A DNA stretch of 64,000 nt from Escherichia phage StefiGeyer_Bas88: the sequence record PQ850628.1. One strand, 5' to 3'. Made by a program: the position numbers and the translations under genes. Shown here in pieces: positions 1 through 64,000 of this stretch. How positions within the stretch are numbered: the first letter of the stretch is position 1; each line of letters starts with the position of its first letter. The notes under the pieces are model-generated. The model had not been told where the DNA came from. It saw nothing but the letters and a program-made list of their open reading frames with translations, and searched no databases.

Positions 1-1542
1 ATGTCATTAGATAAAGAAATATATGAAGCACTAACTGGAGACAAGCTATCGGTAGAGGAGAAGAAGGCTCTGCTTGAAATGCTGAAGGATAGAGATCAAT
101 GGAGAAAGTATAATAGGATTCTTTCTTTTAAAGCATACCAGTTTCAGAAAGACTTTTATGCAGCGGGACTGAAGCATCGCTTTAGATTCCTGTGTGCAGC
201 TAACCGTGTCGGTAAATCTTACAGCGAGGCATACGAGTTTGCTTGTCATGTCACAGGTCGCTACCCAACTTGGTGGACAGGATATAGATTTAATCGACCC
301 ATATTGGCTTGGGCAGTAGGGATTACAGGGGACTCTACAAGAAAGGTATTGCAAAAGGAATTATTTGGAACACCTATCGGAAAGGATACAAACTTACTAG
401 GGACAGGTGTTATTCCTCGTGATGCTATCGTCATTGACACGATAGAACGAGATGGAAACAAATTACAGATCGTACAAATCAAGCACCAAAATGCTAGAGG
501 CGAATTTGATGGGCTGAGTACGTTAGAGTTTCGTTCTACCCAACAGGGTGAACACACATTAATGGGTGCTACAGTGGATTACATTTGGCTGGACGAAGAA
601 GATCCTTATGAAAGTATGGCAATCTTCTCTCAGTGCGTAACACGTACACTTACTACTAAAGGTTTAGTTACGATTACAGCTACACCAGAGAACGGATTAA
701 CAGAGCTGGTGGACAAGTTTATGAAAGGTGAAGGGGACGAGAACACAGGTTCTCTGTATTTCCAAAATGCTTCTTGGTGGGATGCTCATGTGGACCTAGG
801 TGGTCACATCTCTGACCAAGATATAAAGGATATGACAGAAGGTATTCCGGCATGGCAGCTAGAGATGCGCTCTAAAGGTATGCCTCTGTTGGGTTCAGGT
901 TTGATTTATGATGTATCTGATGATTCAATTAAGTGTGACCCGTTTGAAATTCCTGATACGTGGAAACGTGTTTGTGCCATTGATATTGGTATTGATCACC
1001 CGACGGCAGCTGTATGGTCAGCTTATGATGCTAACACCGATACAATCTACATTTATGACTGCTATAAAGAAAGTGGCTTTACTCCAGTGTATCATGCACC
1101 AGCTATTAATGGTCGTGGTCAGTGGATTCCAGTCATTCTTCCTCACGATGCTGATAACATTGAGAAGGGAAGTGGTGCTTCTGTAGCACAATTCTATAAA
1201 AATGCAGGAGTAAACGTACAAAATGATACCTTCCATAACAAGATCGGAATGGATGGTAAGAAGAACTTCTTTGTGGAGCCAGGAATTACTGATATTCGTG
1301 AGCGTATGATGTCAGGTCGATTCAAAGTCTTTAATACTACCGCATGTGCTAAGCTCTTTGAAGAGAAAGCACGTTACCATCGAAAAGTTGGTAAGATTAT
1401 TAAAGAACATGATGACCTTATGGACGCAATGCGATATTCAGCTTGTTCTGTTACACACAGAGGTCGGTCTAAGCATGACGCTAGCTATGGTAGCTCGTCG
1501 CTTTATCAAGAAAATATTAACAGATGGAATCAAAGCTACTAA
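1..1542 (+). CDS. terL: terminase large subunit
   Basis: Walker A-like LCAANRVGKS, Walker B-like IWLDEED, C-terminal nuclease-like acidic residues (CAIDIGIDHP, DDLMDAMRY); first gene of the structural module; starts at window position 1 so the true 5' end may lie upstream. Confidence 0.8.
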   Translation: MSLDKEIYEALTGDKLSVEEKKALLEMLKDRDQWRKYNRILSFKAYQFQKDFYAAGLKHRFRFLCAANRVGKSYSEAYEFACHVTGRYPTWWTGYRFNRPILAWAVGITGDSTRKVLQKELFGTPIGKDTNLLGTGVIPRDAIVIDTIERDGNKLQIVQIKHQNARGEFDGLSTLEFRSTQQGEHTLMGATVDYIWLDEEDPYESMAIFSQCVTRTLTTKGLVTITATPENGLTELVDKFMKGEGDENTGSLYFQNASWWDAHVDLGGHISDQDIKDMTEGIPAWQLEMRSKGMPLLGSGLIYDVSDDSIKCDPFEIPDTWKRVCAIDIGIDHPTAAVWSAYDANTDTIYIYDCYKESGFTPVYHAPAINGRGQWIPVILPHDADNIEKGSGASVAQFYKNAGVNVQNDTFHNKIGMDGKKNFFVEPGITDIRERMMSGRFKVFNTTACAKLFEEKARYHRKVGKIIKEHDDLMDAMRYSACSVTHRGRSKHDASYGSSSLYQENINRWNQSY

Positions 1543-1609
1543 ATATAGTGGGGAGGCTAGTCCTCCCTTTAGTAGTTTACTCCAAGCTATCAACCGAGGG
1601 AGAGATTAG

Positions 1610-3853
1610 ATGGCTAAGAAGAAATTTAGTGAAGATATTTTGGATGAATTACGCGTTGACCTTCAACGTCGATTCAATTATGCACAAGGTTATGTAGACC
1701 TCGCTGTAAAAGGTTATTCTCGTGAGGCATGGGAATACTTCTACGGAAACTTACCAGCTCCAGTAACTGCTGGAAGCTCTAGTTGGGTAGACCGTACAGT
1801 ATGGGAGTCTGTTAACGGAACTCTCCAAGATATCATTAACGTATTCTGTTCAGGCGATGAAGCGGTGACGTTTGTTGCGGACAACCAAGCAGATTCGGAT
1901 GCAGCTGATGTAGCAACTAAGCTGGTAAACCAAATCTTGCTTCGTGATAATCCGGGATATAACATCATTTCCTCAGCGGCTCAGGAATGTCTGGTTACAC
2001 GTAACTCTTTTATCAAATACTATTGGGATGAACAAACCTCTACCCAAACAGAAGAGGCTGAGGGCGTACCTCCAGAAGCTTTGGCTGCATACGTACAAGG
2101 TATGGAAGCAGGCGGACTTCAAGATTTAGAAATCTTTACCACTGAAAATGATGATGGAACAGTGGACGTTAAAGTAACTTACAAACAAACAGTAAAACGT
2201 GTTAAAGTAGAATATGTTCCTTCAGAGCAAATCTTTGTTGATGAACATGCTACCTCTTTTGCAGATGCTCAGTATTTCTGTCATCGCACACGTAAATCTA
2301 AAGATGATTTATTAGCAATGGGCTTCCCTAAAGACGAGATCGAAGCGTTTAACGACTGGACTGATACAATGGACACCACTCAGTCTACAGTTGCTTGGTC
2401 ACGTACTGACTGGAGACAGGACATTGATGCAGACATTGGTGTGGACACTGAAGATGTGGCTTGCATGGTTTGGGTTTATGAGCATTACATCCGTACAGGT
2501 GTATTGGATAATAACAAAGAATCTAAACTCTATCAAGTAATCCAAGCAGGTGAGCATATTCTCTCTTGTGAAGAAGTAACTAGCATTCCGTTTGTTACTT
2601 TCTGTCCTTATCCTATTCCGGGCTCCTTCTATGGTCAATCCGTGTATGACATTACTAAAGATATTCAAGACCTACGTACAGCACTTGTCCGTGGTTACAT
2701 TGATAACGTTAACAACGCAAACTATGGTCGATATAAAGCCATTGTAGGAGCCTATGACCGTCGTTCTTTACTAGACAACCGTCCGGGTGGTGTAGTTGAA
2801 ATGGAGCGTCAGGATGCGATTGATCTCTTCCCTTACCACAACCTACCTCAAGGTATTGATGGTCTGTTAGGAATGTCTGAAGAGTTGAAAGAAACTCGTA
2901 CAGGTGTTACTAAACTTGGTATGGGTATTAACCCTGATGTATTTAAGAATGATAACGCATATGCAACCGTAGGTTTAATGATGAATGCTGCACAGAACCG
3001 TCTCCGTATGGTCTGTCGTAACATTGCTCATAATGGTATGGTTGAACTAATGCGCGGTATTTACAACCTTATCAGAGAAAATGGTGAAGTTCCTTTACAG
3101 GTTCAAACCCCTCGTGGTATGGTTGAAGTAAATCCTAAACAATTACCAGCTCGTCATAATTTACAAGTTGTTGTAGCTATCTCTCCTACTGAGAAATCAG
3201 AACGTGCACAGAAACTGATTAGCCTGAAGCAATTGATTGCTGCTGATGCTCAGCTTGCACCTCTCTTTACTCTGGAGCAAGATCGTTATATGACTGCACA
3301 GATCTTTGAGTTGATGGGTATTAAAGACACTCATAAATATCTTATGCCTCTTGAACAGTATCAACCTCCTCAGCCTTCTCCGATGGAAATCCTCCAGCTC
3401 GAGATGACTAAAGCTCAGGTTGAGAACGTACAGGCTTCTTCTCAGAAGATGATTGCTGATGCATTCGACCAGCGTGAACGTACTACGTTTGAACAGCAGA
3501 AAGCTGCGGACGAGTTCAGCTTACGTCAAGAAGAATTGCAATTCAAGCAAGAGAATGCTGCTGATCAGATGACTCTTGAAAACCGTAAGGAAGATAACTC
3601 AGCTACTCTTGAACAAGCTAAACATAAGCTTTCTCTCCTTCAGCAACAGGTTCGTCAATATGAATCTATACTGAAAGAACTCCAGATGACCATGAATCAT
3701 CAGGTTGATCTTGAGAAGGTAGACCAGCAAGCTAAAATTCAAGATAAGACTTTGGAACTCCAAAAGAAAGAAGCAAATGAAACTAAGAAAGAACAACAGA
3801 GTTCTCTCAAAGATTCTAGGATTCCTAATAGAAAGCTTGGTAGTAGAAAATAA
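1610..3853 (+). CDS. portal protein (putative)
   Basis: 747-aa ORF directly downstream of terL, ATG preceded by GAGGGAGAG; size and position typical of portal; long charged coiled-coil C-terminal tail. Confidence 0.65.
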   Translation: MAKKKFSEDILDELRVDLQRRFNYAQGYVDLAVKGYSREAWEYFYGNLPAPVTAGSSSWVDRTVWESVNGTLQDIINVFCSGDEAVTFVADNQADSDAADVATKLVNQILLRDNPGYNIISSAAQECLVTRNSFIKYYWDEQTSTQTEEAEGVPPEALAAYVQGMEAGGLQDLEIFTTENDDGTVDVKVTYKQTVKRVKVEYVPSEQIFVDEHATSFADAQYFCHRTRKSKDDLLAMGFPKDEIEAFNDWTDTMDTTQSTVAWSRTDWRQDIDADIGVDTEDVACMVWVYEHYIRTGVLDNNKESKLYQVIQAGEHILSCEEVTSIPFVTFCPYPIPGSFYGQSVYDITKDIQDLRTALVRGYIDNVNNANYGRYKAIVGAYDRRSLLDNRPGGVVEMERQDAIDLFPYHNLPQGIDGLLGMSEELKETRTGVTKLGMGINPDVFKNDNAYATVGLMMNAAQNRLRMVCRNIAHNGMVELMRGIYNLIRENGEVPLQVQTPRGMVEVNPKQLPARHNLQVVVAISPTEKSERAQKLISLKQLIAADAQLAPLFTLEQDRYMTAQIFELMGIKDTHKYLMPLEQYQPPQPSPMEILQLEMTKAQVENVQASSQKMIADAFDQRERTTFEQQKAADEFSLRQEELQFKQENAADQMTLENRKEDNSATLEQAKHKLSLLQQQVRQYESILKELQMTMNHQVDLEKVDQQAKIQDKTLELQKKEANETKKEQQSSLKDSRIPNRKLGSRK

Positions 3854-3862
3854 GGACACTAA

Positions 3863-4099
3863 ATGAATACTAGACAACAATTCAATAAAGAGCATGCCGC
3901 CGCTTTGGCGGCTCTCAATCATAACGGCATTCTTGACGCAGCATTAGAGGCATTAAAAGAAACCCTCATGAAAGACATAGTTTTAACTGATGTGCATGAG
4001 TCAAAGAAACGCGAAGAGTGTTATCAAAAGTATAAAATGGTTGGTAGCTTAAAAGAGGTCATAAAAGCTGCTATCAATAGTGCAGGAGATAATTCCTAA
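3863..4099 (+). CDS. hypothetical small protein
   Basis: 78-aa ORF between portal and scaffold genes, same strand, tight spacing. Confidence 0.4.
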   Translation: MNTRQQFNKEHAAALAALNHNGILDAALEALKETLMKDIVLTDVHESKKREECYQKYKMVGSLKEVIKAAINSAGDNS

Positions 4100-5178
4100 T
4101 GGCAAATGAATTTTTAGACCCAAACGATTTTAAATCATTCCTCCAACTTGATGACTTGAAAGGATCTTTTAAAGAAGACCTAAGTCGATTAGAATCTGAA
4201 CAAGAACCAGAAGTGGACATTGACAGTGAGTTTCCAGAAGATACTGGAGATAGCTTTGACTTTGATTCCGACCTTCTCGGTAAGGGTGATGAACTCACGT
4301 TCGAAGATGAAGAAGGATGGGATGATTCAGAGGAGGAAGGAGAAGACGATGAAGGTGATTCAGACGACGACTCTGATGAAGTTGTTGAGGATGAAGAACC
4401 AAGTGATGTAGATCACGATGATTCTACTGACAGTGAATACGAAGAAGGTGATGCTTTCGACGTAGATTATGAAACTGTTATCACCCTTCCTGATGGTCGT
4501 GAGATGACTATTGAAGAGTTATCAAATGGCTATGTTACTGGCTCCGATATGACTGAACGGGAAGCTGTTCTTCAGCGTCATGTTGAAGCTTTTGAAGAGC
4601 GTGTAGGTAGTTTAGCGGATGTATTAGAATTGGCGTCCTTAGAAGCAGACCGAGTAATTGAAGATTATAACGGTTTTGATTGGGACAAGCTAGCAGTTGA
4701 AGATCCACAAGCCTATGTTGAAAACAAACGCTTTTTAGAGAAGTACACTGCTCGTCGTCAGCAGCTTGAACAAGCGCAAGTTAAGATCAAGCAAGATGCA
4801 GCAGCAAAAGAACAGCAAGCCTTCCAAGCTAAATGTACCGAATGTGTTAATGTATTGAAACGTGAAATTCCTAATTGGGATGACAATGTTTATCAGAATC
4901 TGATGCAATATGCAATTGATCTCGGTGCTACAGAAGAAGAAGTCTTGAAAGAGAATCGTCCGTCTATTTTCCTAGCTTTGCACAAAGCATACCAATTCGA
5001 TAAAGGTAAGCAACAGGTAATGGCTAAGATTAAACGTCCGGGTTCTCCACGTAAGGTTGTGAAGTCCGACTCTTCTAAGTCTCGTACTTCCAATACGCCA
5101 GACAACGCTAAGGTTGCCAAGGCATTTTCAGAGGGTCGAATTCGTCACGAAGATGCATTTAAGTATCTCGTAGATTAA
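4099..5178 (+). CDS. scaffolding protein (putative)
   Basis: Position between portal and capsid; extremely acidic D/E tract (EDEEGWDDSEEEGEDDEGDSDDDSDEVVEDEE) and helical charged C-terminal half. Confidence 0.55.
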   Translation: MANEFLDPNDFKSFLQLDDLKGSFKEDLSRLESEQEPEVDIDSEFPEDTGDSFDFDSDLLGKGDELTFEDEEGWDDSEEEGEDDEGDSDDDSDEVVEDEEPSDVDHDDSTDSEYEEGDAFDVDYETVITLPDGREMTIEELSNGYVTGSDMTEREAVLQRHVEAFEERVGSLADVLELASLEADRVIEDYNGFDWDKLAVEDPQAYVENKRFLEKYTARRQQLEQAQVKIKQDAAAKEQQAFQAKCTECVNVLKREIPNWDDNVYQNLMQYAIDLGATEEEVLKENRPSIFLALHKAYQFDKGKQQVMAKIKRPGSPRKVVKSDSSKSRTSNTPDNAKVAKAFSEGRIRHEDAFKYLVD

Positions 5179-5218
5179 TCGACAAATTATTTTTAAATAG
5201 TATAGGAGCTAACATAAC

Positions 5219-6277
5219 ATGGCAAATCCAACTTTATTTGTATCTTACGACCAGAACGGTAAAAAACTTTCTTTTGCTAACTGGATTTCTGTCCTCTCTC
5301 CGCAAGATACTCCGTTTGTGTCTATGACTGGTAAAGAGTCTATCAACCAGACTATTTTCAGCTGGCAGACCGATGCACTGGCAAGTGTTGATGCTAACAA
5401 CGCACACGTTGAAGGCTCTCGCGCTGATGACGGTGAAATGCAACCGACTGTTATCAAATCTAACGTAACTCAGATCCTGCGTAAAGTGGTTCGTGTTTCT
5501 GATACTGCTAACACCACCGCTAACTACGGTCGTGGTCGTGAACTGATGTATCAGCTGGAGAAGAAAGGTAAAGAGATTAAACGTGACCTCGAGAAAATCT
5601 TGCTGTCCGGTCAGGCTCGTACCGACGTTCTGGCTGACCAGTACCTGACTAACTCAGCAGCTGATCCTGCTCTGGCTGGTCTGAATGATACTCATGCAGC
5701 TCGCAAGACTGGTGCTTTCCAGTTCCTGTGTGCTCATGGTGGTCTGTCTGGTAGCGTTGTTGATAAGACTAAGAACGGCCCTGCTGACCCGGATACCGGT
5801 GCAGTAACTGTTAAAGTTGCACAGAACGCATCTAACCCTACCACTAACGTAGGCTTTGATGAAGCAGATATCTTTGATATGACTCTTCAGCTGTATACCG
5901 CAGGTTCTGAAGCTGATATCATCATGATTAACCCTGCTCACGCTAGCATTTTTGCTAAGCTTCAGGAAAACTCTGTTGGTTCTCGTCAGCGTATCTTTGA
6001 GAACACTAAACAATTCATCTACGAAGTTAACAGCATCACCGACCCGCTGGGTCAGAGCTATAAAATCATCGTTAACCGTTGGATGCCTACTGATGCAGTT
6101 TACTTCTTCCGTAGCTCTGATTGGACTCAGATGGTTCTTCGTGCACCGAAGCGTACTGAACTGGCTAAAGACGGTTCTTACGAGAAGTGGATGATCGAGA
6201 TGGAAGTTGGTCTGCGTCACCGCAACCCGTATGCTTCCGGTGTACTGTTCACCGCTGCGGGAAAGGCGGGGGCGTAA
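5219..6277 (+). CDS. major capsid protein
   Basis: 352-aa ORF after scaffold gene, RBS AGGAG 10 nt upstream, strongly biased codon usage (ctg/cgt/ggt) typical of a highly expressed structural gene. Confidence 0.75.
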   Translation: MANPTLFVSYDQNGKKLSFANWISVLSPQDTPFVSMTGKESINQTIFSWQTDALASVDANNAHVEGSRADDGEMQPTVIKSNVTQILRKVVRVSDTANTTANYGRGRELMYQLEKKGKEIKRDLEKILLSGQARTDVLADQYLTNSAADPALAGLNDTHAARKTGAFQFLCAHGGLSGSVVDKTKNGPADPDTGAVTVKVAQNASNPTTNVGFDEADIFDMTLQLYTAGSEADIIMINPAHASIFAKLQENSVGSRQRIFENTKQFIYEVNSITDPLGQSYKIIVNRWMPTDAVYFFRSSDWTQMVLRAPKRTELAKDGSYEKWMIEMEVGLRHRNPYASGVLFTAAGKAGA

Positions 6278-7890
6278 CAGTTGACAGCGTAACTGTTAGT
6301 CCCGCGTCAGTGGATAGTCTGCTGACCGGGGCTACCCAACAGTTTACAGCTGAAGCAGAACTAAGCGATGGCTCCACATCTACTACAGGCTTTGATTGGT
6401 CAGTAGCCGGTGGTGGGGCTATTTCTGTTTCTGGACTGTTCACTGCTCCGGGTTCGCCTCAAACCGCTGATATTACAGTGACTACTACTCTTAAAGGTGT
6501 ATCAGGTACTGCCGTTATCTCGGAAATTAAAGCTCCAATCCCTGACCCAGCTTCCATTGCTGTAACTGGAGGTGGTCTAACTGGTGATACTCTCACCATA
6601 ACTGTTCCAGATGCTACCAGCCTGACTGCTTCTGTATCTCCTGCTGGTGCACCTCAAGGTGTTACTTGGGAAATTGCAGATCCGACTAAGGCTACGGTAA
6701 CAACTGCTGGTCGTGTAACTGCTGTTGCAGCAGGTAGCACTACCCTTACAATTAAATCTTCTACTAAACCTTCTGTCACTAAAGTGATTAATGTTGTTGT
6801 CAACCCCCAGCCTCCAACTATCGCGGCTAAAGCTGCTATTACTGGAAAATCTGGTGGAGACAGTGTCGCTTTTACAGACATGTTTACTGTTCAACGCTCA
6901 GCTGCTAGTGACTATAATTTTGTAGTAACTCCATCTGCTGCTGGTACAGTGAATGCTGCTGGTCAGCTCACTTTAGCTGGTACGGCTAGCGGTAACGTAA
7001 CTGTTAAAGCTACTCACAAGACGGTAACCTCTGTTACTGCAACTGCTAGTATTAATGGTGTAACCCCTCTTCCAACTGTCGTAGCTAAAGCTGCTGTTGC
7101 TGGTAAGATAGGCGGTGATACGGTTGCGTTTGCTGACATGTTTACAGTAACCAATTCTGCGGCATCTGAATACAACTTCGTTGTTACTCCGACAGCTGCT
7201 GGTTCCGTTAATACTTCTGGGTTGTTAACTCTGGCTGATACAGCTACCGGTGATGTGAGTGTCAAAGCTACTCATAAAATTAAAACAACTGTCACTGCTA
7301 CGTTCAATTTGACAGGTGTATCGCCAAAAGCTACAATTACAGGCAAGATAGTAGGTGGTAAATCCGCAGGAGGTACAGTAACGTTTGCTGAAATGTTTAC
7401 TGTTACTAACTCCGCAGCTACTAGCTATAATTTCGTAGTAACTCCAACTGCTGCCGGTTCTGTTAATGCTACCTCTGGCTTGTTAACCTTGTCAGATACA
7501 GCGAATGACAATGTAACTGTTAAGGCTACTCATAAAACCCAGACTTCAGTAACTGCAACTTCTACCATAGAAGACGTAATACCTAAACTTACTGGTTTAG
7601 TTGTTTCAGCAGTGTCTGATGGGTCAGTAGCTGGTGATACTTTGACAATCTCAGACCCAAGCCAACCGGGAGTTTTTAACATAGCTTCTGTTCCTCAAGG
7701 TGCTCCACTAGGAACTATCGTATATGATGTAGAAGGCACAGATGCAGACAAATTGAGTATTACCATTTCTGGTGATGCTTTAACAATTACGCTCTCTGGT
7801 GCTATCACTAGTGAAGATACTAAAGTAACCCTGAGAACTGACCCAGGTTCTACAGTGTTCAAAACCTACACCGTTAAATCTGGTGCTTAA
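5219..7890 (+). CDS. major capsid protein long form (capsid fused to C-terminal Ig-like domain extension via -1 frameshift)
   Basis: ORF 6187-7890 has no independent RBS or start separated from the capsid gene and overlaps the capsid 3' end in the -1 frame; extension is Thr/Val/Ala-rich beta-type sequence with three tandem Ig-like repeats. Confidence 0.5.
6259..6265 (+). promoter_or_regulatory. putative -1 programmed ribosomal frameshift slippery heptamer GGGAAAG
   Basis: X_XXY_YYZ heptamer in capsid frame 4 codons before the capsid stop (6275-6277); the -1 frame stays open to 7890; nested hairpin immediately downstream (GCGGG 6266-6270 with CCCGC 6301-6305; ACAGTT 6277-6282 with AACTGT 6291-6296). 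Confidence 0.5.
6826..7575 (+). repeat. three tandem ~250-bp (about 83-aa) Ig-like domain repeats inside the capsid extension
   Basis: Repeated protein unit AKAA(I/V)(T/A)GK.GGD.VAF.DMFTV.NSAAS.YNFVVTP.AAG.VN..G.LTLA.TA.G.V.VKATHK seen three times. Confidence 0.6.
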
Positions 7891-7894
7891 AACT

Positions 7895-7925
7895 AAGGCT
7901 GCCTTCGGGTGGCCTTTTCTCATTT
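7895..7925 (+). terminator. intrinsic terminator-like hairpin after capsid gene
   Basis: AAGGCTGCC-TTCG-GGTGGCCTT imperfect stem with UUCG loop followed by TTTTCTCATTTT. Confidence 0.5.
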
Positions 7926-7990
7926 TAAGACCCTTATAAGGAGATATGTAATGTATTCTCTTTGTCTATACACAACTAGGAGGACAAGTT

Positions 7991-8737
7991 ATGGCAATGC
8001 CTGACGTTCAATATCCCATCAATACCTACGGATGGCTCAAGAAAGCTGTGTCCCTCTGGGCTGACAGGGATGATGATGAATTTGTTAATCAGATTCCAAA
8101 CTTTATTAACTTTGCAGAGAAGGAAATTTATCGTAACTTACGAATCCCTCCTCTGGAGAAGGAAGTATATTTAGATATCAAGGATGGTATTGCTTTTATC
8201 CCTCCTGACTTTTTAGAAGCACAATGGATTATGAGAGCTTCAAACGGGATGATGTTCAGAGTAACCTCTCCTGAAGAACTTGACTGGTTGAAGAGAAATA
8301 ACTCAGTCAACCCATCCAATTGGAATCAAGGGGAAGTTGTTTTTGCTCGTTTAGGTAGTCGGTTTATGTTCTACCCTCTAATTGATGCAGATACTCCTGT
8401 TTACCCTGATGATGGAGCACCTGAAATCCCTGCTGAGAATGCTGTAGTTTTAAGCTATTATGCAGACCCACCGGAGTTCCACTCTGATGAAGATACCAGC
8501 GCTATTCTAACTATTGCTCCTGAGCTGCTTCTATATTTTACGCTGCGTCATGCTTCTTTATTCGTTCAAGACGATAATGGAGTTCAAAAGTGGTCAGCAC
8601 TTGGTAAAGCAATCCTTGACGAGATTGTGGAGCAGAGTAAGAAAGCAGAATACTCAGGTTCCCCTCTAGTAATCCCTAATACTATCAGCCGTCTTAATAG
8701 CTCACGAGAAGTGTACGGCATTCGTAGATACAGATAA
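7991..8737 (+). CDS. hypothetical virion protein (possible head-tail adaptor)
   Basis: 248-aa ORF with RBS TAGGAGGA; position between capsid and tail fibre genes. Confidence 0.45.
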   Translation: MAMPDVQYPINTYGWLKKAVSLWADRDDDEFVNQIPNFINFAEKEIYRNLRIPPLEKEVYLDIKDGIAFIPPDFLEAQWIMRASNGMMFRVTSPEELDWLKRNNSVNPSNWNQGEVVFARLGSRFMFYPLIDADTPVYPDDGAPEIPAENAVVLSYYADPPEFHSDEDTSAILTIAPELLLYFTLRHASLFVQDDNGVQKWSALGKAILDEIVEQSKKAEYSGSPLVIPNTISRLNSSREVYGIRRYR

Positions 8738-8746
8738 GGAGAACAT

Positions 8747-11395
8747 ATGATCGTTTATAACAACCAAGAACCTACTACAGTAAATAATGTAGGCCAATTT
8801 GGTGCAACAGAAGGCTCTATCGGAGCCTATAAACAAGCAGCTGAGTATGCTGCTGATTCTAAATATTGGGCACTTTTAGCTGAGTCTAAGTTTGGTACAG
8901 TTGATGATCTTATTGCTGAAGTAGAGAAACTTTATAAGCAGGGTATTCTGTTACAGCAAGATATTGAAGATCTGAAACAGGACTTTAAAGATCAAGATGC
9001 TCGACTGATGCAATTGATTGCACAGACTAACGCAGCTGTTGCTAATGCTAACAACTCTATTGCTTTGATTAACCAAAAACTGATTGAAGTCGATCAGCAA
9101 CTTGATATCCTGTTGGCTATGAAAGTTACAGTGACCACTCTTCCTCCGGGTTCTGAAGCTACTGGTTCTTTCAATAACCAAACTGGTGAAATCAAGCTAG
9201 GTATTCCTGAAGGTGATCCGGGTCGTGATGGTTCTGTAACTGATCTAACTACAGCACCTTCAGGTACTCCTGTTCTTGGTGACATTGGGTTCTATGTAGA
9301 CTCGGAGGATAATAAAGTCTACAAAACAACCCTAAATAACATTGCTAATTTGATCCCTTCTGTTCGTTCTATCAAAGTTAACGATGGTCCAGAACAAACT
9401 GGAGATGTAGCTCTCACTCTTGATAAGAATACAGTTGGACTAGGTAATGTTTTGAACGTTGCTCAATATAGTCGTCAAGAGATTAATGACAAATTCGATA
9501 AACCTATTAAAATATATCAAACTAAAGCTGATGCTGATGCAAATGCTCAATATCGTCAGACAGGCGAATCTGTTATGGTTTGGGAAGATACTCAATATGT
9601 TTTCTATACTGTCGCAGCTAACAAAACACTAATTCCAGCTAAAACCGAAGGTCGTATTGTTACAGTTAACTCTCGATCTCCTGACTCGTCTGGTAACATT
9701 GATATTACTATCCCTACAGGGAACCCTTCTCTGTATCTTGGTGAGATGGTTATGTTCCCATACGATCCAGCTAAGAGTGTTTCTTATCCGGGTGTACTAC
9801 CTGCTGATGGTCGCTTGGTTTCTAAGGAAAGTGCTTTAGATTTAGGTCCATCTTTGGTCAGTGGTCAATTGCCCGTAGTTTCTGAAACAGAGTGGCAAGC
9901 TGGTGCAAAACAGTATTTCTCTTGGGGTAAATTAGCAGATGGTATAACTGATGCAGATTCCACTAATTTTATTAATATTCGCCTACCAGATTGGACAGGT
10001 GGGGAAGCTATACGTTCTCCAGATTCTGTAAAAGACAGTACATATAAAGGTAGTGTTCAGAGTCAGATCCCTTATGTAGTCACTGTTAATAATCAAGCTC
10101 CTGACGAAATCACAGGTAACGTCAACATCTCCAGATCTATACTTGGGGCTGCTTCTTCTGGTGCAAATTCTGATATAACATCTCTCGAAGGGCTTACAAC
10201 AGCACTCTCTGTTACTCAGGGTGGGACAGGAGCAAAAAATACCAATGATGCTAAAACCAATCTAGGTGTAGATAGAATGGTTCAAGGTTCTGGGGAGACT
10301 AAGATCTTATCTCCGAATAAAGAAACCTACATGTTTGTTGATAACAACGGATGGGGCTGTTACCGTACCACGGCTGGGTTGGTCGGTACTGTAGCTTTGT
10401 CAGTTGAAAGAGGGGGCACTGGAGCAACAGATATTGTTAGTGCAAGAGATAATCTAGGACTTAAATCTCTTTCTACATTAGATACTGTTCCAGTAACAAA
10501 AGGTGGGACAGGTGCTAGTGATGCTGCGGAGGCTCGGTCTAACTTAGGTTTAGGTTCTGTTGCCACTCTTAGTAACGTACCAATCGCTAGCGGTGGTACA
10601 GGTGCTGGTGATGCTGCTGGTGCAAGGTTTAATTTGGGGCTGGGAAGTGTTTCTACTCTTAGTAATGTACCTATTGCTAGCGGTGGGACAGGTGCTAGTG
10701 ATGCTGCTGGTGCCCGAATCAATATTGGAGCGCTGAGTAACGCCCCAGCAAACACAGGTACAGGTGGTACAGGTGCGCGAGTCCAACATGCCACCGGAAG
10801 TGGCCTGTTTACTTTAGACATGTTTAACTGCTACTGGTATATGCAGCCAGAGGATACTAACTTCTGGGTTGCCCACGGTGTGTCATATGCAGGAGCTAAT
10901 GGCGAAGCCTCAGATTATGGTCGTATATCTTACGCAATAAAGATTGCAGATGGAACAACAAAATATGTCCATTGTCTTACAAACAAAAACACCACTATTG
11001 ATACAGGTGGATTTATCAAAGCGGCATCTCCGGTAGTTAACATTTATACCAACGGTCAATATGAAACGAATGATGAATCTGAGGGGGTTAGTGTTATCCG
11101 GCAGGGTATTGGTGAATATCTGATTACCGGTTGCCTCGGTCTTAACTCTGATGCAAGATGGGGTGGGGTGGATGGGGGGTTTGAAATCCCAACAGATCGC
11201 AATAAGCAGCCTAGGATTTGGCTGGACTATGAGGTTAAAGAAGATGGTTCTATTTTAGTTAAAACCTATCACAGAACTCACCCAACCTCTCCAGTTTTTG
11301 CTAGAAATGAGATAGAAGGTTTTGCTGATGGAGACCCTATTGATATTCCAAGTGATGCTTTTATCTCAGTTCGTGTAGAGATGCCATCTAAGTAA
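8747..11395 (+). CDS. tail fibre protein
   Basis: 882 aa; N-terminal coiled coil; repeated GGTGA..DA..AR.NLGLGS..TLS.VP motifs resembling phage tail-fibre repeats. Confidence 0.65.
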   Translation: MIVYNNQEPTTVNNVGQFGATEGSIGAYKQAAEYAADSKYWALLAESKFGTVDDLIAEVEKLYKQGILLQQDIEDLKQDFKDQDARLMQLIAQTNAAVANANNSIALINQKLIEVDQQLDILLAMKVTVTTLPPGSEATGSFNNQTGEIKLGIPEGDPGRDGSVTDLTTAPSGTPVLGDIGFYVDSEDNKVYKTTLNNIANLIPSVRSIKVNDGPEQTGDVALTLDKNTVGLGNVLNVAQYSRQEINDKFDKPIKIYQTKADADANAQYRQTGESVMVWEDTQYVFYTVAANKTLIPAKTEGRIVTVNSRSPDSSGNIDITIPTGNPSLYLGEMVMFPYDPAKSVSYPGVLPADGRLVSKESALDLGPSLVSGQLPVVSETEWQAGAKQYFSWGKLADGITDADSTNFINIRLPDWTGGEAIRSPDSVKDSTYKGSVQSQIPYVVTVNNQAPDEITGNVNISRSILGAASSGANSDITSLEGLTTALSVTQGGTGAKNTNDAKTNLGVDRMVQGSGETKILSPNKETYMFVDNNGWGCYRTTAGLVGTVALSVERGGTGATDIVSARDNLGLKSLSTLDTVPVTKGGTGASDAAEARSNLGLGSVATLSNVPIASGGTGAGDAAGARFNLGLGSVSTLSNVPIASGGTGASDAAGARINIGALSNAPANTGTGGTGARVQHATGSGLFTLDMFNCYWYMQPEDTNFWVAHGVSYAGANGEASDYGRISYAIKIADGTTKYVHCLTNKNTTIDTGGFIKAASPVVNIYTNGQYETNDESEGVSVIRQGIGEYLITGCLGLNSDARWGGVDGGFEIPTDRNKQPRIWLDYEVKEDGSILVKTYHRTHPTSPVFARNEIEGFADGDPIDIPSDAFISVRVEMPSK
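10200..10740 (+). repeat. tandem tail-fibre repeat units (about 90 bp / 30 aa each)
   Basis: Near-identical nucleotide units ggtgggacaggtgctagtgatgctgc... repeated; protein units (I/V)ASGGTGA(S/G)DAAGAR.N.GLGSV.TLSNVP. Confidence 0.5.
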
Positions 11396-11405
11396 AATTA
11401 AGAAT

Positions 11406-11425
11406 GCCCTCTTAGGAGGGCTTTA
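11406..11425 (+). terminator. intrinsic terminator-like hairpin
   Basis: GCCCTC-TTAG-GAGGGC perfect 6-bp stem followed by TTTATGG; also overlaps the RBS region of the next gene. Confidence 0.5.
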
Positions 11426-11438
11426 TGGAGGATTATAA

Positions 11439-13631
11439 ATGTCTAGAGAATTAATGCCCAAATCTGGGATAATGATGCCTCACGTGGTAGTTACTAGAGA
11501 TGCCGCAGTTGTGGGTGTTTCTACAGTTGATGGTAAAGCGGGAGCTATTGATTTAACAGAGAAGTATTTACAGAAGACGGATGCTGAGAGTACTTATTTA
11601 ACTAAAACTGATGGAGCTACTAAGGTTTATGTTGCAGATTCTATTGCCCCTATAATGGAGGGTGCTCTGTTTAAAGCTGACCCTTTTGTAGCTAATGATG
11701 TGCCCTTTCGTGCTGCTGGGGCTAACGGTGTAGAGTCTGTTGATATGATTAAAGTAACACCAGAGAATACTATCAAGATTGGCAGTTATGCTTCTTCTGT
11801 TCAAGGTGTAGAAGTCCACACTGCTGGTCGTCTTCAAGTTGTAGATTTGAATGATGGTGGTGTAGAAACTAAATATCCTATCTACTCTAAACGATATCGT
11901 CCTGAGATTGATGAACTTCCCTTTGCAGCGATTGGTTCTTATGTCAAGGACTCTAAGGGTCGCACCATTGGTGTAAATCGTACTGGTATTAACTCTGATA
12001 TAACTCAAATGACTCAGAAAGTAACCTTTACACAACCGGTAACTGTTGCAGATGCTGTTGGTGACTATGATGCAGTAACTTTAAGACAGCTTCGTAATAG
12101 TGGTGGTGGTTCTGGTGGTCCTACCATGAGTGGTATCTCCAACTTTGGCATTGGTGATTTTCATCTTCGTGATAGCCGAGCTTTCATTCCAGCTTTTGAA
12201 GTTTTTTCTGATGGCCAACTGTTGAGTCGTGCGGAATATCCAGATCTTTGGGCATACGCTCAACTTCTTTCTCCAATTGAAGACTCTCTGTGGCTATCTG
12301 ATAAATTTAAGCGTGGTAGATATAGTACTGGAGATGGTTCTACCACATTCAGGGTTCCTGATAGAAATGGTGTTCAAGAAGGTTCCATTCGTGCTTTGTA
12401 TGCTCGTGGTGATGGTGGTGCTTCTTCTGCTAACGGGGATGTTTTTGAATCAGCAGCACCGAACATCAGCGGTTACGTGACTTCCTATTCTGGAGGTTCT
12501 TATGCTCAGGTATTCGGGGCTAATTATGGATCATTGTACGCAGATAACAGTACTTATCCAGCGGCTGCGGGTGATGCGATTCCCGACACAGGTGCTGTTT
12601 CCCTTGAGGGAAGATATAACACTTTACACATCGACGCATCTCGTTCCAATGCTATATATGGTGCATCAGCTGATGAAATCATGGGTCGTAACTTTGTTGG
12701 TGTTTGGACTATCCGTGCTCATGGTGGATTCACTGCTGCTAATACTTCTTGGTCTGTTATTAACAGTGATGCCTCAGAACCTCCTAGTGGTACACCGATT
12801 ACTGGTGGTTTGGTTTCTTCTAAATACCTAGTGGGTGGTGTAGATAAGTACCGTTCTTCCCTTCAACTACAAGGTGCTAACGAAGTCGATCTATCTACAA
12901 GACTTACAACAATAAACGATAGGTATGCAATTGGGGCAGCTACTTGGGATTTTAAACTGGATGGTAAACTACTTTTTAATAAATCACTTACCCCCAATGG
13001 GATAGGCTATTCTCCAGGGAATACATACCTAACCCTAGCTAATACATGGATGACCTCTCCTTACAGTGGATATGTTGGTTTCGTTGGTGGTGGTGTTGGG
13101 GTTTCTGCTGGCGGTTGGAGAAACTTTATTTCTTTAGGGTCTTTGATTTTCCCTGATACAAGTCATCCTACTGCTGTTATTTCTCAGGTTTATGATTATG
13201 ACCTTTCTACAGGAAACCAACCTAATGGAGATATTGTCAGAAATACCTATTTCATTGCTGAGAGCTATGATATCACTTTTGGAAACAACAGTGGGACTAC
13301 CAATTACATCTTCAGTAAGTCTCCAGTCTCTGACGAACGGCTAAAACATAGCATTAAGGAAGAAGGGACAGCCACAGCTCTTTCTAACTTAAATAAGATG
13401 GAGTATAAAACCTTTATCTATAATTATGATGAGAAAGCAACTACAAGGCGTGGATTTATTGCCCAGCAACTTGAAGCTATTGACCCTCAATATGTTAGGA
13501 AGTATAAAACCTTCAAAGGTACTGATACCCTAGCTTTAGATGAGAATGTGTTGCTTTTAGATGCAATTGCTGCTATTCAAGAGCTTACCAAAAAGGTTGA
13601 GGCTTTAGAAGCAAAATTGGCAGAGAAGTAA
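11439..13631 (+). CDS. tail fibre/spike protein with C-terminal self-cleaving intramolecular chaperone domain
   Basis: 730 aa; Gly-rich segment; C-terminal SDERLKHSIKEE...GFIAQQLEAIDPQYV...LDAIAAIQELTKKVEALEAKL matches the S-D-x-R-x-K autoproteolysis motif and helical chaperone domain of endosialidase/T5 pb1-type fibres. Confidence 0.65.
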   Translation: MSRELMPKSGIMMPHVVVTRDAAVVGVSTVDGKAGAIDLTEKYLQKTDAESTYLTKTDGATKVYVADSIAPIMEGALFKADPFVANDVPFRAAGANGVESVDMIKVTPENTIKIGSYASSVQGVEVHTAGRLQVVDLNDGGVETKYPIYSKRYRPEIDELPFAAIGSYVKDSKGRTIGVNRTGINSDITQMTQKVTFTQPVTVADAVGDYDAVTLRQLRNSGGGSGGPTMSGISNFGIGDFHLRDSRAFIPAFEVFSDGQLLSRAEYPDLWAYAQLLSPIEDSLWLSDKFKRGRYSTGDGSTTFRVPDRNGVQEGSIRALYARGDGGASSANGDVFESAAPNISGYVTSYSGGSYAQVFGANYGSLYADNSTYPAAAGDAIPDTGAVSLEGRYNTLHIDASRSNAIYGASADEIMGRNFVGVWTIRAHGGFTAANTSWSVINSDASEPPSGTPITGGLVSSKYLVGGVDKYRSSLQLQGANEVDLSTRLTTINDRYAIGAATWDFKLDGKLLFNKSLTPNGIGYSPGNTYLTLANTWMTSPYSGYVGFVGGGVGVSAGGWRNFISLGSLIFPDTSHPTAVISQVYDYDLSTGNQPNGDIVRNTYFIAESYDITFGNNSGTTNYIFSKSPVSDERLKHSIKEEGTATALSNLNKMEYKTFIYNYDEKATTRRGFIAQQLEAIDPQYVRKYKTFKGTDTLALDENVLLLDAIAAIQELTKKVEALEAKLAEK

Positions 13632-13634
13632 TAT

Positions 13635-13655
13635 AAGCCCCTTCGGGGGCTTTAG
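13635..13655 (+). terminator. terminator-like hairpin
   Basis: AAGCCCC-TTCG-GGGGCTT perfect stem with UUCG tetraloop right after the stop codon; weak U-tract. Confidence 0.45.
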
Positions 13656-13723
13656 TAGTAAGTCTGTTCAAGAAGTAATGAAACTACTATATCACAAAAG
13701 GAATACACATAGGAGATACGAAG

Positions 13724-13942
13724 ATGAAAATGATGAAACAAATCAGTTATGGGTTAGCTTGTGTTGCTACCGGTTTTGCTGTGTCAGTGGCTGTTCCTGT
13801 TAACGCTGTGCATCCTCTGGTAACACAACCTGCACCAGTTGAGAAATTGAGTGCATCATGCAAGCAGCGTACAATTCAAAATAATCTTGTGGTTATTTGT
13901 CCGGACTCTGATTCTAGTGCTCTGAGAAATATGCTTCAGTAA
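13724..13942 (+). CDS. small secreted/membrane protein (possible lysis accessory)
   Basis: 72 aa with N-terminal hydrophobic signal-like segment MKMMKQISYGLACVATGFAVSVAVPVNA; RBS AGGAG; immediately upstream of lysozyme gene. Confidence 0.35.
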   Translation: MKMMKQISYGLACVATGFAVSVAVPVNAVHPLVTQPAPVEKLSASCKQRTIQNNLVVICPDSDSSALRNMLQ

Positions 13943-13972
13943 TTTAGGGCTGACTAGAAAGGGAGGTGAAAA

Positions 13973-14464
13973 ATGGATAATGTCGCATTGCCACCGATAC
14001 AACTGAGCTTAAGCCCAGAAGGGATGGAATTCATCATGAAGCATGAAGGTATGAGAACTCGTGCTTACCAAGATTCCGCAGGTATCTGGACGATATGTGT
14101 TGGGGCTACGCGCGATATGAATGGGTATCCAGTTAGACAGGGATTAACGTATTCTATAGAGGATTGTCTAGCTCTGCTAGATAGAGACACACAAGACTCT
14201 GTTCGTGCTACTCAGAAAAATATAAGGGTTCCTTTGTTTACTAATGAGTTTGATGCTTTAACCTCTTTCAACTTTAATGTTGGCGGTACAGCTCTCGCTA
14301 CTTCTAAACTAAGGAAAGTGATCAACGGAGATGTTAGAGGTGATGTTTACTCTGAGTTTTTGCGTTGGGATAAAATAACAGTCAGAGGTGTAAAACAACA
14401 GAGTCCGGGACTTCACAACCGAAGGGTTGCAGAAGCAGACCTATACACCACAGGTAAATACTAA
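13973..14464 (+). CDS. endolysin, T4-type lysozyme (GH24-like)
   Basis: Catalytic triad spacing E-x8-D-x5-T in HEGMRTRAYQDSAGIWTICVGAT matches T4 lysozyme E11/D20/T26; RBS GGGAGGTG. Confidence 0.75.
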   Translation: MDNVALPPIQLSLSPEGMEFIMKHEGMRTRAYQDSAGIWTICVGATRDMNGYPVRQGLTYSIEDCLALLDRDTQDSVRATQKNIRVPLFTNEFDALTSFNFNVGGTALATSKLRKVINGDVRGDVYSEFLRWDKITVRGVKQQSPGLHNRRVAEADLYTTGKY

Positions 14465-14476
14465 TGGAGGTGCCTT

Positions 14477-15280
14477 TTGGCTATTGAAACTACAGCGGTA
14501 GTCACTACCGATTTAAACCCCCTGTACCCTCGTGACAGGGATTATATTTATGAAGGGGCGGCTCAACTCCGCCTTATCAAACAAGTCTTGATTAACACAT
14601 TCCCTAACATCACTGAACCAGTGAACCTTTCTTCTGAATCCTTTAAGGCTTTGTCAGAGAAAATCACCTTTACTGGCGATGCTATGGATGTTGGTAATCT
14701 GATGATTAAAAACCTGACTCCGGGCACTGGTGATAAAGATGCTGTAACCAAAGGTCAGATGGAAGCTTTCATGTTGAATTGGATGCAGAACAAACTGTAT
14801 CGTATTGGTGCTTACTACATCACTGAAGAAGATATCAACCCCGGTGATTCTAGTTCTCTCGGTTTTGGCTCTTGGGCTAAAGTTACTGGTGTTGTTATGG
14901 GTACTGGTGTTGTCAACCCCGATGGGTCTGTTCCTAACGCCCAACGTGTTGAGTTCCAAGCAGGCGGTACAGGTGGTCGTGTGTTTAATACAGTTCGTAC
15001 TGAGAATATGCCTCTAACTACAATCAATGGTTCTAGTTTCCAAGTTAGCTCCTACTCTCACGCACACAACATTACGATGGGCCGAGGGGATGCTAGTGGT
15101 CATAACAGCAGCCCTAACTGGTATAGTCCGGGTGGTGGTTATACTCAAGTAACTGACACAAACACTCACTCACACTCAATCTCAGGTTCTGTTAGTTTTG
15201 GTTATGATGATATTTCTCGTCAACCTATCAACACATTACCGCCATTCCGAGCAGCACATATTTGGAGACGTATTAGCTAA
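14477..15280 (+). CDS. hypothetical virion protein
   Basis: 267-aa ORF; apparent TTG start 6 nt after GGAGGTG; no in-frame ATG near the 5' end. Confidence 0.45.
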   Translation: MAIETTAVVTTDLNPLYPRDRDYIYEGAAQLRLIKQVLINTFPNITEPVNLSSESFKALSEKITFTGDAMDVGNLMIKNLTPGTGDKDAVTKGQMEAFMLNWMQNKLYRIGAYYITEEDINPGDSSSLGFGSWAKVTGVVMGTGVVNPDGSVPNAQRVEFQAGGTGGRVFNTVRTENMPLTTINGSSFQVSSYSHAHNITMGRGDASGHNSSPNWYSPGGGYTQVTDTNTHSHSISGSVSFGYDDISRQPINTLPPFRAAHIWRRIS

Positions 15281-15289
15281 GGAGGTAGC

Positions 15290-18200
15290 ATGGCTCTCTA
15301 TCCAATTAAATCACTAGGCGCAGTTGGGGTTATCGCTGACCAAGCACCTACTGACTTAGCACCAAATGCTTTTACTAACGCTATTAATGCTCGGTTTGTT
15401 GAGCAGAGAGTCTTTAAGACGGGGGGCAATGCCCCTCTTTCTTATGTAGACGAAGATAAAGATCTGACTCCTCTCTCATTCCTTTCAATGCCTTTCGACT
15501 ATTATAGCGCAGGTAATAGCTTTCTTGTGGTAGGTACAGATAAGAAACTGTATAAACTTACCGACGAGAGTTTAACTGATATCAGCCGTAAGGTTGCTAC
15601 AGCGACAAAGAAAGCATCAGCGACAATTAAGATTTATCCAGTAGTCTCAAATATTGTTCCTAAAGAGACTTCTGTATCTATGAATTTTAACCAGACCAAG
15701 ATTCTCGAAGTTGAAGTCACCCCTACAGATGCTCAAAATGCTAATCTAGTTTGGGAAGTAAGCAACTCTTCTTATGGTAGTATTGAAGTTGACCCTACTG
15801 ACTCCAAGAAGGCTACCCTAACTTCTAAGTCTGTTGAAGGTAATTTAGTTGTGACAGTGAGCACATCTGATGAATCTATCTCAGCTCAGATTGCAGTTAA
15901 TATCATTGATGGTGATTCAGGTATCTATTTGAGCCAAGACACTTTGACTATGCGTAAAGGTGGTACATCAACCCTTACAGCAATTACAGGCAAACCATCT
16001 GTAACTTGGTCTTCCTCTAACCCATCCTTAGTTTCTGTTTCTCCTAATGCTAATACAAAGACAGTTGTTCTTACAGCTCTTGGAGAAGGACAGGTAACTA
16101 TAACTGCTGATAATGGAACAAAGACTGCATCTTGTACAGTAACAGCAATACCTCAAATTGATAGCATCACATTAAGTCAGACAGACATTCAAATGAGTCG
16201 TGGTACTCAGTACATCTTAACTGCAACAGTTAGTCCAGCTAACGCACCCAACCAAACAATCACTTGGACTTCTTCTAATACCAACATTGCTACAGTAAGT
16301 GGTACAGGTACAGAAGCTACAATAACTGGATTGCTTGCGGGGTATACAGAGATTACAGCAGTTACAGCGGAAGGAGGTCGTTCAGCAGTTTGTACTGTAC
16401 GTGTTGATTTATCTTCTCGTCTGGCAAGTAGGGCTATGTCAGCAATGACTATCACTACAGAAGATCCTGTAGAAGAACCAGTGGTTGGCTCAGAAGAAGT
16501 TACTTATTTTGACGCTGATACAATTGGCATTGATACAACAGGGATGGCGGAAGGAAACAACTTCTACGACTACTCTAACGTCATGGACTTGGAAGGTTTT
16601 GGTAGAGCAGCAATGCTTGCTAATGATCCACCTTTGACTGGAGTTACTCTTGATGTTATTGATGCCTCTCTTGATGTAGGTGAAGAGATTGTTATCACAG
16701 CTACAGCATCTCCTACTGGAAGCTATACTTACAAGTGGACAGTTGATAAGAGTGGTTATGTTTCTACTACTTCTACAACTGACTCAACTTTGAAACTTAC
16801 TGCTATTCGTAAGGGTGAGGTTAAAGTGACTTGTACTGTAAGCCAGATGGTTCAGAAAGACTATGATGCGTTTGAAGATTATCCTTGGTATCATGCGATC
16901 ATCTCTAACTGTGCAGTAGCAACTACTCACTACGAAACTCCTCAGGTTAAGGAATTCGATTCTGAATACTTCACTGATCTTCCGGGATGGGGCGAGCAGA
17001 CGGTTGTTGATGCAGATGGTAATCCTTCTGTTAAGAAGTATAACTGGAAATGTGAACGAGTGAGAGCTTTTAACAATAGATTGTTTGCTCTGAATATGAG
17101 AGAGTCTAATGCCTCTGGTGTTACTACTCACTACCCTCTTCGTTTGCGTTGGTCTAACTTTGCAGAGGAAAACAAAGCCCCTCAGCTTTGGGATGATTAT
17201 GCATATGACCGAGCAGTGAGTTCTGACCTAGCAGCTAACATCGTAGGACAGACAGAAGCTCTTGAGAACGGTTATGCAGGATATATTGATTTGGCTGACT
17301 CTAATGGTAGTTTGTTAGATGTTCTTCCTCTGAAAGATTATCTGTTCGTTTACACTGAGTTTGAAACTTATATCGGCTCTCCTACCAACAACACCTATCA
17401 GCCTTTGATGTTTAAAAAGCTGTTTAACGATTCAGGGATACTTGCTCCTGAGTGTGTGGTGGAAGTTGAAGGTGGTCACTTTGTGGTAACTCAGAACGAC
17501 GTCATTCTACACAATGGTGCTTCTAAGAAATCTATTGCTTCTAACCGAGTGAAGAATATGATCATTAATGAGATTTGTCTGGTGAACCCAATTGCTACAC
17601 GAGTTCATCTTCATCAGGATAAGAAAGAAGTATGGGTTCTTTATGTAGGTCCGGGTGAGCCTAAGGAAAGTTTTGCCTGTACTAAAGCAGCAGTATGGAA
17701 TTATGAGTTCGATACTTGGTCTTTCCGTACGATTCCTTACTCTTACTGTATTGGTCTGGTTGATCCTCCGGTTCTGGAACGTGGTCCTATCTGGGCTGAT
17801 TTCCAAGAGATCACTTGGGATGACCCTTCGATTGACAAACTAGTGTGGAGAAAAGATGCAACTAACTTCCGTCAGCGAGTTACAATCATAGGTTCTTTCT
17901 TGAAAGGATTTTACCAAGTTGATATAGGAGCTTTGGATTATATCTATGACAGAACAAATGATGTGGTTATAGAGAAGCCTCTGGAAATGAGACTAGAGAG
18001 AACGGGGATTGATTTTGATAACGTCACTAATGAATGGAATCAGAAACACATTAACCGATTTAGACCTCAAGTAACAGGAACAGGGACTTATACTTTTGAA
18101 GCAGGTGGTAGTCAATTCTCTAATGAGTATGGACACAACCACTCTACTAAAGAGTTTAGGGTTGGTGTAGATCGTCACGTAGCAGTCAGACTGAACCATC

Positions 18201-18295
18201 CATACCTATTCTATAATGTTATAGATAATGATGTTAACAGTAATGCGTCTATGAATGGTTTAACCATAGAGTTTGCTGTTGGCGGTCGAAGATAA
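15290..18295 (+). CDS. large virion protein with tandem bacterial Ig-like domains (tail/adhesin candidate)
   Basis: 1001 aa; RBS AAGGAGG; three Ig-like segments (e.g. ITWTSSNTNIATVSGTGTEATITGLLAGYTEITAVTAEGGRSAVCTVRV). Confidence 0.6.
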   Translation: MALYPIKSLGAVGVIADQAPTDLAPNAFTNAINARFVEQRVFKTGGNAPLSYVDEDKDLTPLSFLSMPFDYYSAGNSFLVVGTDKKLYKLTDESLTDISRKVATATKKASATIKIYPVVSNIVPKETSVSMNFNQTKILEVEVTPTDAQNANLVWEVSNSSYGSIEVDPTDSKKATLTSKSVEGNLVVTVSTSDESISAQIAVNIIDGDSGIYLSQDTLTMRKGGTSTLTAITGKPSVTWSSSNPSLVSVSPNANTKTVVLTALGEGQVTITADNGTKTASCTVTAIPQIDSITLSQTDIQMSRGTQYILTATVSPANAPNQTITWTSSNTNIATVSGTGTEATITGLLAGYTEITAVTAEGGRSAVCTVRVDLSSRLASRAMSAMTITTEDPVEEPVVGSEEVTYFDADTIGIDTTGMAEGNNFYDYSNVMDLEGFGRAAMLANDPPLTGVTLDVIDASLDVGEEIVITATASPTGSYTYKWTVDKSGYVSTTSTTDSTLKLTAIRKGEVKVTCTVSQMVQKDYDAFEDYPWYHAIISNCAVATTHYETPQVKEFDSEYFTDLPGWGEQTVVDADGNPSVKKYNWKCERVRAFNNRLFALNMRESNASGVTTHYPLRLRWSNFAEENKAPQLWDDYAYDRAVSSDLAANIVGQTEALENGYAGYIDLADSNGSLLDVLPLKDYLFVYTEFETYIGSPTNNTYQPLMFKKLFNDSGILAPECVVEVEGGHFVVTQNDVILHNGASKKSIASNRVKNMIINEICLVNPIATRVHLHQDKKEVWVLYVGPGEPKESFACTKAAVWNYEFDTWSFRTIPYSYCIGLVDPPVLERGPIWADFQEITWDDPSIDKLVWRKDATNFRQRVTIIGSFLKGFYQVDIGALDYIYDRTNDVVIEKPLEMRLERTGIDFDNVTNEWNQKHINRFRPQVTGTGTYTFEAGGSQFSNEYGHNHSTKEFRVGVDRHVAVRLNHPYLFYNVIDNDVNSNASMNGLTIEFAVGGRR

Positions 18296-18301
18296 CAACT
18301 A

Positions 18302-18325
18302 GGGAGCTTCGGCTCCCTTTTATTG
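18302..18325 (+). terminator. intrinsic terminator
   Basis: GGGAGC-TTCG-GCTCCC perfect stem, UUCG tetraloop, followed by TTTTATTGTTTAT. Confidence 0.65.
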
Positions 18326-18344
18326 TTTATAATTGGAGGTACTT

Positions 18345-19355
18345 ATGGGTGCTGGAGGTTTTCGTAAGAATACTGGAAGAAACAACACCACACTTCCCTA
18401 CAACGTTGGGTTTCTAAACAATGTAGAGGATACGGATAAATACAACGTTGCAGTTTATGATGAATTGCAGAAAGTCAGTACAGCAACTAACCAGATGTTC
18501 CAAGCAATCGACGAGATTCATGAAGAGATAGATGTTCGTATTAAAGCTCTTAATGCAATGAACCTACAGTTTGATGAACTTGAGAACCGAATTACTACAG
18601 AGATTGAAACAGCTATTGCTGATATTCAAACACAGATGGGTAATCTTTCTACTGAAGACATTTGGGATAGAAGCACTAACCCTCCGACTAAACTAGATGG
18701 TACAGTTGCAGGTTTCAAAACTTCTATTGAAGGCAATGATTTAAAGATTCAGACAGTACAAGGTATTGTGAATGAACAAGGACAAGAGATTGCTTTAGTT
18801 CAGACAGAACTTACTGCTCAAGGTACTCAGATTGCCGAAGTGGATGGTAAGGTTACTACTGTACAGAACTCTCTTTCTCAATACATGAGACTAGATAGTT
18901 ACGAAGCTACATGGGGTGTCAACTCTTCTGTTAATGGTCAGTATGCTGGTGTTAAACTAACTAACAACGGTACGAACAGCCAATTCCAAGTAACGGCTAA
19001 TAAGTTTATTGTTGGTGATGGCAACTCTGGTAACACTCCTTTTGTTTTTGAAGGTGGTAGAGCTAGAATGGAATTCGCTGATATCAAGAATGTCAACATT
19101 ACAACTGCTCAGATTGCTAATGCTCGAATCCAATTTGCTCAGATTGATAACGTATGGATTCAAGATGGACAGATTGCTAACCTTACTGCTAACAAAATTA
19201 CTGCTGGTTCTATGAGCGGTTCTAACTGGAGACTTACAGTTGGTGGAGATTTTGTTATGGGCGGTACAGGTGGGGCACAGCTGTGGATGAATGGTAACAG
19301 GATTGATTTCTATGATGGTGGTGGTGCTTTGAGAATTAGAATAGGGAGTTGGTAA
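18345..19355 (+). CDS. hypothetical tail-associated protein
   Basis: ATG at 18345 preceded by GGAGG (track start 18333 is a TTG inside the RBS region); N-terminal coiled coil, Gly-rich C-terminus. Confidence 0.5.
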   Translation: MGAGGFRKNTGRNNTTLPYNVGFLNNVEDTDKYNVAVYDELQKVSTATNQMFQAIDEIHEEIDVRIKALNAMNLQFDELENRITTEIETAIADIQTQMGNLSTEDIWDRSTNPPTKLDGTVAGFKTSIEGNDLKIQTVQGIVNEQGQEIALVQTELTAQGTQIAEVDGKVTTVQNSLSQYMRLDSYEATWGVNSSVNGQYAGVKLTNNGTNSQFQVTANKFIVGDGNSGNTPFVFEGGRARMEFADIKNVNITTAQIANARIQFAQIDNVWIQDGQIANLTANKITAGSMSGSNWRLTVGGDFVMGGTGGAQLWMNGNRIDFYDGGGALRIRIGSW

Positions 19356-19356
19356 T

Positions 19357-20388
19357 ATGGCATATGGAATATGGTGTCAACCTGTAGGACCGGGGCCAGC
19401 CTCTCCGGCTCCTTTGTTTATCGACAGTGGGAGTACATTCCCTCAGATTAAGAACTCTATTAGTGGGAGTTTCAACTTTAATGGGGGTGGGAGATCTTTC
19501 CCTATTAATGGTTGGGATGGTAGCGGTCAGATAATTATCGTCCCTACTGGATCTCTGTGCTGGCAGTGGGAAGTTCCTCCTAACTTGGTTCCTGATGTTT
19601 ATTGTGTTAATAACATTTATGTAGAGAATAACTCCTCTTTCAGAGTTAACTTAAACCAGAATCCCGGAAGTAACCCCCTGTTTGATTGTGGGTTTAACGT
19701 TTACCAAATCTACCCAAGAGCTGACAGAAATTACGGTATTACCTTCTCTAATACAGCTGATTACTTCTCTATCTCTGATGCTGGTGTTGTTGGTCAGTGT
19801 ATTTGGGCTTGGCAAGGGACTATAAACGGCGCTTTACAGATTCCTGACATTGGTGGGTTTTATATGCCTAATGCTGTAGTCTTTGCTAACTGGTCTGACG
19901 GAGGGATTGGCCTTTCTTATACATCTGGAGATAGAGTAATCCGTGTATATCAGAACAGATCTTATAATAACGGAAACTCTAACGAAGGCGGTTCTGTATT
20001 TGCTAGGGTCGCAGTATTCTGTAATGGAGCAGGAGTTCCTGAGCACAATGGTGGATTAAATATTTATTCTCCCGGAACAACTCAGTGTGTGTTCTCTACT
20101 AATAGAACACCTTTTACTGTTGATAATTTTGTAGGTTCTGCTGGAGGTGATACTGGTATGGCATACCCAATGATACCCCTCTCCTCTGGTGTAGGTGCTA
20201 TTCGGGGTAGTGGTAGTGGTTGGTACTATCAGCAAATGAGATCTCATGTAATGACAGGATCTTCTATAGGGACTGGCTATGGTAGGTACATGTTCCAGTG
20301 GTCTACCAATTATGACCTAGGTTCTAACTCTGCCATTAACATATCAATTCCGGTAATAAATGCGGCTAAAGTTTTTGCGGGTCTATAA
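19357..20388 (+). CDS. hypothetical virion protein
   Basis: 343-aa ORF, start 2 nt after previous stop, RBS GGGAG. Confidence 0.5.
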   Translation: MAYGIWCQPVGPGPASPAPLFIDSGSTFPQIKNSISGSFNFNGGGRSFPINGWDGSGQIIIVPTGSLCWQWEVPPNLVPDVYCVNNIYVENNSSFRVNLNQNPGSNPLFDCGFNVYQIYPRADRNYGITFSNTADYFSISDAGVVGQCIWAWQGTINGALQIPDIGGFYMPNAVVFANWSDGGIGLSYTSGDRVIRVYQNRSYNNGNSNEGGSVFARVAVFCNGAGVPEHNGGLNIYSPGTTQCVFSTNRTPFTVDNFVGSAGGDTGMAYPMIPLSSGVGAIRGSGSGWYYQQMRSHVMTGSSIGTGYGRYMFQWSTNYDLGSNSAINISIPVINAAKVFAGL

Positions 20389-20401
20389 TAAGGAGGATTT
20401 T

Positions 20402-21196
20402 ATGACAATTCGCATGGGAGTGTCTGAGCTTGACCCTATGGTCCAGCAAGCTTCTAAGAAGTACGGCATTCCTGCTGCTCTTATCCATGCAGTCATTCAG
20501 AGGGAGTCTAGTGGTAGACCTTCTGTTGCATCAGGTACAGGGCCAGTAGGTTTAATGCAAATCAGTAAAGGGTTGGCTAAAGACTATGGATACAAACTAG
20601 AAGATCGTTTAGACCCAGCCAAAAATATTGACATGGGTGCTAGATATATTCGTGATAATTTGAAAGCTTTTAATGGTGATGTGAAGAAAGCTATGGTGGG
20701 TTATTCTGAAGGGACTGGTGGAGCAAAACAAATGTTCGCTGGTAAGAAGGGGTTTACACCTCAAGCCTTGGATTCTATGAACAACAAAAACTTCCTCCCT
20801 TTCTATACAGCCAATGATGCTGCTGGTCAGGTGGCTAATCCGGTTGGGGCTTTACAATCAGCACAGCCAGTGAACCAATTCTCTCCTGAGTTGGTTACTA
20901 AAGAAGGTGCTGCTAATGCTCCTACTCAAGCTGAGATTGCTGCTGCTAAGACAGGAGCTCTAGGCGGTTCTCCTGCTGAGTTCTATTCTGACGATGCAGA
21001 AGAGGCTGGGGAAGATCAGAAACCACAACAGAACTTCGGTAATGCTGCACTAGCTGCTGCTGCGATGTTAGCAGGAAAGGCTCCTAAGTCTCAAACAGTT
21101 CAGAGAGCACATGCACCAACTCAAGCAGGTTCTCAATACAGCCCACAGACACAAGCCGTTCTTAGACGTTTGGCAAGTGTTGGTGTTATTAAATAA
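20402..21196 (+). CDS. virion protein with lytic transglycosylase (SLT) domain
   Basis: ATG at 20402 after AGGAGG; motif QRESSGRPSVASGTGPVGLMQI matches SLT catalytic E-S...G-L-M-Q signature. Confidence 0.65.
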   Translation: MTIRMGVSELDPMVQQASKKYGIPAALIHAVIQRESSGRPSVASGTGPVGLMQISKGLAKDYGYKLEDRLDPAKNIDMGARYIRDNLKAFNGDVKKAMVGYSEGTGGAKQMFAGKKGFTPQALDSMNNKNFLPFYTANDAAGQVANPVGALQSAQPVNQFSPELVTKEGAANAPTQAEIAAAKTGALGGSPAEFYSDDAEEAGEDQKPQQNFGNAALAAAAMLAGKAPKSQTVQRAHAPTQAGSQYSPQTQAVLRRLASVGVIK

Positions 21197-21208
21197 TAAG
21201 GAGGACGT

Positions 21209-22258
21209 ATGTCTTTATTCGGGTCTGCTTCTAAGACTAAAACTACAGTGGCTCCATCCTCTCAGGTTGATGCTCTGTTAAAACAGATTGTGGCTAATGC
21301 TCAGAATATGAACAGCAATGATGCTGGATTTATTTCTCAGCAACTAGCTGGCCTTAACCCTAACCAACAAGCTGCTCTATCTAACTTAGCTAACTCTTCC
21401 ACCTTGAATCAACTGAGTAATATGTACACTCCTCGGACACAACAAGGTCTGGATCAGATGAACACTTTGGCTCAGAGATATCAAGACTTGGCTAATAGTT
21501 CAATCAGTGCTAGTGATGTTAACAAGTTCAGTTCTGGTCTAAACAGTTCTGCACTGGCTCAGGCAACAGGAAAGGCTGCATCTAACGTATCTCTTGGTAA
21601 TGGTTCTGATTCAGGATCTCTTCGTAGGGCTGCTGCTCAGGGTGCTGCTTTGAATTCTGCTAATACCAACCTGTCTCGTACTATCTCTGGTAAGAACTTA
21701 GGTGTTGACGCTTTAAGATCTAACAGTTCCTTCCAGCAAGGCCTTCTGAACGCACAAACAGGGTTGGCTGGACAAAACCTTAACCTCGGCTCTCAAGGCA
21801 CTCAGGCAGCTCAACAGGCTATCCAGAATCAACTTACTGCTGGTAACTTACAACAGCAGCAAGATCAGACTCAAGCTGACCTTAATTGGCAGAATGCTAT
21901 TGGCAGTCAACAGTATGGATGGAATCAACTCAACAACCAATTAAATGTATTAAACTCAGTAAGTCCTGTGGCTGGTTATACAATTACTAATAAAGGAGCC
22001 TCTCCTAACACATCCCAGCAAATTCTTGGTGCTGGAGTGACTGGTCTAGGTATTGCTGGTAGATTGGGTGCTTTCACTCCTAGTCAACAAACTCAGAATG
22101 CTTGGAACTCTTATAATGCTTCGGGTGGTCAATCTGGTATGGCTGGTCCTATGATCGGTGGGTCTAACCTGTCCAATCAGAGTAATCAGAATAACTGGTT
22201 GTCTACAGCTGGGAGTAATATTTTGGGTGGTGTTCTAGGTGCCTTCGGGGCAAACTAA
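21209..22258 (+). CDS. Q/N/S-rich hypothetical virion protein
   Basis: 349 aa, low-complexity Gln/Asn/Ser/Gly-rich; RBS AAGGAGG. Confidence 0.5.
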   Translation: MSLFGSASKTKTTVAPSSQVDALLKQIVANAQNMNSNDAGFISQQLAGLNPNQQAALSNLANSSTLNQLSNMYTPRTQQGLDQMNTLAQRYQDLANSSISASDVNKFSSGLNSSALAQATGKAASNVSLGNGSDSGSLRRAAAQGAALNSANTNLSRTISGKNLGVDALRSNSSFQQGLLNAQTGLAGQNLNLGSQGTQAAQQAIQNQLTAGNLQQQQDQTQADLNWQNAIGSQQYGWNQLNNQLNVLNSVSPVAGYTITNKGASPNTSQQILGAGVTGLGIAGRLGAFTPSQQTQNAWNSYNASGGQSGMAGPMIGGSNLSNQSNQNNWLSTAGSNILGGVLGAFGAN

Positions 22259-22269
22259 GGAGGTAAATA

Positions 22270-23241
22270 ATGGCAGGTTTATTCGGTGGAGGGGGTAGCT
22301 CTTCTACTTCCAAAATGACAAGACCTGAATATATTCAATCCTATATTGACCAACTGGTTAATCAGGTGAATAACACAAGTTCAGGCGATTATGTTTATAG
22401 AGATAATGTAGGTTTCAATCAGAACCAAACTGAGGCTCTGAATAACCTTTCTCAATCAGGAGCACTTGGTGCTCTGTCTTCTCAATATATGGATGCTGCT
22501 CAATCTGGTCTGGGATATCTCGACCAAGCCAATTCAGGCTATAACAACCTATCTAACTCTGGTCAAATTACTGGTGAACAGATTGGTGCCTTGGCTGGTC
22601 AGCTCTATGACGATGAAGCTGTTCAGTCTGCTATTACAGCTAACAATGAACAGACACAACAGGATTTGGCTCGTAATGCTCTACCTCAGTTGGCTCAGCA
22701 ATATGCTGGACAGCAAGGTTCAGGTGCTAGAATGGCTAAATCTTTTGCTCAAGGTGATGCTCTTAATCAGATGCAGAACACAGCAACCAATATTACCAAC
22801 AGTGCTTATGATTCAGCTCTTAATCAAGCTCAAAGCATTCTGTCAGGTAATAGACAATCTCAAGCTTCTGCTCTAAGTGGACTCTCTGGAATTGGTAGTT
22901 CTTTATCTAATCTAGGAACCCAAGCAGGTCAACTATCCCAGCAGCAGATGAAGAATCAGTGGGCAGCAGGTTTGCAGCAACAGCAACAGCAACAAGCTGG
23001 TCTGGATAATGCTTATACAAATGCTCAGAATGCAGCCAATTGGGGCTGGCAAGACATTAACAATCAACTCGGTGCAGCTGGTGTTCTCAACGGTGCTTTA
23101 GGTACTACAACTACTAATAAGGTTTCAGGTGGTGGGAGTGGTTTCTTAGGCGGTGCTATGAGTGGCGCAGCAGCAGGCTCTTCCTTCGGACCTTGGGGTG
23201 CGTTAGCAGGTGGGGTTATCGGTGGGTTGGCTAGTTCTTAA
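22270..23241 (+). CDS. Q/N/S-rich hypothetical virion protein (paralog-like of 21209-22258)
   Basis: 323 aa, similar composition and Gly-rich C-terminus; RBS AAGGAGG. Confidence 0.5.
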   Translation: MAGLFGGGGSSSTSKMTRPEYIQSYIDQLVNQVNNTSSGDYVYRDNVGFNQNQTEALNNLSQSGALGALSSQYMDAAQSGLGYLDQANSGYNNLSNSGQITGEQIGALAGQLYDDEAVQSAITANNEQTQQDLARNALPQLAQQYAGQQGSGARMAKSFAQGDALNQMQNTATNITNSAYDSALNQAQSILSGNRQSQASALSGLSGIGSSLSNLGTQAGQLSQQQMKNQWAAGLQQQQQQQAGLDNAYTNAQNAANWGWQDINNQLGAAGVLNGALGTTTTNKVSGGGSGFLGGAMSGAAAGSSFGPWGALAGGVIGGLASS

Positions 23242-23255
23242 TTAGGAGATTAATT

Positions 23256-24887
23256 ATGCAACAAACATCTTACGCGTATCTTCGTAGTCAAGACCCGCGA
23301 AATCAGATTTATGGTGATCGTCAGAGAGGGGTTACGGCCTCTCCTTACATGTCCAGACCTGCTGGTCCAGCAGCTGACTTATCTATGTATCAGCGTCCAG
23401 CTCTTCCTGCTGTCTTAGGAGCTACAGTTGAACAAGCACAGGCTGACCAAGAAGCTATGATGAATCCGGGATTCAAGCAACGTCTTTATGAACAGCAGGG
23501 TATTTCCACTCCTACTAGTTTGGCTGGTATTGATGCTGGCATTAATCCGGGTGATGAAGGCTCTATGATTCCTGCTGATGTAGCTCCTGCTTCTAGCCCT
23601 CTTCCGGTTACAGCTCCTGCTAAACCAATTGAAGAGTCAGATAAAGAGTTTGCCCCTGAACAAGTACAACAGGCACAAGGTGTCATGAATACTATCGCTT
23701 CTGGTGTTCCTCAGGGTGAAGGTATGAGCGGTGCTACTCGTGCTGCTGATCAGGAACGTGTGAATCAGGATATTCTTAAAGTTGCACAATCTAAGAACCC
23801 AGCAGATGCGTGGAAGACTATGCAGAAACAGCCTTTCTATCAAAACTCTAGTTTCTATACAGGATTGATGGGTGTGGGTCTTTCTATTATGTCTGGTAAA
23901 TCTCCGATTGAGGCATTCCAGATTGGCTCTGGTATGGCATCTCAGGATGAAGCTAAACAACAATTAGAACTGAACCGTGATAACCTGATCGAACAAGGTT
24001 ACTCTCAGGATTCTGTAGCTGCTGCTGTAGCTGCTGGTGATCCTTCTCTTCTGAAGATGCGTCAGATTAGTCCTCAAGAGAAGATGGCTCTAGCCGCTCA
24101 AGACGAAGCTCGTGCTAATCAAGAGTGGGACAGACGTCAACAGATTCAAGAGAATTCGATGCGGGAACGTGCTGCTGAAACTCGACGTGCTGCTGAACAA
24201 CGTGCTGATGCTCAGTTTGAGAAACAGAAAGAGTTGATTGGTTATCGTGATCAAGTTAAGGCAGACCGTGCAGAACAAGCTGCTCAAAGTTTTAACTTTA
24301 ACCCGAAAGAAGTTCGTCTTGCTCAGAACACTGCTGAAGGTACGGTTGCTAAACAGTGGGCAGAGAAGGCAGGACTGTTTAACCAGTCTCATAAAGACTT
24401 GGATTTGGCAGACAAAGCAGTTAAGGATGGTGATTATCAGACTGCTCGTTCTGCTTACATGCAGGCTATTATGAACTCCGCAAGAGCTGAGATTGGTGCT
24501 AACCGTTCTCTGCAAGCTGATGACTTATCACACTTCGCAGAAGACCCATCCATTCTTGTTAAGGTAGGTAACACTTGGTCTCTTAAAGCTGGTTATCGTC
24601 CATCTGATGCTGCTCTGTCTTATGCTCGTAAACAAGCGACGGTCGGTGCTACTTCTGCTGAGAAAGGTGTTAAAGATTCTAAGAAAGCAACTATTGAAGC
24701 TTATGTTGGTTCTGGTATGGACAAGAAACGTGCAACTGCTCTTGTTAACCGAGCTATTCCTTCTGCTGGTTTCTATGACCCTCTCGGTGTATTCGAAGCA
24801 GAGTCTGAAGCAGCTGTTGGTGGTTCAGCAACCAATCCTAAACTTAACGGTGCTTTGTCTTCTAACACTGATTGGATGACTCAGTAA
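23256..24887 (+). CDS. hypothetical virion protein
   Basis: 543-aa ORF with RBS AGGAG; charged helical regions. Confidence 0.5.
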   Translation: MQQTSYAYLRSQDPRNQIYGDRQRGVTASPYMSRPAGPAADLSMYQRPALPAVLGATVEQAQADQEAMMNPGFKQRLYEQQGISTPTSLAGIDAGINPGDEGSMIPADVAPASSPLPVTAPAKPIEESDKEFAPEQVQQAQGVMNTIASGVPQGEGMSGATRAADQERVNQDILKVAQSKNPADAWKTMQKQPFYQNSSFYTGLMGVGLSIMSGKSPIEAFQIGSGMASQDEAKQQLELNRDNLIEQGYSQDSVAAAVAAGDPSLLKMRQISPQEKMALAAQDEARANQEWDRRQQIQENSMRERAAETRRAAEQRADAQFEKQKELIGYRDQVKADRAEQAAQSFNFNPKEVRLAQNTAEGTVAKQWAEKAGLFNQSHKDLDLADKAVKDGDYQTARSAYMQAIMNSARAEIGANRSLQADDLSHFAEDPSILVKVGNTWSLKAGYRPSDAALSYARKQATVGATSAEKGVKDSKKATIEAYVGSGMDKKRATALVNRAIPSAGFYDPLGVFEAESEAAVGGSATNPKLNGALSSNTDWMTQ

Positions 24888-24952
24888 GACCTAAGTCCTA
24901 TCTCTTATAATGTATATAGGAGGTAGGACATTTTTATTTATAAGGAGAAATT

Positions 24953-27900
24953 ATGGCTAACTTAAAACCGTGGGAAGAAGCTTCTAAAAGCCCTGCGTAT
25001 TTGAATGCCTCCCCTGAGCAACAGTCTCAGATGCGAGAACAGTATAAAGCAGCGGGTGGAACGATTCCTGAGGCTGCTCCAGCTCCTAAACAAGAAGAGC
25101 AACCGGGGTTGGTTGGTGATTTTGCCCAAGGTGTGTCCAACGCTATTCAATCAGGTGGTGCAAACATTGCAGCTAGTGCTGCTAGAGGTATTGGTGGATT
25201 AGTTGAGATTGGAGAAAATCTAGCTGGTACACAGACAAGTTACGGTAAGCGTATTCAAGACAACTCTAAAAACTTACTAGAAGAACGTCTCTCTCAAATC
25301 GAAGATGGTGTAGGTAAATCTGTAGGTCAGTATGCTGGCGTTGCCGCTGATATTGGTCTTACGGTTGCTAACCCAGCTGTAGCTGCTGCTGTTATTGCAG
25401 CTCGTGAAACAGGTAGAGCTTATGCAGACCAAACTCCAGAAGAGGGTGAAGAGAAGTCTGTTCTTGATGCTGGTTTAGTTGGTGGTGCTAACTTTGCAGC
25501 TCAGAAGATTCTTCCGGGGATGACAGGCACTGCTTCTACTACTCTAGGTCGTGTTGGTCAGAGTGTAGCATCTAACGCAGTGGCTGGTGCTAAAGGTGGT
25601 GCTCTTGTAGGTGCTGCTGAAGCACAGAACAAATATGGTGATGACACTACTCTTGCTAATATTATTGAAGGTGCTGTAGAAGAAGGTGCGATGGGTGCTG
25701 CTTACGGTGGGGCTATTGGTGGGGTTCATGGATTGATAAGTCGTCCTAGTCCTCAAGTCTTTGACCGTACTCCAGAACACGTTAAGACTGACATTGCCGC
25801 TGAAGATGAAGCTATTCGCTCAGCTAAAAATGCAGACGAACTAAGAGAGGCTTACTCTAAAGCTGATAATGCTAACACAGCTTCTGCTCTTAATCTCCTC
25901 GATGAGAACGGTTTCCGTGTTACTGATGCTGTGGCTATGGACTCTCCTGCTGCTCAGCGTATCCTTAATACTGATCAAAGTCGTGCTGAGAAGGCTGCTA
26001 CTATTCTGGAAGATCGTTCTAATGTTCCTGGTTTAAATCCTCTTGCTGCTCCTAATAAGAAGCAAGGTAAAGCTAACGCAGACAACGAACATAACCAGAA
26101 ACAAGCTGTGGCAATGAAAGATGCAATGGCTGATTATACAAAAGACAACACTAAATCTTTGTCTGATGTTCTGGATAATCTTGATCGTGAATTAACAGCT
26201 GCTCGTGCCAGTGGTGATTTTACTGGTAGTGCTATGGACATTAAGAATCGTACCCAAGCAGATCGTGATTTTATTGATGCTTATAAGACTTTCTATAACG
26301 AAGCTAATCGATTCAAAGCTCGTGATGGTGAAGACTTTAATAACTTCATAGAGAAAGCTACAGAGCTTCAGAAACTAGCTGATAATGTATCCCCAGAAAT
26401 GAAAACTGCTATTGGTGGTTTGAAGAAACTTAAAGGAATGCCTGAAGGTTTCAACCCAATCCAAGATGCTTTCACTCTGAATAACACAGCTAAGTTGATG
26501 AGTAATCAAGACCGTGGTTGGACTTCTCTGACTGCTGATGGTTTTAAAGAAGCTGCTCCTCCAGTTCTGATTAAGAATCCTCTTGGTGCTGCTAAGCATG
26601 TTCTTAACCGTTTCCGTTCTGACCGTGCTCGCTCTCAACGTGAAAGCCAGCAGGCTGCTAACAGTGAAGCTATTCGTTCTCTTGCTCGTAGTGATATGGA
26701 AGTAACTCGTGCTCGTGCTCAGGCTGATGAAGCCCGTGCTGCGATGGAGAAAGAACCTGAAGTTGATGACATTAAATTTAAGACTCAAAATGACATGGAA
26801 ATCGAACCGGTTCGGGAGCCTTCTGCTACTACTGTGACGGAAGAAATTTCCTCTCCAGAAACCTCTCCTTTAACTGCTCGTGATTTGGTCGCACAGAGAC
26901 GTGCTTTGAAGGAAGCTGAAGCTAGACGTCAAGAAGCCGAAGCTAACAAGGTTCAGGAAGAACCAACTCCAGAGCCAGTTCCACAAGAACCAGTTACTAC
27001 CGCAAGGGATTTAGTTGCCCAGCGTCGTGCTGTTGCAGAAGCTCGTAAACGTCAAGAAGCAGAAGAGGCTAGCAAGGCTGCTGAGAGCGTTCCTGAGGAG
27101 CCTATCGTTCAAGCCGAGCCATTACCTACCCGTGCTCCTAAAGCTCCTGAGGTTGAGCCTGAGCCTGTTAAACCAGCTACTGGAATAGAGCGTCTGGCTG
27201 CTATGTCAAGTGCTGCCCGTCAAGCTACTAAAGATCGTGCAGATCGCTTTGCTCGTTCTCTGTATACGGCAGGTGCTAAGGCTAAAGCCACAGCTGAGAA
27301 CTTCCTTTCTTATAAAGGTGACCCGAAAGAGTTGATGCGTCGTATCCGTCAGGAAGACCAAGCCAACAATGCTGAACGTCATGCTGAGATGGCTCGTAAT
27401 CAACTTGCTTCTCAACAGGGTATTGCTGCTGCTAAGTCACAACGTGTTCGTTCTTCGTTTGCTGATTGGGTTAAGGAACGTGGTCTACCTTCTGATATTG
27501 CTACCAAGGCATTACGTGCTGAGGAGAAAGGTATTGGTGGGAACGTGACTAGTCTAGACTCACTGAAGCGTAGGTCTGAACGTCTGTATCAGAAACAACG
27601 TGATGATGAATTTAATAGGATGTATGAAGAAGCTCTTGCAGAGAATAAGAAGCTTGATAAAGCTGATGCTCCTAAGCTGGTTGACCAGAAGAAAGAGTTA
27701 CACAGCGAAATCAATTTACTTCTTGATGCAGAGCCATTACGTCCAGCTCAAAAAGATGCTATGCGTAAGTTGATGGAAGACTTTGTAGATGGGAAGTTTA
27801 AAGCTTCAGAGAAGGCTGGAAGGGAAGATGCTTTGGAAGTGGGACAGATGAAGGATATATGGGATGGCTTCATTAACACATATAACCGTGAAGTTAACAT

Positions 27901-29371
27901 GTTCAACAAAGCTAATAAGAACTCTCAGTACGAAGCAGCAGCTAAACATTTGCAAGCACGTCAAGAACGTCTTGAGACGCTCCGTAACAGGGCTAAAGCT
28001 CGTAGTGATGCCAAGGCAGCAATAGAGACAGAAAGACAGTCTCTCGAGGCTATAGCGGCTCAGAAATCGGAGATGGAGAACCTGTTGAAAGATTTACCAG
28101 AGTCGGTACGTGAGTCTCAGGAAGGTCGTACACTGAAACAGTTAGCAGCTCACCACGATAAGAACTCTCCTGTACCACCGGAGCGTTTCCGTAGTATTAT
28201 CGAACGTATCCACAACGCAGAAAGTGATTACATTGACCGTAAGCGTCGTCTCACTGAAGCGGAAGAAGATGCTCGAGAAGCTAAGTGGAATAAGATGTAC
28301 GAACAGGCGGAAGAGATGAACCGTAAATACGACATTGATTCCCGTGTACAACGTGACAAGAAGCTCAAAGAAGCTCAGGAAGCAGAGAACGATCGCATGG
28401 CAATACAACGCCAACGTGATGACATTCATAAGCGCCTGATGCGTTCTATGGAGGATAAAGGGATTCCTAAAGAAGATGCAGAAGTCTTTGCAGGTTCTTA
28501 TATGGATAACCGTTACTCTCTTCTGGAGAAACCTATGACTCCTACTGAGCACCAGAATGCTCGTTCTCGTATTGAATCTGATATTTCAAAGTTTGCTAAG
28601 GATTTTGAGAAGATGACACCTATCGAGAAAGATATTGCTAAGGCAACTGGTGACATGGATGGTAAGGTAGAGGTGGATGCAGATACTTCGAAAGCTATCG
28701 AAGATGCGAAGAAGGTAGATTCTGAGTTGAAGAAACTTCAGGATGAAGAGTTGGAAATGGAGAAAGTTCGTTCGGCATTGCCAGAAGATGAAAGATCTCA
28801 AGCCTCCTCTGATATACTGGAAAGCATTAAGAAGCAGGAAGATGACTTTGCTAACAAAGCAGAGAAAGCTTTTATCGAAGGGAAAGACTTGCAGGAGCTG
28901 GCTAGTGTAGCAGAGGTTCTAGATAGAGTTCATGGTGCTGACAAGGCTGGTAACAATCGTCGCTTTGTACGTGCATTACAAACTGCTGCGGAGAACAAGA
29001 AACAATATGGAGATAATCCAGTGGCTTGGTTTAGTGCTGATGATTACTCTGCTATTGCGAAACTTGGTGCTGCTTCAGCGGGTGGTAACAAATCTAGAGC
29101 ACTGGAGAAAATCTTTGGTTCTACTGCTGAACAAGCTAAAGGGAAACTTTTAGGGCGGGATGATGTAGCGAAGATTAGACGTGTGATTGAAGAGAATCCT
29201 GATGTTAAGATTCCTTCTTACAAGACAACTACTCGACAAGAGTATTTACAGTTCTTGGAGAAGTATAATGACGAGGGAGAATTGAAAGTCAAACGTGGTT
29301 CTCTGTCTGACAAGTTGGAGAGGAGTAAGCGTCAAGCTAAACTCCGTGTTAGAGTTCGAGCTAAGGAGTAA
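24953..29371 (+). CDS. large internal virion / DNA-ejection protein (putative)
   Basis: 1472 aa, highly charged coiled-coil-rich; last gene of the structural operon; internal duplicated motif TARDLVAQRRA. Confidence 0.55.
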   Translation: MANLKPWEEASKSPAYLNASPEQQSQMREQYKAAGGTIPEAAPAPKQEEQPGLVGDFAQGVSNAIQSGGANIAASAARGIGGLVEIGENLAGTQTSYGKRIQDNSKNLLEERLSQIEDGVGKSVGQYAGVAADIGLTVANPAVAAAVIAARETGRAYADQTPEEGEEKSVLDAGLVGGANFAAQKILPGMTGTASTTLGRVGQSVASNAVAGAKGGALVGAAEAQNKYGDDTTLANIIEGAVEEGAMGAAYGGAIGGVHGLISRPSPQVFDRTPEHVKTDIAAEDEAIRSAKNADELREAYSKADNANTASALNLLDENGFRVTDAVAMDSPAAQRILNTDQSRAEKAATILEDRSNVPGLNPLAAPNKKQGKANADNEHNQKQAVAMKDAMADYTKDNTKSLSDVLDNLDRELTAARASGDFTGSAMDIKNRTQADRDFIDAYKTFYNEANRFKARDGEDFNNFIEKATELQKLADNVSPEMKTAIGGLKKLKGMPEGFNPIQDAFTLNNTAKLMSNQDRGWTSLTADGFKEAAPPVLIKNPLGAAKHVLNRFRSDRARSQRESQQAANSEAIRSLARSDMEVTRARAQADEARAAMEKEPEVDDIKFKTQNDMEIEPVREPSATTVTEEISSPETSPLTARDLVAQRRALKEAEARRQEAEANKVQEEPTPEPVPQEPVTTARDLVAQRRAVAEARKRQEAEEASKAAESVPEEPIVQAEPLPTRAPKAPEVEPEPVKPATGIERLAAMSSAARQATKDRADRFARSLYTAGAKAKATAENFLSYKGDPKELMRRIRQEDQANNAERHAEMARNQLASQQGIAAAKSQRVRSSFADWVKERGLPSDIATKALRAEEKGIGGNVTSLDSLKRRSERLYQKQRDDEFNRMYEEALAENKKLDKADAPKLVDQKKELHSEINLLLDAEPLRPAQKDAMRKLMEDFVDGKFKASEKAGREDALEVGQMKDIWDGFINTYNREVNMFNKANKNSQYEAAAKHLQARQERLETLRNRAKARSDAKAAIETERQSLEAIAAQKSEMENLLKDLPESVRESQEGRTLKQLAAHHDKNSPVPPERFRSIIERIHNAESDYIDRKRRLTEAEEDAREAKWNKMYEQAEEMNRKYDIDSRVQRDKKLKEAQEAENDRMAIQRQRDDIHKRLMRSMEDKGIPKEDAEVFAGSYMDNRYSLLEKPMTPTEHQNARSRIESDISKFAKDFEKMTPIEKDIAKATGDMDGKVEVDADTSKAIEDAKKVDSELKKLQDEELEMEKVRSALPEDERSQASSDILESIKKQEDDFANKAEKAFIEGKDLQELASVAEVLDRVHGADKAGNNRRFVRALQTAAENKKQYGDNPVAWFSADDYSAIAKLGAASAGGNKSRALEKIFGSTAEQAKGKLLGRDDVAKIRRVIEENPDVKIPSYKTTTRQEYLQFLEKYNDEGELKVKRGSLSDKLERSKRQAKLRVRVRAKE

Positions 29372-29376
29372 ACGAG

Positions 29377-29415
29377 AAAAGCCCCCAACCTGAAAAGGAA
29401 GGGGGCTTCTTTATT
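29377..29415. terminator. bidirectional terminator at the convergence of plus- and minus-strand modules
   Basis: AAGCCCCC ... GGGGGCTT stem flanked by T-rich runs on both strands (CTTTATTTCT on plus; TTTTCTCG on minus). Confidence 0.55.
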
Positions 29416-29509
29416 TCTAGCTGCACTTAAAGGTAGCAAATCACCTAAATTTTAAATATTAGAATCCATCGAACTCATCATACATCCCAGTTTTCTTCTT
29501 CGAAATCAA

Positions 29510-29776
29510 TCATAAGATCTCCCAATCATCTGCAAATAAATCACCTTGAGATGGAACCCATCCGGGCTGTATAATACCTTGAGCATTCTTTAAAACTAAA
29601 TGAGGGGCAATATAGAACTGACCTATAATATCAGCTTTTTCATAAAGAGAACCCGGTAGAGCTTCTTCTACTTCATACCCACCTGCTTTAAAGACAAACT
29701 GGTTTGCACCGTTCCATCCAGAGCGGGTGATCTTTTTCCCTTCTTTTACTTTAATAAGCGCTGAACTAAAATCCAT
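29510..29776 (-). CDS. hypothetical protein
   Basis: 88-aa ORF, first minus-strand gene after the convergence point. Confidence 0.4.
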   Translation of the reverse strand: MDFSSALIKVKEGKKITRSGWNGANQFVFKAGGYEVEEALPGSLYEKADIIGQFYIAPHLVLKNAQGIIQPGWVPSQGDLFADDWEIL

Positions 29777-29784
29777 TTGTTCTC

Positions 29785-30144
29785 CTAGATTAAATCATAA
29801 TACTTAATAATATCGGAGAGCTTAAACTCTCGAATGTCATTCTTGTCGTTGTCCCAAGCGGTCATTATCCAACAAGGTTTGCCCCCATTATGATAACGGG
29901 AAGAAGCAACTGAGGTTCGTATAGGAATAACGGAGCGGTCTGCAACTTCGCCTCTCCAATTACGATAGCTAAAGCGAAGAGTTTGTGTCGTAGATACTTG
30001 ATCATTTGTATTTTCCTTGTTCATAGATTCAAAGACTTCCTTCTCTTCAGGAGTCTCTAGATTTTTTAAATTCGCGTCTTGCATCATTCTCTTCCTTAGT
30101 TTTAATCTTATGGCAAGGTTCTTTACACAAGACTTGAAAGCCAT
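29785..30144 (-). CDS. hypothetical protein (true start probably internal)
   Basis: 119-aa ORF; 5' part overlaps the HNH gene, so a downstream Met is likely the real start. Confidence 0.3.
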   Translation of the reverse strand: MAFKSCVKNLAIRLKLRKRMMQDANLKNLETPEEKEVFESMNKENTNDQVSTTQTLRFSYRNWRGEVADRSVIPIRTSVASSRYHNGGKPCWIMTAWDNDKNDIREFKLSDIIKYYDLI

Positions 30145-30619
30145 CTACCTCAACCAAAGCTCTCTCAATGATTTCATCCCAAGATGCTTCATGGTCCACT
30201 GGAACAATAGGATTAATGTGGTCAACAGCTACTTCCTTAAGAGGAGAGTCATTACCACACATGGCACACTTGTAGTGCATTGCCAGCTTGCCAGTCTTAG
30301 GGTTGATCTTACGTTCTGTCTGAGCTTCTTTGAGAGCATCAAACATAGGCTTCCACTTTCTAGTCAGAGAACGAATCCCTGACTTGATGAAGGAATTGTA
30401 ACGTGCTTCAGTCCACTGGTTTGAACATCTTGTTTTCTCAGCCTTCGCCATAACCAACATCCATCTCAGCGTCTTCCCAAATACGTTTGTTAATACGATG
30501 TGATTCTTTTTCAGCACGAGGGATACGTCCAGTACGACGATCAAATGCTTGATGTTTAATCTTCTGGTCTTTGCGAGACTCACGATTAGAGGAATTTTCA
30601 TCATACGAACGATAGTCAA
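30047..30619 (-). CDS. HNH endonuclease
   Basis: CAMCGN...VDHINPIVPVDHEASWDEIIERALVEVDGFQVLCKEPCHKIK: Cys pairs flanking the H-N-H core. Confidence 0.55.
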   Translation of the reverse strand: MTIVRMMKIPLIVSLAKTRRLNIKHLIVVLDVSLVLKKNHIVLTNVFGKTLRWMLVMAKAEKTRCSNQWTEARYNSFIKSGIRSLTRKWKPMFDALKEAQTERKINPKTGKLAMHYKCAMCGNDSPLKEVAVDHINPIVPVDHEASWDEIIERALVEVDGFQVLCKEPCHKIKTKEENDARREFKKSRDS

Positions 30620-30642
30620 ATTTACCCATTATAATATCCTTA

Positions 30643-31485
30643 TTACCAAGTTTTATCTAACCATGACCATTCAAAGAGGTCACCTTCAGCTTGTCCGACG
30701 AAGAGCAATCGAGCATTTTCTAACATCTTAGCTTCTGCTTCTTCCTCGAACCTCTTATAGTATTCCATTCGTATAATATGATAAAGAGTCCACTTATCGA
30801 ATACCTTCTCAATAAGTTTGATAGCAGCTTTGCTACCAATACCCTTACGACGCATAACTAAGTTACCGCCCCACATCATTTCAACTTTCTCACCACATCC
30901 GGGGATGTTGTCTGTACTGTCCCCAATCAACATCTGATAGAAGAAGTTCTGCCATGCTACTTCCTCTGGTACATAATGAGGGGGTACTTCTTTCTGTCGT
31001 TCACCACAAGCCCAGCGATAATGCCATCCGGGAGTGATTAACAAATCCTTATCACGAGTACAGATGATTGTGTTCTTTTCTATACGCTGTCGTTCAGCGA
31101 GTGCATCATCTGCTTCTCTGCCAAACACTTCAACATACTGGTAATGTTCTTTGATATAATCACTAACGTTCTGCCAGTGATGTGGCCTTTCTCCCGGAGG
31201 TCGGTTAGCTTTATAACCTTGCTGCTTGGCAACATCGAAGCGGAAGTTTCCACCTTCGCTGAAATAAAAGATTGTTCTTTCACAACCAGCTCTTGAGATG
31301 ATTACATCAATCTTATGTTGGAGACGTTCAATCAAGAATCCATAATCAACTGGAACACGACCTGTGTCTAGGAAAGGATGCTCTTGTGTAAGAGCACCAA
31401 CCTCATACCGTAGAACATCTGCATCCACAATTGCTACTTCAGGATAGATTACATCAGACATAGAGACCTCTCCGTGTCCCTTCAA
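30643..31485 (-). CDS. 5'-3' exonuclease / flap endonuclease
   Basis: Motifs IVDADVL, GREADDALA, TRDKDL and H3TH-like LIGDSTDNIPG typical of Pol I 5'-exo / T4 RNase H family. Confidence 0.75.
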   Translation of the reverse strand: MKGHGEVSMSDVIYPEVAIVDADVLRYEVGALTQEHPFLDTGRVPVDYGFLIERLQHKIDVIISRAGCERTIFYFSEGGNFRFDVAKQQGYKANRPPGERPHHWQNVSDYIKEHYQYVEVFGREADDALAERQRIEKNTIICTRDKDLLITPGWHYRWACGERQKEVPPHYVPEEVAWQNFFYQMLIGDSTDNIPGCGEKVEMMWGGNLVMRRKGIGSKAAIKLIEKVFDKWTLYHIIRMEYYKRFEEEAEAKMLENARLLFVGQAEGDLFEWSWLDKTW

Positions 31486-32050
31486 TAATCCACTCCAAAT
31501 CCTCCACTGCCTCTTCTACAGAACGGTCATTAAAGAGGAGGTAGGTTGGTAGGTTTGTTCCTTCAATATAAGAACGGGAGTCCCCTTCAAAGGAGCATCC
31601 ATCTCGGAGAATCTGAACTACTCGAACATGGAAACGTTTTTCCAGTTCTTCAACTTCTGCTTTAAACCCACCATCAGAGAATACAATAACATCATTCTGT
31701 GTTGGGATGCGTTGTTGAATACTGCTAACAGCAAGTTTACCCATGCAGGTATCACCAAACATTGGTTTCAGGTAGTTCTCACTAGTCGCAATCATTAAAT
31801 CTCGAACTGTCTTACCGCCCCATTCAGGACGGCTATATTCTTTCCACTCACGGTCGTTGTATAGCTCCATGAACTCATAAAGAGGAAGTCCTAATGCAGC
31901 AGCAGCCACTCGATACATAGGCTCCTTAAAAGCCTTTACATGCGGTCTAAACTCAGTGTTACCGACGGTCTTCTCTAACCAAGCATTAGCGATTGTATCT
32001 TTACCACAACCCGGTGGTCCATTCAGAATTACTACTAATGGTTTACTCAT
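31454..32050 (-). CDS. P-loop nucleotide kinase (dNMP kinase-like)
   Basis: Walker A GPPGCGKDT at N-terminus, 198 aa. Confidence 0.55.
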   Translation of the reverse strand: MSKPLVVILNGPPGCGKDTIANAWLEKTVGNTEFRPHVKAFKEPMYRVAAAALGLPLYEFMELYNDREWKEYSRPEWGGKTVRDLMIATSENYLKPMFGDTCMGKLAVSSIQQRIPTQNDVIVFSDGGFKAEVEELEKRFHVRVVQILRDGCSFEGDSRSYIEGTNLPTYLLFNDRSVEEAVEDLEWIIEGTRRGLYV

Positions 32051-32700
32051 TATTGAATCATCCCTTGAAGATCTTCTTTATCAAAGTGCTTCTCTACTAC
32101 AGCTTCATACAGATCACGATTCTCTGCATATCGGCGATAGAAGGTTCCGTGTGAAATTCCTAACTGCTGCTGAATATGATCATGAGGTATTCCAAGGAAG
32201 AGCATAGAGAACATGCTTGCCATTTTCTTGGTATCCATAATATCACTTAAGTCTTGGAAGAAGAAAAAGATTCTAGATTCCAAGAATGGGTCTCCAGTAG
32301 AGTCATGCTTATCCATCGCAATCTCTAAAGGACTTTCCCATGAGTTCATCTCAGGGGGTCTAAACATATCAGCCTCTGGAATAGAGTAGATACGTCGGTC
32401 TCCAACTGTCTGACGGTTAGAACGAATTGACCAGATGATATTCTTAACACGATAAGTCATGTGTTCAATATCTTTTTCATCAGTGAGCAGAAGTTCTTCT
32501 TGCTTTGCAAACACAAAACGCCAAGCGTTCAGTAACACTTCCTGAGCAACATCCTCTGCTTCGTGATAATCTTTAATGTCATACATAAAATAGCGATGCA
32601 CAACTTTCCAATTCTCTCGATAGAATTCATCGAAGGTTGGATAATATTTAATAGGAATGCCATGAATACGATAGCGTGTGGGTGTTGTCTTCTTCTTCAT
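32050..32700 (-). CDS. phage-encoded sigma-70 family factor
   Basis: Region-2-like [16 protein letters not shown] and C-terminal HTH-like [22 protein letters not shown], resembling ECF-type sigma factors. Confidence 0.55.
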
Positions 32701-32724
32701 AAGTCGTCCTTAACTTACTTTATA

Positions 32725-32949
32725 TTAAACTACACAGAACAAATACATTGCTGTGTCAGGACAAGGGATGGCTGTCTGAATACCACTTACCTTAATCCAC
32801 ATATCTTCTTCAGGGTCGTAATAGGCCCAATAGGATTGATCTCCATCTACAAAGAATTTAAAAGTTCGTCCCCAAACCTGATTATTATATTCCCATACTG
32901 CATGAAGTTGAGTAACACCTTCTGGTATTGTAAGTTCCGCTCTGATCAT
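32725..32949 (-). CDS. hypothetical protein
   Basis: 74-aa ORF in operon context. Confidence 0.35.
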   Translation of the reverse strand: MIRAELTIPEGVTQLHAVWEYNNQVWGRTFKFFVDGDQSYWAYYDPEEDMWIKVSGIQTAIPCPDTAMYLFCVV

Positions 32950-33206
32950 TGTATTCCTCTCTCCTTGAGAGCTTTCAGTAAACCATTATGGTTAGCAGCA
33001 CAGGTTGTGTAGTTGTCCTGATACCACTCTAATGTTGTTGCAAATGCCACTCCCTGTGCACTCTGAAGCAAAGGGAGATCAACATCACACTCAGCTTTTA
33101 GGTTTGTTGGTAAGGGTATTAGCTGCCTGCTGTTGTCGCTCATTGAACAAGCTGACATACTCATCGCTAGCGCACACATTGTAAAAAACTGGCTTAGTCT
33201 TCTCAT
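32946..33206 (-). CDS. o-spanin candidate (outer-membrane lipoprotein)
   Basis: Signal peptide ending in lipobox-like MSAC; Pro-containing body; start embedded in the 3' part of the upstream TM/coiled-coil gene in another frame. Confidence 0.4.
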   Translation of the reverse strand: MRRLSQFFTMCALAMSMSACSMSDNSRQLIPLPTNLKAECDVDLPLLQSAQGVAFATTLEWYQDNYTTCAANHNGLLKALKERGIQ

Positions 33207-33438
33207 AATGCATCTCTTTGTAAACAGTTTCCGTGTTCTTCTTCCAGTTAGTTAAACTAGTTAGAACTTTCTGAGCTACTTCATCAGCAGCCTTAGCTCT
33301 CTCAATCTCAATCTCTTGTTGTTTCTTCTCTTGGTCAAGAGTGTTACTATCATTTCGATATTGTTCAAACTTCATTCCACCAAAGAATACAAGAGCTGTA
33401 AAGATTAAGAAGCCGATATTGTTTTGAAGCTTTTCCAT
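33091..33438 (-). CDS. i-spanin candidate
   Basis: ATG at 33438 preceded by GGAG; N-terminal TM helix IGFLIFTALVFFGG followed by charged coiled coil; overlaps the lipoprotein gene. Confidence 0.4.
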   Translation of the reverse strand: MEKLQNNIGFLIFTALVFFGGMKFEQYRNDSNTLDQEKKQQEIEIERAKAADEVAQKVLTSLTNWKKNTETVYKEMHYEKTKPVFYNVCASDEYVSLFNERQQQAANTLTNKPKS

Positions 33439-33450
33439 TTTAACTCCAAC

Positions 33451-33474
33451 GAAAAAAGCCACCCGAAGGTGGCT
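33451..33474 (-). terminator. intrinsic terminator (minus strand)
   Basis: Minus-strand RNA AGCCACC-UUCG-GGUGGCU followed by UUUUUUC. Confidence 0.6.
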
Positions 33475-33497
33475 AAGCTATTACAAGGAGAGATTCA

Positions 33498-34238
33498 TTA
33501 GAAAGGGCTGTCATCTTCTTCAAAGGTAGATTGCGGCTCTTCATTAATAGTAGGGATACTTGGAGTCGCGTCTTTCTGTTCAGTGTCAGAAGCGCGAGTA
33601 ACTTCACGACCAGCCAGAGGAATGTTTTTAGCATCATTAGCTTGGGTCAGGAGGTTACGTTGGAATGGGAACATAGCTTGATAAGCAGCCAAGTTAGCGT
33701 CAGTTTCAGCATACGGTTCGAAGAAGATCAACTCACTACGAGGAGCACCTACAGCATCACGATACTTAGTTGGGATGGGGGTGATGCTCTTGATAGAGTT
33801 TTTCTTCTCACCAGCTTTGTTGGTGTAAGAATTAACCAGAATGTTGACAGGCTGACCAAGCAGCATATCTTTGAACCAACCCAAATCACCTTTCAGTGCT
33901 TGAACACTTGGGTCGATCATTTTAATTAGGTTCAGAATACCAGAGTTCTTAGCTCGTGGGTTTACATCGAAGGATTTAAACTGACAAGCAGGACGTGGGT
34001 CCAATGCCTTACCATCATTATCTGTACCAGTCGCGTCAACACCAATCAGTTCAAATGCCAAGTCCATACGGAAAGCGGGGTTCTTAGGAGTAACTGCTTT
34101 GGTCTTAGGGTCAATCCAAGGGTCACGATTGTGAACACCTAAACCTACTACACGAACAATGCGTGCTTCGTACTCGCCATCAGGGATTACATCGTAGTTG
34201 GATTTACGGGATACAGACAGTTCAGGGATCATAGACAT
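33498..34238 (-). CDS. single-stranded DNA-binding protein (putative)
   Basis: 246 aa ending in acidic tail FEEDDSPF resembling the SSB C-terminal DDDIPF tip; replication-module context. Confidence 0.5.
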   Translation of the reverse strand: MSMIPELSVSRKSNYDVIPDGEYEARIVRVVGLGVHNRDPWIDPKTKAVTPKNPAFRMDLAFELIGVDATGTDNDGKALDPRPACQFKSFDVNPRAKNSGILNLIKMIDPSVQALKGDLGWFKDMLLGQPVNILVNSYTNKAGEKKNSIKSITPIPTKYRDAVGAPRSELIFFEPYAETDANLAAYQAMFPFQRNLLTQANDAKNIPLAGREVTRASDTEQKDATPSIPTINEEPQSTFEEDDSPF

Positions 34239-34580
34239 ATTAATATTTCCTTATATAAATTTAAGATTGTTGCTCTCTTTGAGCGGTTGGTATACTATAT
34301 ACATTACACCTATACAGATAAGGTTCTATTATACTATAACCTTTTTGGTAGTAGATAACAGTAAGTAGTAATGTATATATGGTATAGCTAGTAAAGCTAT
34401 TGCAGGCTTGTATATTGGGCAATCATCGTAACCCTTGCAAGTACCGAAGGGCAGGAGACACCTGCGAGATAAAAATAGAGAATTAAGGAAACCCTTGATT
34501 TAGGTTGAGGACTCCTAGGACTTTGATTCTCTATTAAAATCAAAAGAAAACTAATTAACTTAACTTAAAAACAATAACTT
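34239..34580. promoter_or_regulatory. 342-bp AT-rich intergenic region with promoter-like elements
   Basis: Minus-strand TATAAT (complement of 34328-34333) with weak -35; palindromic CCCTTGCAAG...CGAAGGG segment; largest non-coding gap in the replication module. Confidence 0.3.
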
Positions 34581-35201
34581 CTACCATTCTAAAAGACCTT
34601 TAAAGCTAGTTTGTTCTACTGTTCTCTGAAAAGGTGAGTTAGATTCAGCTTGTTTACTTAACATCTCTTGTACTTCGCTGGTAATTGGATAATCTTTTTG
34701 TAATAAAGAAGCTACCCACTCTTTCCTACTTTCTAGTTCTTTTCTAATCTCTTGCAGAGATACAGCTCTATAATCAATTTGTTCCATAGAAGTACAAAAG
34801 TATCTCCAATCTTTAATAGTAGAATTATGAGTATGAGCATAGATATTATACTTCCCTCTCATTTCATCAGAGTGAATAGGAATATGAGTTACCCAAAACT
34901 CTTTGTACTTATAATCACCACTGATGTGTCTAAAGACTTTCATCATATCAGGGAGAAGTTCTAATCTGTCATGGTTTCCTAGGACAAGATGTTTCTCTCC
35001 TTTTACTTCAGCGATAATATCAAGTGCATATTTCTCAAACACCCAATCACCTGTAAAGAAAGTTTTATCACGTTTAGTAACATGGTCAAAAGCTGCTAGG
35101 ATAGCTTTGTCATGTTCTTCAATACTACTAAACTTCTTCCTAAAGTTACAGATGTTACGATGGCCTAGGTGACCATCACCTGCAAAATAAACTTCAGCCA
35201 T
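34581..35201 (-). CDS. calcineurin-like metallophosphoesterase
   Basis: Motifs AGDGHLGH, TGDWV, LGNHD, THIPIH, AHTHN. Confidence 0.7.
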   Translation of the reverse strand: MAEVYFAGDGHLGHRNICNFRKKFSSIEEHDKAILAAFDHVTKRDKTFFTGDWVFEKYALDIIAEVKGEKHLVLGNHDRLELLPDMMKVFRHISGDYKYKEFWVTHIPIHSDEMRGKYNIYAHTHNSTIKDWRYFCTSMEQIDYRAVSLQEIRKELESRKEWVASLLQKDYPITSEVQEMLSKQAESNSPFQRTVEQTSFKGLLEW

Positions 35202-35430
35202 TCTCGTACGTGTCCTCGTAATATGAGTAGTTGAAGGATTCGGCTTTCGTTTCAGCCTCCTCCCTATCGTCTGTTTCCAGAATCACTCTCCAGCCAAAAC
35301 CTTCAGGATATTCAGCCCCTTCGTCTAGCCAGACTTTAAACCTTTTAGATAGTACAGCCATCGCAGATATAATCTCCGCTGAGAGACTCTTGTAAGAGTC
35401 GGGATTGTTCATCTGACACCAGCTTATCAA
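35194..35430 (-). CDS. hypothetical protein
   Basis: 78-aa acidic ORF; start may be an internal Met. Confidence 0.35.
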   Translation of the reverse strand: MISWCQMNNPDSYKSLSAEIISAMAVLSKRFKVWLDEGAEYPEGFGWRVILETDDREEAETKAESFNYSYYEDTYENG

Positions 35431-35548
35431 CCTCTTCTTTCAGAGCCATAAGGTCAACAAAAGTCAGTAGTTCATGCCGATCAGCAATCACTTGGTATTT
35501 GTAATCACTGATATGTCCTACAGTTTGTGTGACGTAAATATTAGACAT
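35345..35548 (-). CDS. hypothetical protein
   Basis: 67-aa ORF. Confidence 0.3.
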   Translation of the reverse strand: MSNIYVTQTVGHISDYKYQVIADRHELLTFVDLMALKEEVDKLVSDEQSRLLQESLSGDYICDGCTI

Positions 35549-35772
35549 TACAACAACTCACTCTGTTTATTATTGATGATAGTCATCGCTGTGACTGGAT
35601 TATTTGTTCCGAGATACTCTAGAACAGGTGGACTACTAGCTGGTTTACCAGCCTCTACATAATTTTTAACCTTGCCACCAAGAATCGCTAGAGAAGCCTG
35701 AGCTTCGGATTCATCAGTATGAACTCGGTCAACTGTCTTCTTTCCAATCTTATAAGTGTGAACGTAAATCAT
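35548..35772 (-). CDS. hypothetical protein
   Basis: 74-aa ORF, tight coupling with neighbours. Confidence 0.4.
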   Translation of the reverse strand: MIYVHTYKIGKKTVDRVHTDESEAQASLAILGGKVKNYVEAGKPASSPPVLEYLGTNNPVTAMTIINNKQSELL

Positions 35773-35780
35773 TTTAATCC

Positions 35781-35963
35781 TTAGTAACGGGTGTTAGTAC
35801 GACTCCAACCCTCAACGTAACAGCGACCACCTACAAACTTAGTAGGTGCATTAAACTCTTTTGAGATTCGAGTCTCGCAATCTTCTTTACTATAGTCTCC
35901 AAGAGCATCCATCACCCAAAGAAATAGAGCAATAATAATAGACCAGATTAGGAACTTCTTCAT
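35781..35963 (-). CDS. small secreted/membrane protein
   Basis: 60 aa, N-terminal hydrophobic segment MKKFLIWSIIIALFLWVMDALG. Confidence 0.4.
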   Translation of the reverse strand: MKKFLIWSIIIALFLWVMDALGDYSKEDCETRISKEFNAPTKFVGGRCYVEGWSRTNTRY

Positions 35964-36352
35964 CGTATCACCAGAGGCTCTTCAGAGTACACAGGAGAAG
36001 CTATTTCTACTGGAGGTGCTGCTCTAAGGTCGTTAAGTCTTACGCCCTTCAGCATCCCTTCTAGGTGGTCCATTTTAGGAATACCAACAGGGAAGTCATC
36101 AATCCAAACATCCACAAAGAAACCTAAGCTCTGAGTAACAGAATCCTTCTGAACACCATTGCAAAAGATAACCGGGATATCTAGACTAGCAGCATCTGCC
36201 AGTAGTTCTTCATTTGTATACCCATTAGGTTCAGCGAATCGGTAAGTCACGATACGAACATCATGACCACGGGACTTCATAAGTCCTACGATATGTGTCC
36301 ACATCTCTTTGTCCGCTGTAAAAGTGTCGTCATAATCTAAGCCAATCTTCAT
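35960..36352 (-). CDS. HAD-family phosphatase-like protein
   Basis: N-terminal DxDxT motif (KIGLDYDDT) and C-terminal VWIDD. Confidence 0.5.
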   Translation of the reverse strand: MKIGLDYDDTFTADKEMWTHIVGLMKSRGHDVRIVTYRFAEPNGYTNEELLADAASLDIPVIFCNGVQKDSVTQSLGFFVDVWIDDFPVGIPKMDHLEGMLKGVRLNDLRAAPPVEIASPVYSEEPLVIR

Positions 36353-36365
36353 ACCAGCCCCTTAG

Positions 36366-36395
36366 ACAAGAAAAGCCACCCGAAGGTAGCTTATT
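36366..36395 (-). terminator. intrinsic terminator-like hairpin (minus strand)
   Basis: Minus-strand RNA AAGCUACC-UUCG-GGUGGCUU (one G-U pair) followed by UUCUUGUC. Confidence 0.5.
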
Positions 36396-36633
36396 TATTT
36401 TGTGTTTCCAGCTCGATAATACGAACCTTCAATCCATTGATCTCTGCATCAGCAGCTTCTAGCTTAATCAAACTTTCTTCAGCGTTAGCTTCAATCTGGA
36501 TAACAGCAGTAGTCAGTTCATACAAAGCTTGACGTAAGGTATCCTTACCCATAGAGTGAATCTGTGCAAGGAGATGTTGTTTACCTTCGGTTGTTTCCAG
36601 AGTTTCTTTTAATTCTTTAGAGGTTAGAGTCAC
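36391..36633 (-). CDS. hypothetical coiled-coil protein
   Basis: 80-aa helical ORF. Confidence 0.4.
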   Translation of the reverse strand: MTLTSKELKETLETTEGKQHLLAQIHSMGKDTLRQALYELTTAVIQIEANAEESLIKLEAADAEINGLKVRIIELETQNK

Positions 36634-36636
36634 TAT

Positions 36637-36803
36637 TAATTCCTTTCGTAGATTTTGAGAACTGTACCACCATCTGCTTCAATCTGAGCAACGACTTCAT
36701 CGCACTCTTCATCAGTATAAACCAGTTGGTTATGAAATTTACCAGTGGAATCTTGGTAATAGATGTTCCACTTTGGGGCGGGTTTACGAATCAGGTCCAT
36801 CAT
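36637..36803 (-). CDS. hypothetical small protein (55 aa, below ORF-track cutoff)
   Basis: ATG at 36803 preceded by AGGAG; translation MMDLIRKPAPKWNIYYQDSTGKFHNQLVYTDEECDEVVAQIEADGGTVLKIYERN; fills an otherwise empty gap. Confidence 0.4.
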
Positions 36804-36934
36804 TTAGCTTTCTCCTCTCGTTCTACCCATGTTTGAAATAATTCACCATAAGCTTTAGCGTCTTCAAAACGACCTTCATCCTGTGCGAGCTTTTGTTGCT
36901 TCAAGCACCATTCAGAACTTTTTACTTCTTCCAC
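36800..36934 (-). CDS. hypothetical small protein (44 aa, GTG start)
   Basis: GTG at 36934 preceded by AAGGAG; stop overlaps the next ATG (ATGA-type coupling). Confidence 0.3.
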   Translation of the reverse strand: MEEVKSSEWCLKQQKLAQDEGRFEDAKAYGELFQTWVEREEKAK

Positions 36935-37015
36935 TTCCTTGTCTCCTTAAAAAGAACTAATCAATAAGACTAGTTCATTTCGTAATACCATTCAACTCTT
37001 CCACTGAACTAATCA

Positions 37016-37327
37016 CTACTTCTCCACCACAAAGAGGTTAACTTCAATGAAAGTTTCGTATTGTGTTGACTCCTGCTTACGGGTGTAGTAGAAATGACGA
37101 CCTTCTAATGCACCTCCGTACTGAGTGGCACATCTTTTAACCATCTCTTTTATCACATCTACAACTGATACGCCTTTCCACGGACGTAACCCATGAGTAG
37201 GAATTTCTGCTGTGCAGGTTACTTGTGTGTAACCCACATCTTGGAGAGGTATATCAAGAATCAGTTTTGCCCAAGCATCAAAATTGAGCTTGGGATTATA
37301 TTTAACTTCAGTTTTGATATCAATCAT
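37016..37327 (-). CDS. hypothetical protein
   Basis: 103-aa ORF immediately downstream of DNA polymerase. Confidence 0.4.
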   Translation of the reverse strand: MIDIKTEVKYNPKLNFDAWAKLILDIPLQDVGYTQVTCTAEIPTHGLRPWKGVSVVDVIKEMVKRCATQYGGALEGRHFYYTRKQESTQYETFIEVNLFVVEK

Positions 37328-39174
37328 TAGTGAGTATGATTCCAGTTAAGCCCAATCTTACAATCTGATGCAAGAGGGCATTCCATCTTGAGGTATTCAC
37401 CCGCTTTACGAACACACTCCTCAGTGAGAGTGCGAAGTTTGTTAACATCGTCACGATGTACAGTGAACTGACCTTCATCATGCATGTCGATAACCTTCGC
37501 ACAACGAACACCATCACGCTCAATCCATTTATTGAGGAATAGCATTGCATACTTCATAACAATCGCCCCAGCGCTCTGTAAGAGCGTATTTAAGGCTTTG
37601 TGTGTCATGACCTTTCCTGTACCGTCACGTCTCATTGTAATACGACGACCGTCAACACCGTAGATGTATCCACTTTGTGCTTTCTCTGTCATACGTTCAA
37701 TAAGGATTGCAATACAAGGGTTCTCTGCTAAGAATCTAGCTCTCATTATAGAACCTTCATCAGCCCCACCACCAACAATACTACCTAGCTTAGCATCACC
37801 AGCTCCGTAGTTGAATGCGTAGATAAACGTCTTAGCATTATCACGGGTAGGCAAGCCAGCAAGTTTCTGGTTATGGGAGTGAATATCACCCTGTAAGAGA
37901 ATATCTCTGTACAATACGGCAGATGCTAAACCGCGTTCAGCTTCTCGTTTCTTAGCTGGGTTATTCTCTTGTTCTGCCTCTGCCAACATCTCACGACACT
38001 CTTTAATAAGGTAGTGAGCCAGCATACGCAGTTCTAACCCTGAACCATCATAACCAAGAAATACTTCATGACCAGAAGGTATGTAATATTTCAGAGCACC
38101 TATCGGTTTGTCTTTCTTGCCCGGTTTTCCCACTTCGTAGATAGTGTTTGTACCTTTTCGTACGTAACACCCATCAGGGATATGGTTGGTAATGATGATA
38201 GGATTGTGATTACTATCACTTGAGGTACAGTCAGACTGAAATAGACTGCGGCACTCGTGACCAAACAAACCGCGAGAAGGAATATTAACAACAATACGGT
38301 GTTTAAAACGAAATGTCGGAGTAGCGCAGCTATTAGCTTCGGCGGACAACTTACCATCTTCTCGTTCCTTGTCTATAAGACCATTAATCAAGCCAAGCCT
38401 ATGAGCCGCTACAACACGTCTCTTAAGCAAACTTCCCACACCCCCTAGCTCACCCCCAAGACCTTCTTCAAGCGTCTCCTCGAGGTTTGTAGGAGCTGTA
38501 GGCCATTTGTTTGACATGGCTAGAGCTTTCTTAATTTCATCAAAGGTTACAGGCTTCTTCCTGTTCGGATTCAAACCTAAACCGCTAACGTACGCTTTCA
38601 TGTAATTGACAGTGTGATAACGGAAGTGTTTATCCAAGAACCGACGAATGTCAGCGTCAATCATCTCAGCTGTCTGTTTTTCTTTAGCGTTTCCTCGCAT
38701 CCAAGCAGAATACCAAGCAGCATATGTGCCATACTTCTTCATCGCTTTACGGATTTCGTAAGTATTCCAAGGTTTCTTGGATGTGTTCCACTCTGGAGGA
38801 ATAAAGCCTTCGTCCATCAAGGCTTCTTTGATACGTGCATCTTTCGATGGGTCGAAGTCTACATACTCAACGCAAGTAAACGCCCCACCGATATCTTCTC
38901 TTTTAAGACCAACTCTGTCACAATAGAGCTGAGGCCACTTCTGTAAAGCACCTGACTTCTTAAAAGGTTTCGAATAAGTTGAACCATCCACCCGCATTTT
39001 GGGGAGGAGAGGAATCAGTTCTTTATCAATATTGACAATAATCTCTTTGAGAAGGTGAACAAACCACCGAGCGTTTCTTCTGTGGAAGTTGACGCCATGC
39101 TTCGCCTGCTTTGAGATTATATCAGCGACTGTCATCTCCGTTATGAAAGGTAACTTATCAGGGTTATCCATCAC
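37327..39174 (-). CDS. DNA polymerase, family A (polymerase domain only)
   Basis: Motif A YDGSGLELRMLAH, motif B RDNAKTFIYAFNYGAG, motif C VIDMHDEGQF; no 3'-5' exonuclease motifs in its N-terminal region. Confidence 0.85.
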   Translation of the reverse strand: MMDNPDKLPFITEMTVADIISKQAKHGVNFHRRNARWFVHLLKEIIVNIDKELIPLLPKMRVDGSTYSKPFKKSGALQKWPQLYCDRVGLKREDIGGAFTCVEYVDFDPSKDARIKEALMDEGFIPPEWNTSKKPWNTYEIRKAMKKYGTYAAWYSAWMRGNAKEKQTAEMIDADIRRFLDKHFRYHTVNYMKAYVSGLGLNPNRKKPVTFDEIKKALAMSNKWPTAPTNLEETLEEGLGGELGGVGSLLKRRVVAAHRLGLINGLIDKEREDGKLSAEANSCATPTFRFKHRIVVNIPSRGLFGHECRSLFQSDCTSSDSNHNPIIITNHIPDGCYVRKGTNTIYEVGKPGKKDKPIGALKYYIPSGHEVFLGYDGSGLELRMLAHYLIKECREMLAEAEQENNPAKKREAERGLASAVLYRDILLQGDIHSHNQKLAGLPTRDNAKTFIYAFNYGAGDAKLGSIVGGGADEGSIMRARFLAENPCIAILIERMTEKAQSGYIYGVDGRRITMRRDGTGKVMTHKALNTLLQSAGAIVMKYAMLFLNKWIERDGVRCAKVIDMHDEGQFTVHRDDVNKLRTLTEECVRKAGEYLKMECPLASDCKIGLNWNHTH

Positions 39175-39187
39175 CCACTCCTTATAA

Positions 39188-39541
39188 TTATTGGTATATT
39201 AAATCAGTGAACGCTTGGTTATCCTCGACAATATCTAACTGTTCATAGGATTCCGTTAATTCATCCACATAAAAGACTGCTGGAATATCTTCTGCTCGCT
39301 GTCTACGAGTTTCTCTTTGTTCATTGCTGTTTCTCTGAACCTGTGCAAGTTTCATACCCCACACCTGCTCATACAACTCAGGATACTTATCACTAACCAC
39401 TACAAAGTTTCGAGCTGGTTGGTTTCGGTTAATCTTCGCTGTTAATTCAATAAACTGACGAAACTCTTGAATGGAGAGGTTGTCATGAATATTGTCCCAT
39501 TTGAGAACGCAGTGACGTTCTAGGCGTTGAGGTACTGGCAT
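39188..39541 (-). CDS. hypothetical protein
   Basis: 117-aa ORF upstream of DNA polymerase. Confidence 0.4.
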   Translation of the reverse strand: MPVPQRLERHCVLKWDNIHDNLSIQEFRQFIELTAKINRNQPARNFVVVSDKYPELYEQVWGMKLAQVQRNSNEQRETRRQRAEDIPAVFYVDELTESYEQLDIVEDNQAFTDLIYQ

Positions 39542-39544
39542 AAC

Positions 39545-39814
39545 TTACTCCACTGTCGGGAAAGGTTTCAGATTGTTCATAGCTGTACGAACATCAGCAC
39601 AGATTTCAAGATCACGATAAGAAAGGAATTTTCCATCCTTACCACGAATCATTACATTAGTTCGTGCTGTTTTATTAGGCAATAAAGAAATCCCTCCAAT
39701 CAGATGGTTGGTAGGGTGTTGTCCTTGATTAACCTTGTAATCATGAGTCTGAGCATCACCATTAAAGAGATGATCACGGATTTGGATTAAGCTGATCTTC
39801 ATATTATGCACCAA
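39545..39814 (-). CDS. hypothetical protein (tandem paralog 1)
   Basis: Shares TARTNV.(I/L)RG.DGKF(L/I)S(Y/F)RD...NLKPFP with the adjacent ORF. Confidence 0.4.
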   Translation of the reverse strand: MVHNMKISLIQIRDHLFNGDAQTHDYKVNQGQHPTNHLIGGISLLPNKTARTNVMIRGKDGKFLSYRDLEICADVRTAMNNLKPFPTVE

Positions 39815-40055
39815 AGTTAGGGAAAGGTTTCAGGTTTTCAATAGACTTAGCAATACGCTTAGGAACACTCTTATCACGGAAGGAGATGAACTTGCCATCA
39901 GGACCACGAAGAGCCACGTTAGTACGAGCTGTTGTTGGGTTAAATTGAATCATCTCAACAGAGCTTGTAACATTGCTCACGGGGAAGGTGTAGCTTTCAG
40001 TTACATCCAGAAAAGGAAAGAAATCAGTTACAGTGATATAAGTTACTTTAGACAT
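39804..40055 (-). CDS. hypothetical protein (tandem paralog 2)
   Basis: Same motif as 39545-39814; overlaps it by 11 nt. Confidence 0.4.
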   Translation of the reverse strand: MSKVTYITVTDFFPFLDVTESYTFPVSNVTSSVEMIQFNPTTARTNVALRGPDGKFISFRDKSVPKRIAKSIENLKPFPNFGA

Positions 40056-40081
40056 ATTTATTACCTTAGGTTATATAAAAG

Positions 40082-40110
40082 AAAAGGCCACCCGAAATGG
40101 GTAGCCTTAT
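40082..40110 (-). terminator. terminator-like hairpin (minus strand)
   Basis: Minus-strand RNA AAGGCUACCC-AUUUC-GGGUGGCCUU, about 10-bp stem, short U-tract. Confidence 0.45.
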
Positions 40111-40111
40111 A

Positions 40112-40429
40112 TTAACTTGAGCTTAAAGCTCCTTTGCGACCGCCTGCTGATTTTCCAGCACGATCTCCACTTTTGCCGCCGTTCGAGCGATTTCCAGAGA
40201 CTGATTCAACACGTAAGTTACTTGACGCATTAGAACCTCCCGACTTGATTGATCGTTTATGTCCAACATCTTTACCTCGGACAGCAGCTTTTCCATCGCG
40301 CTTTTCAACGATGCGACGTGCACGGTGGCGCTGAGCATCTCCGCTCTTGCTACCAACGCCGGTTTCACCCCTTGCGATTGCAGTTCTTCGTTCTTGTGCA
40401 TAATCACGTTTTGCCTTATCAGTCATCAT
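40112..40429 (-). CDS. basic Gly/Ser/Arg/Lys-rich low-complexity protein
   Basis: ATG at 40429 preceded by AAGGAG; 105 aa, e.g. GGKSGDRAGKSAGGRKG. Confidence 0.45.
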   Translation of the reverse strand: MMTDKAKRDYAQERRTAIARGETGVGSKSGDAQRHRARRIVEKRDGKAAVRGKDVGHKRSIKSGGSNASSNLRVESVSGNRSNGGKSGDRAGKSAGGRKGALSSS

Positions 40430-40473
40430 AACTCCTTAATATATCAGTGTACACTAAGGAGTATACATTATGT

Positions 40474-41211
40474 TTAGGATTTTTCAGATTCCATTGCTTT
40501 AACAATAGCTTTACAGAAACCTGAACGAACAATATCATCTGACTCACCATCAACCAAAGCAGCAAACTCAAACAGGTTGTGCTTGTCAATGAAGTCAGTA
40601 GCCCATTCCAAACCACTCTCACCACGCATGTCGTGCTGGTTAGTGTCACCCATACAGAACATCTGAGAGGTTTCACCAAGACGAGTCATAATAGAATATG
40701 CTTCATCAGGAGTGGTGTTCTGAAACTCGTCAACAATCACAATAGCATCATTGAACGAACGACCACGGAGGTATTCCAGAGGTACGAACTCAATGTTACC
40801 ATTACCAATTTGACACTCGTAGAAACCTTTACCGTAACGCTGAGTAATAACATCAACGATTGGCATCAGGTATGGTTCGAACTTCTCACGCAACCCACCG
40901 GGGAGTAATCCAAGCGAGTTACCCATACCAACAGCAGGTCGGCTTAGGATAATCTTTTGAATCTTCCCACTTTTCAGAGCATCAATAACTGTTGTTGTGA
41001 TAACATAGGTCTTACCACAGCCAGCAGGAGCATCCGTAAAGACTACTTGTTTAGTCTTGATAGCATTGAGCAGTTCGGATTGAAACTGATTCTGAGGGAC
41101 TACAGGCTTAGCAAGAACAACTTCTTGATACTCACGTTTACCTTTATTAGTCACCTGTTCACCACGACGAGCTGCTTTCCGTGCTTCTCTACGAGTTTCT
41201 CTGCGATTCAT
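40474..41211 (-). CDS. phoH: PhoH-like ATPase
   Basis: Walker A APAGCGKTY, Walker B IVIVDEFQN; RBS GGAGGT. Confidence 0.8.
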   Translation of the reverse strand: MNRRETRREARKAARRGEQVTNKGKREYQEVVLAKPVVPQNQFQSELLNAIKTKQVVFTDAPAGCGKTYVITTTVIDALKSGKIQKIILSRPAVGMGNSLGLLPGGLREKFEPYLMPIVDVITQRYGKGFYECQIGNGNIEFVPLEYLRGRSFNDAIVIVDEFQNTTPDEAYSIMTRLGETSQMFCMGDTNQHDMRGESGLEWATDFIDKHNLFEFAALVDGESDDIVRSGFCKAIVKAMESEKS

Positions 41212-41389
41212 TTTCTACCTCCAAGTTCTTCATACGTGTAGCTACAGGATTTACACTCTGAACAATGAGTACCTATAACCTTAACTTCGACAAATTTCTT
41301 ATTCTTCCCTTTCGTCGGAGAGCCTTTAGCAAGCTCTCGTATTACTTTCGAGTCCAGATGGAGAAGAGTGGATTCACATTTAAAACATT

Positions 41390-41710
41390 TCAGATAGATT
41401 TGTCCTTATGTAAACGATATACTTCAGTAGCCATACAAGCAATACGCTCGTCATGAGGGAGATGCATACCAGTAGAGCCATTCCACCCATTGAACTCTGA
41501 ATCAAAGAATCCAATAGGCTCAGGATACATCTCTTGCAAAGTGGTTAAGTCATCAGCCACTTGTTGCCATTTATCATCAGACCAGATTGGGTCATCCAAC
41601 CAATAATACAAATAGGAGTGGATAAGCATCTGCGTTCTGTGTCGTTTAATCACTTCAGCAGGACTAATCTCGTTTCCGTTACCAGTCCTAAATGTATTAT
41701 CATTAATCAT
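41390..41710 (-). CDS. hypothetical protein resembling NAD-dependent DNA ligase domain Ia
   Basis: HSYLYYWLDDPIWSDDKWQQVADDLTTLQEMYPEP resembles LigA N-terminal [35 protein letters not shown]. Confidence 0.35.
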   Translation of the reverse strand: MINDNTFRTGNGNEISPAEVIKRHRTQMLIHSYLYYWLDDPIWSDDKWQQVADDLTTLQEMYPEPIGFFDSEFNGWNGSTGMHLPHDERIACMATEVYRLHKDKSI

Positions 41711-41711
41711 T

Positions 41712-41924
41712 TTAAACCTTTTCGATTTTAATTAAATCAACATCAGCCCAAATACCAACAGGTATCAGCTTCTTCTTGGATTTAAGGGCAACATCATAGA
41801 TGCTTTGCCAAGGCCAGATAAACACTTCAGAGATAATCTCATAAGGTTCAATCTTGGTGGGGTATGGATTCCTGTCTGAGATACGGAAAGTAAATCGATG
41901 TTTTCCTAATACTAAACCTTTCAT
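41712..41924 (-). CDS. hypothetical protein
   Basis: 70-aa ORF. Confidence 0.35.
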   Translation of the reverse strand: MKGLVLGKHRFTFRISDRNPYPTKIEPYEIISEVFIWPWQSIYDVALKSKKKLIPVGIWADVDLIKIEKV

Positions 41925-42134
41925 TTACTTAACCTCAATAATCCCAAGTTTCCAAACATATCCGGGAGAAGAGTCCTGAACAGCTCCGTATTGAAGAACA
42001 ACATCACAAGCATCACTACCCATACCATCTAGCATCAGCTGACCACGAGTAGGACGGTCTTTGTAATAAGTTGCTTTTACTTCTGTGTCGTGAGTCCATT
42101 CACTAAAGCATAGACTTAATTTGTAGATTCTCAT
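41925..42134 (-). CDS. hypothetical protein
   Basis: 69-aa ORF. Confidence 0.35.
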   Translation of the reverse strand: MRIYKLSLCFSEWTHDTEVKATYYKDRPTRGQLMLDGMGSDACDVVLQYGAVQDSSPGYVWKLGIIEVK

Positions 42135-42610
42135 TCCAAAACCCTTTCTTCTAAATCATAAAAGATTTGATTTGTCCCATTATTCTCAACAAGCACTGTA
42201 CCATTATCTAACAGAGTAGCAACTTGTGAATAAGGAATGTTCTTTAACATCAGAGCGTTGATGGTTGGCTTATTTTTGAAGTAAGCGACCGGTTCAACAT
42301 AGAAGGAAATCCCACGACTCCCTTTGATTGGGGTACTCGAAGATAAAACCCAAATCGTTTCTGGCTTGTCTATTTCCTTTTCAACACCAACCTCAACAAG
42401 TGAGTCAGCAGCGAAACCTACAGGACGACTAGAAGAGCCAAGTGCCCGAATAAATCCTGGCAATTTTGACATGTTAGACCAACTACCAGTGTTTTCATTA
42501 AACACAGGTCTTACGTCTCCATATGCCCAAACCAGATTATCATAGTCACGGGCTATGTATTTAACCCAATCAGGAACATCATACTCCCTTCCTTCAAAAA
42601 TAGCTTTCAT
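42131..42610 (-). CDS. hypothetical protein
   Basis: 159-aa ORF, ATGA-type overlap with the downstream gene. Confidence 0.45.
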   Translation of the reverse strand: MKAIFEGREYDVPDWVKYIARDYDNLVWAYGDVRPVFNENTGSWSNMSKLPGFIRALGSSSRPVGFAADSLVEVGVEKEIDKPETIWVLSSSTPIKGSRGISFYVEPVAYFKNKPTINALMLKNIPYSQVATLLDNGTVLVENNGTNQIFYDLEERVLE

Positions 42611-42841
42611 TTAGATAACCTTGTGCTTATAGATGTTAGGGTTGTAGTAATGCAACCAGTTTATGTATTGTTTCTGTTCGAGGTAGTGCCTGCAATCATG
42701 ACAAAAAGCATGACCCAAACCTGTTTCCTCATTCAGTTTGAAATTGATAAGAAGCTTCTGCTTTCGACAGAAGCTACATGCTTTAGTGGGCTTCACGTAA
42801 TGCATCCCAAGAGATTGGATATATTTTACGAAGCTCTTCAT
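42611..42841 (-). CDS. Cys/His-rich putative zinc-binding protein
   Basis: CSFCRKQ...HAFCHDCRH; track start 42919 overlaps thyX, so an internal Met (42841 or 42805) is more likely. Confidence 0.35.
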   Translation of the reverse strand: MKSFVKYIQSLGMHYVKPTKACSFCRKQKLLINFKLNEETGLGHAFCHDCRHYLEQKQYINWLHYYNPNIYKHKVI

Positions 42842-43433
42842 CAATTGTTGATGCGAACACTCGTACTTCGTACTGAGCATGGTCTGACAGTCGCTGACGA
42901 CACAACTCTGACCAACCATATAGAGAACCAGTCCATACCCACTCAGTGATCATACCCTGAGGTAATACGAATCGAGCTTGTTCTGGAGCAATGAACTTAA
43001 TCAATTCATCGTACGACTCAAGAGCTGTTTCATATGCTCGGTTAATCAGAACTAGTGCAGAGTTTTGTGCTCCTGTGGTGAGGAGATTCCCTGCACCTGC
43101 ATGGAGGTCCGAAGGTCTTTCAAAAATCTCTTTAGGGATGAAGAGTTCAACTGCTCCATCTTTATACCGCCGGGACATTTCGTTCCACGAGAATCCAACT
43201 TGATGCTTGCCCAACTGTCTCGCAATTGCGATTGGCGCTTTGCATCGGAAGCTAATTGTCGGATGACGGAATGGTGTGACATGCTTTTCTCTGGCAAGGA
43301 ACTTGATAAGGCGTTCATCTCGTTCATTTAACTCTCCTTCACGAGTAACCCCAAAGGAAACTCGAGCTGCATTAACAACAGATTTATCAGAACCCATTGC
43401 TTCGATTAGTGTTGCTTGTAATTGTTCATTCAT
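42783..43433 (-). CDS. thyX: flavin-dependent thymidylate synthase ThyX-like
   Basis: DKSVVNAARVSFGV, KAPIAIARQ and LSDHAQYEV resemble ThyX; the canonical RHR-x7-S signature reads KHQVGFSWNEMS. Confidence 0.7.
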   Translation of the reverse strand: MNEQLQATLIEAMGSDKSVVNAARVSFGVTREGELNERDERLIKFLAREKHVTPFRHPTISFRCKAPIAIARQLGKHQVGFSWNEMSRRYKDGAVELFIPKEIFERPSDLHAGAGNLLTTGAQNSALVLINRAYETALESYDELIKFIAPEQARFVLPQGMITEWVWTGSLYGWSELCRQRLSDHAQYEVRVFASTIDEELRKIYPISWDALREAH

Positions 43434-43447
43434 CCTTGAACTCTTCC

Positions 43448-43663
43448 TTAATAATGAATCTTTTTATAAATCATGTTGCTTCCACTTTCTGTTTCAATCC
43501 CTTTCTGAATTGTAATCTTAGAAGCGCCAGTGTTAGCAATTTTTAAAGCTCGCTTAAAGCGGCGAGCCTCTCTCCGTGTTGTATATGAGGAGAAACTAGG
43601 GATTGTGCTATCAAAATTAAACCACTTAACTGCCCAAAAAGTAATCCAAGGTTTCTTTTCCAT
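43448..43663 (-). CDS. small protein, K(V/I)HY-tail paralog family member
   Basis: 71 aa; shares W.V.(V/I)(K/R)W, TR.EAR..KK and C-terminal K(I/V)HY with 45528-45734 and 45734-45946. Confidence 0.4.
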   Translation of the reverse strand: MEKKPWITFWAVKWFNFDSTIPSFSSYTTRREARRFKRALKIANTGASKITIQKGIETESGSNMIYKKIHY

Positions 43664-43664
43664 A

Positions 43665-43940
43665 TTAAATACCTTTCAGAGCCGTGTCTAAAAATGCACG
43701 GAGATTAGATTCAGTTTGCATACCTGATAAGCTGTAATGAGCACCACTGTTCTTATCAGGGATGACAAAGGCTGGGATACTGCGAACACCATATTCAATG
43801 GCTCGCTCTCGACCATCACCTTCAGAGATATTTACTTCTTCAACTTCTACACTGTAGTCAGCCACAACCTTCTTAAACACAGGAGCCATAGCTGCACACG
43901 GAGCACATGAATTACTATAAAACTTAATTACTTTACTCAT
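43665..43940 (-). CDS. thioredoxin/glutaredoxin-like protein
   Basis: ATG at 43940; CxxC active site in KFYSNSCAPCAAMAPVF. Confidence 0.6.
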   Translation of the reverse strand: MSKVIKFYSNSCAPCAAMAPVFKKVVADYSVEVEEVNISEGDGRERAIEYGVRSIPAFVIPDKNSGAHYSLSGMQTESNLRAFLDTALKGI

Positions 43941-43941
43941 T

Positions 43942-44118
43942 CTATTCCTTGTTAATAAACAGGTTGATATGACGCTGGGTAGCAGGAACAACAATAAAAG
44001 ATTTATACTGACCTTTTGCTAAGTCATGAGCAATCTTCTTTGTCTGACCAAGACCCATCACACAGCCACTAACGATAATGGCATGTGCTTGTAATTCTTC
44101 AGGTAGGTTTAGTTTCAC
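43942..44118 (-). CDS. hypothetical small protein (58 aa, GTG start)
   Basis: GTG at 44118 preceded by AAGGAA; stop one nt before the thioredoxin ATG; fills gap between annotated ORFs. Confidence 0.3.
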   Translation of the reverse strand: MKLNLPEELQAHAIIVSGCVMGLGQTKKIAHDLAKGQYKSFIVVPATQRHINLFINKE

Positions 44119-44130
44119 TCTTTAGATTCC

Positions 44131-44316
44131 TTATAGCATACAAAGAATAATAACAAGAGGTAGTGTTATAGCAAAATGTACCAGAACAACACTACCTAGC
44201 TTGATAGCTTTAACATCCTCTTCTGCTGGGTTTTCTTTAATTGCTAAATTTCGAGCTTTATATATAACAGTACCAACTATTAACGACCACACGGCCCACA
44301 CAATCAGTGAAATCAT
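44131..44316 (-). CDS. small membrane protein (paralog 1)
   Basis: 61 aa, two hydrophobic helices; shares ENP...K.IK.GS..LV.F with 44326-44547. Confidence 0.4.
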   Translation of the reverse strand: MISLIVWAVWSLIVGTVIYKARNLAIKENPAEEDVKAIKLGSVVLVHFAITLPLVIILCML

Positions 44317-44325
44317 ATCAAACCC

Positions 44326-44547
44326 TTATGCAGTCAACAGGTGGAGAAGGAAAGGAATGACAACAGAGAAAATTACCAGAGCAATGCTGCCATGTTTAAT
44401 GGGTTTAGCATCATTCGGATTTTCTTTAAGCATCTGTTTCTGAGCCAGATAAACGATACCACCAACAAGAATTGCCCACACAGACCATACGATTGCTGAA
44501 AACATATTCACATCCTTATAAAGAAGTTCGCCCCACCTCTTAAACAA
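44326..44547 (-). CDS. small membrane protein (paralog 2)
   Basis: 73 aa, two hydrophobic helices, same motif as 44131-44316. Confidence 0.4.
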   Translation of the reverse strand: MFKRWGELLYKDVNMFSAIVWSVWAILVGGIVYLAQKQMLKENPNDAKPIKHGSIALVIFSVVIPFLLHLLTA

Positions 44548-44568
44548 AGAGACAGGGCGGAGGTTTGA

Positions 44569-45135
44569 TTAGTAAGACACGTCACCACTAGAGTGGGACA
44601 TGTTGCTCTTGACGAAGTAACAGAACTTGCCAAGACCTTCATTAATTTCTTGAAGCATACTCTGGTCTACTGGATAGGTGCACAAGTCTGAATCAAACTC
44701 GTCCATCTTTTCAATGATACACATCAGAGTCATGCACATGTCGGAAAGCATACCGTCCATGTCGAGATCAGCACTACCTTCTCTGAACCAAGCACAACTA
44801 AGATAGCTACTAGCTGTTGCATCCACTTTGATACAGTGATAACGCATTCGCTCAGCTACTCGGTCTCCTGTTTCACGAGCATAGTCTTCTAATTCATCGA
44901 ACATACCATGAACACCTTGGAAACCAGCTCCAGAGACGTTCCAGTGGTAATTCTTTGCTTTGATGTGTAGAAGCTCAAGGTTAGCCTGCACACCGCATAG
45001 GATGTGCTCTAGACTGTTACCGCTGATCAGTTTATTCATTCCCTCAAGACGAGAGATAGAGGAGTCAGTTGTAGAGAATGGGTTACTAGAACCCACTCGT
45101 GTTAGTTCAGGTAAGTCGAAGACATTATTATGCAT
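44569..45135 (-). CDS. Dps/ferritin-like protein
   Basis: ANLELLHIKAKNYHWNVSGAGFQGVHGMFDELEDYARETGDRVAERM matches the Dps pattern (N.HWNV.G..F...H..F.E.Y). Confidence 0.5.
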   Translation of the reverse strand: MHNNVFDLPELTRVGSSNPFSTTDSSISRLEGMNKLISGNSLEHILCGVQANLELLHIKAKNYHWNVSGAGFQGVHGMFDELEDYARETGDRVAERMRYHCIKVDATASSYLSCAWFREGSADLDMDGMLSDMCMTLMCIIEKMDEFDSDLCTYPVDQSMLQEINEGLGKFCYFVKSNMSHSSGDVSY

Positions 45136-45475
45136 TAGGAGTCTCTCCTTCTAAGTTAGTTGAATTAGCCACATTACGAGCAATGTTATCCATGACCTGC
45201 TGTGTAATAACAATGCAATTCTGAGGGTCTACTGATTTAGAACGCCCCATTTCAGGGTCATAGACTTTGACTCGCTTGGCTGTTGAGCCAGTAACTTGCA
45301 ACACTTTGAGAAGATAACCTTGATTTCCAATAGACCATGCAACAACATCACGATTCTTGATATAACGACCAAGCATATCACGATGATAGAACTGCTGCAT
45401 AACTTTAGCTTTGCTAATCTCTTCAGATGGCGGGGCCACTTTACTCAAATCTAACATAACTCTCTCCTGTTTCAT
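45128..45475 (-). CDS. hypothetical protein
   Basis: 115-aa ORF. Confidence 0.4.
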   Translation of the reverse strand: MKQERVMLDLSKVAPPSEEISKAKVMQQFYHRDMLGRYIKNRDVVAWSIGNQGYLLKVLQVTGSTAKRVKVYDPEMGRSKSVDPQNCIVITQQVMDNIARNVANSTNLEGETPNA

Positions 45476-45527
45476 ACAATATTCTTATACTGTATATACA
45501 TTTGAGAGTTATCATATCTACTACCAA

Positions 45528-45734
45528 CTAGTAATGAACCTTGCTAGTCAAGGATCCTGCACTGTTATTGTCACTTTGAAACCAACGATGAATCTCTACT
45601 TTTTCAGCGAGACCTAAAGCTTTTGTAGCTTTCTTAGCAAGACGAGCTTCTTGTCGAGTGTCGAATAATTTAAGACAATCACCACCAAGGTCTTTGTTAG
45701 CCCATTTAACGCGAACTGCCCATAATTTAGTCAT
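45528..45734 (-). CDS. small protein, K(V/I)HY-tail paralog family member
   Basis: 68 aa; WAVRVKW...TRQEARLAKKA...SKVHY. Confidence 0.4.
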   Translation of the reverse strand: MTKLWAVRVKWANKDLGGDCLKLFDTRQEARLAKKATKALGLAEKVEIHRWFQSDNNSAGSLTSKVHY

Positions 45735-45946
45735 TAGTAATGTACCTTTCCACTGATATAGAAACGACCTGATTTAAAGTCTTGAGCTTTGTGAATAGTG
45801 ACCTTATCAATTGTACTTTCACAGCTTAATAAGAATTTCTTATGAGCGCGAGCCTCTTGACGAGTATTCCTGATGCCCATTGATTCCGTACCACTACTCC
45901 AGCGGATACGAACGACCCAACGTCTTTTCATTGTTCCAAACTCCAT
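45734..45946 (-). CDS. small protein, K(V/I)HY-tail paralog family member
   Basis: 70 aa; WVVRIRW...TRQEARAHKKF...GKVHY. Confidence 0.4.
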   Translation of the reverse strand: MEFGTMKRRWVVRIRWSSGTESMGIRNTRQEARAHKKFLLSCESTIDKVTIHKAQDFKSGRFYISGKVHY

Positions 45947-46146
45947 TATCTGTCAACCGATTCAGGGACAAACTGCATTACACATACCTGATTACGAGGG
46001 AGATTTATTTCACAAGCAGCTTTTCTATCAGCAACCTTTGCTGATGAGTTAGGGCCTATTTGAGCCATCATTATTCCCATAGCAAACATGCCGATGATTA
46101 TGCCAATTGATAGAGATGCTACGGTTTCTTGTTTCATCTTAATCAC
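45946..46146 (-). CDS. small membrane protein
   Basis: 66 aa with hydrophobic segment SLSIGIIIGMFAMGIMMA. Confidence 0.35.
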   Translation of the reverse strand: MIKMKQETVASLSIGIIIGMFAMGIMMAQIGPNSSAKVADRKAACEINLPRNQVCVMQFVPESVDR

Positions 46147-46676
46147 ACCCCTTTAGATGCAACTACACTATTGCTACCATTGTAGCGACCCTTCACTGCA
46201 TATGAATCGTCGCCAGCGTGAGAGTGTTCAAACATAACCATCTGACCAACACGCATTCCAGCACGAACTCGTAAGCTGTGATTGTGGGTAACATTATGGA
46301 ACTCAAAGGTCAGCTTACTGTTGTTAAACCCTGCATCAGCCCAACCAGCATGGAGATGGTTTAAACCACAACGAGCCATTGAGGAGCGGAGTACAAACAG
46401 ACTTGAAATATTATCTGGAAGGTTAAACTCTTCCATTGAGTGAGCTAAGAAGAACTGTCCCGGAGTGATAACGATACCATCTTCAGGGATTTTTACTTCT
46501 TTCCACTTGAGGTTTTCTTTAGCATCAATGTCAACAATACCATCAGCCTGCTCTTCAACAAGGATAGTATCACCAATACGGATATCCACACTAGCAGCGT
46601 TAACATACTTATGCTCCGCATCTAAAAAGCCATTATCAATAACGCTGTGTAATTCTTGAGAACCTAAAAGACTCAT
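46143..46676 (-). CDS. dcd: dCTP deaminase
   Basis: dUTPase-fold motifs ASVDIRIGD, SSMARCGL, AGWADAGF; 177 aa. Confidence 0.75.
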   Translation of the reverse strand: MSLLGSQELHSVIDNGFLDAEHKYVNAASVDIRIGDTILVEEQADGIVDIDAKENLKWKEVKIPEDGIVITPGQFFLAHSMEEFNLPDNISSLFVLRSSMARCGLNHLHAGWADAGFNNSKLTFEFHNVTHNHSLRVRAGMRVGQMVMFEHSHAGDDSYAVKGRYNGSNSVVASKGV

Positions 46677-48109
46677 GAGTTTCTGTTTCCTTGTACAGAT
46701 GATGCCAAATTGTTAATCATATTACGAGCTGTTTCACGAGTTAGTGTAACACCTGCTAAGTTGTTATGAAGTTCACCAGAGAGTTCACGAGCAGTAGCCC
46801 GAAGCTCTTCACCAAGTGAAGTGTTAGAGTGAGCCAAACCATTACGACGACCAACAGGTCGAGGAGTTTCGTTAGCGTCATTAGCTAAAGATGCAAAACC
46901 AATACGAGCAGCTTCACGAGCGGCTATAGCTGCTACCCGATCTTCCGTAGGGGTTGGCAAATCACCAACCCCTACACGTTCAATATCACTAGCACGTAGA
47001 CCCTGAGTAACAGATCTTACTGTTTCCCATGAACGACGAGAGCGCTGCAAATCATCCATTGATGGAGAAGAAACAGGACGAGCAGTTCCTCCTGAGACAT
47101 GCCATGTATGGTTATGCATTCCAGAAGATCGTGCACTACCAAAACTACCGGTGAAAGTATCACGAGGTGCCATTGTACTAGGGGCTGCGAATCTTGCCTG
47201 TTGCCAAGAGTCACGTCTGTCAGTTCCCGGAGTCCAAGGCTGCGTAATTGCTTCAACACCAATAGTGGTTAACTCACTAGACCAATCTGTCTGTAGGTTA
47301 ACTTCTTCATCCAGATAGATACGACCCGCTTCCTGAGGAATATTTAATACAGTTTCCATCATCTTCAAGGTGTAGTGGCGACGTTGATTCTGATACAAGT
47401 TTACACCAGCCATAGGCCCAACTAAATCACTGATCAGATGAACTTCTGGTTCACCAAAAGCTCCCATTGCAAGGTGCATATACTCAGTAGAACTGCTGTA
47501 AACTGCAACTGTTGCTTCAGGCCACTTTTTGTGGACATACTTCATGTCACGACTTGTCACCACAGGGATATCATTAGTATATGCCATTGCAAACATACCT
47601 TCGTTCGACACATACATATCATCGAGAGTCATAAACCCTTGACAGATCATAGGGAAGCGACCGCTCAGAGTATCCATATCCAGAGGAAGGTTAATCATCA
47701 TCTGAATCTTCACTTCATCAATCTCAATTTCCAGAATCTCTTGGAAAGTGAAAAGTGCGTCAGCATAAGTTGTCCCACTAACAGGCTGGACTAAACGAGA
47801 TGTAACTTGAAGTCCCTTACTCTCTGTCCAAGACAAGAAGTTGTCAAGGAACAGTGCAGCATTACCCACGTTAGCAGGGCTGTTTTCCTGACGAGTGTTC
47901 CAACGAAACCCTCCTTGAACTAGGAAGATATCAACATCATTCGGAGTTCGGTTCTGGAAGAACGTATCACGGATAGCACCACCTGCAATAACAGGATAAA
48001 TACCATCAGGGACTACGTTATCTCTGATCAAATTACGAATCAGGTCAAGCCCTACGCTGAGGGCTTCTCCTTCTTGAAGGTTCAATTCAGACAATGGAAT
48101 CTTAATCAT
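46673..48109 (-). CDS. nucleotidyltransferase (CCA-adding enzyme / poly(A) polymerase-like head domain) with low-complexity C-terminal region
   Basis: AGGAIRDTFFQNRTPNDVDIFLV matches the class II tRNA nucleotidyltransferase GGAVRD...DxD motif; C-terminal 200 aa Ser/Arg/Thr-rich. Confidence 0.5.
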   Translation of the reverse strand: MIKIPLSELNLQEGEALSVGLDLIRNLIRDNVVPDGIYPVIAGGAIRDTFFQNRTPNDVDIFLVQGGFRWNTRQENSPANVGNAALFLDNFLSWTESKGLQVTSRLVQPVSGTTYADALFTFQEILEIEIDEVKIQMMINLPLDMDTLSGRFPMICQGFMTLDDMYVSNEGMFAMAYTNDIPVVTSRDMKYVHKKWPEATVAVYSSSTEYMHLAMGAFGEPEVHLISDLVGPMAGVNLYQNQRRHYTLKMMETVLNIPQEAGRIYLDEEVNLQTDWSSELTTIGVEAITQPWTPGTDRRDSWQQARFAAPSTMAPRDTFTGSFGSARSSGMHNHTWHVSGGTARPVSSPSMDDLQRSRRSWETVRSVTQGLRASDIERVGVGDLPTPTEDRVAAIAAREAARIGFASLANDANETPRPVGRRNGLAHSNTSLGEELRATARELSGELHNNLAGVTLTRETARNMINNLASSVQGNRNS

Positions 48110-48111
48110 TT

Positions 48112-48660
48112 CTACATTTTCCAGTTGAGAGATGGGGGATTCTTATAATCAAATCCAGCCATTTGGCAAAGACACATGTAAACCTTAACTGTCAAGTTAA
48201 CGTCTTGCTCACAATACGTGAACATGTCTTCAGTGAAAGCATCCCATGCTTCTTCCTGCTCACCATAATCACCCTTTAGCTCACCCAGAAATTCGCCCCA
48301 TTGCTTGAGGCCATGACCACGAGGGCCATGTCTTGGGTCGCCTTTGGGATATTCTGGATTGTCTCCAATACGGTCAGGCTTGAGATAACGACTCAGGCAA
48401 AGTGTATCGAAAACATTGAAACGGAAGGGTGTTACATGAGAGTAGAATTTAAAGAGAGCTGGTAGGTCAAAATCTATGATATTGTGTCCTACAACTACAT
48501 CAGCTTCCTTCAGTTTGTGAAGAGCTTCTTCAATTTGGTGAGGGCGATACCCCCACCGCTCTCCTGAGAGAATATCAAATATCCAGATACACCAGACATT
48601 TTGGATACCCTCATAAAGATTATCACCCTCAATATCGAAGGCGAATATTTTCTTTACCAA
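48112..48660 (-). CDS. DEDD-type 3'-5' exonuclease (probable proofreading subunit)
   Basis: Exo [10 protein letters not shown], Exo [13 protein letters not shown], Exo [11 protein letters not shown]; immediately downstream of primase-helicase. Confidence 0.7.
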
Positions 48661-50444
48661 GGTCGTGCCTCCCCGTCTTGTGTTAGAAGGGAAGCTGCAT
48701 CTTCACCATTGGTTAAGACAAACGGATTAGCTTCATCAACTTCATGATCTTCTCGTTCTACAAGACGACCTGTTTCGTTGATGTATTTGGTGTAGCAAAC
48801 ACCTGTCTGACCATAGTTACGCTCCTTAAGGAGACGTATGATTGACAAATTCTTGCCTAACCCATCTGCTTGCTTATCTCGTTCAAAACCGATGATACAC
48901 TGACACCAACGCATCAGTGAACGTGAACCAGTGAACTGAACCTCTTTCACCTGTCCACCTTCTTCGTGAGGAGCACCACCTGCCGGAGCATTCAAGTGAG
49001 ATAATACAAAAGCAGTGAAGTCTAATTCCTTACACATACCAGCAAGCTCTGAGGCAATCTTACTGATTTCTGTATTCACTTCAGAAGGAGTTAGGTGAGA
49101 TACCAATGCAGTGATGTTATCAAGAATGATAAACTTACATTGATTCTCAACTACCCAAAAGCGAATACACTGCTTAATATCATCCCACTCATTCTGACCG
49201 AAGTTATCATACAAGAAGAATTTATCAGCATAACGAAGTGCTTCATCACGTAGCTGAGATTCCTCATATTCAACATCAGGTCGGTGGAAAGGTACAGATG
49301 CTGACTTACCTGCAATGTTTTTAACAGACATGCCTACCTTCTCTTCCAAGAAGAAGCCACCACCATTAAACCCATGTTCAAGGCAAAGCCATGCTACCAG
49401 TTCGTGTGCTATCAGGGTTTTACCTGAACCAACACCACCACCGATTGCAACCATCTCTCCCCAACGAATGCCGAAGGTCATTTCATTCAGAGTTTTCCAC
49501 GGATAAGGAATACCCCACTCTGCTTTCTTCAGAGCATCTTCTAAACAATCAAAGACAGTAACAGCACCAGCAGGTGATTCCCGCTTCGCTGAATACTTCA
49601 GATTGTTGAATAACTCTTGACCTCGACCAGCGAGTAACATGTCATTTGCATCTTTGATTTCCTTCTCTTGACCATTGTAAGCGAAGGTTCCTTTCGGAAT
49701 ACGAGCAAATTTAACATGGGGATATAATGCACGACCTTTAGTTAATGCAATCTCACCTGCATCATCATTATCCATGCAGAGCACAATCTCCTCAAAACCA
49801 TTCAAGAAGTCACGGTTACGTGAGAGAACGGAAGAGATTGAACCTGCACCAAACGGTAGAGATACACACGCAGGTTTGATGTTTGTAGCGTTCGTGAACG
49901 CAGTGAGCACATGGAAGCCAGACATACAAGAGAGTGGGTCTTCAAAGATGAAGAGTTTCTTGTTGTACACGTCACCACGTTGTGCTTGAGCCATACCGAA
50001 TAGGTCAGCTTCTTTAACACTGCCGATGTAATAGAATTTCTTGCTGTCTAGAAGCTTAACTTCATAGCCAACAATGTTTCCATCACGTTCACGAGGGAAG
50101 AAGTAACTATCAGGAGTTTGCCCATCTGTCTGACTCAAACCGATACGACATTCATATCGTTCAGAGACAGCTTTAGGAATCAAACGACGAGTAAGCTCAC
50201 CCTGAGGTAGCTCTAAGCAATCGTCTAAGATCTCTCGGAGTTCTTCAGGGGATAGTTCTTTCTTCTCATTCGGTGTAGGAGTTGTTCCCTTTTCGAAAAC
50301 TTCATAACTACCACAGCGATTACAACTGCCCCACTCTTCACCGGACTCTTCATTTCGGAAGAGAATCATGTGATTGTGGGTCTTATCACGACCATGAGAG
50401 ATACATTCTTTACAACCTGTATCCCCTAAAATGATCTTTGACAT
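48654..50444 (-). CDS. DNA primase-helicase (T7 gp4-like)
   Basis: N-terminal zinc finger CKEC...CNRCGS, TOPRIM-like MDNDDAG, Walker [10 protein letters not shown], Walker B FIILDNI. Confidence 0.85.
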
Positions 50445-50480
50445 GCTCTATCCTCCTTGGAATTCCTTGAGCAGACTTCT

Positions 50481-50687
50481 TCAATAAAACGAACGTATTT
50501 CTTCCCACACATCATCTTGAAGATTTTTAAAACCCTGTAAAGCTGATTGGGTTCTCATGATAAAGTCTTCAGAATGTTTATTGCGGTCAAGCATACTGAC
50601 AAACTTGTCATAGCGGTTAATCTTCCACCGTAACTTTAAGTAGTCAGACTCGAGCTTTCTCAGCTTCTGTCGCTCAGTTACTGTCAT
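50481..50687 (-). CDS. hypothetical protein
   Basis: Start taken as internal ATG at 50687 (track start 50786 overlaps the upstream gene by about 110 nt). Confidence 0.35.
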   Translation of the reverse strand: MTVTERQKLRKLESDYLKLRWKINRYDKFVSMLDRNKHSEDFIMRTQSALQGFKNLQDDVWEEIRSFY

Positions 50688-51105
50688 CCTGATCACCTGC
50701 CAGATACGCTGTCCAGTCGCCAGATTCAACCAAAACATCTTGTTCTTCGTCGATATGATAAATCCATGCTTCCACAGTCTCGCCATTATCCAGCACCACT
50801 GGAATCAGTGTACGATTGTAGAAAGTGTATGGATTGTCTTTACCACGATAACCTTCCAGACCGTCATACGGACCTTCCAGACCAGCTTGGGTTGTTTCAA
50901 AGACTTCTACACGAACAGGCTTGCCATTGCTGTCATGCACCAGAGATACACTTGGGAAGTATGCTGTGCAATACTGATACAGGTTACAGTTGTTCACTGT
51001 CCAACCTTCACCAATAGACACACCACCTGCACGAGCATTGATAGCGTGGTTGTGTTGACCTTTACGAAGAGAACCATACGTTGCAACTAATACTTTATCA
51101 GACAT
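50674..51105 (-). CDS. gamma-glutamyl cyclotransferase-like (AIG2/GGACT fold) protein
   Basis: N-terminal YGSL motif (VLVATYGSLRKG), about 143 aa, downstream acidic residues consistent with GGCT-like fold. Confidence 0.55.
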   Translation of the reverse strand: MSDKVLVATYGSLRKGQHNHAINARAGGVSIGEGWTVNNCNLYQYCTAYFPSVSLVHDSNGKPVRVEVFETTQAGLEGPYDGLEGYRGKDNPYTFYNRTLIPVVLDNGETVEAWIYHIDEEQDVLVESGDWTAYLAGDQDDSN

Positions 51106-51140
51106 TATATTACCTTTTGTGTTTCAGTTAAATTCGAACT

Positions 51141-51162
51141 AGCCTCCTCTTTCGAAGAGGCT
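51141..51162 (-). other. stable RNA hairpin with GNRA tetraloop, no U-tract
   Basis: Minus-strand RNA AGCCUCUUC-GAAA-GAGGAGGCU (9-bp stem, one G-U) in the intergenic gap between 51171-51356 and the GGCT-like gene. Confidence 0.35.
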
Positions 51163-51170
51163 AAAGCAAA

Positions 51171-51356
51171 TTATTCTACTTCGAAGTGTTTGATCACACC
51201 AGTCAATACATCAGATTGGAACGTACCTACTAACTCTGCGCCTCGGAAGAAATTGACATTTGTTCCAAGTGTTTCAAAGCGTTCTGCTTGAATGTCCAGA
51301 GATTGAATATTCCCTTCTGAGTTTACTGTACGAAACATGATTGTGTATTTATTCAC
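51171..51356 (-). CDS. hypothetical protein
   Basis: 61-aa ORF, ATGA coupling with the upstream gene. Confidence 0.35.
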   Translation of the reverse strand: MNKYTIMFRTVNSEGNIQSLDIQAERFETLGTNVNFFRGAELVGTFQSDVLTGVIKHFEVE

Positions 51357-51595
51357 AGAGTTGTTACTCCCTTATCTTCTTGTGCAATTGCGATGATACG
51401 CTCAACACATTCCATTGAATATTTATCACCTCGTTTAAGGAAGGTGACAATTGCAGAGAACTGATTACCAATCATTCTCTTGTTTGTGATTCCAAACTCT
51501 TCACAGAGTTGGTTAATAGCTTTACGAGAACCAACAATCAGAGGTTCTTTTTGTTCGGTCATTCCACGACTGATCAAATCTTCGATAGACAACAT
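51353..51595 (-). CDS. hypothetical protein
   Basis: 80-aa ORF. Confidence 0.4.
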   Translation of the reverse strand: MLSIEDLISRGMTEQKEPLIVGSRKAINQLCEEFGITNKRMIGNQFSAIVTFLKRGDKYSMECVERIIAIAQEDKGVTTL

Positions 51596-51615
51596 TACAA
51601 ATTCCTTTTGTTTAA

Positions 51616-52863
51616 TTACAGAGTTACTGCTACTTCACTACCTTCAACAGTTACAGACTCTAACTTACGAGGGTTGTGGACTTGTTGCGGATGAACCGGA
51701 ACGTTCCAGCCACTGCGGTAGAAGTTACGACCATCGCAGAACAGAATGACATTGGCAGACATTGCATTAGGTTGCAGGTTGTTATGAACATGACGAATAT
51801 CTGCAATCCAGTAACCACGAGACAACACATAACCAGTAGGTGCATTACGGATTGTCTGAGTATTCATCTGACCTTCCAGTTGCATTTCTTCAGGAACTAC
51901 ATCCACTGAATCAACCGGCTGTGCGACTTGGCCTTCCAGTGCGAAGTTTTCATCATCAGCACTTTCACTGTCAGCAACCAATTCACCATCTCCATCTTCA
52001 ATTGGAGCTTCAACAGGTGTTGCATAAACCACTTTATACTGAGGAGTATAGAGAGGGTTTTGAGCTTTAACAAACTCAAGGATATTGTGACGGTAGATAT
52101 CCAGAGTTGTGCCAGTTAGGCCCGGTGCTGTATTAACTTCCAGTACCCATGCTTCTTGACCTTTGGTGATGATATCAACTGCACCGAAATCTAGACCCAT
52201 TGATTCAACAGCTTTCACTGCGTTGATCAGAGAGGCATCGTTCGGAACGTCTGTGAAGGAACTTGAGTAAACCCAACCAGTGTGATGGTTACGAACATCT
52301 TCACGATAGTTAGGGTCTTCACGATAACCGTTACGACGAATCTTTTTCTGAACATAGGTGATAGCACCTTTGAACACATGGACACGCCATTCACGACGTG
52401 GGCCTAGAATACCTTTGGTGTACAGTTCAGCTTGACCAACTGAATCACGAGGCTCTACAACAATGATACCTGAACCAGAGTGACCAGTCAGTTCATGACG
52501 TTCATACACAATGTTGCCAGAGTTTGACCACTCCTGAGCAGTTGATTGAACATCTGTATACTCAACAGTTTTAACACCTGCTTGGTCCATTACACTGAAA
52601 GCGCGACGTTTGTTCGCTGCCATATGTAAGGCTGCGGTACGGTTAAGAACAGTTGCAGAACCAAAGAAGGATTCAGGATAGCGACGGTTCCCGTAGTTCA
52701 CAACCACATCACCCTCACGAGAACGCCAGCGACTGTTCTCTGAAAGAAGACCCATTACGTTAGCGTTGATACGTTCATCACGGATAGTATCGTTAATGGC
52801 AGTTACCAGAGCGTTAACAGAATCAGAAGGGCCATACGGAAGAACACGGATACGAGTAGTCAT
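51616..52863 (-). CDS. ATP-grasp family ligase with C-terminal extension
   Basis: RimK/glutathione-synthetase-like core incl. AWVLEVNTAPGL; about 150-aa acidic C-terminal extension. Confidence 0.6.
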   Translation of the reverse strand: MTTRIRVLPYGPSDSVNALVTAINDTIRDERINANVMGLLSENSRWRSREGDVVVNYGNRRYPESFFGSATVLNRTAALHMAANKRRAFSVMDQAGVKTVEYTDVQSTAQEWSNSGNIVYERHELTGHSGSGIIVVEPRDSVGQAELYTKGILGPRREWRVHVFKGAITYVQKKIRRNGYREDPNYREDVRNHHTGWVYSSSFTDVPNDASLINAVKAVESMGLDFGAVDIITKGQEAWVLEVNTAPGLTGTTLDIYRHNILEFVKAQNPLYTPQYKVVYATPVEAPIEDGDGELVADSESADDENFALEGQVAQPVDSVDVVPEEMQLEGQMNTQTIRNAPTGYVLSRGYWIADIRHVHNNLQPNAMSANVILFCDGRNFYRSGWNVPVHPQQVHNPRKLESVTVEGSEVAVTL

Positions 52864-52865
52864 TT

Positions 52866-53096
52866 TTAGATACCTTTTAGTTTAAGAATTTCGTTACGAC
52901 AGGATTGAATTTTAACTTCGATTTCCCAATACTTGGCGAACATCTCGTCTTCTTGGTCATCGCTTGGTGAATCAATTAGGTTAAAAGCAAACGGATACAG
53001 CTTTCGCTGCTCCGTTACCAGTTGTTGAAGTCGGAGTTGTTGATACTCCAGCATTGTCAGGTGAGGCTTAGCTCCCTTGCTTGACATGAGGCTCAA
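52866..53096 (-). CDS. hypothetical protein
   Basis: 76-aa ORF within cassette. Confidence 0.35.
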   Translation of the reverse strand: MSLMSSKGAKPHLTMLEYQQLRLQQLVTEQRKLYPFAFNLIDSPSDDQEDEMFAKYWEIEVKIQSCRNEILKLKGI

Positions 53097-53301
53097 CTTT
53101 AATCCCCTTCAATTTCACATAGTCAGCCAACACGTTGTTGATAACGGTTGGGAAAGGGATTTCAACTGGAGAGTTAACCAGTCCCCCAATACCTTCTTGC
53201 ATCCATTTCTGAATAGCTCGAAGGTTATCACATCCTGTGCTTGTCATTGGGATACGTCGAGTGGTTACAACGTTATCCAACATCAATTTACGAACTTCCA
53301 T
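53068..53301 (-). CDS. hypothetical protein
   Basis: 77-aa ORF within cassette. Confidence 0.35.
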   Translation of the reverse strand: MEVRKLMLDNVVTTRRIPMTSTGCDNLRAIQKWMQEGIGGLVNSPVEIPFPTVINNVLADYVKLKGIKVEPHVKQGS

Positions 53302-53312
53302 AACTTCACCTC

Positions 53313-55346
53313 TTAATGTTTACCTTTACAGTAATCTGAATTACAGATCACCCTGTTTTCTTTGTTTAGTGAGCAAATTTCTGCATCACGCCACGGAATT
53401 TGTTTATAACAGACCGCACAAAACCCAATTGAAGTCCAGAGGGCTTTTGTGAACTCAGCTGTTCGTTGTCCGTCGTAACTGACAACTGTTTTTCGGAGAG
53501 TTGTTTGCTTTTCTGGAAATGTTTCCGCTTTCTCAGCGGGCACCTCCTTTGGGGCATTCTTTGGACCATAAACAGAGATGGCATAGGTATCGCCACCACG
53601 TTTTTCCAAATAAGAGTTTGGAACATCAGACAGCTCAATATCACCAGAACGTTTAGCTGAACTAGCCATTACAGTCATTCGGCTAAGCATACGCTGATCA
53701 ACACGAACTGCTACTTCAGGGCGACGTGGGTTAGTTGTGTCGACTGCTTTAGTCCAAATGTAACCTTCAGACAATGTAGTGTTAGTCACTTTGTCTTTGA
53801 TTTCTTTGGCACAGACATAACAAATATCTTCACCACGAAGTTTACTCATTTCGTTATCAAACTCGAAATCAGTTTTAACATTGCCACATACAGCACAGAC
53901 ACCTAAAGGAATGTCTTCATCTTCTTCAGACGGTTTGGACAACGCTTCGAAACAGGCCGGATGCCAATATGCTTGGTAAGCGAACACAGCTTTCTTAGCA
54001 TCTTTCCATTCAATGTGCTTGTCACAACCGCCACAATCACCATGAGAATGTGATTCCCAGAACTTACGGGTGACTTCCACACCATTCTTAGTGATGAAGG
54101 AGTCTTCTAAATCAAAAGGGATATCATCATCAAAATCAGCGGTGGTGCTTTGAGGCTCCTTATCGGTAGCATCAACAAACAGCCCTGAAGTGAGTACGAG
54201 GCGAATCATACTGTCCACTTCGGAGATACAAGCAACCGTCCCGCGATACACCACCTTTGGGTTTTCGAGAGCCTTCAAGTATTCACTCTTGGCTACATTA
54301 TGAACATCACCCTCAACATACTCTTGAGCAGCATCATCATAAATATAACCAACCATCTTACCACGGTCAGTGTTGTTGTAAGCGTGGAACTCGTGAGGGA
54401 TGATATCCACACGACCGTCACGACGATACGGAAGACCACGATCGGCAGCCAGTTTATTCTGATCTTCAATCGCTTTACGACGACGAATGTCTCCGCTTGT
54501 CACGCCGGGCTTGTCGTCTTTGTTTCCGTAAATGTCGCTTGTGCTGCTGCTTGACTTGTTTGTCTGTTGGTTCTGATATAGAGAGGAGTTCGAGTAATAG
54601 CCGCCCCAGCGACTCGTTACCGTAAAAACCGGAAGCTTGTGCTCCACCTCTTGAGTCAGAGTCATACGGTTGCCAGACAAATCAAAGATGTATTCAGTTC
54701 CCACTTTACACTCAAAGTGATCATTGATACGGTTCTTGTGTGACTTGGAACGATTAAGAATCCACATCAACATATCTTCTTCAGAAGCACCAAACCAATC
54801 CAGACCACAACGGGCCAGATGGAAAGGACGTTCATCGTTACGAATGATATGCAGAGTATTGTCTTTGGCGTCATGCCAGATTAAAGTGAACGCACCATCC
54901 AACTTCTGGATAGTCTCTGCTGCGCCGATGGTGTTGATTGAATGACAGATGTTTTCGCTATCAACTTCGAAATTCTTATGATCTGGTAACAGTTCCTGAT
55001 CTAACAGTGTACCATTATGAACCAGAGTAATGTCACCATGAGAGAATGGGTGAGCATTTCGAGCATTGACAGCACCACGTGTGGCATGTCGGCTATGACC
55101 AACAATCCACGATGGAGGAACTACATAGTTCGTAAGCCCCTTAGTAAGATTCGTGTACCCTGTCTGGAGCATGAAGGCATAGGAAGGAAGTGCTTCTTTA
55201 TAAGAAAATACTTTTTCATCACCTTTACGCTGACCGAACACACCAGTTGAGTGCTGACCACGGAAGACTCCAGCATACAGAAGCTGGTTGAATACGTCTA
55301 AGTCTGTGGAGGTCATGTTGCCCCCAGCTAATACGATACCACAAAT
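53313..55346 (-). CDS. class-II (Ntn-type) glutamine amidotransferase with C-terminal zinc-ribbon region; probable non-AUG start
   Basis: HSRHATRGAVNARNAHPF...HNGTL GATase-II motifs; the conserved catalytic N-terminus CGIVLAGGN lies upstream of the first in-frame ATG (55316), reached only via ATT at 55346-55344, itself preceded by AGGTGG; C-terminal Cys clusters CGGC...CAVCGN...CYVC...CAVC...CNSDYC. Confidence 0.65.
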   Translation of the reverse strand: MCGIVLAGGNMTSTDLDVFNQLLYAGVFRGQHSTGVFGQRKGDEKVFSYKEALPSYAFMLQTGYTNLTKGLTNYVVPPSWIVGHSRHATRGAVNARNAHPFSHGDITLVHNGTLLDQELLPDHKNFEVDSENICHSINTIGAAETIQKLDGAFTLIWHDAKDNTLHIIRNDERPFHLARCGLDWFGASEEDMLMWILNRSKSHKNRINDHFECKVGTEYIFDLSGNRMTLTQEVEHKLPVFTVTSRWGGYYSNSSLYQNQQTNKSSSSTSDIYGNKDDKPGVTSGDIRRRKAIEDQNKLAADRGLPYRRDGRVDIIPHEFHAYNNTDRGKMVGYIYDDAAQEYVEGDVHNVAKSEYLKALENPKVVYRGTVACISEVDSMIRLVLTSGLFVDATDKEPQSTTADFDDDIPFDLEDSFITKNGVEVTRKFWESHSHGDCGGCDKHIEWKDAKKAVFAYQAYWHPACFEALSKPSEEDEDIPLGVCAVCGNVKTDFEFDNEMSKLRGEDICYVCAKEIKDKVTNTTLSEGYIWTKAVDTTNPRRPEVAVRVDQRMLSRMTVMASSAKRSGDIELSDVPNSYLEKRGGDTYAISVYGPKNAPKEVPAEKAETFPEKQTTLRKTVVSYDGQRTAEFTKALWTSIGFCAVCYKQIPWRDAEICSLNKENRVICNSDYCKGKH

Positions 55347-55423
55347 TTTCTAATCCACCTGAAGGGTAAACCCTTTCATCTAATTAACCTTTAAATGCGC
55401 CCTTTATCAGAGCGCCCATTGTG

Positions 55424-56524
55424 TTACAGCAGTCGTTCTAATTGCATTTCCAGATGGTCTGGAATGTAATCGGTGATGTTATTATCACTGCTACCTGATT
55501 CACGCATCAGAGCAAACATGTGACGAATTTCACGAACCGTTGCGATTCGAGTGTTTTCAATCTGAGGGGTGTAATAGGTCATGATCTCTTCATAAACAGA
55601 GTTAGCATTACCTCGTACATATCCCAAGAAACCGTAGAAGTCACCCATGTCACGCAAGTTGATAAGGATTTCACCATCAGGTCCAGTCTGCTGTACACGA
55701 ACACGACCAACCAGAGTAACAGAATGTTCACGACAGAACAGAATATCACGAGCCAAACGATAACCGCCAGTCAGGTCATCATCATTAGGTGTGTAGTCCA
55801 GAGGCAGATACTGAATCATAGGAGCGAAGCGTAGCTCATTCAGTTTCTCAACATATGCTTCATTGTCCAAATCTGCATACTCAACAGCTAGTTTCTTGAG
55901 AACCAAGAAGCGGTTGACCAGATTAAGGAGTTGGCTTTTCTTCCACTTTGGCTCTGAGATACGAAATTCAACAGAACCAAACTGAGCCAGAGGTAATAGG
56001 TTAAGGGAGGTGTACTTGTCCCAGCTATTAACAAGAGTATTGAAGAAGGCTTCACCATCTCGGTTGAACGCTGCGGAAGCATTCATTACCTGTGCTTGAA
56101 CAACAGCAAAGGCAGGACAGAAGTTGCTACGATAGCGATGGTATCCAGAACATTTGAACATCATCTTTTCATAGAACGTCCATCCAAGAATTACTTTCTT
56201 CAGGATGTTACTATCAGCGTCACGCATATCCATATGAACGTGAGTAGAGCAGCGCCAAGTCCCTTCAGCTTCAGAGTCTTGTACTGCTTCACTCAGATTG
56301 TTAATAGCACTAAGCAATTCTACACCGTTATAAGGCCGTGCACAAACCATCTCACAGCCATCACGAAGTGAACCATCTTCAGTACAAACCCAAAGGTCTG
56401 CATCAATTTCAGAGGTTCCTTCAACTTCCAGCTCGATGCCAATACCACACTGAAAAGCGATGCTTGGGTGCGGCTCAGCCAGACGAGCATTACGGTATCC
56501 AAAAACTTGTGCTACGGTTGTCAT
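55424..56524 (-). CDS. glutamine-synthetase-like carboxylate-amine ligase (amidoligase)
   Basis: GIGIELEVEG and RCSTHVHMD resemble GCS2/YbdK-type amidoligase motifs. Confidence 0.5.
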   Translation of the reverse strand: MTTVAQVFGYRNARLAEPHPSIAFQCGIGIELEVEGTSEIDADLWVCTEDGSLRDGCEMVCARPYNGVELLSAINNLSEAVQDSEAEGTWRCSTHVHMDMRDADSNILKKVILGWTFYEKMMFKCSGYHRYRSNFCPAFAVVQAQVMNASAAFNRDGEAFFNTLVNSWDKYTSLNLLPLAQFGSVEFRISEPKWKKSQLLNLVNRFLVLKKLAVEYADLDNEAYVEKLNELRFAPMIQYLPLDYTPNDDDLTGGYRLARDILFCREHSVTLVGRVRVQQTGPDGEILINLRDMGDFYGFLGYVRGNANSVYEEIMTYYTPQIENTRIATVREIRHMFALMRESGSSDNNITDYIPDHLEMQLERLL

Positions 56525-57147
56525 AACGTTTCCACCAACTCTACATTATATGATGACAGATCTGAAGAAATATGCTTGAACTTCTCCAGAAGATTTAAAG
56601 ATTGACGACCATTGTCGCCGTAACCAGCAGAAAGATCAACTTGACCTACAAGTGCCCCTTTGTAATAAACTTTACCATCGACAGGGTTGATGTAGATGAA
56701 GCGAGTAACCAGACCTTCGAAGTCAGGATTAAACAGATTATACACCAGCTCTCCCGGAATCGAACGACCCATTGAAGGAGGTGCGCCACGTAATTTGTTC
56801 CCCATCAGACCTTTAGCTCGCTGACGAACAGGGTTGATATGAGTCCAGCTTACCATGTTGTTGCCGTGTTGTAAGTATCCCACATCTGGAGATTCCAGAA
56901 TAAGGCTTTGATCAAACACAGGAATGCCCTGAACAACCTGTCGTTCAAACTGCCCTTCGGCGTTCTTAGACCAGCGTTCAACTTCAAAAGTTAAGGCCAT
57001 TTCTGCTTCGTGAGAGAAGTCATCTTCTCCAAAGCGGTTTGCTTGGTTCACGTTGAGTACATAAAGAGGTAAGTTAATTCCTCGTTCTGCACGTTGGGCA
57101 ATCCATGTTCCGCAATAATAATGCTGAAAATCTCTTAACAGGCTCAC
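56521..57147 (-). CDS. hypothetical protein (cassette member)
   Basis: 208-aa ORF, ATGA coupling. Confidence 0.45.
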   Translation of the reverse strand: MSLLRDFQHYYCGTWIAQRAERGINLPLYVLNVNQANRFGEDDFSHEAEMALTFEVERWSKNAEGQFERQVVQGIPVFDQSLILESPDVGYLQHGNNMVSWTHINPVRQRAKGLMGNKLRGAPPSMGRSIPGELVYNLFNPDFEGLVTRFIYINPVDGKVYYKGALVGQVDLSAGYGDNGRQSLNLLEKFKHISSDLSSYNVELVETL

Positions 57148-57156
57148 GATAACACC

Positions 57157-57963
57157 TTAGATAATCTGGAGTTTAGAGGAGAACTTATCCGCTTCTTTAA
57201 CATCGTTGCTATTGATGATGTTGTGAAGCTTTTCGATAGGCAGACGGGAGTGCAGAGACATGAGAATTTCCATATCACAGCCCTGAATAACCTTATCAAC
57301 TTGATCGTAAACAAACTTACGAGTGGACTGTTCACCAATCCAGAAGTTCGACAGAGAACGGTATTCAATACCATAATCTTTATAACGAATAGCAGATGCC
57401 TTGCCGTAAAGCTCTTTACGACGAGTGTCCTTATCCATAATTACCGCTGGAAGTGACAAGAAGTAATCACACAGAACACCCAGCATCATCTGAGTCTGTC
57501 GAGTTACTTCCAAAGACCCTGCAACACCGAGGTGTACGTGACCGCCAGCAGTACGAAGACCTTTGTCTGTCGCTACCGGAGATGGGTTTTTCTGACCAGT
57601 GAAGGCGTTGAAATCAGGAGTACAGCCAAACACAAAGGCTGATGGATGGAATGATTGCAGCTCTTCAGAAGTGTACACATGAGAACTAATCCCAAGTGCA
57701 GCTTCCATACCACGTTCATTAAGAACTTTGTTGGTCAGATCAATACCACGCTGGATGTTATCATCAAACGCTTCGAACCCTTTCTGTGGGTTAATATCGA
57801 ATTCAGCCAGAACGTTGTCTTCTTGAAGACGAACATCAGGGGCCAGATCAATTTTGTTATCTTTAGAACAGCCCAGCTTACCAGCCACAGAGGTGATAAT
57901 ACCAGAAGCAGTACGAACAAACATTTCAGGGTCAGAACCAATAAGGAAAGCACGCTTAGTCAT
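57157..57963 (-). CDS. second carboxylate-amine ligase-like protein (COOH-NH2 ligase type)
   Basis: ATG at 57963 (overlaps upstream stop); FLIGSDPEMF and GGHVHLGV motifs. Confidence 0.45.
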   Translation of the reverse strand: MTKRAFLIGSDPEMFVRTASGIITSVAGKLGCSKDNKIDLAPDVRLQEDNVLAEFDINPQKGFEAFDDNIQRGIDLTNKVLNERGMEAALGISSHVYTSEELQSFHPSAFVFGCTPDFNAFTGQKNPSPVATDKGLRTAGGHVHLGVAGSLEVTRQTQMMLGVLCDYFLSLPAVIMDKDTRRKELYGKASAIRYKDYGIEYRSLSNFWIGEQSTRKFVYDQVDKVIQGCDMEILMSLHSRLPIEKLHNIINSNDVKEADKFSSKLQII

Positions 57964-58906
57964 TGTAATACTCCACAAGTTCATCAAAAAGGGAAACAAC
58001 ACGGGCACCAGCTTCTTCTGGTGTCATTGAGGAAGGTACTGCTTGCATCAAGCGTTCAATAAAACTGCGAACAGTAATTCTGTCCATACGCTGATCTAAT
58101 ACTTCACGTTTATGGCCTGCACACATTGACCAGAGACGCAACCACTCACTCATACTTTCGTAATAGTCAGGGTCTTGGTCACGACGACGAGCCATACTAC
58201 GAAGAACTCCGTCATTATGGTTTCGTACATAACCATCTCTGTTATCACCAACACCGAACACGTTCTGAACCCATACGTTTTCAGAAAATTCGTCAGTGGT
58301 ACAGACCAGTGGCAAGAATGCAATTGCACTCATTTCGCCAGTAAAATAGGTCGCTGCTGATTCATCATCAGTATCCACATCATGTGAATAATCCCAACGA
58401 CCAAAGAAGTTACGACTTAAACCAGCTAAGCGTAAAGCTAAGCCGATTCGTTGTCGCTTGAGTAACTCTTCCTTGTCTTGAACGCCTTCCTGAAGGAACT
58501 CCATTCCCATAAAATCCCCATCCAGATAACTACGGAGGGTCATTAATCCAGTAAACACCTTGTCTGCTGGGTGGTCTCGAAGGTTCACGGCAACTGAGTT
58601 CACCGAAGTGACAGAGAACATGTTTTTATAGCAAGACATTGAGTTAAAAATGTCTGTTGCTTCAACTAAAGCTCTTTCGATATCTTTAGCTGGTACGCCA
58701 TAAAAATTGTGAGGCCAGAAGTTGATAACTCCAACTTCTGAAGTTCTATCACGAAGGCTTGAGAGATTGATACTGTCGCCATTAATGTCTGTAACAGCAT
58801 ACATATGCTGACAGTTGAAAGTACCAAAACAAGCTCGCCCTCTGAACACTGACTCACCAAAGTTCTCTGATGGTGTTACCGGAGCAGTCGATGCGGAGAT
58901 TGACAT
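57956..58906 (-). CDS. hypothetical protein (cassette member)
   Basis: 316-aa ORF, no recognisable motif. Confidence 0.45.
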   Translation of the reverse strand: MSISASTAPVTPSENFGESVFRGRACFGTFNCQHMYAVTDINGDSINLSSLRDRTSEVGVINFWPHNFYGVPAKDIERALVEATDIFNSMSCYKNMFSVTSVNSVAVNLRDHPADKVFTGLMTLRSYLDGDFMGMEFLQEGVQDKEELLKRQRIGLALRLAGLSRNFFGRWDYSHDVDTDDESAATYFTGEMSAIAFLPLVCTTDEFSENVWVQNVFGVGDNRDGYVRNHNDGVLRSMARRRDQDPDYYESMSEWLRLWSMCAGHKREVLDQRMDRITVRSFIERLMQAVPSSMTPEEAGARVVSLFDELVEYYND

Positions 58907-58914
58907 ATTCGCCT

Positions 58915-60132
58915 CTATTTATTGAAGAATAATTTTTCCAAAATGTTTTCCCACTCTTCTGAGGGACGTACTGTATAATTACTACCTGTCAGTCCATTGG
59001 ACATACTACTGATAATGTTATACATGTTGTAGCTTCGAGCTGAAGCTGTTTCATTGTTCCAGTTATAACCGAACACAATTTTAGCAAAAGATGTTTCAGA
59101 TTCAGCCACCTCTCGGATAAATTCAACCAAGAGTGACTTTTCTGTGATGATTGGGCGGGTATCTTCCGACAGATGGCAATATTGAGGCAAAAGGATTGGC
59201 AAGAACATCGAGTTGTTCACTCGACAATCACGAACACCTTCACTGCGATAGATCAGACTGGAGAAGTCTTCATCACGAAGATGACCTTCACCTCCAGTGT
59301 ATTCACACTGTCGCCATTTGGTCTGGCGAGGCTCAACCATTGTACTACCAACACCCACTGTATACAGAGATGCTTGGAAGATACAGGAATCGTAATCATT
59401 CCCTGTTAAAGCAACACGTTCGTTACCGAACACATCCACTGAAGAGTTGATCAGTCGGCTGAATGCAAGAGAGGCTAAAGGAGACCAGCCCTTCTTATAC
59501 ATCTTGTTCAACATTTCATACACAGCAGATTTTTCATCATCTGTATAGAATGTGCGATTCAACATCAGATAGAACAGAGCACGATCAGCGGGACAGCCAT
59601 CAGTGCAAACACCCATGAACCCTACTTCATGCCATACCAGACATGAGTCAGAGTCTTTGTCCATGAATGCTGCAAAGGTTTCCATAACAACACGATCAGT
59701 GATGTCAGGACGGTTGTTTTCTTCTGCCCACGTTTCCACATGAGAAGGAGGACGAGGGTCTTCATTTTCTAACCCTTCACGGAAATACTGAGTAGCGATA
59801 TATTCAGTATCACCATAACGTCTTACACCGTGAGCTGGAAGATGTGTTCCGGAGTTCCAGATATACTTGATTTCAGACATAGGCAACATATTCTCAAGAA
59901 CGTTCTCTTCAGCAGTGCCTTGACGAACCATCATATTTCCACTCCACACCTTGATGCGGATATTCCAGCCGAAATTACTATCGTATGTATTATAGTAATC
60001 AGGATCACCATCTTCATCATCGTCATAATCACCACCCTGATAGTAACCTGCTTTCAGGAAACCATAACAAGGGGGCCAGACGGTTACAACGTCTTCTGAT
60101 TCTTTCCAGCTTTGAAGTGTTACAGGGAACAT
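58915..60132 (-). CDS. hypothetical protein (cassette member)
   Basis: 405-aa ORF, RBS GAGGT; acidic N-terminal tract DYDDDEDGDPDYY. Confidence 0.45.
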   Translation of the reverse strand: MFPVTLQSWKESEDVVTVWPPCYGFLKAGYYQGGDYDDDEDGDPDYYNTYDSNFGWNIRIKVWSGNMMVRQGTAEENVLENMLPMSEIKYIWNSGTHLPAHGVRRYGDTEYIATQYFREGLENEDPRPPSHVETWAEENNRPDITDRVVMETFAAFMDKDSDSCLVWHEVGFMGVCTDGCPADRALFYLMLNRTFYTDDEKSAVYEMLNKMYKKGWSPLASLAFSRLINSSVDVFGNERVALTGNDYDSCIFQASLYTVGVGSTMVEPRQTKWRQCEYTGGEGHLRDEDFSSLIYRSEGVRDCRVNNSMFLPILLPQYCHLSEDTRPIITEKSLLVEFIREVAESETSFAKIVFGYNWNNETASARSYNMYNIISSMSNGLTGSNYTVRPSEEWENILEKLFFNK

Positions 60133-60143
60133 CTTTTACCTCT

Positions 60144-60506
60144 TTACTCTGCTACCAAAAGGCTCAGAGATTTACGAATGTAGGCAATGCTACGGAAGTT
60201 TCGATAGTTCTCTTGGAAGCGCATCTTTTCAAATTCTGCTTCCTGAAGTTCTACCTCTGCTGCATTGTATCCTGCCACAGCCAAACTCACCACATCCTGA
60301 GGTAAGATATTACGACGACGAATAAGATATTTATTCGCCTTTAGTTTGCTTTGTGCACGAGCCATTTTGGCCTTTGCCGCCTTAATGCCATGAGCAATCC
60401 AGAGCAGTTGCTGCTCCAAATCATTCTCGTCCATGCCACCCAAATCATTTGCTACTTTATGCAGCGTAGACAGGTTCACATGGCCTTTGATGGGGCGTAG
60501 GTTCAT
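60144..60506 (-). CDS. hypothetical protein
   Basis: 120-aa basic ORF. Confidence 0.4.
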   Translation of the reverse strand: MNLRPIKGHVNLSTLHKVANDLGGMDENDLEQQLLWIAHGIKAAKAKMARAQSKLKANKYLIRRRNILPQDVVSLAVAGYNAAEVELQEAEFEKMRFQENYRNFRSIAYIRKSLSLLVAE

Positions 60507-60670
60507 AACTTCTCCTGTTTATCACATTGATTGGTCAGCCAGTTGTAAGCCCCTCTGTTGTTCTTGCTTAACTCACAAGATGCAAAAGAATAGGTTCTGA
60601 CAAACCCCACGGTGGCTAAGCAAATAAAGATTGCTGCCAATAAGAACTTAACTTTCAACTTATTATCCAT
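60505..60670 (-). CDS. small lipoprotein-like protein (54 aa, below ORF-track cutoff)
   Basis: ATG at 60670; MDNKLKVKFLLAAIFICLATVGFVRTYSFASC signal/lipobox-like; stop overlaps next ATG. Confidence 0.3.
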
Positions 60671-60688
60671 ACAACCTCTTCTTTGAAC

Positions 60689-60716
60689 TTAAAAAAGGAC
60701 TCTCCTAAGAGAGCCA
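60689..60716 (-). terminator. intrinsic terminator (minus strand)
   Basis: Minus-strand RNA GGCUCUC-UUAG-GAGAGUCC followed by UUUUUU. Confidence 0.6.
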
Positions 60717-60911
60717 AGCTTTAAGGCCAATTAAATAGATATCACCCAATATCTGTGGATAACCTGCTCTTAAAATATTCTATCCGACGGATGTTCGAGG
60801 ACTATTCCTCTCCCTAGCATCGGCCCCATACGGGTAAGATTAAATTAAGTTTAGGTTAGTTGAGCCAGAATAGCTCACATAGCCCTCTGATACTCACAAG
60901 GGCTATAGATG

Positions 60912-61163
60912 TTACTCTGTGGCTCCGTCAAAGCGAAGGATTGCTGTTGGAACAGGGATTACAACCATGTCAATCTCTAAACGGAAAAGATGTCCTGTAC
61001 TTAGCTGAACTGCTGTTACAGGTTTAGCGATACCACCAACAGATGCTGAGGGGATTCGAATAAAGAAATCCCCCGGATATTCCGTTGCACGAAATACATC
61101 TCCCGGTGACATATCCTTTACTTGGATAATTGATTCAGGAGGGGTTTTATTAGCAATTTGCAT
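60912..61163 (-). CDS. hypothetical protein, PGD-motif paralog family
   Basis: 83 aa; SIIQVKDMSPGDVF...GDFFIRI...VVIPVPTAI shared pattern with 62284-62550 and 62554-62808. Confidence 0.4.
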   Translation of the reverse strand: MQIANKTPPESIIQVKDMSPGDVFRATEYPGDFFIRIPSASVGGIAKPVTAVQLSTGHLFRLEIDMVVIPVPTAILRFDGATE

Positions 61164-61396
61164 TACAGACCTTTCTTAGCACGATCTTTGGCAGTTTTAC
61201 CAGTGCGGATACGATGGGAAACATTAACCAGCTCACCACCTTCGACGATGGTCACGCTTTTATTTTTCGCAATATCAAACACAGATTTCTCTGTGCCGCC
61301 CAGACGAATCTGGCGAGGTTCGCTGAAGGTTTGGGTTGATTTGGACTGGAACTGGAACGGCTGGCGGATGGCATCAATTGCGCTAACTTTAGACAT
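61163..61396 (-). CDS. hypothetical protein
   Basis: 77-aa basic ORF. Confidence 0.4.
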   Translation of the reverse strand: MSKVSAIDAIRQPFQFQSKSTQTFSEPRQIRLGGTEKSVFDIAKNKSVTIVEGGELVNVSHRIRTGKTAKDRAKKGL

Positions 61397-61424
61397 GTTT
61401 CTATTACCTTATATTAAAGAGAGA

Positions 61425-61838
61425 TTAAACAACGAATTGGAACGCTTCGTATCCAAACTTATAAGAGAAGTCGTGCTTAAACTTCACTACACGACCACGA
61501 TCACGGAAAGATTTCAGACGGCTGCTGAACCCAGCCATTGGCTCAGGGTCAATAGGACTACGAATCTTCATAGCTACAGAATGCAGCTTGAAGCGTTTAC
61601 CAGTGCTACAGGCCATCATCACATACTCCATACGAGTAGTCCAGATGTTGAGCACCATGCTTGTTTTCTCCGCTGACCAACCAGTCTTACGGGCGATTTC
61701 CTTATGGATGTTAAGCTCCAAAGGAAGAGGGAATTGCTTGTTGAATGAAGCCGGATAAAGCTTGACCAGAAGATCAATGTTTTCTTTATACGTGAGGTAG
61801 GCCAATTTCTTGCTTACGTTGGGGAATTTCCCAGACAT
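61425..61838 (-). CDS. ProQ/FinO-domain-like RNA-binding protein (putative)
   Basis: YPASFNKQFPLPLELNIHKEIARKTGWSAEKTSMVLNIWTTRMEY resembles ProQ N-terminal FPHCF...PLKIGIFQDL...LRSALRLYTSSWRYL. Confidence 0.45.
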   Translation of the reverse strand: MSGKFPNVSKKLAYLTYKENIDLLVKLYPASFNKQFPLPLELNIHKEIARKTGWSAEKTSMVLNIWTTRMEYVMMACSTGKRFKLHSVAMKIRSPIDPEPMAGFSSRLKSFRDRGRVVKFKHDFSYKFGYEAFQFVV

Positions 61839-62036
61839 TTTTGAAGCTCCAAAACAGCGCCGAAAAGAGAGGCGTCATAGTAGCTAAAGGGAGGAGAGAA
61901 GAGGGCTTATTTACTTGCCTTTTTCTGTCCGTTAATGTACCAGATAACTGAGCCATCAGGCTGTCGTTGACCGAAGCCTTTCAAGTTAACCATTTCTTCT
62001 TCAGAGTAGGCACGTTTTCTCACTGATTTTCTCCTG

Positions 62037-62294
62037 TCAATAGAAGGTGTGTGTAGAGTCGTCGTTCATAGATAACCAAACAAAGAAGACAATCACACAG
62101 AAAGCAATAATACCGAGAATTGCAAGGATTATAGTGTTAGCTAATGTGATATCTAACACGCTTTGCAGATACATAAAGAACTGTACGACACCACATATCA
62201 TTAGCACGACACCAACAACAATGAGGAGCCAATATGTGCAGAGAAGGGCTGCATCCAATAGTGACACATATTTTGGATGATCTTTACGTTTCAC
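62037..62294 (-). CDS. small membrane protein
   Basis: 85 aa with two hydrophobic helices. Confidence 0.4.
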   Translation of the reverse strand: MKRKDHPKYVSLLDAALLCTYWLLIVVGVVLMICGVVQFFMYLQSVLDITLANTIILAILGIIAFCVIVFFVWLSMNDDSTHTFY

Positions 62295-62550
62295 TAACCT
62301 TCTCCACTAAATCCAGAGTTGCTGATTCAAATACAACACCAACTGGCATATTAGGTGCCATATTACGAACGTACCCACTCTGCATAGACACGGCTCGAGA
62401 GTATTCAGAACCGTTAGAGCTTTTGTTTACCTTCATGTAAAGGGTTTGTTCTTTATCTTCTTTAAGGGTAAAGAAAGAGCCGGGAAGAATCCCCTGAACA
62501 GTCAGAGGGATATCTGCAACATGAGTCTTATTGATAGTAAGAACTGTCAT
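62284..62550 (-). CDS. hypothetical protein, PGD-motif paralog family
   Basis: 88 aa; DIPLTVQGILPGSFF... Confidence 0.4.
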   Translation of the reverse strand: MTVLTINKTHVADIPLTVQGILPGSFFTLKEDKEQTLYMKVNKSSNGSEYSRAVSMQSGYVRNMAPNMPVGVVFESATLDLVEKVSET

Positions 62551-62553
62551 TGC

Positions 62554-62808
62554 TTATTCCTTAATAATTGCTTCAGCTTTAATAGGAATAACAGCAACAT
62601 CTTTACGAGGCGCTGTCGCTCGGCCTGTGTTAAGACAGGCTACAAGTCTATGCTCGTCCGCACCCTTAATGCACAAGCGAGTGGAGAACTCTGTAGAGAG
62701 TAAGATGTATAAATCACCATCTTCACTGTTAGGGTACATGAAGCAATCCCCAAGTCGCAAAGCACTGAGAGGTATTGAATTTTTACCTGCTGGCATGTTA
62801 ACTTTCAT
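62554..62808 (-). CDS. hypothetical protein, PGD-motif paralog family
   Basis: 84 aa; SIPLSALRLGDCF...GDLYILL...VAVIPIKAEAI. Confidence 0.4.
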   Translation of the reverse strand: MKVNMPAGKNSIPLSALRLGDCFMYPNSEDGDLYILLSTEFSTRLCIKGADEHRLVACLNTGRATAPRKDVAVIPIKAEAIIKE

Positions 62809-63084
62809 TTAACCACCTTTAGTTATGGACCAATTTATGAGAGAACTCTCGGAAGAATGCTTTCATAAATAGGGGGAGGGGACGAATCCTCCCATATCCT
62901 ATTAATTAATGTTGCATGTAAGACCTAACAATCCGATGCTGTAGTGGATAGCGTAAAATGCTTACCGGCATTAAACCCAGCCCATGAGGGGCTTATGTGA
63001 TTAAAATGCTCAACATTGAGCGGTTAGTTGATAGGAGATCTGAAGTCCTATCTCAAAGGACTCTCGTAAGAATCCTTCACGATA

Positions 63085-63339
63085 TTACTTAGTAACAAAG
63101 ATTGTCACCTTATCCATTACCCAGCCTATCAACATAAGGAAAGGTAAGAAGAGGATAAAGATCAGCATAAAAGGCCAGAAGAATATCACCGTCCAAATAG
63201 AATATTCATCAGGCTTACCACTCCATGAGGAATGGAAGAAGTTGTAGAGTGTATTGGTTTTGAAGCACCATTTAACTACAATGGCTGCTAACCACCAACC
63301 AATAACATAAATCAGGAGGACATACGCTGCTGTAACCAT
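63085..63339 (-). CDS. small membrane protein
   Basis: 84 aa, two hydrophobic helices, Trp-rich. Confidence 0.4.
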   Translation of the reverse strand: MVTAAYVLLIYVIGWWLAAIVVKWCFKTNTLYNFFHSSWSGKPDEYSIWTVIFFWPFMLIFILFLPFLMLIGWVMDKVTIFVTK

Positions 63340-63566
63340 TCACCGTTCCATTGATAGTTGCGAGTTACCACGTTTCCGTGGATAAGGAAGTGCTGGCGGC
63401 GAAGGATATCTTTAACGTTGTAATAGGCAGCGTTTCCGATATGACCTTCTTTGATAAGCCAGCGCAGATTACGAATATCAACCAACAACATCTTTACTTG
63501 CTGTTGGCATGAAGTTTGAGCCGCTGTTTCAAGTAGAGCTTTCGTATCAGAATAATGACCAGACAT
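63312..63566 (-). CDS. hypothetical protein
   Basis: 84-aa ORF. Confidence 0.4.
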   Translation of the reverse strand: MSGHYSDTKALLETAAQTSCQQQVKMLLVDIRNLRWLIKEGHIGNAAYYNVKDILRRQHFLIHGNVVTRNYQWNGEWLQQRMSS

Positions 63567-63567
63567 A

Positions 63568-63894
63568 TCACCACTCCTTACCTGTTGTTGTCACAGAGCC
63601 ACCACACAGCTCACCACGAGAGATGAAGTCATAACGTGACCAATCACCTTGCGTCTCCATGTCACGCTCTGCATAAGCCTTCTCGTCAACAGCACCGCCA
63701 TTGGAACAAGAAGCACCAGCATAACGCATATCAATTTCTCCACTAGGAATCTTCTCTCCGCTATGCCAACGGGAAACACAGACACCTTCTACAGATAATG
63801 CACACCACCCATCAGGACGATGCTGTACGCAGCCTGTAAGAGCTACACAGGTGATAAAGATACAGGTTAAGGTAATTACACCACCCCAGCTCAT
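63568..63894 (-). CDS. lipoprotein (Cys-rich), superinfection-exclusion candidate
   Basis: Signal peptide with canonical lipobox LTGC (ITLTCIFITCVALTGC); RBS GGAGGG; 108 aa. Confidence 0.45.
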   Translation of the reverse strand: MSWGGVITLTCIFITCVALTGCVQHRPDGWCALSVEGVCVSRWHSGEKIPSGEIDMRYAGASCSNGGAVDEKAYAERDMETQGDWSRYDFISRGELCGGSVTTTGKEW

Positions 63895-64000
63895 GATCCC
63901 TCCTGAAGCGCCTTACGGCGGCTATCTCGCCAAGCCATCCATAGGTAGGTTTTAAGTTCTTCTCTTTCTTCTTCGCTGAACAGAGGAGAAGTAAAGATAT
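63893..64000 (-). CDS. partial CDS (3' end only; gene continues beyond the window)
   Basis: Open frame to the window edge; stop overlaps the downstream ATG (ATGA). Confidence 0.3.

Follow-up and report, generated by a model that had tools for sequence, protein, structure and literature searches.

A probable programmed -1 ribosomal frameshift joining the major capsid protein of Escherichia phage StefiGeyer_Bas88 to a string of Ig-like domains

The stretch of DNA analyzed here (the window, 64,000 nt) carries the major capsid protein gene of Escherichia phage StefiGeyer_Bas88, the end of which is overlapped by a long open reading frame in the -1 frame (Table 1). The capsid protein matches Pfam family SU10_MCP (PF17236, E = 2.8e-78) and no other. 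The genes follow the order portal, small ORF, scaffold, capsid, which is the same in phages Bas87, SU10 and phiEco32, and the counterparts of the capsid gene in these three phages are annotated as 'major head protein'. The locus thus combines an SU10_MCP-family capsid within a portal-scaffold-capsid module with a GGGAAAG motif a few codons ahead of the capsid stop and an Ig-like extension in the -1 frame, the arrangement of the Kuravirus-like capsid long isoform. The intrinsic-terminator-like hairpin 3' of the extension ORF matches in position a terminator annotated in the SU10 record; between the capsid stop and the extension the terminator scan found nothing terminator-like beyond a match to a consensus of three G-C pairs. 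Minus-strand ORFs of 50-105 aa beneath the region were without support and were set aside, since a coding region poor in stops yields such frames as a by-product.

Table 1. Features of the capsid gene and its -1 frame extension (positions in the window)
Feature	Position	Strand	Description	Basis
Major capsid protein gene, zero frame	5219..6277	+	352 aa, 38.6 kDa	ORF list and translation
Slippery heptamer G_GGA_AAG	6259..6265	+	In the register of the capsid frame	Sequence
-1 frame extension	6265..7890	+	541 codons and stop; proposed to be reached only by shifted ribosomes	
Heptamer-to-stop overlap	6266..6274	+	Ala-Gly-Ala in the zero frame, Gly-Gly-Gly linker in the -1 frame	
Small hairpin AACAGUU/AACUGUU	6276..6296	+	10 nt past the heptamer; inner stem of the initial annotation	Fold
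Long imperfect hairpin	6289..6347	+	23 nt past the heptamer	Minimum-energy fold of 6271-6350 (z = -3.56); RNAalifold consensus
Two Big_2 (bacterial Ig-like group 2) domains	6277..6804	+	Extension residues about 5-88 and 100-180	Pfam, AF2
Three tandem 86-aa repeats	6811-7068, 7069-7326, 7327-7584	+	Predicted Big_2-like Ig fold, diverged	
C-terminal beta-strand domain	7597..7887	+	Extension residues about 445-541	AF2 secondary structure, pLDDT 48-83
Intrinsic-terminator-like hairpin and U tract	7895..7916	+	3' of the extension ORF	Terminator scan

At the slip site the zero frame reads gcG GGA AAG GCG GGG GCG TAA. The heptamer is in the X_XXY_YYZ register of the upstream frame, as expected for -1 frameshifting by tandem slippage, with AAG four codons ahead of the stop, as the initial annotation had stated. 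No other in-register X_XXY_YYZ heptamer occurs in the capsid gene. The window holds 7 copies of GGGAAAG where 6.8 are expected; the motif is not enriched by itself, and its significance therefore derives from its context. No Shine-Dalgarno-like stimulator was evident before the heptamer when the sequence was inspected by eye.

The -1 ORF is open over 6187-7890, i.e. back into the capsid gene, and contains no stop in 568 codons; shuffled sequences average 30 stops and never have fewer than 14, and the other two frames have 46 and 56. The 541 codons counted after the shift agree with the figure of about 540 given previously. The predicted fusion has 890 aa and 91.6 kDa (352 aa and 38.6 kDa unshifted), 53 kDa of which belong to the extension, and its junction reads ...FTAAGK-GGGVTVDS..., the predicted sequence across it being FTAAGKGGGVTVD. 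Between the capsid stop and position 6700 the only canonical starts are GTG 6310 and GTG 6478, for which the energy calculation found no Shine-Dalgarno sequence (+1.0 and +0.6 kcal/mol, compared with a median of -9.3 for the long ORFs of the window), and an independent start of the Ig ORF was rejected on these energies. No in-frame ATG occurs in roughly the first 230 codons of the ORF, and both the Gly/Ser linker and the beginning of the first Big_2 domain are located 5' of GTG 6310. The ORF is thus long, overlaps the end of the zero frame and is without an initiation signal of its own.

AF2 models of the extension show six beta domains, predicted to be beta-sandwiches: two Big_2 domains, three Big_2-like repeats of 86 aa and one C-terminal domain. 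Pfam Big_2 (PF02368) matches the extension in three stretches (E = 3.7e-8; 33.6 bits, gathering cut-off 22.8), the best of them at residues 105-172. The three repeats are 65-67% identical to each other in amino acid sequence and appear as direct repeats at a spacing of 255-258 nt. They were recovered by direct-repeat search and protein comparison; Tandem Repeats Finder returned nothing for 6100-8000, as the copies are too diverged at the DNA level. Pfam returned no family for the repeats, and Big_2 did not match them (6820-7587) at E ≤ 0.01, while the model of a single repeat (pLDDT 94.7) matches Big_2, the Ig domain of T5 pb6 and the BIG2 domain of phi29 gp8 with TM scores of 0.63-0.69, and the Big_2 structure 7quz with 0.66-0.69 (E = 6e-4). 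The T5 and phi29 domains are fused to a tail and a capsid protein, respectively. Taken together, this indicates that the repeats are Ig-like by structure prediction and belong by sequence to a diverged or unclassified family. The C-terminal domain has no Pfam family, and is conserved at the C-terminus of the extensions of relatives according to the alignment consensus; weak matches to Pellino_FHA, Rieske_3 and GspD_N0 were below the cut-off and were dismissed. The three tandem Ig-like repeats of the initial annotation are therefore real, but they make up half of a six-domain string, with two Big_2 domains before them and one domain after.

Conservation was assessed in 29 Kuravirus-like loci, with the analyses of overlap and base pairing performed on 17 distinct sequences. 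GGGAAAG is kept at the same position in all 29 loci, and in 28 of them the -1 frame behind it is open for 180-547 codons, so that the site and the arrangement are both conserved in relatives. The stretch from heptamer to stop measures 9-15 nt across relatives. It encodes nine different zero-frame tails in the 17 distinct sequences; read in the -1 frame, it encodes Gly/Ser linkers (GGG, GGS, GSGG, GGSG) with the sole exception of VGSAT in Bas93. The linker has been kept while the zero frame changed, a pattern from which the overlap appears to be under selection for its -1 reading; evolution that is silent in the -1 frame indicates ongoing translation. Invariant columns across 31 homologues show that the extension domains are clearly conserved at the protein level.

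The region downstream of the heptamer is unusually structured (z = -3.55). In the long hairpin 98% of the cells are paired in the 17 distinct sequences, and three pairs covary (UA/GC/AU, GC/UG and AU/GC). The small hairpin has six invariant pairs and a seventh that is broken in 11 of the 17; with its pairs either invariant or broken, covariation speaks neither for nor against it. The two hairpins compete for the ACUGUU strand. A nested hairpin at 6266-6305 had been proposed earlier. Its complementary segments exist and its inner stem AACAGU/ACUGUU is conserved, whereas the outer stem GCGGG/CCCGC is not: it is paired in 72-79% of cases without covariation in the 17 distinct relatives and is absent from the minimum-energy fold. 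It was rejected as a conserved stimulator also because it begins right after the heptamer and would lie inside the ribosome during slippage. No conserved structure is present at the classical spacing of 5-9 nt, the hairpins beginning at 10 nt and 23 nt, and no Rfam family was found in 6100-6500 even with permissive E-values.

The register of the heptamer, the open -1 frame, the missing start, the conservation of the site and the evolution of the linker support, at the level of sequence, the capsid-Ig fusion put forward in the initial annotation, and the locus is very probably the site of the programmed -1 ribosomal frameshift by which Kuravirus-like phages (the phiEco32/SU10 group) extend their major capsid protein. 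Most ribosomes would read GGA-AAG-GCG-GGG-GCG-stop and release the 352-aa capsid protein. A minority would slip back by one base on G_GGA_AAG, with the P-site tRNA-Gly re-pairing with GGG instead of GGA and the A-site tRNA-Lys with AAA instead of AAG, and would then translate the Gly-Gly-Gly linker within the 541 codons that complete an 890-aa capsid protein. As a minor subunit, the long form would be built into the prolate head together with the short one, and its Ig string would be displayed on the outer face, where it would probably bind surface carbohydrates weakly. Surface display and adhesion, like any role of the downstream RNA structures, are presumptive. By analogy with lambda and T7, the efficiency of the shift may be a few percent.

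Transcriptional slippage or RNA editing, with the frame changed in the message and not on the ribosome, would yield the same protein. Nothing specific speaks for either. Transcriptional slippage requires homopolymer runs of about seven or more A/T; no run longer than AAA occurs here, and that AAA is part of a classical tandem-slippage heptamer that has the correct register, which makes this origin of the fusion scarcely credible. Were the Ig ORF an independent gene starting at GTG 6310, its product would be a free decoration protein of 526 aa, attached to the capsid by non-covalent binding. The GenBank records of the closest relatives are annotated in this way: in those of Bas87, Bas86, EK010, SGF2 and phiEco32 the extension is a stand-alone 'Ig domain containing protein' with an arbitrary start (GTG 6310 in Bas87 and EK010), and among the records examined only YF01 and Privateer have the joined product. 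In the SU10 cryo-EM study, too, gp10 was considered to be possibly a minor capsid protein in its own right (PMC9509320). The annotated starts vary between relatives, however, as is typical of gene callers forced to choose one, and neither GTG 6310 nor GTG 6478 has a Shine-Dalgarno sequence. A start at GTG 6310 would moreover leave the conserved linker and the beginning of the first Big_2 domain untranslated, and would account neither for a heptamer that is invariant in all loci compared nor for a -1 frame that is open back into the capsid gene. A separate gene is on this evidence improbable.

The site and the ORF might also have been kept by descent, with the long form not usefully made or dispensable, a decaying accessory as in SU10. 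SU10, the one relative whose head structure is known at high resolution, has no extra density for the extension (PMC9509320; PMC9965538), but in its deposited sequence the -1 frame is closed by a 1-nt insertion at the position equivalent to 6291. In addition, extension length ranges from 180 to 547 codons among relatives. Against decay stand the 541-codon frame that is intact here, the frame that is open in 28 of 29 relatives, the invariant columns of the domains across 31 homologues and the overlap that evolves silently in the -1 frame; dispensability is judged slightly less probable still than a separate gene.

The same frameshift has already been published for phiEco32, SU10, YF01, Paul and Privateer, and the one described here is not new in kind. 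The heptamer and the fusion were described for SU10 and phiEco32 (PMC4281155), and a group-wide statement of the capsid frameshift accompanies YF01 and Paul (PMC9965538). The mass-spectrometry claim for the long product of SU10 (PMC4281155) is regarded as doubtful here. For phiEco32, a 2021 paper cites an observation of the long product (PMC7881722), and virions of Privateer gave two capsid bands in SDS-PAGE together with detection by mass spectrometry (PMC7881722). By analogy with these relatives, the long product of the present phage would be made and be present in virions. The capsid protein is orthologous to those of SU10 and phiEco32 (94-96% identity), and the locus shares with the Kuravirus-like long isoforms (phiEco32 gp11-gp12, YF01 gp8 of 892 aa, Paul 894 aa) the heptamer at the same codon, the -1 frame, the Gly-rich linker, the Ig-like extension and the terminator after it (PMC9965538, PMC4281155). 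In the GenBank record of YF01 the fusion is annotated as a 'major capsid protein' of 892 aa, which contains a homologue of the extension, but the domain mix differs and the extension is only 48% identical over the aligned part. Proteus phage Privateer (Grimontviridae), whose record carries a joined CDS, shares the capsid family and the heptamer, and there too the -1 frame adds Ig-like domains; its capsid protein is just 57% identical, its heptamer abuts the stop (GGA AAG TAA), and its extension of 171 aa appears, judged by eye, to comprise one Ig-like and one Big_2-like domain.

The slip site of T7 10A/10B differs from G_GGA_AAG, and the efficiency of that shift is about 10%. The heptamer found here is that of lambda G/GT, where it functions in E. 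coli with no strong stimulator known; the lambda genes encode tail assembly chaperones, not a capsid protein, and what they produce does not form part of the virion. In the passage of PMC9965538 that cites it, the lambda G/GT efficiency is given as about 3.5%. In T7, T3 and K1F, too, some ribosomes shift to the -1 frame shortly before the major capsid gene ends and make a minor longer subunit that is tolerated by the shell and exposes its C-terminus, which is the basis of T7 and K1F display (PMC9965538; PMC13370021). The earlier comparison with T7 is apt as to this mechanism, and is best read as a functional analogy and not as membership, the T7 capsid protein being of a different sequence family with an extension of about 50 aa as opposed to 541 aa in six domains. 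Display of Ig-like domains on the head is also achieved by other means. Phage phi29 carries a Big_2-type domain, matched by the repeat model at a TM score of about 0.6, on every gp8 subunit without a frameshift, and T4 Hoc is a separate protein made without one. The second capsid genes of phages 7-11 and GAP52 combine SU10_MCP with Big_2, and there a separate paralogue sets the stoichiometry, which in the present phage is proposed to be set by slippage; the 7-11 record annotates a terminator between its two capsid genes.

The main value of the result is in annotation. Correct annotation matters for the reading of virion proteomics and cryo-EM of Kuravirus heads, for the use of these therapeutic-candidate E. 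coli phages as display scaffolds and for predicting how they adhere to mucus or cell surfaces. The locus adds a further example of Ig-like domains joined to phage structural proteins via frameshifts, with a cassette of unusual length (six domains, 53 kDa) whose modular make-up is clearly visible. A more speculative reading, to which little credence is given, has two separate parts. The conserved, covarying hairpin at 6289-6347, in competition with that at 6276-6296, could act as an undescribed RNA switch that sets or modulates the frameshift rate, and with it the number of Ig strings per head, from an unusually long distance of 23 nt. The 86-aa repeats could represent a new sequence family, Ig-like adhesin modules displayed on the capsid in copy numbers (0-3) that are adjusted among closely related phages. 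The repeat is present in three copies here, in two in Bas87 and in one each in TH43 and EK010, and phiEco32 has none.

The capsid ORF of the window ends at 6257-6277 with GCG GGA AAG GCG GGG GCG TAA, and its AAG stands four codons ahead of the stop, as the initial annotation had it. GGGAAAG is the only in-register slippery heptamer within the capsid gene; as a word it is not enriched (7 copies versus 6.8 expected). The long open -1 frame proposed behind it was confirmed, with 0 stops in 568 codons compared with about 30 (minimum 14) in shuffles; the other two frames of the same stretch have 46 and 56. The predicted shift product, with the junction ...FTAAGK-GGGVTVDS..., has 890 aa and 91.6 kDa and the short form 38.6 kDa, close to the proposed difference of about 55 kDa. 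The coordinates of the features are summarized below.

Features of the capsid and extension region (window positions unless stated otherwise)
Feature	Position	Properties
Capsid ORF	5219-6277	352 aa; Pfam PF17236 'SU10 major capsid protein', E 2.8e-78
Open -1 frame	6187-7890	no stop
Slippery heptamer GGGAAAG	6259-6265	X_XXY_YYZ register with the capsid frame
Small hairpin (inner stem)	6276-6296	AACAGU/ACUGUU
Long imperfect hairpin	6289-6347	RNAalifold consensus; 98% paired
Candidate start GTG	6310	Shine-Dalgarno duplex +1.0 kcal/mol
Weak terminator match	6402-6423	inside extension, plus strand; 3-G-C-pair consensus
Candidate start GTG	6478	Shine-Dalgarno duplex +0.6 kcal/mol
Three tandem repeats	6811-7068, 7069-7326, 7327-7584	three middle beta domains; 65-67% identical
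Sigma-70-like promoter match, probably chance	7309-7337 (+)	TTGACA, 17 nt, TACAAT; 11/12; inside third repeat
Terminator-like site	7895-7916	after extension
Six beta domains	extension residues about 5-88, 100-180, 185-268, 271-354, 357-437, 445-541	AlphaFold2 model

In a megablast search of deposited phage genomes, 122 records matched 5100-8000, the majority from E. coli phages of the phiEco32/SU10 group (Gordonclarkvirinae: Kuravirus, Suseptimavirus) and the nearest from Bas87, TH43, EK010 and E20-1. The gene order around the capsid (portal, small ORF, scaffold, capsid, Ig ORF, adaptor, tail fibre) is identical in Bas87, SU10 and phiEco32. Viral contigs, metagenomes and deposited phages supplied 43 related loci for comparison. 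GGGAAAG is present at the same codon in 29/29 loci whose capsid identity is 93% or more, and in 28/29 of these the -1 frame behind it is open for 180-547 codons. Among 17 distinct sequences, the stretch from heptamer to stop encodes nine tails in the zero frame (AGA, VEA, VAA, AAA, VAAA, AVAA, VVAA, VEAA and LDPQQ), whereas in the -1 frame the same bases always encode a short linker, made of Gly and Ser only (GGG, GGS, GSGG, GGSG) except for VGSAT in Bas93. Substitutions in the overlap therefore change the zero-frame protein but leave the -1 product unchanged or conservatively altered; this pattern makes sense only with ribosomes reading the stretch in the -1 frame.

Separate initiation of an Ig protein is very unlikely. 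No start codon is available from which ribosomes could read the overlap, which precedes the capsid stop, in the -1 frame. From the capsid stop to position 6700 the only canonical starts in the extension frame are two GTG codons, neither preceded by a Shine-Dalgarno sequence; for comparison, duplex energies are -9.3 (median of the window's long ORFs), -6.5 (capsid start) and -10.2 (next gene). No in-frame ATG occurs until about 230 codons into the extension ORF, downstream of both Big_2 (bacterial Ig-like group 2) domains. Relatives' GenBank records do carry a separate 'Ig domain containing protein'; its start is arbitrary and differs from record to record, the pattern expected when a real start is absent. 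The sole convincing terminator-like site follows the extension, and the only other plus-strand match nearby is weak. A decaying accessory of the SU10 kind has a slim chance of applying here, being contradicted by the intact frame in the window and by conservation among relatives. Transcriptional slippage as the source of the frame change is implausible, the run at the site being only three A. The -1 frameshift making a capsid-Ig fusion, as initially proposed, is therefore supported by register, open frame, conservation, -1 frame linker and the lack of a usable start.

Downstream of the heptamer the RNA fold is more stable than in shuffles (z = -3.55 and -3.56). Of the nested hairpin initially described at 6266-6305, the inner stem has six pairs invariant in 17 distinct relatives, which is evidence neither for nor against it. 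The outer stem GCGGG/CCCGC was rejected as a conserved element, with 72-79% of cells paired, no covariation and no place in the minimum-energy fold. The ribosome footprint covers the bases directly after a slip site; an outer stem starting right behind the heptamer would lie within the ribosome when slippage occurs. The long hairpin begins 23 nt 3' of the heptamer and three of its pairs covary (UA/GC/AU, GC/UG, AU/GC), on the evidence of only about four lineages. It shares the ACUGUU strand with the small hairpin, so the two are mutually exclusive. No Rfam family matched the region. In lambda G/GT the same heptamer is active without a known strong stimulator.

The capsid frameshift had already been described in this phage group, and the finding is a correct rediscovery. 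For SU10, GGGAAAG was located in the gene for the major head protein, together with a fusion to the Ig-like CDS10, 'as in phage phiEco32' (PMC4281155). Two capsid bands and MS detection were reported for Privateer, where the frameshifted product is stated as seen in phiEco32 and SU10 (PMC7881722). 'YF01 and other group phages' are said to make the capsid protein in two forms via this heptamer, the long form having 892 aa in YF01 and 894 aa in Paul, with slippage cited as about 3.5% in lambda and about 10% in T7 (PMC9965538). The YF01 fused protein (database name 'major capsid protein', 892 aa) is 48% identical to the window's extension. The slip site, frame, missing independent start, -1 frame selection and Ig-like folds can be read from sequence and comparison; that the long product exists and sits in virions is indicated by the literature on relatives. 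Slippage would amount to a few percent, which with the 715 capsid subunits of the SU10 head (PMC9509320) would give tens of long subunits per head. By analogy with the 10B display of T7 and K1F (PMC13370021), the C-terminal Ig string would project outward, and the example of T4 Hoc and other Ig-like domains of phages suggests that it may adhere weakly to carbohydrates. The window contributes another domain combination and no new mechanism; the most useful outcomes are corrections of annotation, domain count and RNA structure. The extension is an independent CDS in PQ850594 (Bas87), PQ850622 (Bas86), NC_070981 (EK010), MN148435 (SGF2), EU330206 (phiEco32) and PQ818763 (ShigP1), with inconsistent starts 11 to about 200 nt 3' of the capsid stop and varying product names ('Ig domain containing protein', 'major head protein', 'hemagglutinin'). 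Among the records examined, the frameshift product is annotated only in Privateer (joined CDS) and YF01 (fused protein).

Pfam found Big_2 in three stretches of the extension. The AlphaFold2 model (31 homologues, mean pLDDT 83) contains six consecutive beta domains and as a whole resembles strings of Ig or cadherin-type domains (Foldseek). The initial count of three Ig-like repeats was right but incomplete. The three repeats have no Pfam match; the model of a single repeat (pLDDT 94.7) has TM 0.63-0.69 to Big_2 domains (7quz) and the phage Ig domains of T5 pb6, phi29 capsid gp8 and mycobacteriophage Douge gp8. Copy number is 3 in the window, 2 in Bas87, 1 in TH43 and EK010 and 0 in phiEco32, whose extension has 180 codons; the extension is a modular cassette among relatives. 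The 86-aa Big_2-like repeat (6811-7584; equivalents in related loci L001, L029, L031 and L003) occurs in 0-3 copies where capsids are 94-100% identical, a spread that points to rapid cassette shuffling of displayed domains. The near-consensus promoter match is probably chance, because the regional total of such matches is below shuffle expectation.

SU10 (L002, KM044272) has a 1-nt insertion at about 4187-4200 (window about 6291), 27 nt after the heptamer in column 36 of the alignment. The -1 frame consequently stops after 13 codons, and the Ig ORF is found in the zero frame of the capsid, with two stops ahead of it. The reported 55.4-kDa fusion is impossible by a single -1 shift. The MS table lists 22 peptides (50% coverage) for the '9+10' form and 23 (78%) for gp9 (PMC4281155), which would be compatible with all peptides deriving from the gp9 part. 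The insertion reflects either a mistake in sequencing or a genuine loss; the premature stop was noted in the YF01 paper (PMC9965538). In more distant loci (L009-L012, L024, L025, L027, L043; soil-metagenome phages and Aeromonas phages such as LAh_6; capsid identity 58-66%) the capsid ends with CTG AAG GUA AAG GCG/CCC UAA, and the site is G_GUA_AAG, not the canonical X_XXY_YYZ. The -1 frame is nonetheless open for 88-169 codons, with two Big_2 domains (E 9e-35) or an I-set Ig domain, which suggests slippage driven mainly by A-site A_AAG. The soil-metagenome loci have a GC-rich hairpin, GCGCCC-CUAC-GGGCG, 6 nt downstream of the site. Salmonella phage 7-11 (L034, 2501-5277) and Cronobacter GAP52 (L041, 2489-4626) have no slip site and instead a second, complete capsid paralogue with SU10_MCP (PF17236) and a C-terminal Big_2, preceded by its own strong Shine-Dalgarno in GAP52; in 7-11 a terminator is annotated between the two capsid genes. 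The paralogue is another genetic route to a minor Ig-bearing capsid subunit.

Follow-up and report, generated by a model that had tools for sequence, protein, structure and literature searches.

Which promoters would a phage-encoded sigma factor open for the host RNA polymerase, and are those promoters already known? The question is raised by an open reading frame of Escherichia phage StefiGeyer_Bas88 (PQ850628.1), of which we analysed a stretch of 64,000 nt, here called the window. The original prediction read this frame as a phiEco32-type sigma70-family factor and proposed that unrecognised phage-specific promoters exist in the window, with 34239-34580 and 60717-60911 as candidate regions.

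The sigma gene and its ortholog gp36

32050..32700, minus strand: phage sigma factor gene, orthologous to gp36 of phiEco32 (ORF, PHROG 1740, PDB 9M7Y_F)
51353..51595, minus strand: gp79 ortholog, 80 aa (tblastn, ORF, PHROG 8339)

The frame runs from ATG to stop over exactly 216 amino acids, with a Shine-Dalgarno AAGGA 7 nt 5' of the ATG, and carries the region-2-like and HTH-like segments that had been claimed for it. Pfam Sigma70_r2 matched residues 26-61 (E=5e-4, 20.3 bits, under the 24-bit gathering score) and NCBIfam TIGR02937, sigma70-ECF, matched residues 23-191 (E=1.7e-4, 21.2 bits vs a cutoff of 42.9). Indeed, the protein falls under the cutoffs of every curated ECF/sigma70 model, with the NCBIfam sigma subfamily models far short, and no Pfam region-4 match was obtained for either this protein or gp36. 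Residues ~164-208 nevertheless align with the sigma4-like C-terminal domain (CTD) of phiEco32 gp36 in PDB 9M7Y. When five family members were scanned with Pfam, all five matched Sigma70_r2 (best E=5.6e-6) and two matched Sigma70_r4_2, these being two of the three distant members. Furthermore, a family profile aligned at full length with the structures of the ECF sigmas SigW (2.2e-8), SigL (3e-8) and RpoE (2.4e-6), and ran through region 4 of SigW and SigL up to positions 179-182 of 190. Profile searches for sigma regions 2 and 4, on which the original prediction had staked its case, did not come back empty, and the alignment with ECF sigmas that it had proposed extends from end to end at E=2e-8 to 2e-6. 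The frame with its sigma-like segments is thus confirmed and far beyond chance, and the protein is a divergent sigma70-family relative that belongs to no curated ECF group.

The evidence fully bears out the reading of the product as a phage sigma factor of the phiEco32 type. PHROG 1740 ('RNA polymerase sigma factor') matched residues 1-215 at E=2.9e-44, PDB 9M7Y chain F matched over its full length at E=4.9e-119, and gp36 itself is 81% identical, with 214 of the 216 residues aligned; identity rises to 96.8% in SU7, 99.1% in ECBP2 and 100% in TH42. The biochemistry of gp36 has been studied since 2008-2012. Its structure was solved in 2025: full-length gp36, purified with RNAP from infected cells, was resolved as a holoenzyme subunit, and 9M7Y shows gp36 in an open complex on promoter P68, together with gp79 and the RNAP of E. 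coli (PMC12276001). Aligned to gp36, the Bas88 sigma consists of a sigma2-like N-terminal domain (~1-103) joined through a long linker to a sigma4-like CTD (~140-216). We compared the contact residues reported in PMC12276001 and found no change in any of the 15 that contact DNA or the clamp helices, comprising the clamp-helix residues D44/E47/E49/D50/E54, the fork-junction residues Y83/R84/W90, the residues E79/H80/S91/S94/N95 that contact bases -14 to -11, and Y186/R187, which contact -34/-37. In the flap-tip groove four of five residues are identical, M138L being the sole change among the 20 reported residues; the two proteins also differ in the linker between the domains, where two residues are inserted.

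The partner of gp36 is present as well. A tblastn search with gp79 found 51353..51595 at 80% identity (E=1e-41), and the product matched PHROG 8339 at 6e-51. In phiEco32, gp79 acts as an inhibitor of holoenzymes formed with sigma70 or sigmaS and as a co-activator of the one formed with gp36 (PMC12276001).

Predicted gp36-type promoters

The promoters used by gp36 share the consensus tAATGTAtA, with transcription start sites (TSS) 6-8 nt downstream, and have been mapped at six sites in phiEco32 (PMC8948821, text and Table S3; PMC4331800). For ECBP2, a near-identical relative of the window, promoters P11, P24, P35, P54 and P66 were predicted in Table S3 of PMC8948821, and the structure of a gp36-type holoenzyme on P68 has been published (PMC12276001). 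Five of the six published positions fall in the window, P6 lying to its left:

7949..7957, plus strand: P13 equivalent, predicted late promoter TAATGTATT, predicted TSS ~7964
24885..24916, plus strand: P26 equivalent, predicted late promoter, TAAGACCTA box (-38..-30) and TAATGTATA, predicted TSS ~24923
34298..34306, minus strand: P40 equivalent, predicted middle promoter TAATGTATA, predicted TSS ~34291
40462..40470, minus strand: P58 equivalent, predicted middle promoter TAATGTATA, predicted TSS ~40455
45495..45526, minus strand: P68 equivalent, predicted middle promoter, bipartite TGGTAGTAGATA-N12-AAATGTATA, predicted TSS ~45488

Four AATGTATA sites and the TAATGTATT at 7949 lie 27-67 nt 5' of co-oriented homologs of genes 13, 26, 40, 58 and 68. 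The P13 equivalent is 42 nt 5' of the gene 13 homolog (ATG 7991), in flanking DNA that shares 85% identity with the P13 region of phiEco32; the P26 element lies at 24908, upstream of the gene 26 homolog (ATG 24953); and the homologs of genes 40, 58 and 68 begin with ATGs at 34238, 40429 and 45457, downstream of their respective sites. The P40 element is invariant in 10 phages, its ECBP2 counterpart being P35 (PMC8948821, Table S3). All the predicted gp36-type sites have an A at -34. The TAAGACCTA box is not enriched genome-wide (23 sites vs 17 expected) and is notable only at P13 and P26.

The element is over-represented in the window, where WAATGTATA occurs five times vs 1.36 expected, a count that one of 100 shuffles reaches. 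Motif discovery in intergenic regions, suggested in the original prediction, returned AATGTATA de novo as the top intergenic-enriched 8-mer (five of five occurrences intergenic, p=3e-6), and none of the other 8-mers in at least four intergenic regions of the window came near it. The sites at 7949, 24908, 40462 and 45495, however, lie outside the two regions that had been singled out. Of the two, 34239-34580 has the P40 equivalent together with a second gp36-type site on the plus strand. What does not hold is that these promoters are unrecognised, since the consensus, the phiEco32 sites and the ECBP2 predictions were already published (PMC8948821, PMC4331800).

The other candidate region is of a different kind:

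60698..60715, minus strand: intrinsic terminator (GGCTCTCTTAGGAGAGTC, then CTTTTTT) that closes the 60717-60911 region on its downstream side
60874..60907, minus strand: stable hairpin TATAGCCCT...AGGGCTATG, just 3' of the stop codon of ORF 60912-61163

AATGTA is absent from both strands of 60717-60911, and a scan of 60671-60911 for sigma70-type promoters gave nothing convincing. SU7 and 4E8 have an annotated terminator under the match to 60698..60715. The hairpin at 60874..60907 recurs as an identical 34 nt in phiEco32 (67988-68021), and is no promoter. What lies here is a structured and conserved spacer with an intrinsic terminator at its end, and the proposed role of the region as a phage promoter is dropped.

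Around the sigma gene itself we noted three further features:

33498..34238, minus strand: gene 40 homolog of 246 aa, the gene that comes first after the P40 equivalent
33457..33474, minus strand: hairpin resembling an intrinsic terminator (AGCCACCTTCGGGTGGCT, then TTTTTT) that separates the gene 40 homolog from the spanin/sigma genes
32742..32750, minus strand: weak gp36-type candidate cAATGTAtt with G-37 and A-34, ~45 nt 5' of the sigma ATG

The locus is syntenic with phiEco32, SU7 and 4E8, and Bas88 shares with phiEco32 the neighbourhood of exonuclease, dNMP kinase, sigma, spanins and gene 40, in addition to the gp79 partner and the promoter element at orthologous positions. Local gene order nonetheless differs, since genes 35 (GTP-binding domain) and 37 (macro domain), which flank gene 36 in phiEco32, are missing here. 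The gene 40 homolog has an invariant acidic DD(D)xPF tip at its C-terminus, a motif which prompts the idea that the product may be an SSB; a PDB profile search with the family gave no match. At the place equivalent to 33457..33474, 4E8 has an annotated terminator. The cAATGTAtt candidate sits within the 3' end of ORF 32725-32949 and is kept in SU7, a conservation that is uninformative because of the overlapping coding sequence; with low confidence, it could serve autoregulation of sigma. A scan for sigma70-type promoters 5' of the sigma gene on the minus strand gave nothing convincing, and the sigma70 promoter of phiEco32 gene 36 (TGGACA-18-TATAAT) has no clear counterpart there. Scans for tRNAs and Rfam families over the whole window and both candidate regions returned either nothing or chance matches to SNORD58, TarB and STnc100, far under their gathering scores.

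RNAP core binding and initiation at these promoters are demonstrated for phiEco32 gp36 only (PMC12276001; Pavlova 2012, cited in PMC8948821). By analogy with those experiments on an 81%-identical ortholog, the Bas88 protein, which belongs to the sigma70 family as a divergent, ECF-like protein of two domains (sigma2-linker-sigma4), would bind the E. coli RNAP core and direct it to the phage middle and late promoters. The mark of these promoters would be AATGTA, centred at -11.5 in the longer element tAATGTAtA, and a further contact upstream, near -37/-34. The gp79 ortholog would displace sigma70 region 4 and stabilise the C-terminal domain of the phage sigma. Together, the two proteins would switch transcription from host and early genes to the middle and late ones. 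We put the probability of this explanation as a whole at about 0.93.

One alternative is that the protein is a gp36-family sigma with diverged specificity, so that it would act not at the AATGTA sites but at other promoters that have gone unrecognised. The 19% of residues that differ from gp36, the linker insertion and the different bipartite motif read by the distant homolog gp47 of phage 7-11 could be taken this way, but every base-contacting residue in 9M7Y is identical and AATGTATA is kept at the orthologous positions as the top intergenic-enriched 8-mer of the window, and we consider such a divergence very improbable. We give practically no credence to an ordinary HTH DNA-binding regulator (e.g. 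TetR-like) that is no RNAP subunit, since the matches of the C-terminal HTH-like segment (~164-208), taken alone, to TetR_N (E=0.22) and a TetR chain (E=0.21) are not significant and cover only ~40 residues, whereas the family profile reaches 2e-8 against ECF sigmas and the ortholog was co-purified with RNAP and solved as a holoenzyme subunit (PMC12276001).

A plus-strand site and a non-coding element beside P40

34346..34379, plus strand: putative bipartite gp36-type promoter, TGGTAGTAGATA-N12-TAATGTATATA, predicted TSS ~34384
34384..34545, plus strand: near-invariant non-coding element of ~160 nt (alignment of 10 phages)

The second gp36-type site in 34239-34580 points away from P40 and runs antisense to the adjoining genes. 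Taken as TGGTAGTAGATA-N12-TAATGTATA, it occupies 34346-34377. It matches the pattern derived from P68 with 0 mismatches, and perfect bipartite sites number exactly two per genome; allowing up to 3 mismatches, the pattern has 3 matches vs 0.01 expected. A third bipartite-like site at 3838-3869 on the plus strand (AATGAATA, 2 mismatches) is not found in phiEco32 and was set aside as chance or lineage-specific. The phiEco32 counterpart of the site at 34346..34379 lies at 36681-36712, and among 10 diverse relatives neither box changes, whereas the 12-nt spacer differs in sequence but keeps its length. The site keeps G-37, A-34, A-14, A-13, T-12 and G-11, matching P68, an experimentally validated promoter in which these bases are contacted or required (PMC12276001). 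In myPSH2311 a 130-bp insertion separates the site from P40 and leaves it undisturbed. The site is not annotated in the records examined, 4E8 and SU7 marking only minus-strand promoters at this locus, and we found no description of it in the literature compared, which did not extend to Pavlova 2012 and Savalia 2008.

The element that follows is present in a single copy per genome and is 92% identical to phiEco32. It holds no ORF, no plus-strand gene lies downstream, and it has no Rfam match. A hairpin at its 5' end, followed by further hairpins, shows two compensatory pairs, as well as G-U changes that pair on the plus strand only; covariation is confined to this hairpin because the rest of the element is invariant. 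Its fold z-scores are modest and alike on both strands (-1.75 plus, -1.56 minus), and an AT-rich tract comes after it (34530-34589, GC 15-22%). The distant relatives 7-11, J3S and LAh_9 lack the element, and scans of IMG/VR with the DNA pattern and with the gene 40 protein each yielded five close-relative contigs, which added no diversity for covariation.

We hypothesize, at somewhat less than even odds, that the plus-strand site is a seventh, undescribed gp36-dependent promoter, conserved in Kuravirus and Suseptimavirus, which fires away from every nearby gene and into the non-coding element to give a phage-sigma-dependent small or antisense RNA or to activate a replication origin by transcription. 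The RNA could oppose read-through of early transcription into the gene 40-to-sigma operon; an origin could be built like the middle-promoter origins oriF and oriG of T4 or the primary origin of T7, and the literature searched describes no replication origin for the phiEco32-like group. A plus strand with no gene downstream, a site unannotated in the records examined and the weak folding statistics of the downstream RNA (z=-1.75) would also fit a site that has no promoter activity and is instead an overlapping protein-binding site, part of an origin or an inverted copy beside P40. We think this unlikely given the invariant boxes and fixed spacer length in 10 phages, the retention of every contacted or required P68 base (PMC12276001), the two perfect sites per genome where 0.01 are expected at up to 3 mismatches, and the intact site beside the 130-bp insertion in myPSH2311.

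Relation to known sigma factors

The sigma genes of the Suseptimavirus phages ECBP2, SU7, TH42 and TH34 show essentially no difference from that of Bas88; that of ECBP2 is labelled RNA polymerase sigma factor in RefSeq, and several Suseptimavirus records call theirs 'hypothetical protein'. The sigmas of Salmonella phage 7-11 (gp47, SaPh711_gp47), Grimontviridae and Lahexavirus are homologous, with 22-27% identity in the alignment. The sigma gp47 of 7-11 has a gene 40 homolog beside it, which in 7-11, J3S and LAh_9 is immediately 5' of the sigma gene, and unlike the Bas88 sigma its region 4 is detectable by Pfam. The 7-11 protein sends host RNAP to late promoters through a bipartite GTAAtg-N16-aCTA motif and has neither a gp79 partner nor a middle class (PMC8948821).

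With the ECF (group IV) sigmas SigW, SigL and RpoE the Bas88 protein has in common a two-domain sigma2/sigma4 build of ~200 aa, although alone it stays under every curated ECF threshold. ECF promoters carry 'AAC' at -35 and 'CGT' at -10, unlike AATGTA. Nor does the Bas88 sigma have an identified anti-sigma gene, none of the neighbouring proteins scanned (31454-35201) matching an anti-sigma family; its regulating partner is gp79, an activator. Compared with ECF sigmas, gp36 has its first helix and sigma4-like helix 4 rearranged and binds the flap-tip helix differently (PMC12276001). The authors of that study compared gp36/gp79 to AsiA/MotA and gp55 of T4, and the analogy to AsiA/MotA is functional: one small phage protein puts region 4 of sigma70 out of action, and another phage protein provides a new promoter specificity. 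The T4 proteins are unrelated to gp36/gp79, and a gp36-type factor takes the place of sigma70 rather than working on top of it.

The Bas88 sigma gene is therefore of the already known phiEco32 gp36 type, with promoters at published positions, and is ordinary in that this type is well studied and its promoter positions are in print. Near-identical or identical sigma genes are already in GenBank, and a table of the promoters exists for ECBP2, a sister phage. What is gained in practice is better annotation: the sigma gene of many relatives is still a 'hypothetical protein', and the middle and late promoters of the window can now be given positions at single-nucleotide precision. The plus-strand site and its non-coding target may be the only new biology here; should this site be real, the regulon of a model phage sigma would gain a non-coding RNA or a replication origin.

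A phiEco32-type sigma factor and its expression

The genome in the window is that of a phiEco32-like podophage; position 1 is the ATG of the terminase gene, the nearest records are phages TH34, TH42, TH43 and ECBP2 (the last classified in Suseptimavirus, Gordonclarkvirinae), and identity to phiEco32 is ~80%. The original prediction of a phiEco32-type sigma factor at 32050..32700 (-) was borne out. The ORF runs from ATG to stop over 216 codons with exactly the ends proposed, and a ribosome-binding site (AAGGA) lies 7 nt 5' of the ATG. By general libraries the sigma identity would be marginal: Pfam Sigma70_r2 matches residues 26-61 (E=5e-4, 20.3 bits; gathering score 24 bits), the Pfam scan returned no region-4 match, and NCBIfam TIGR02937 (sigma70-ECF) matches residues 23-191 (21.2 bits; cutoff 42.9). 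Phage-specific and structural resources point to it unambiguously, with PHROG 1740 'RNA polymerase sigma factor' at E=2.9e-44 and a full-length match to PDB 9M7Y chain F at E=4.9e-119. In that entry, solved by cryo-EM in 2025, E. coli RNAP is bound to gp36 and gp79 of phiEco32 and to promoter P68 (Xu et al., NAR 2025, PMC12276001). The protein is 81% identical to gp36, 99.1% to the ECBP2 product and 100% to that of TH42. The feature is already known, both as an identical GenBank protein and through an ortholog whose holoenzyme structure has been solved and whose promoters are mapped.

Absence of sigma regions 2 and 4 from profile searches had been named as evidence against this assignment; it does not apply, because the family profile matches ECF sigmas and both domains are found in family members. 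We aligned the window sigma with gp36 and with its distant counterparts from 7-11, Proteus phage J3S and Aeromonas phage LAh_9; the profile built from these matched bacterial ECF sigma structures over their whole length (SigW 2.2e-8, SigL 3e-8, RpoE 2.4e-6). All five members gave a Sigma70_r2 match, and two of the distant ones a Sigma70_r4_2 match. The window sigma is a divergent ECF-like member of the sigma70 family, in no curated ECF group.

In the gp36 structure, five acidic residues contact the clamp helices (D44, E47, E49, D50, E54), Y83, R84 and W90 lie at the fork junction, E79, H80, S91, S94 and N95 make base-specific contacts at -14 to -11, and Y186 and R187 contact -34/-37 (PMC12276001). 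All of these are kept in the window sigma, where Y188/R189 correspond to Y186/R187, and the sole substitution among the twenty listed gp36 residues is the conservative M138L in the flap-tip groove. The phiEco32 partner gp79, which displaces region 4 of sigma70 and sigmaS and, on promoters, stabilises the C-terminal domain of gp36 (PMC12276001), also has an ortholog.

Features bearing on sigma expression and function
33474-33457 (-): terminator-like hairpin separating the gene 40 homolog from the spanin and sigma genes
32742-32750 (-): weak gp36-type element of sequence cAATGTAtt, G at -37 and A at -34, ~45 nt 5' of the sigma ATG
51353..51595 (-): gp79 ortholog, 80 aa, 80% identity, PHROG 8339

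Gene 36 of phiEco32 has its own sigma70 promoter (PMC4281155), visible as TGGACA-18-TATAAT, whereas no comparable sigma70 site was found 5' of the window sigma gene. Genes 35 (gp35, GTP-binding domain) and 37 (gp37, macro/Appr-1-p domain), which flank the phiEco32 sigma gene, are both missing from the window; here a 74-aa ORF (PHROG 30479) lies 5' of the sigma gene, and the sigma stop codon and the dNMP kinase start overlap at 32050. Expression may come from read-through from upstream promoters, with possible autoregulation. The weak element cAATGTAtt might be autoregulatory; it is kept in SU7, but this conservation is uninformative because the element overlaps coding sequence.

Predicted gp36-type promoters and the second candidate region

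Six gp36-dependent promoters have been mapped in phiEco32, 5' of genes 6, 13, 26, 40, 58 and 68, with the consensus tAATGTAtA and a TSS 6-8 nt downstream (PMC8948821; PMC4331800; PMC4281155). ECBP2 has predicted equivalents (P4, P11, P24, P35, P54, P66), as do other relatives (PMC8948821 and Table S3; PMC4331800; PMC4281155). The P6 equivalent lies left of the window; the remaining five are present.

Predicted equivalents of gp36-dependent promoters, named by the downstream gene
7949-7957 (+): P13 equivalent, TAATGTATT, 42 nt 5' of the gene 13 homolog
24908-24916 (+): P26 equivalent, TAATGTATA, 45 nt 5' of the gene 26 homolog
34298-34306 (-): P40 equivalent, TAATGTATA, 68 nt 5' of the ATG at 34238
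40462-40470 (-): P58 equivalent, TAATGTATA, 41 nt 5' of the ATG at 40429
45495-45503 (-): P68 equivalent, AAATGTATA, 46 nt 5' of the ATG at 45457

WAATGTATA occurs five times against 1.36 expected (one of 100 shuffles reaches five), and every site is intergenic although intergenic DNA makes up only ~8-9% of the window. A consensus-free search ranked AATGTATA first among the window's 8-mers for intergenic enrichment (p=3e-6). In TSS-relative register, A stands at -34 in every promoter site and a purine at -37 in most, in keeping with the contacts made by Y186 and R187. The prediction of unrecognised phage promoters in the window was half right; the motif they carry is already published. A TAAGACC(T) box at -38..-31 is common to the late promoters P13 and P26, both in the window (7924-7931 and 24885-24893, +) and in phiEco32. 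Its register matches that of the GGTAGTAG box in P68, which hints at class-specific upstream elements in late and middle promoters; the TAAGACC(T) box showed no genome-wide enrichment. Separately, a bipartite-like TGGTAGTAGAAA-N12-AATGAATA with two mismatches lies at 3838-3869 (+), at the portal/gene 9 junction 5' of the scaffold and capsid genes, and no counterpart was found in phiEco32.

Two regions had been proposed to hold promoters. The spacer 34239-34580 does contain the P40 equivalent, but 60717-60911 is a terminator-bearing spacer. AATGTA is absent from both strands of 60671-60911, and no sigma70-like site was found there. The region is a conserved intergenic spacer with 87-88% identity to the phiEco32 gene 90/91 spacer.

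Features of the early-region spacer
60671-60911 (-): conserved spacer, 241 bp
60907-60874 (-): strong hairpin at its start, 34 nt recurring in phiEco32 at 67988-68021
60715-60698 (-): canonical intrinsic terminator at its end, annotated as a terminator in SU7 and 4E8

The fold of this spacer, with its structured middle, beats shuffles (z=-2.46), and no RNA-family match was found. The spacer could give rise to a small RNA, either processed or terminated, or act as an attenuator of the early operon. The terminator arm has a near-copy at 63055-63071.

Gene 40 and its leader

The gene 40 leader (34245-34290, -; AACCGCTCAAAGAGAGCAACAATC) is invariant in all ten aligned phages, which is more conservation than expected for a simple untranslated leader. 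The gene 40 product (33498-34238, -) has no known function in PHROGs or Pfam. Its C-terminus is an acidic tail with a DD(D)xPF tip invariant across distant homologs, resembling the E. coli SSB tip, DDDIPF, and the acidic tail of T7 gp2.5, which ends in Phe. By this likeness, the gene probably encodes a phage SSB and is expressed from P40, a gp36 promoter. In 7-11, J3S and LAh_9 the gene 40 homolog lies directly 5' of the sigma gene.

A predicted divergent promoter and its non-coding target

The spacer 34239-34580 (342 bp) also holds a second, inverted TAATGTATATA at 34369-34379 (+), with TGGTAGTAGATA at a fixed distance 5' of it (34346-34357), together forming a predicted plus-strand promoter divergent from P40.

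Plus-strand unit
34346-34545 (+), phiEco32 NC_010324 36681-36873: predicted plus-strand promoter with boxes identical to P68, and non-coding element

The window has exactly two copies of the 32-nt bipartite pattern, this one and the P68 equivalent, and phiEco32 likewise has exactly two, at 36681(+) and 46893(-); with up to three mismatches, 0.01 matches are expected by chance. In the P68 open complex the sigma C-terminal domain contacts G-37 and A-34, both needed for activity (PMC12276001), and the GGTAGTAG box is in register, with G at -37 and A at -34. Across an alignment of the site from ten diverse phiEco32-like phages, both boxes are invariant in all ten, and the 12-nt spacer between them varies in sequence and is constant in length. 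In myPSH2311 a 130-bp insertion separates P40 from the plus-strand promoter, and the promoter unit is unchanged.

The predicted TSS (~34384) directs transcription away from every gene, and no ORF was found 3' of the promoter. What follows is a single-copy, near-invariant element of ~160 nt, 92% identical to phiEco32 compared with ~78-84% for its surroundings, and then an AT-rich tract (34530-34589, 15-22% GC). The first hairpin of the putative transcript has two compensatory pairs and G-C to G-U changes that pair only on the plus strand; folding z-scores are unremarkable on both strands, and beyond this hairpin the element is too conserved for covariation. In ECBP2, MN05 and myPSH2311 a ~45-nt internal segment (window 34404-34445) is swapped for an unrelated ~70-nt module (GCACGGGAC...GAGAGACTACC) between identical flanks. 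The promoter and element are not present in 7-11, J3S and LAh_9, where the spacer 5' of the gene 40 homolog is just 47-103 bp.

From these sequence comparisons, we consider the plus-strand site likely to be a working gp36-dependent promoter (probability about 0.75). The relatives' records inspected carry no plus-strand promoter annotation at the place of 34346-34379, and the searchable literature, which does not include the original mapping study (Pavlova 2012), reports no antisense transcript or origin for these phages. That the promoter is both functional and undescribed is a more tentative proposition, at somewhat below even odds. If functional, it may give rise to a small RNA or an antisense RNA, or its transcript may prime or activate a replication origin. 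The origin reading is modelled on the architecture of T4 oriF/oriG and the T7 primary-origin type. The plus-strand promoter and its non-coding target are the only lead worth an experiment.

Follow-up and report, generated by a model that had tools for sequence, protein, structure and literature searches.

Why should a phage encode the proofreading and the synthesizing parts of a T7-type DNA polymerase in two genes lying far from each other? The question is raised by Escherichia phage StefiGeyer_Bas88 (PQ850628.1), of which a stretch of 64,000 nucleotides (here called the window) was analyzed. This coliphage is phiEco32-like (Gordonclarkvirinae, Suseptimavirus), and its proteins are ~99% identical to those of phage TH43. 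The original prediction held that a family A polymerase is split here into two genes about 9 kb apart, and the two open reading frames (ORFs) were indeed found, both on the minus strand, at 37327 to 39174 and 48112 to 48660. The observation is correct but already known, since annotations and papers on this phage group describe the arrangement. The smaller protein is named "DNA polymerase exonuclease subunit" in RefSeq and PHROGs, and the separation of exonuclease and polymerase was stated for all kuravirus-like phages in the 2023 paper on phage YF01 (PMC9965538). For the LUZ24 group it was described in the 2012 paper on phage tf, which cited phiEco32 as a similar case and credited the 2008 phiEco32 paper for it (PMC3517423). 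Our literature search found no experiment on a complex of these two proteins. We asked of the sequences and of predicted structures what each protein is, how the two relate to T7 gp5, and how old the break is.

The larger gene encodes a family A polymerase subunit with thumb, palm, and fingers, corresponding to T7 gp5 residues 201 to 704. The ORF of 615 aa predicted at 37327 to 39174 starts with GTG; its motifs A, B, and C were all borne out, while the start needs a small correction, the likely one being the ATG at 39171, which follows AAGGAG at a distance of 6 nt and agrees with the Bas86 annotation, giving a 614-aa product (37327 to 39171, minus strand). The protein matched Pfam DNA_pol_A (E = 3e-24), PHROG 17 (E = 1e-81), and, by BLASTP, T7 gp5 residues 318 to 704 (E = 9e-39). 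Its D375 (motif A), R443/K447/Y451 (motif B), and H564-D565-E566 (motif C) align to T7 D475, R518/K522/Y526, and H653-D654-E655, and these catalytic residues turned out to be invariant in 62 polymerases. The AlphaFold model (pLDDT, 91.1) found T7 polymerase as its best Foldseek matches in the PDB (E = 6e-26). No exonuclease domain was found in this ORF, Pfam giving DNA_pol_A only and residue 1 aligning to gp5 residue 201, so the predicted lack of exonuclease motifs of its own stands.

The smaller gene (48112 to 48660, minus strand) encodes a stand-alone DEDDy 3'-5' proofreading exonuclease subunit of 182 aa that corresponds to residues 1 to 200 of T7 gp5. As predicted, it directly follows the primase-helicase gene, which lies upstream of it (48654 to 50444, minus strand; 596 aa, T7 gp4-type; PHROG 239, E = 7e-174; Pfam DnaB_C and Toprim_2). 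As read from the sequence, the exonuclease gene starts at a TTG that is preceded, at a distance of 7 nt, by the Shine-Dalgarno sequence GGGGAGG; this start codon overlaps the stop of the primase-helicase gene, and the two genes share 7 nt. The protein matched Pfam DNA_pol_A_exo1 (E = 4e-6), two PHROGs annotated as DNA polymerase exonuclease subunit (38876, E = 8e-66; 403, E = 8e-38), and gp5 residues 1 to 178 (BLASTP, E = 1.5e-15). Its catalytic motifs are Exo I (D9/E11), Exo II (H59-N60...D65), and Exo III (Y149...D153), and 33 stand-alone homologues, with identities to the window's protein down to 36%, show no variation in the DEDDy residues. Conservation extends beyond the catalytic core to residues close to the break, of which F170, P175, and P176 are nearly invariant.

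Among PDB sequences, only T7 polymerase matched this exonuclease at E < 1. Its AlphaFold model (pLDDT, 92.8) gave T7 polymerase at all of Foldseek ranks 1 to 27 (E = 6e-10 to 6e-8), with other structures following from about 1e-4. RNase D- and RNase T-type nucleases were absent from both the PDB sequence matches and these 27 best fold matches. In a library of 1.8 billion proteins, the best matches were stand-alone homologues or the N termini of 600- to 700-aa polymerases, and the phage tblastn matches listed with an informative feature name were all DNA polymerase, polymerase exonuclease subunit, or exonuclease. A non-polymerase DEDD nuclease (RNase D, RNase T, or DnaQ/epsilon) was accordingly rejected, the matches in both sequence and fold being of the T7 polymerase type.

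We then considered the two proteins together. The BLASTP similarities of both to T7 gp5 are, at the level of sequence, far beyond chance, and, when concatenated, exonuclease and polymerase are collinear with gp5 over its whole length; the break, at residues 200/201, lies in the linker that joins the exonuclease domain of gp5 to its polymerase domain. On the PHROG 17 DNA polymerase profile, the exonuclease spans positions 670 to 826 and the polymerase positions 837 to 1233. These alignments support the prediction that the two proteins are adjoining halves of one family A polymerase of the T7 type. The fold and catalytic motifs of both halves are those of T7 gp5, including the equivalent of Y526 (Y451), and the gp5 gene also follows a primase-helicase gene. 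What differs is that T7 gp5 is one chain of 704 aa, whereas in the window the single polypeptide is absent and two ORFs stand in its place; furthermore, the window's polymerase carries three insertions that gp5 does not have. Judged from their sequences and models, both halves look functional. An observation apart from these halves is that a third Pol I-type activity, a 5'-3' exonuclease (FEN/T7 gp6-like; PHROG 107, E = 5.5e-60), also has its own gene in this phage (30643 to 31485, minus strand), although its match to Pfam 5_3_exonuc_N is weak (E = 6.5e-6, below the curated cutoff); the same set-up has been described for phage YF01 (PMC9965538).

Could the split be unreal, i.e., a sequencing or assembly artifact, a pseudogene, or a pair of halves rejoined by RNA splicing, frameshifting, or a split intein? 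Splicing does occur in this polymerase gene family, as related phages carry group I introns there: in ECBP2 and SU7, such an intron with an HNH gene lies in polymerase motif C, while the window's gene has none. The halves are, however, separated by 22 intact ORFs, both genes carry a Shine-Dalgarno sequence and a start codon of their own, and the arrangement is kept in about 97 sequenced phages and many metagenomic contigs. Moreover, the end of the exonuclease and the start of the polymerase fall exactly at the linker of gp5, which leaves no room for intein sequence; in the gp5 alignment, the exonuclease C terminus abuts the polymerase N terminus with no unaligned extension, and neither intein halves nor extra junction sequence was found. 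An unreal split is thus hardly conceivable.

The spacer between the genes (39175 to 48111, minus strand) is 8,937 bp long and 93.5% coding, and its 22 non-overlapping ORFs, all on the same strand as the two halves, agree with the predicted number of about twenty. The recognizable products are a nucleotidyltransferase, a dCTP deaminase, a Dps/ferritin-like DNA-binding protein, a thioredoxin, ThyX, an Nlig-Ia domain protein, and a PhoH-like ATPase. The spacer content is mostly nucleotide metabolism genes; the remaining ORFs are small and have no recognizable product. This annotation agrees with those of phages Bas86, ECBP2, and SU7. The thioredoxin (43665 to 43940, minus strand; 91 aa from ATG, CAPC motif; Pfam Thioredoxin, E = 7.5e-13), which is conserved at the corresponding place in phage GAP52 and one metagenomic contig (L007), is a candidate for the polymerase's processivity partner, a role that has been proposed before (PMC7881722). 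T7, by contrast, relies on the thioredoxin of its host. Any such role would nevertheless be uncertain, because the putative thioredoxin-binding region of the window's polymerase (residues 64 to 135, aligned to gp5 295 to 362) is ~27 residues shorter than that of T7 and because an AlphaFold attempt with the polymerase of cyanophage S-SBP1 and host thioredoxins failed (PMC10201439).

Two terminator-like hairpins also lie in the spacer, both read on the minus strand. The one at 40084 to 40108 (10 pairs followed by a T-run) is intergenic, directly downstream of a 105-aa ORF, and its place matches a terminator annotated in phage SU7, which suggests a putative terminator function. The one at 44529 to 44559 (13 pairs, 7 of them G-C) is a consensus match only, and terminator-like sites in the region were no commoner than in shuffled sequence. 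With two such hairpins between the genes, the two proteins may come from different transcripts and in unequal amounts.

The distribution of the split was determined next. The roughly 95 clusters closest to the polymerase, the Bruynoghevirus "DNA polymerase part II" among them, all lack the exonuclease and are 437 to 618 aa long. Close homologues of the exonuclease are 105 to 195 aa long without exception (35/35), and since many of them lie on contigs of 50 to 114 kb, they are not truncated genes. The comparison of fused and split forms suggested by the original prediction gave a partition: in a simple neighbor-joining tree, built without support values, a single branch parted 18 fused polymerases from 44 exonuclease-less ones, and all of the latter start within 0 to 6 residues of the window's Met1. 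The break in phage GAP52 falls in the same alignment column, and that in phage PaP3 is 4 residues off. The gene order (amidoligase, glutamine amidotransferase, RimK-like protein, gamma-glutamyl cyclotransferase, primase-helicase, exonuclease, and, further on, polymerase) is common to the window, PaP3, GAP52, and metagenomic contigs, while the gap between exonuclease and polymerase measures 1.66, 1.68, 3.2, 8.5, 8.9, or >10 kb, depending on the genome. The exonuclease gene also directly follows and overlaps the primase-helicase gene in Bas86, ECBP2, SU7, PaP3 (by 38 nt), GAP52 (by 4 nt), and three metagenomic contigs (L007, L009, and L010). Taken together, these comparisons show that the fission is old and occurred once.

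Among named systems, the phiEco32-/kuravirus-like phages (ECBP2, SU7, Bas86, YF01, and phiEco32) have an identical arrangement of primase-helicase, 182-aa exonuclease, ~21 to 22 genes, and 614-aa polymerase, with protein identities of 95 to 99% for the closest members of the Gordonclarkvirinae; nothing essential differs from the window, though a few small spacer genes do. The LUZ24/PaP3/tf group (Bruynoghevirus, "DNA polymerase part I/part II") has its break within 4 residues of the window's and shares the gene order with the upstream amidoligase/amidotransferase/cyclotransferase block, and its polymerase is 40% identical to the window's over 99% of the length. The gap in PaP3, however, measures only 1.66 kb and holds 6 small ORFs, compared with 8.9 kb and 22 ORFs in the window, and it lacks the thioredoxin, ThyX, and dCTP deaminase genes. 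In cyanophage S-SBP1 (Czernecki et al., NAR 2023, PMC10201439), a T7-like family A polymerase is likewise encoded as an exonuclease gene and a polymerase gene, and it too has a shortened thioredoxin-binding region and halves predicted to re-associate; the AlphaFold complex of the split enzyme superposes on an unsplit homologue (PMC10201439). In S-SBP1, the genes are adjacent and overlap through a recent frameshift, whereas the window's fission is old and widely inherited. An adjacent fission of that type, by local frameshift, was ruled out for the window, whose genes are 8.9 kb apart.

How, then, would the two proteins work? The reading that we consider highly probable is that they make up a T7-type replicative polymerase in two polypeptides, which arose by a single old fission in the linker and re-associate noncovalently. 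The ancestral gene would have been cut once, long ago, between the exonuclease and polymerase domains (about residue 200 of gp5), and the gap would since have been filled with nucleotide metabolism and small cargo genes. Translation of the exonuclease would be coupled to that of the primase-helicase, the polymerase core being encoded 8.9 kb further on along the same strand, and the two would most likely come together into a gp5-like enzyme, which the phage's own thioredoxin may join; proofreading would then proceed as in T7. Our analysis shows the homology, the place of the break, the intact catalytic residues, and a fission that is old and occurred once; the physical complex and any part played by thioredoxin are what we infer.

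It is, on the other hand, possible, if unlikely, that the smaller protein works as a nuclease of its own, forming no stable complex with the polymerase, acting as a free proofreader in trans or in recombination, repair, or breakdown of host DNA next to a naturally exonuclease-free polymerase. The isolated domains of the Klenow fragment retain their separate activities, the exonuclease is confidently modeled by itself, and the genes are far apart with terminator-like hairpins between them. This would not be expected to leave an exonuclease specifically of the T7 polymerase type, unlike RNase D/T or DnaQ, with near-invariant residues next to the break and outside the catalytic core. Nor does it sit easily with the nearly equal numbers of phage records matching, at at least 60% identity, the polymerase (98) and the exonuclease (97), or with the predicted docking of the S-SBP1 pair as in the unsplit enzyme (PMC10201439).

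We regard as very improbable that the primase-helicase, more than the polymerase, keeps the exonuclease in the replisome, with the exonuclease then serving both leading- and lagging-strand polymerases. The overlap of the primase-helicase stop with the exonuclease start in the window, PaP3, and GAP52 would fit such tethering, as would the acidic C-terminal tail of the helicase with its aromatic last residue. The tail of the T7 helicase, however, binds basic patches of the polymerase and not the exonuclease domain, and the helicase-then-polymerase order is simply inherited from T7-like ancestors, so the translational coupling may be a historical leftover.

Whether the split also lets the phage control proofreading apart from synthesis is a further matter, and we think it decidedly doubtful. 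The exonuclease would be made with the helicase, and synthesis of the polymerase, whose gene lies behind the terminator-like hairpins, could differ in amount or timing. If this were true, fidelity might be adjustable during infection, or one helicase-bound exonuclease might serve several polymerases, and the proofreading subunit of this family A polymerase would be truly exchangeable, a parallel to alpha and epsilon of Pol III.

Two of our observations may add a little to what the cited papers say, namely, the same break in Bruynoghevirus, Gordonclarkvirinae, Grimontviridae (GAP52), and uncultured relatives and the growth of the gap from 1.7 kb to >10 kb. The gap between the halves has become a collecting site for nucleotide metabolism genes. 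For the family, the split shows that a family A replicase can tolerate full genetic separation of its proofreading domain, here over long evolutionary time, and these phages offer a natural system for studying the recognition between exonuclease and polymerase in family A.

The reading frames bore out the original prediction of a family A DNA polymerase divided between two genes. The 3'-5' exonuclease is encoded by a 182-aa ORF at 48112-48660 on the minus strand, which starts with TTG and carries a GGGGAGG Shine-Dalgarno sequence 7 nt 5' of this codon. The polymerase forms a separate ORF on the same strand, at 37327-39174 if read from a GTG codon. Since an ATG at 39171, one codon inside the GTG, has AAGGAG 6 nt upstream and agrees with the annotation of phage Bas86, the protein most likely starts there and comprises 614 aa. 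The distance between the two genes, first put at about 9 kb with some twenty genes in between, turned out to be 8,937 bp, and this interval holds 22 non-overlapping ORFs, all on the minus strand (93.5% coding); this strand carries every large ORF between approximately 30 and 64 kb of the window. Downstream of the polymerase gene, also on the minus strand, lie a separately encoded 5'-3' exonuclease gene (30643-31485; PHROG 107, E 5.5e-60) and a gene for a phage sigma-factor-like protein (32050-32700; PHROG 1740, E 3e-44).

The proposal that the two products are halves of one T7-type polymerase was upheld by profile and alignment comparisons. The exonuclease and the polymerase matched adjacent segments of a single DNA polymerase profile, PHROG 17 (positions 670-826 and 837-1233, respectively). 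In BLASTP searches, residues 5-157 of the exonuclease aligned with residues 1-178 of gp5, the single-chain T7 DNA polymerase (32% identity, E 1.5e-15), and residues 193-615 of the polymerase ORF aligned with gp5 318-704 (E 9e-39), with an additional collinear segment pairing polymerase 54-135 with gp5 283-362. When joined and aligned with gp5 by MAFFT, the two proteins were collinear with it from end to end. A ten-sequence alignment including fused (one-chain) relatives placed the break at gp5 200/201, these positions corresponding to the last exonuclease and the first polymerase residue; in the gp5 structure, this site is the linker between the exonuclease domain (approximately 1-187) and the first thumb helix. 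The exonuclease has motifs Exo I (D9/E11), Exo II (H59-N60 and D65), and Exo III (Y149 and D153), and the polymerase has motifs A (D375), B (R443/K447/Y451, of which Y451 corresponds to T7 Y526), and C (H564-D565-E566).

A closer kinship of the exonuclease to RNase D/T-type nucleases, which would make it something other than the missing polymerase domain, was not found in the PDB, the phage records, the protein library, or the fold search. PDB sequence matches at E < 1 were to T7 DNA polymerase only. In a tblastn search the exonuclease matched 1,665 phage records, and among the matches listed all the informative feature names were DNA polymerase, DNA polymerase exonuclease subunit, or exonuclease. 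Its best matches in a library of 1.8 billion proteins were stand-alone homologues of approximately 140-180 aa, followed by more short proteins mixed with the N termini of fused polymerases of 600-700 aa. Structures of the two proteins were modeled with AlphaFold one chain at a time. For the exonuclease model (pLDDT 92.8), fold matches 1-27 were T7 polymerase chains (E 6e-10 to 6e-8), and only thereafter came family B polymerase exonuclease domains and diDNase, at approximately 1e-4. Nor did the polymerase ORF prove to contain an exonuclease of its own: its residue 1 corresponds to gp5 201, its sole Pfam match is DNA_pol_A, and two long helices open its model (pLDDT 91.1), as in the gp5 thumb, with T7 polymerase as the best fold match (E 6e-26).

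The exonuclease gene overlaps by 7 nt the stop codon end of the primase-helicase gene (48654-50444, minus strand, 596 aa). Its frame is -1 relative to that of the helicase, and no stop codon interrupts it over at least the 30 nt preceding the TTG. A frameshift fusion of primase-helicase and exonuclease was set aside, as a slippery site was not seen and the Shine-Dalgarno sequence is strong; a split intein or trans-splicing was ruled out, the junction having no extra sequence. The gene overlap is conserved in the window, PaP3 (LUZ24 group), and GAP52 and suggests joint translation of helicase and exonuclease. The helicase C terminus (48654-48750, minus strand) is an acidic tail with an aromatic last residue, recalling the tail of T7 gp4, which ends in Phe and binds the polymerase. 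Between the halves, two strong intergenic terminator-like hairpins are present on the minus strand, a consensus match at 44559-44529 and one at 40108-40084, where phage SU7 also has an annotated terminator; because of them, the polymerase may be on a different transcript from the exonuclease. Across 37-51 kb, terminator-like sites showed no excess over chance (11 versus 9.2 in shuffled sequence), and promoter-like sites fell below the shuffled level (20 versus 29.8).

The two-gene arrangement is shared by the closest relatives of both proteins. All 35 close exonuclease homologues were small (105-195 aa), and many of them come from contigs of 50-114 kb, so that gene truncation does not explain their size; the DEDDy residues were invariant in 33 of these homologues, with identity to the window's protein down to 36%. 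The closest polymerase clusters, approximately 95, were all exo-less (437-618 aa) and included the "DNA polymerase part II" of Bruynoghevirus (40% identity over 99% of the length), while fused polymerases appeared only lower in the list, with just their C-terminal ~60% aligned. In the alignment of polymerase homologues, all 44 exo-less proteins began 0-6 residues from the window's Met1, and in the neighbor-joining tree built from it a single branch set the 18 fused sequences apart. The break in PaP3 and GAP52 lies within 4 residues of that in the window. At 60% identity or more, the polymerase was found in 98 phage records and the exonuclease in 97.

The window, PaP3, GAP52, and metagenomic contigs also have a gene order in common, namely, COOH-NH2 ligase, amidoligase, glutamine amidotransferase, RimK-like ligase, gamma-glutamyl cyclotransferase, primase-helicase, exonuclease, and, later, polymerase. 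The gap between the last two measures 1.66 kb in PaP3 (6 small ORFs), 1.68 kb in contig L010, 3.2 kb in L009, 8.5 kb in GAP52, 8.9 kb in the window (22 ORFs), and more than 10 kb in L007. The simplest reading of these comparisons is that one old fission occurred at the domain linker and that the gap would then have been filled by degrees with cargo genes, those for dCTP deaminase, ThyX, thioredoxin, an Nlig-Ia domain protein, PhoH, a nucleotidyltransferase, homing endonucleases, and, in some genomes, NrdD. The block upstream of the primase-helicase gene (50674-60132, minus strand) encodes the COOH-NH2 ligase, the amidoligase, a GlmS-like glutamine amidotransferase, a RimK-like ATP-grasp ligase, and the gamma-glutamyl cyclotransferase; as cited in one paper, its suggested role is cell wall modification against superinfection.

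Within the gap, a phage thioredoxin with a CAPC motif is encoded at 43665-43940 (minus strand; Pfam E 7.5e-13), and its gene is kept in the gap of GAP52 and contig L007. The thioredoxin-binding region of the window's polymerase is approximately 27 residues shorter than that of T7. Thioredoxin was proposed as a processivity factor for the related phage Privateer (PMC7881722), and the protein encoded here may be the phage's own processivity factor. Directly after the exonuclease gene, a 478-aa "nucleotidyltransferase" (46673-48109, minus strand; PHROG 12715, E 1e-162) lacks a Pfam match; its head, GG..RD...DVD, is of the kind typical for Pol-beta-type nucleotidyltransferases, and its long tail is rich in Ser, Arg, and Gly. 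A 106-aa protein (41390-41710, minus strand) consists solely of the NAD+-binding Ia domain of NAD-dependent DNA ligase (Pfam Nlig-Ia, E 1e-33); it is called DNA ligase in public records, yet is far too short for one, and contig L009 retains it immediately upstream of its polymerase gene.

Some related polymerase genes are interrupted. In ECBP2 and SU7, an insert of 607 bp that contains an HNH endonuclease gene lies exactly between the motif C His and Asp codons (locus L002, 908-1514); its match to the Rfam group I intron model spans the full length but is weak (27 bits, E 3e-4) and falls below the curated threshold. In a related metagenomic contig of 77 kb, a group I intron without an ORF, approximately 305 bp long, lies at the end of motif B (L011, 4354-4669; RF00028, 102 bits, E 3e-27), and an intron at this site accounts for the many polymerase fragments of 437-460 aa among the homologues. 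The window's polymerase gene has neither the motif C insert, at 37479/37480 (H564|D565), nor the motif B-end intron, at approximately 37806-37808 (codon ~455).

Judging from the identity of its polymerase to those of Escherichia virus TH43 (99.5%), ECBP2 (96%; Gordonclarkvirinae, Suseptimavirus), and kuravirus-like phages such as NJ01 and SGF2 (approximately 86%), the window phage belongs among the phiEco32-like coliphages and has an elongated (C3-type) head. The split polymerase was both rightly observed and rightly interpreted, and it is a known feature. The small gene is labeled "DNA polymerase exonuclease subunit" in the RefSeq/GenBank records of ECBP2 and Bas86, and PHROGs holds families of that name. 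Separate encoding of polymerase, 3'-5' exonuclease, and 5'-3' exonuclease was described for all kuravirus-like phages and for phages 7-11, Privateer, Vp_R1, and BUCT695 (PMC9965538, 2023), and the same separation for the LUZ24 group (PMC3517423, 2012), a similar report being credited to the 2008 phiEco32 paper. The fission in S-SBP1-like cyanophages, called the first in family A polymerases (PMC10201439, 2023), is adjacent and recent, whereas that in the window is older and more extreme.

Biochemical work on a two-subunit polymerase of the phiEco32 or LUZ24 type did not come up in our literature search. The published AlphaFold model of the split T7-like polymerase of S-SBP1 superposes on its unsplit relative, and the same study notes that the stability of family A polymerases generally depends on the exonuclease domain (PMC10201439). 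In the proteins studied here, the catalytic residues are strongly conserved in both halves. Conservation is also strong beside the break, where it involves F170, P175, and P176 of the exonuclease tail and, on the polymerase side, E12, I18, Q22, and G26 of the first helix. This pattern fits a mechanism in which the exonuclease and the polymerase would dock non-covalently to give a gp5-like enzyme.

Follow-up and report, generated by a model that had tools for sequence, protein, structure and literature searches.

The thyX-like gene of Escherichia phage StefiGeyer_Bas88, found at 42783..43433 on the minus strand, is the phage copy of a widespread and uncharacterised subfamily of the flavin-dependent thymidylate synthase ThyX, and most probably, judging by the conservation of its residues, makes dTMP. 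Positions refer to the window, which is the whole 64,000-nucleotide stretch of sequence record PQ850628.1 that was analysed and which belongs to a phiEco32-like podophage of the subfamily Gordonclarkvirinae. The RHR tripeptide that has served as the hallmark of ThyX is not universal in the family, since a large and coherent subfamily, here named KHx/SRRY, carries the pattern K-H-x...S-R-R-Y instead. Since bacterial housekeeping genes are also part of the very large subfamily that conserves this variant motif, an ordinary dTMP-making enzyme is the most likely reading. The phage protein is accordingly regarded as a probable functional ThyX, converting dUMP to dTMP, from a large and old subfamily whose phosphate-binding site appears to be differently wired.

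The open reading frame starts with ATG and encodes a protein of 216 aa, which matches the Pfam family PF02511 (Thy1) with 147.5 bits against a cut-off of 24.8, its residues 8-206 covering profile positions 1-190 of 191. Its score of 123.2 bits with the NCBIfam equivalog model TIGR02170 exceeds the cut-off of 87.9, and it matches PHROG 85, 'thymidylate synthase', with 208.9 bits. The Pfam span and the TIGR02170 score agree with an earlier reading of the DNA, made from its letters only and referred to here as the sequence-only reading, which had described the protein as a ThyX homologue over its full length. Thy1 was the sole match of this reading frame in the Pfam search, with no similarity to ThyA, and in a sequence search of the PDB all matches with E < 0.01 were ThyX, the one other match (E = 0.65) being an unrelated protein. 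A ThyA-type dUMP or dCMP hydroxymethylase was rejected as the identity of the gene product for this lack of ThyA homology. An AlphaFold2 model of the monomer, built with 35 relatives as input, reached a mean pLDDT of 95.2, and the top 50 Foldseek matches of the model were all ThyX from Thermotoga maritima or Thermus, with TM scores of 0.75-0.83. As modelled, the product is a protein with the ThyX fold. Among 21 distinct ThyX sequences in the PDB, none is closer to the phage protein than those of T. maritima and Thermus, at 32-34% identity, which means that no close relative has a solved structure; nor does any member of the KHx/SRRY subfamily.

The DNA around the gene is 93-94% identical to that of Escherichia phages HC-25922, ECBP2, and IME267, and HC-25922 encodes an identical protein (100%), annotated as 'thymidylate synthase'. 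Within Gordonclarkvirinae, the dN/dS of the gene is 0.10 against ECBP2, 0.16 against KBNP1711, and 0.11 against Ptacy1532; the gene is under purifying selection within this phage subfamily.

The motif that characterizes ThyX is RHRx7S (Myllykallio 2002, as used in PMC2826268). The phage protein contains the segment ARQLGKHQVGFSWNEMSRRY, and in HMMER alignments to the ThyX of T. maritima (1kq4) and Thermus (6j61) its residues K76-H77-Q78, encoded at 43200..43208 (minus strand), fall exactly on R78-H79-R80 of the T. maritima enzyme, whose numbering is marked Tm in what follows. The aligned stretches read RQWFRHRIA-SYNELSGRY in T. maritima and RQLGKHQVGFSWNEMSRRY in the phage. The protein thus departs from the canonical motif: the histidine and the serine are kept and the lysine retains the charge of the first arginine, while the second arginine is lost, and one extra residue before the conserved serine, S87, gives K-H-Q-x8-S in place of R-H-R-x7-S. 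This replacement of RHR by KHQ had been noticed from the letters, with the caveat that an RHR might lie at a shifted position. The alignments confirm the replacement, and no RHR tripeptide occurs anywhere in the 216 aa, so the shifted position was rejected.

The conserved serine opens the stretch S87-R88-R89-Y90, encoded at 43164..43175 (minus strand), with the S87 codon at 43173-43175. Here the serine, the second arginine, and the tyrosine are those of the canonical catalytic loop (Tm S88, R90, and Y91), and R88, which takes the place of Tm G89, is an extra arginine specific to the KHx/SRRY subfamily. Another basic residue is gained at R56, encoded at 43266..43268 (minus strand), which corresponds to Tm E58, where canonical enzymes have an acidic residue.

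Canonical ThyX is a FAD-binding homotetramer in which three subunits contribute to each active site. In the structures of ThyX from Mycobacterium tuberculosis and Helicobacter pylori, the RHR motif forms hydrogen bonds with the AMP phosphate, the ribityl chain, and the FMN phosphate of FAD, and its first arginine additionally contacts the isoalloxazine ring and dUMP. A serine and an arginine of a second subunit (S71 and R190 in M. tuberculosis, equivalent to Tm T55 and R165) bind the same groups of FAD (PMC6514825). The sequence-only reading took the arginines of RHR to bind the phosphate of dUMP. This is right insofar as the first arginine touches dUMP, but what the motif mainly holds are the phosphates and the ribityl chain of FAD (PMC6514825). 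Tm R78, R80, S88, and R90 have also been listed as direct hydrogen-bond partners of dUMP, and residue 89 in the ThyX of the virus PBCV-1 can place its side chain in the pocket of the dUMP phosphate (PMC3498832).

The conservation of these sites was followed in column statistics over 94 representatives of the subfamily and 119 close homologues of the phage protein. The residues that bind and activate dUMP (Tm Q75, E86, S88, R90, Y91, R147, and R174) are all present in the phage enzyme and are invariant or nearly so in both sets; R28, H53, F57, H59, E144, Q180, and E182 are likewise invariant or nearly so in the subfamily. The folate site is kept as well, with phage H51 corresponding to Tm H53 (93/94 representatives) and phage E151 to Tm E144 (94/94). 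The changes are found among the residues by which canonical enzymes hold the phosphates and ribityl chain of FAD: of these residues, the phage keeps Tm T55 and has Lys for R78, Gln for R80, and Tyr for R165. These three FAD-phosphate ligands are changed in the subfamily as a whole, lysine standing for R78, a hydrophobic residue for R165, and a residue that varies for R80. Position Tm78 is Lys in 81/94 representatives and Arg in the remainder, and Tm79 is His in 82/94. Position Tm80 varies freely (Q, K, T, H, V, or E), as would be expected if its role had moved elsewhere.

Basic residues appear at other positions of the same proteins. Tm89, which is Gly, Ala, or Gln in canonical enzymes, is Arg in 91/94 representatives. 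In addition, a basic residue is found at Tm58 or at Tm169 and almost never at both: in 64/94 representatives Arg or Lys is found at Tm169 only, in 17/94 Arg is found at Tm58 only, and the close relatives of the phage enzyme have Arg at Tm58 in 118/119 cases and no Arg at Tm169. Other differences fixed in the subfamily are Tm R25 to Asn, R143 to Pro, L152 to Gln, and V162-N163-A164 to Gly-Ser-Leu. The arginine at Tm89 and the mutual exclusion of Tm58 and Tm169 suggest that phosphate-binding charges may have been relocated with their function kept. In the phage protein, R88 and R56 would compensate for the three lost FAD-phosphate ligands. If the dUMP phosphate and the FAD pyrophosphate are now held by these new arginines, in place of the lost contacts, the chemistry would be unchanged and the reaction would be that of any ThyX, in which dUMP, CH2-THF, and NAD(P)H yield dTMP.

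The variant motif is not restricted to this phage. The pattern KHQxGFSWNExSRRY is found in 119/120 of the nearest homologues, retrieved from a collection of 5.8 billion sequences and ranging from 100% to ~52% identity. When 1.84 billion cluster representatives (50% identity) were scanned exhaustively with HMMER, 6,928 proteins matched at E <= 0.001, and RHR is absent from the best 150 of them, which share 39-59% identity with the phage protein. The tetrapeptide SRRY is present in 120/120 relatives of a spirochaete enzyme of the subfamily. The signature of the subfamily can be written as K-H-x-[VI]-G-x3-[NS]-E-x-S-R-R-Y together with P at Tm143, Q at Tm152, and G-S-L at Tm162-164, and the phage protein carries all of it, in the segments KHQVGFSWNEMSRRY, APEQAR, LPQ, and TGSL.

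Among the phage isolates sampled, the two motifs covary: KHx and SRRY occur together in Gordonclarkvirinae, Chaseviridae (TH28 and PP101), Rheinheimera Barbavirus, Vibrio phage 11895-B1, roseophage CRP-2, an Alcaligenes phage, and the N4-like Klebsiella phage P184 (Schitoviridae). RHR is accompanied by S[G/A/Q]RY in Thermus phage phiLo, PaMx25, S-RIM2, RcMrWorf, and mycobacteriophage Spud. A looser form, K-Y-A with SRRY, is found in Streptomyces phage Wofford, and Lahexavirus has KHQ with S-M-R-Y. In a rough neighbor-joining tree, calculated with no bootstrap, all KHx/SRRY sequences fall into one clade, which contains none of the canonical sequences. Judging by host genera and sampled loci, at least about a third of the ThyX genes of phages would be of this type. 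The KHQ substitution is far beyond chance, and a recent decay of the motif was rejected by its conservation in 119/120 homologues and by the dN/dS of 0.10-0.16. Plain divergence, which the sequence-only reading had kept as a fallback, comes closer to these results than altered chemistry does, but a strictly conserved subfamily signature with a compensating arginine in SRRY is not the outcome of drift.

The subfamily also has cellular members. Bacteria and archaea were scanned with an alignment of 12 sequences as query, each species being represented by one genome; this gave 48 loci encoding relatives, nearly all of them with KHQ...SRRY. Such genes are found in Spirochaetia, Nitrospinota, Poribacteria, and Dehalococcoidia, and several of the loci are not prophage. 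One of them lies in the complete 1.79-Mb Spirochaetia chromosome OZ251568.1, where thyX is flanked on one side by genes for citrate synthase, an aldo-keto reductase, and a short-chain dehydrogenase, and on the other by those for dihydroorotate dehydrogenase (pyrD) and OMP decarboxylase/phosphoribosyltransferase (pyrF/pyrE). This neighborhood of 11 kb is syntenic with that of a second spirochaete, a metagenome-assembled genome (MAG), with protein identities of 49-86% and 66% for ThyX itself. In three Nitrospinota MAGs the gene is located between an AcrB/HlyD efflux pair and IspH/MlaA, in Dehalococcoidia it adjoins a 2-oxoacid dehydrogenase complex, and in Poribacteria it lies among metabolic enzymes. 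Vertical descent in the company of core genes, in one case beside those of pyrimidine biosynthesis, would be expected of a working thymidylate synthase. By its gene context, KHx/SRRY thyX is also a cellular housekeeping gene of bacteria. The sub-clade of the phage itself is phage-only, comprising Gordonclarkvirinae, 7-11-like phages, Lahexavirus, and Chaseviridae, with 42-46% identity to the cellular members. A phage-specific motif tied to DNA modification was rejected in view of the 48 loci from the scan of bacteria and archaea, several of them with housekeeping synteny.

These observations bear directly on the altered substrate or hydroxymethylase-type reaction that had been put forward for the KHQ motif. 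The proposal finds no support, given that the residues for dUMP and folate are invariant and the KHQ/SRRY type is chromosomal in several bacterial phyla. Neither is the motif read as a new base specificity, since the residues that recognize and polarize uracil, where such a change would be expected, are all invariant. For the same reason the methylation of dCMP or UMP instead of dUMP is the least probable of the alternatives considered, and scarcely to be expected. The ThyX paralogue PolB, a UMP methylase with altered sugar specificity, is a precedent for it, and the loop that follows KHQ has one residue more than its canonical counterpart. However, none of the residues in contact with uracil and the deoxyribose phosphate in the solved complexes has been lost, the arginines that polarize the uracil carbonyls should differ in an enzyme specific for cytosine, and the dCTP deaminase of the same genome supplies uracil nucleotides. 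A further alternative is a change in the handling of the flavin. The enzyme would then perform the same dTMP reaction with FMN, with another pose of the ADP moiety of FAD, or with a loosely bound and exchangeable flavin, and would represent a mechanistically distinct subclass of ThyX. The changes do cluster on ligands of the FAD phosphates, ribityl chain, and adenosine (Tm E58, R78, R80, N163, R165, and N169), with the dUMP and folate sites untouched and positions 80 and 165 variable in the subfamily. The new basic residues, R89 being nearly invariant and accompanied by R58 or R169, nevertheless suggest that the phosphate contacts are kept, and K78 and H79 are largely retained, which makes this reading unlikely.

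The other alternatives concern the DNA of the phage. In the BASEL study, Gordonclarkvirinae were described as 'remarkably resistant' to restriction-modification (RM) with no known modification pathway, and DNA containing dU was speculated upon (PMC11990801). The window contains 9 EcoRI and 27 EcoRV sites in its 64 kb; sites are not avoided, and their avoidance was rejected as the cause of the reported resistance. A resistance that has no known pathway, in a genome where the sites are present, leaves room for a DNA modification. In the phage-only sub-clade, the enzyme might transfer the methylene to dUMP and then release 5-hydroxymethyl-dUMP or another C5 derivative in place of dTMP, as the entry to an undescribed modification that is perhaps elaborated by neighboring amidoligase, amidotransferase, and ATP-grasp genes. 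Such chemistry is conceivable because 5-hydroxymethyl-dUMP can be trapped with acid as an intermediate of ThyX catalysis (PMC3498832), and the window does encode an amidoligase and a glutamine-amidotransferase, similar genes being known from metagenomes near those for thymidine hypermodification. This explanation of the resistance is nonetheless very unlikely. The motif is common to bacterial chromosomal housekeeping genes, the residues known to act in methylene transfer or reduction are all unchanged, and the DNA of phiEco32 could be mapped by restriction profiling and sub-cloned (PMC9965538). Moreover, no 5-hmdU DNA kinase or aGPT-Pplase was named among the neighboring reading frames scanned (20 with Pfam and 10 with PHROGs), the sole kinase match being the dNMP kinase. 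The lower still probability given to a catalytically dead protein, which would only bind or sequester dUMP, for example to favor the incorporation of dU as speculated by the BASEL authors, follows from a similar balance. It would account for the loss of three FAD-phosphate ligands, and these phages have been suggested to carry dU in their genomes (PMC11990801), but Tm H53, which stacks on folate, E144, Y91, and R174 need not stay invariant in a mere binding protein, the purifying selection is strong, and the cellular members stand among housekeeping genes. Members of the subfamily also carry inteins at three conserved sites, and inteins are typically located in active centers. The KHQ change by itself is therefore no evidence of modified DNA, and the restriction resistance of Gordonclarkvirinae needs another explanation.

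A functional enzyme that makes dTMP would fit well in the nucleotide metabolism of the phage. Both a dCTP deaminase and a dNMP kinase had been claimed to lie nearby and both are real: the former is encoded at 46143..46676 (minus strand; Pfam DCD, 1.1e-34; TIGR02274, 104.8 bits against a cut-off of 92.8), the latter, a deoxynucleoside monophosphate kinase, at 31454..32050 (minus strand; phrog_139, E = 7.1e-41). Two genes upstream of thyX, a thioredoxin-fold protein is encoded at 43665..43940 (minus strand; Pfam Thioredoxin, 7.5e-13), its start being set at an internal ATG following the annotation of ECBP2. In other phages, thyX of the KHx/SRRY type sits beside genes for ribonucleotide reductase, MazG, and thioredoxin. 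No second thymidylate synthase is annotated in a 32-kb stretch of ECBP2. The pathway would begin with the phage dCTP deaminase (Dcd), which by its family membership should convert dCTP to dUTP, and would continue with the host dUTPase (Dut), giving dUMP. This would be methylated to dTMP by the phage ThyX and phosphorylated onward by the phage dNMP kinase and then by the host Ndk. The GC content of the window is 42.6%, and that of the host, E. coli, is ~51%; a route of this kind would shift the nucleotide pool towards T. It is likely, on gene content, that ThyX, the dCTP deaminase, and the dNMP kinase together supply thymidylate for the phage genome.

The relevance of a subfamily that lacks RHR is modest, and concerns the annotation of ThyX by motif, the design of ThyX inhibitors, which are aimed at the same pocket, and the question of which contacts in the active site are truly indispensable. 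Liu and Yang reportedly described 'distinctive ThyX motifs' in 2004 and may already have covered a non-canonical motif, and novelty is claimed here with caution for that reason. The literature search found no usable description of a ThyX lacking RHR, the accessible papers all giving the motif as RHRx7S, and no published assay of a KHx/SRRY enzyme from a phage or a cell. One evolutionary study discarded the sequences that departed from RHRx7S by more than two dissimilar residues (PMC2826268).

Compared with canonical ThyX, such as T. maritima TM0449, the M. tuberculosis and H. pylori enzymes, or A674R of PBCV-1, the phage protein is homologous over its full length at 32-34% identity. It resembles them in its predicted fold (TM 0.83), in the residues that bind and activate dUMP, in the histidine and glutamate of the folate site, and in the company of nucleotide metabolism genes. 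It differs from them in having KHQx8S where they have RHRx7S, and an arginine after the catalytic serine where they have Gly, Ala, or Gln, as well as in the changes of Tm R165 to Tyr, E58 to Arg, N163 to Ser, R143 to Pro, and L152 to Gln. With the other KHx/SRRY enzymes it shares ARQ-x-x-K-H-x-[VI]-G-x3-[NS]-E-x-S-R-R-Y along with P143, Q152, and G162-S163-L164. Within that subfamily, its sub-clade is set apart by the extra basic residue at Tm58 (R56 in the phage), by Glu, Ser, or Asn at Tm169, and by Gln at Tm173, whereas in the majority of the remaining members, the cellular enzymes among them, Tm58 is a small residue, Tm169 is Arg, and Tm173 is Leu.

The dUMP and dCMP hydroxymethylases of the ThyA family, known from SPO1, T4, and thymidine-hypermodifying phages, are likewise encoded by phages and act on C5 of a pyrimidine deoxynucleotide, but belong to an unrelated fold and family. 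The known dUMP hydroxymethylases that have been cited are all homologues of ThyA, and none has the ThyX fold (PMC3498832). A closer relative is PolB, which methylates UMP in polyoxin biosynthesis and has the ThyX fold and the use of flavin and folate in common with the ThyX family. The phage protein matches PDB entry 4p5a, which we take to be PolB, with E = 5.5e-17, and the ThyX of T. maritima with 4e-26. PolB prefers the ribonucleotide, whereas the phage ThyX bears no sign of a changed ribose recognition and stands in the context of DNA-precursor metabolism.

Inteins occur at three distinct conserved sites in relatives of the thyX product that belong to the KHx/SRRY subfamily, the ThyX group, with phage and bacterial members, that carries K-H-x in place of RHR together with S-R-R-Y (P0121, P0132, P0225, P0265, P0191, P0207, and P0222). 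One site is located between H53+1 and T55 in the numbering of Thermotoga maritima ThyX, another lies within the loop directly after K-H-x-x-G-x (for example, KHQSGF followed by an intein running from CLTGDT to VVHN, and then SWNE), and the last is directly N-terminal to the catalytic serine. Some of these inteins additionally hold HNH or LAGLIDADG endonuclease domains. Since inteins have been described as typically located in active centers, the insertion after K-H-x-x-G-x fits with this loop being functionally important.

Among the bacterial and archaeal genomes scanned, one per species, nearly identical KHQVGLVWNEVSRRY ThyX genes were found on contigs that binning had assigned to widely differing marine lineages: a Prochlorococcus single-cell assembly (L039), a Nitrosopelagicus MAG (L047), and an archaeal MAG (L020). 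Some of the 48 apparently cellular loci are probably phage DNA, either mis-binned or derived from an infecting phage, and evidence for a cellular ThyX was taken only from loci with conserved housekeeping synteny.

The surroundings of thyX in the phage include three paralogous small ORFs of ~70 aa each on the minus strand (43448-43663, 45528-45734, and 45734-45946), which have in common W-x-V-[KR]-W at the start, the motif R-[RQ]-E-A-R, and K-[VI]-H-Y at the C terminus; one of them is directly upstream of thyX. On the other side, a small Cys-rich ORF (MHYVKPTKACSFCRKQK...CHDCRHY..., 42611-42805, minus strand) probably starts at an internal ATG, with an overlap of a few bases with the stop codon of thyX, and its product looks like a zinc-finger protein. 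The minus-strand gene at 44569-45135 encodes a protein of 188 aa in which a Pfam scan finds a ferritin/Dps-like domain (Ferritin, 2.1e-07). This protein is an unusual component for a podophage replication module, and its counterpart in the related Escherichia phage ECBP2 is annotated as 'DNA binding protein'.

Restriction resistance has been reported for the subfamily Gordonclarkvirinae (PMC11990801). The 64-kb window contains 9 EcoRI and 27 EcoRV sites, against ~20 expected for each from base composition, and 137 GATC sites; therefore, site avoidance does not account for this resistance. The authors of the BASEL study proposed a nucleotidyltransferase and dCTP deaminase pair as a possible DNA-modification module (PMC11990801). 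Here, the 478-aa nucleotidyltransferase (46673-48109, minus strand; phrog_12715) gave no match in a Pfam scan. It has a GGAIRD...DVD head resembling that of a CCA-adding enzyme and a long tail rich in Ser, Arg, and Thr, and its gene ends in a stop that overlaps the beginning of the gene for the dCTP deaminase.

A further run of genes extends along the minus strand at 50674-58008, encoding a gamma-glutamyl cyclotransferase-like protein (50674-51105), a RimK-like ATP-grasp enzyme (51616-52863), a class-II glutamine amidotransferase (53313-55316), an Amidoligase_2 protein (55424-56524), and a phiEco32-type COOH-NH2 ligase (57157-58008), with unannotated ORFs interspersed among and beyond them. 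In viral metagenomes, genes for amidoligases and amidotransferases with no assigned role have been described near thymidine hypermodification pathways.
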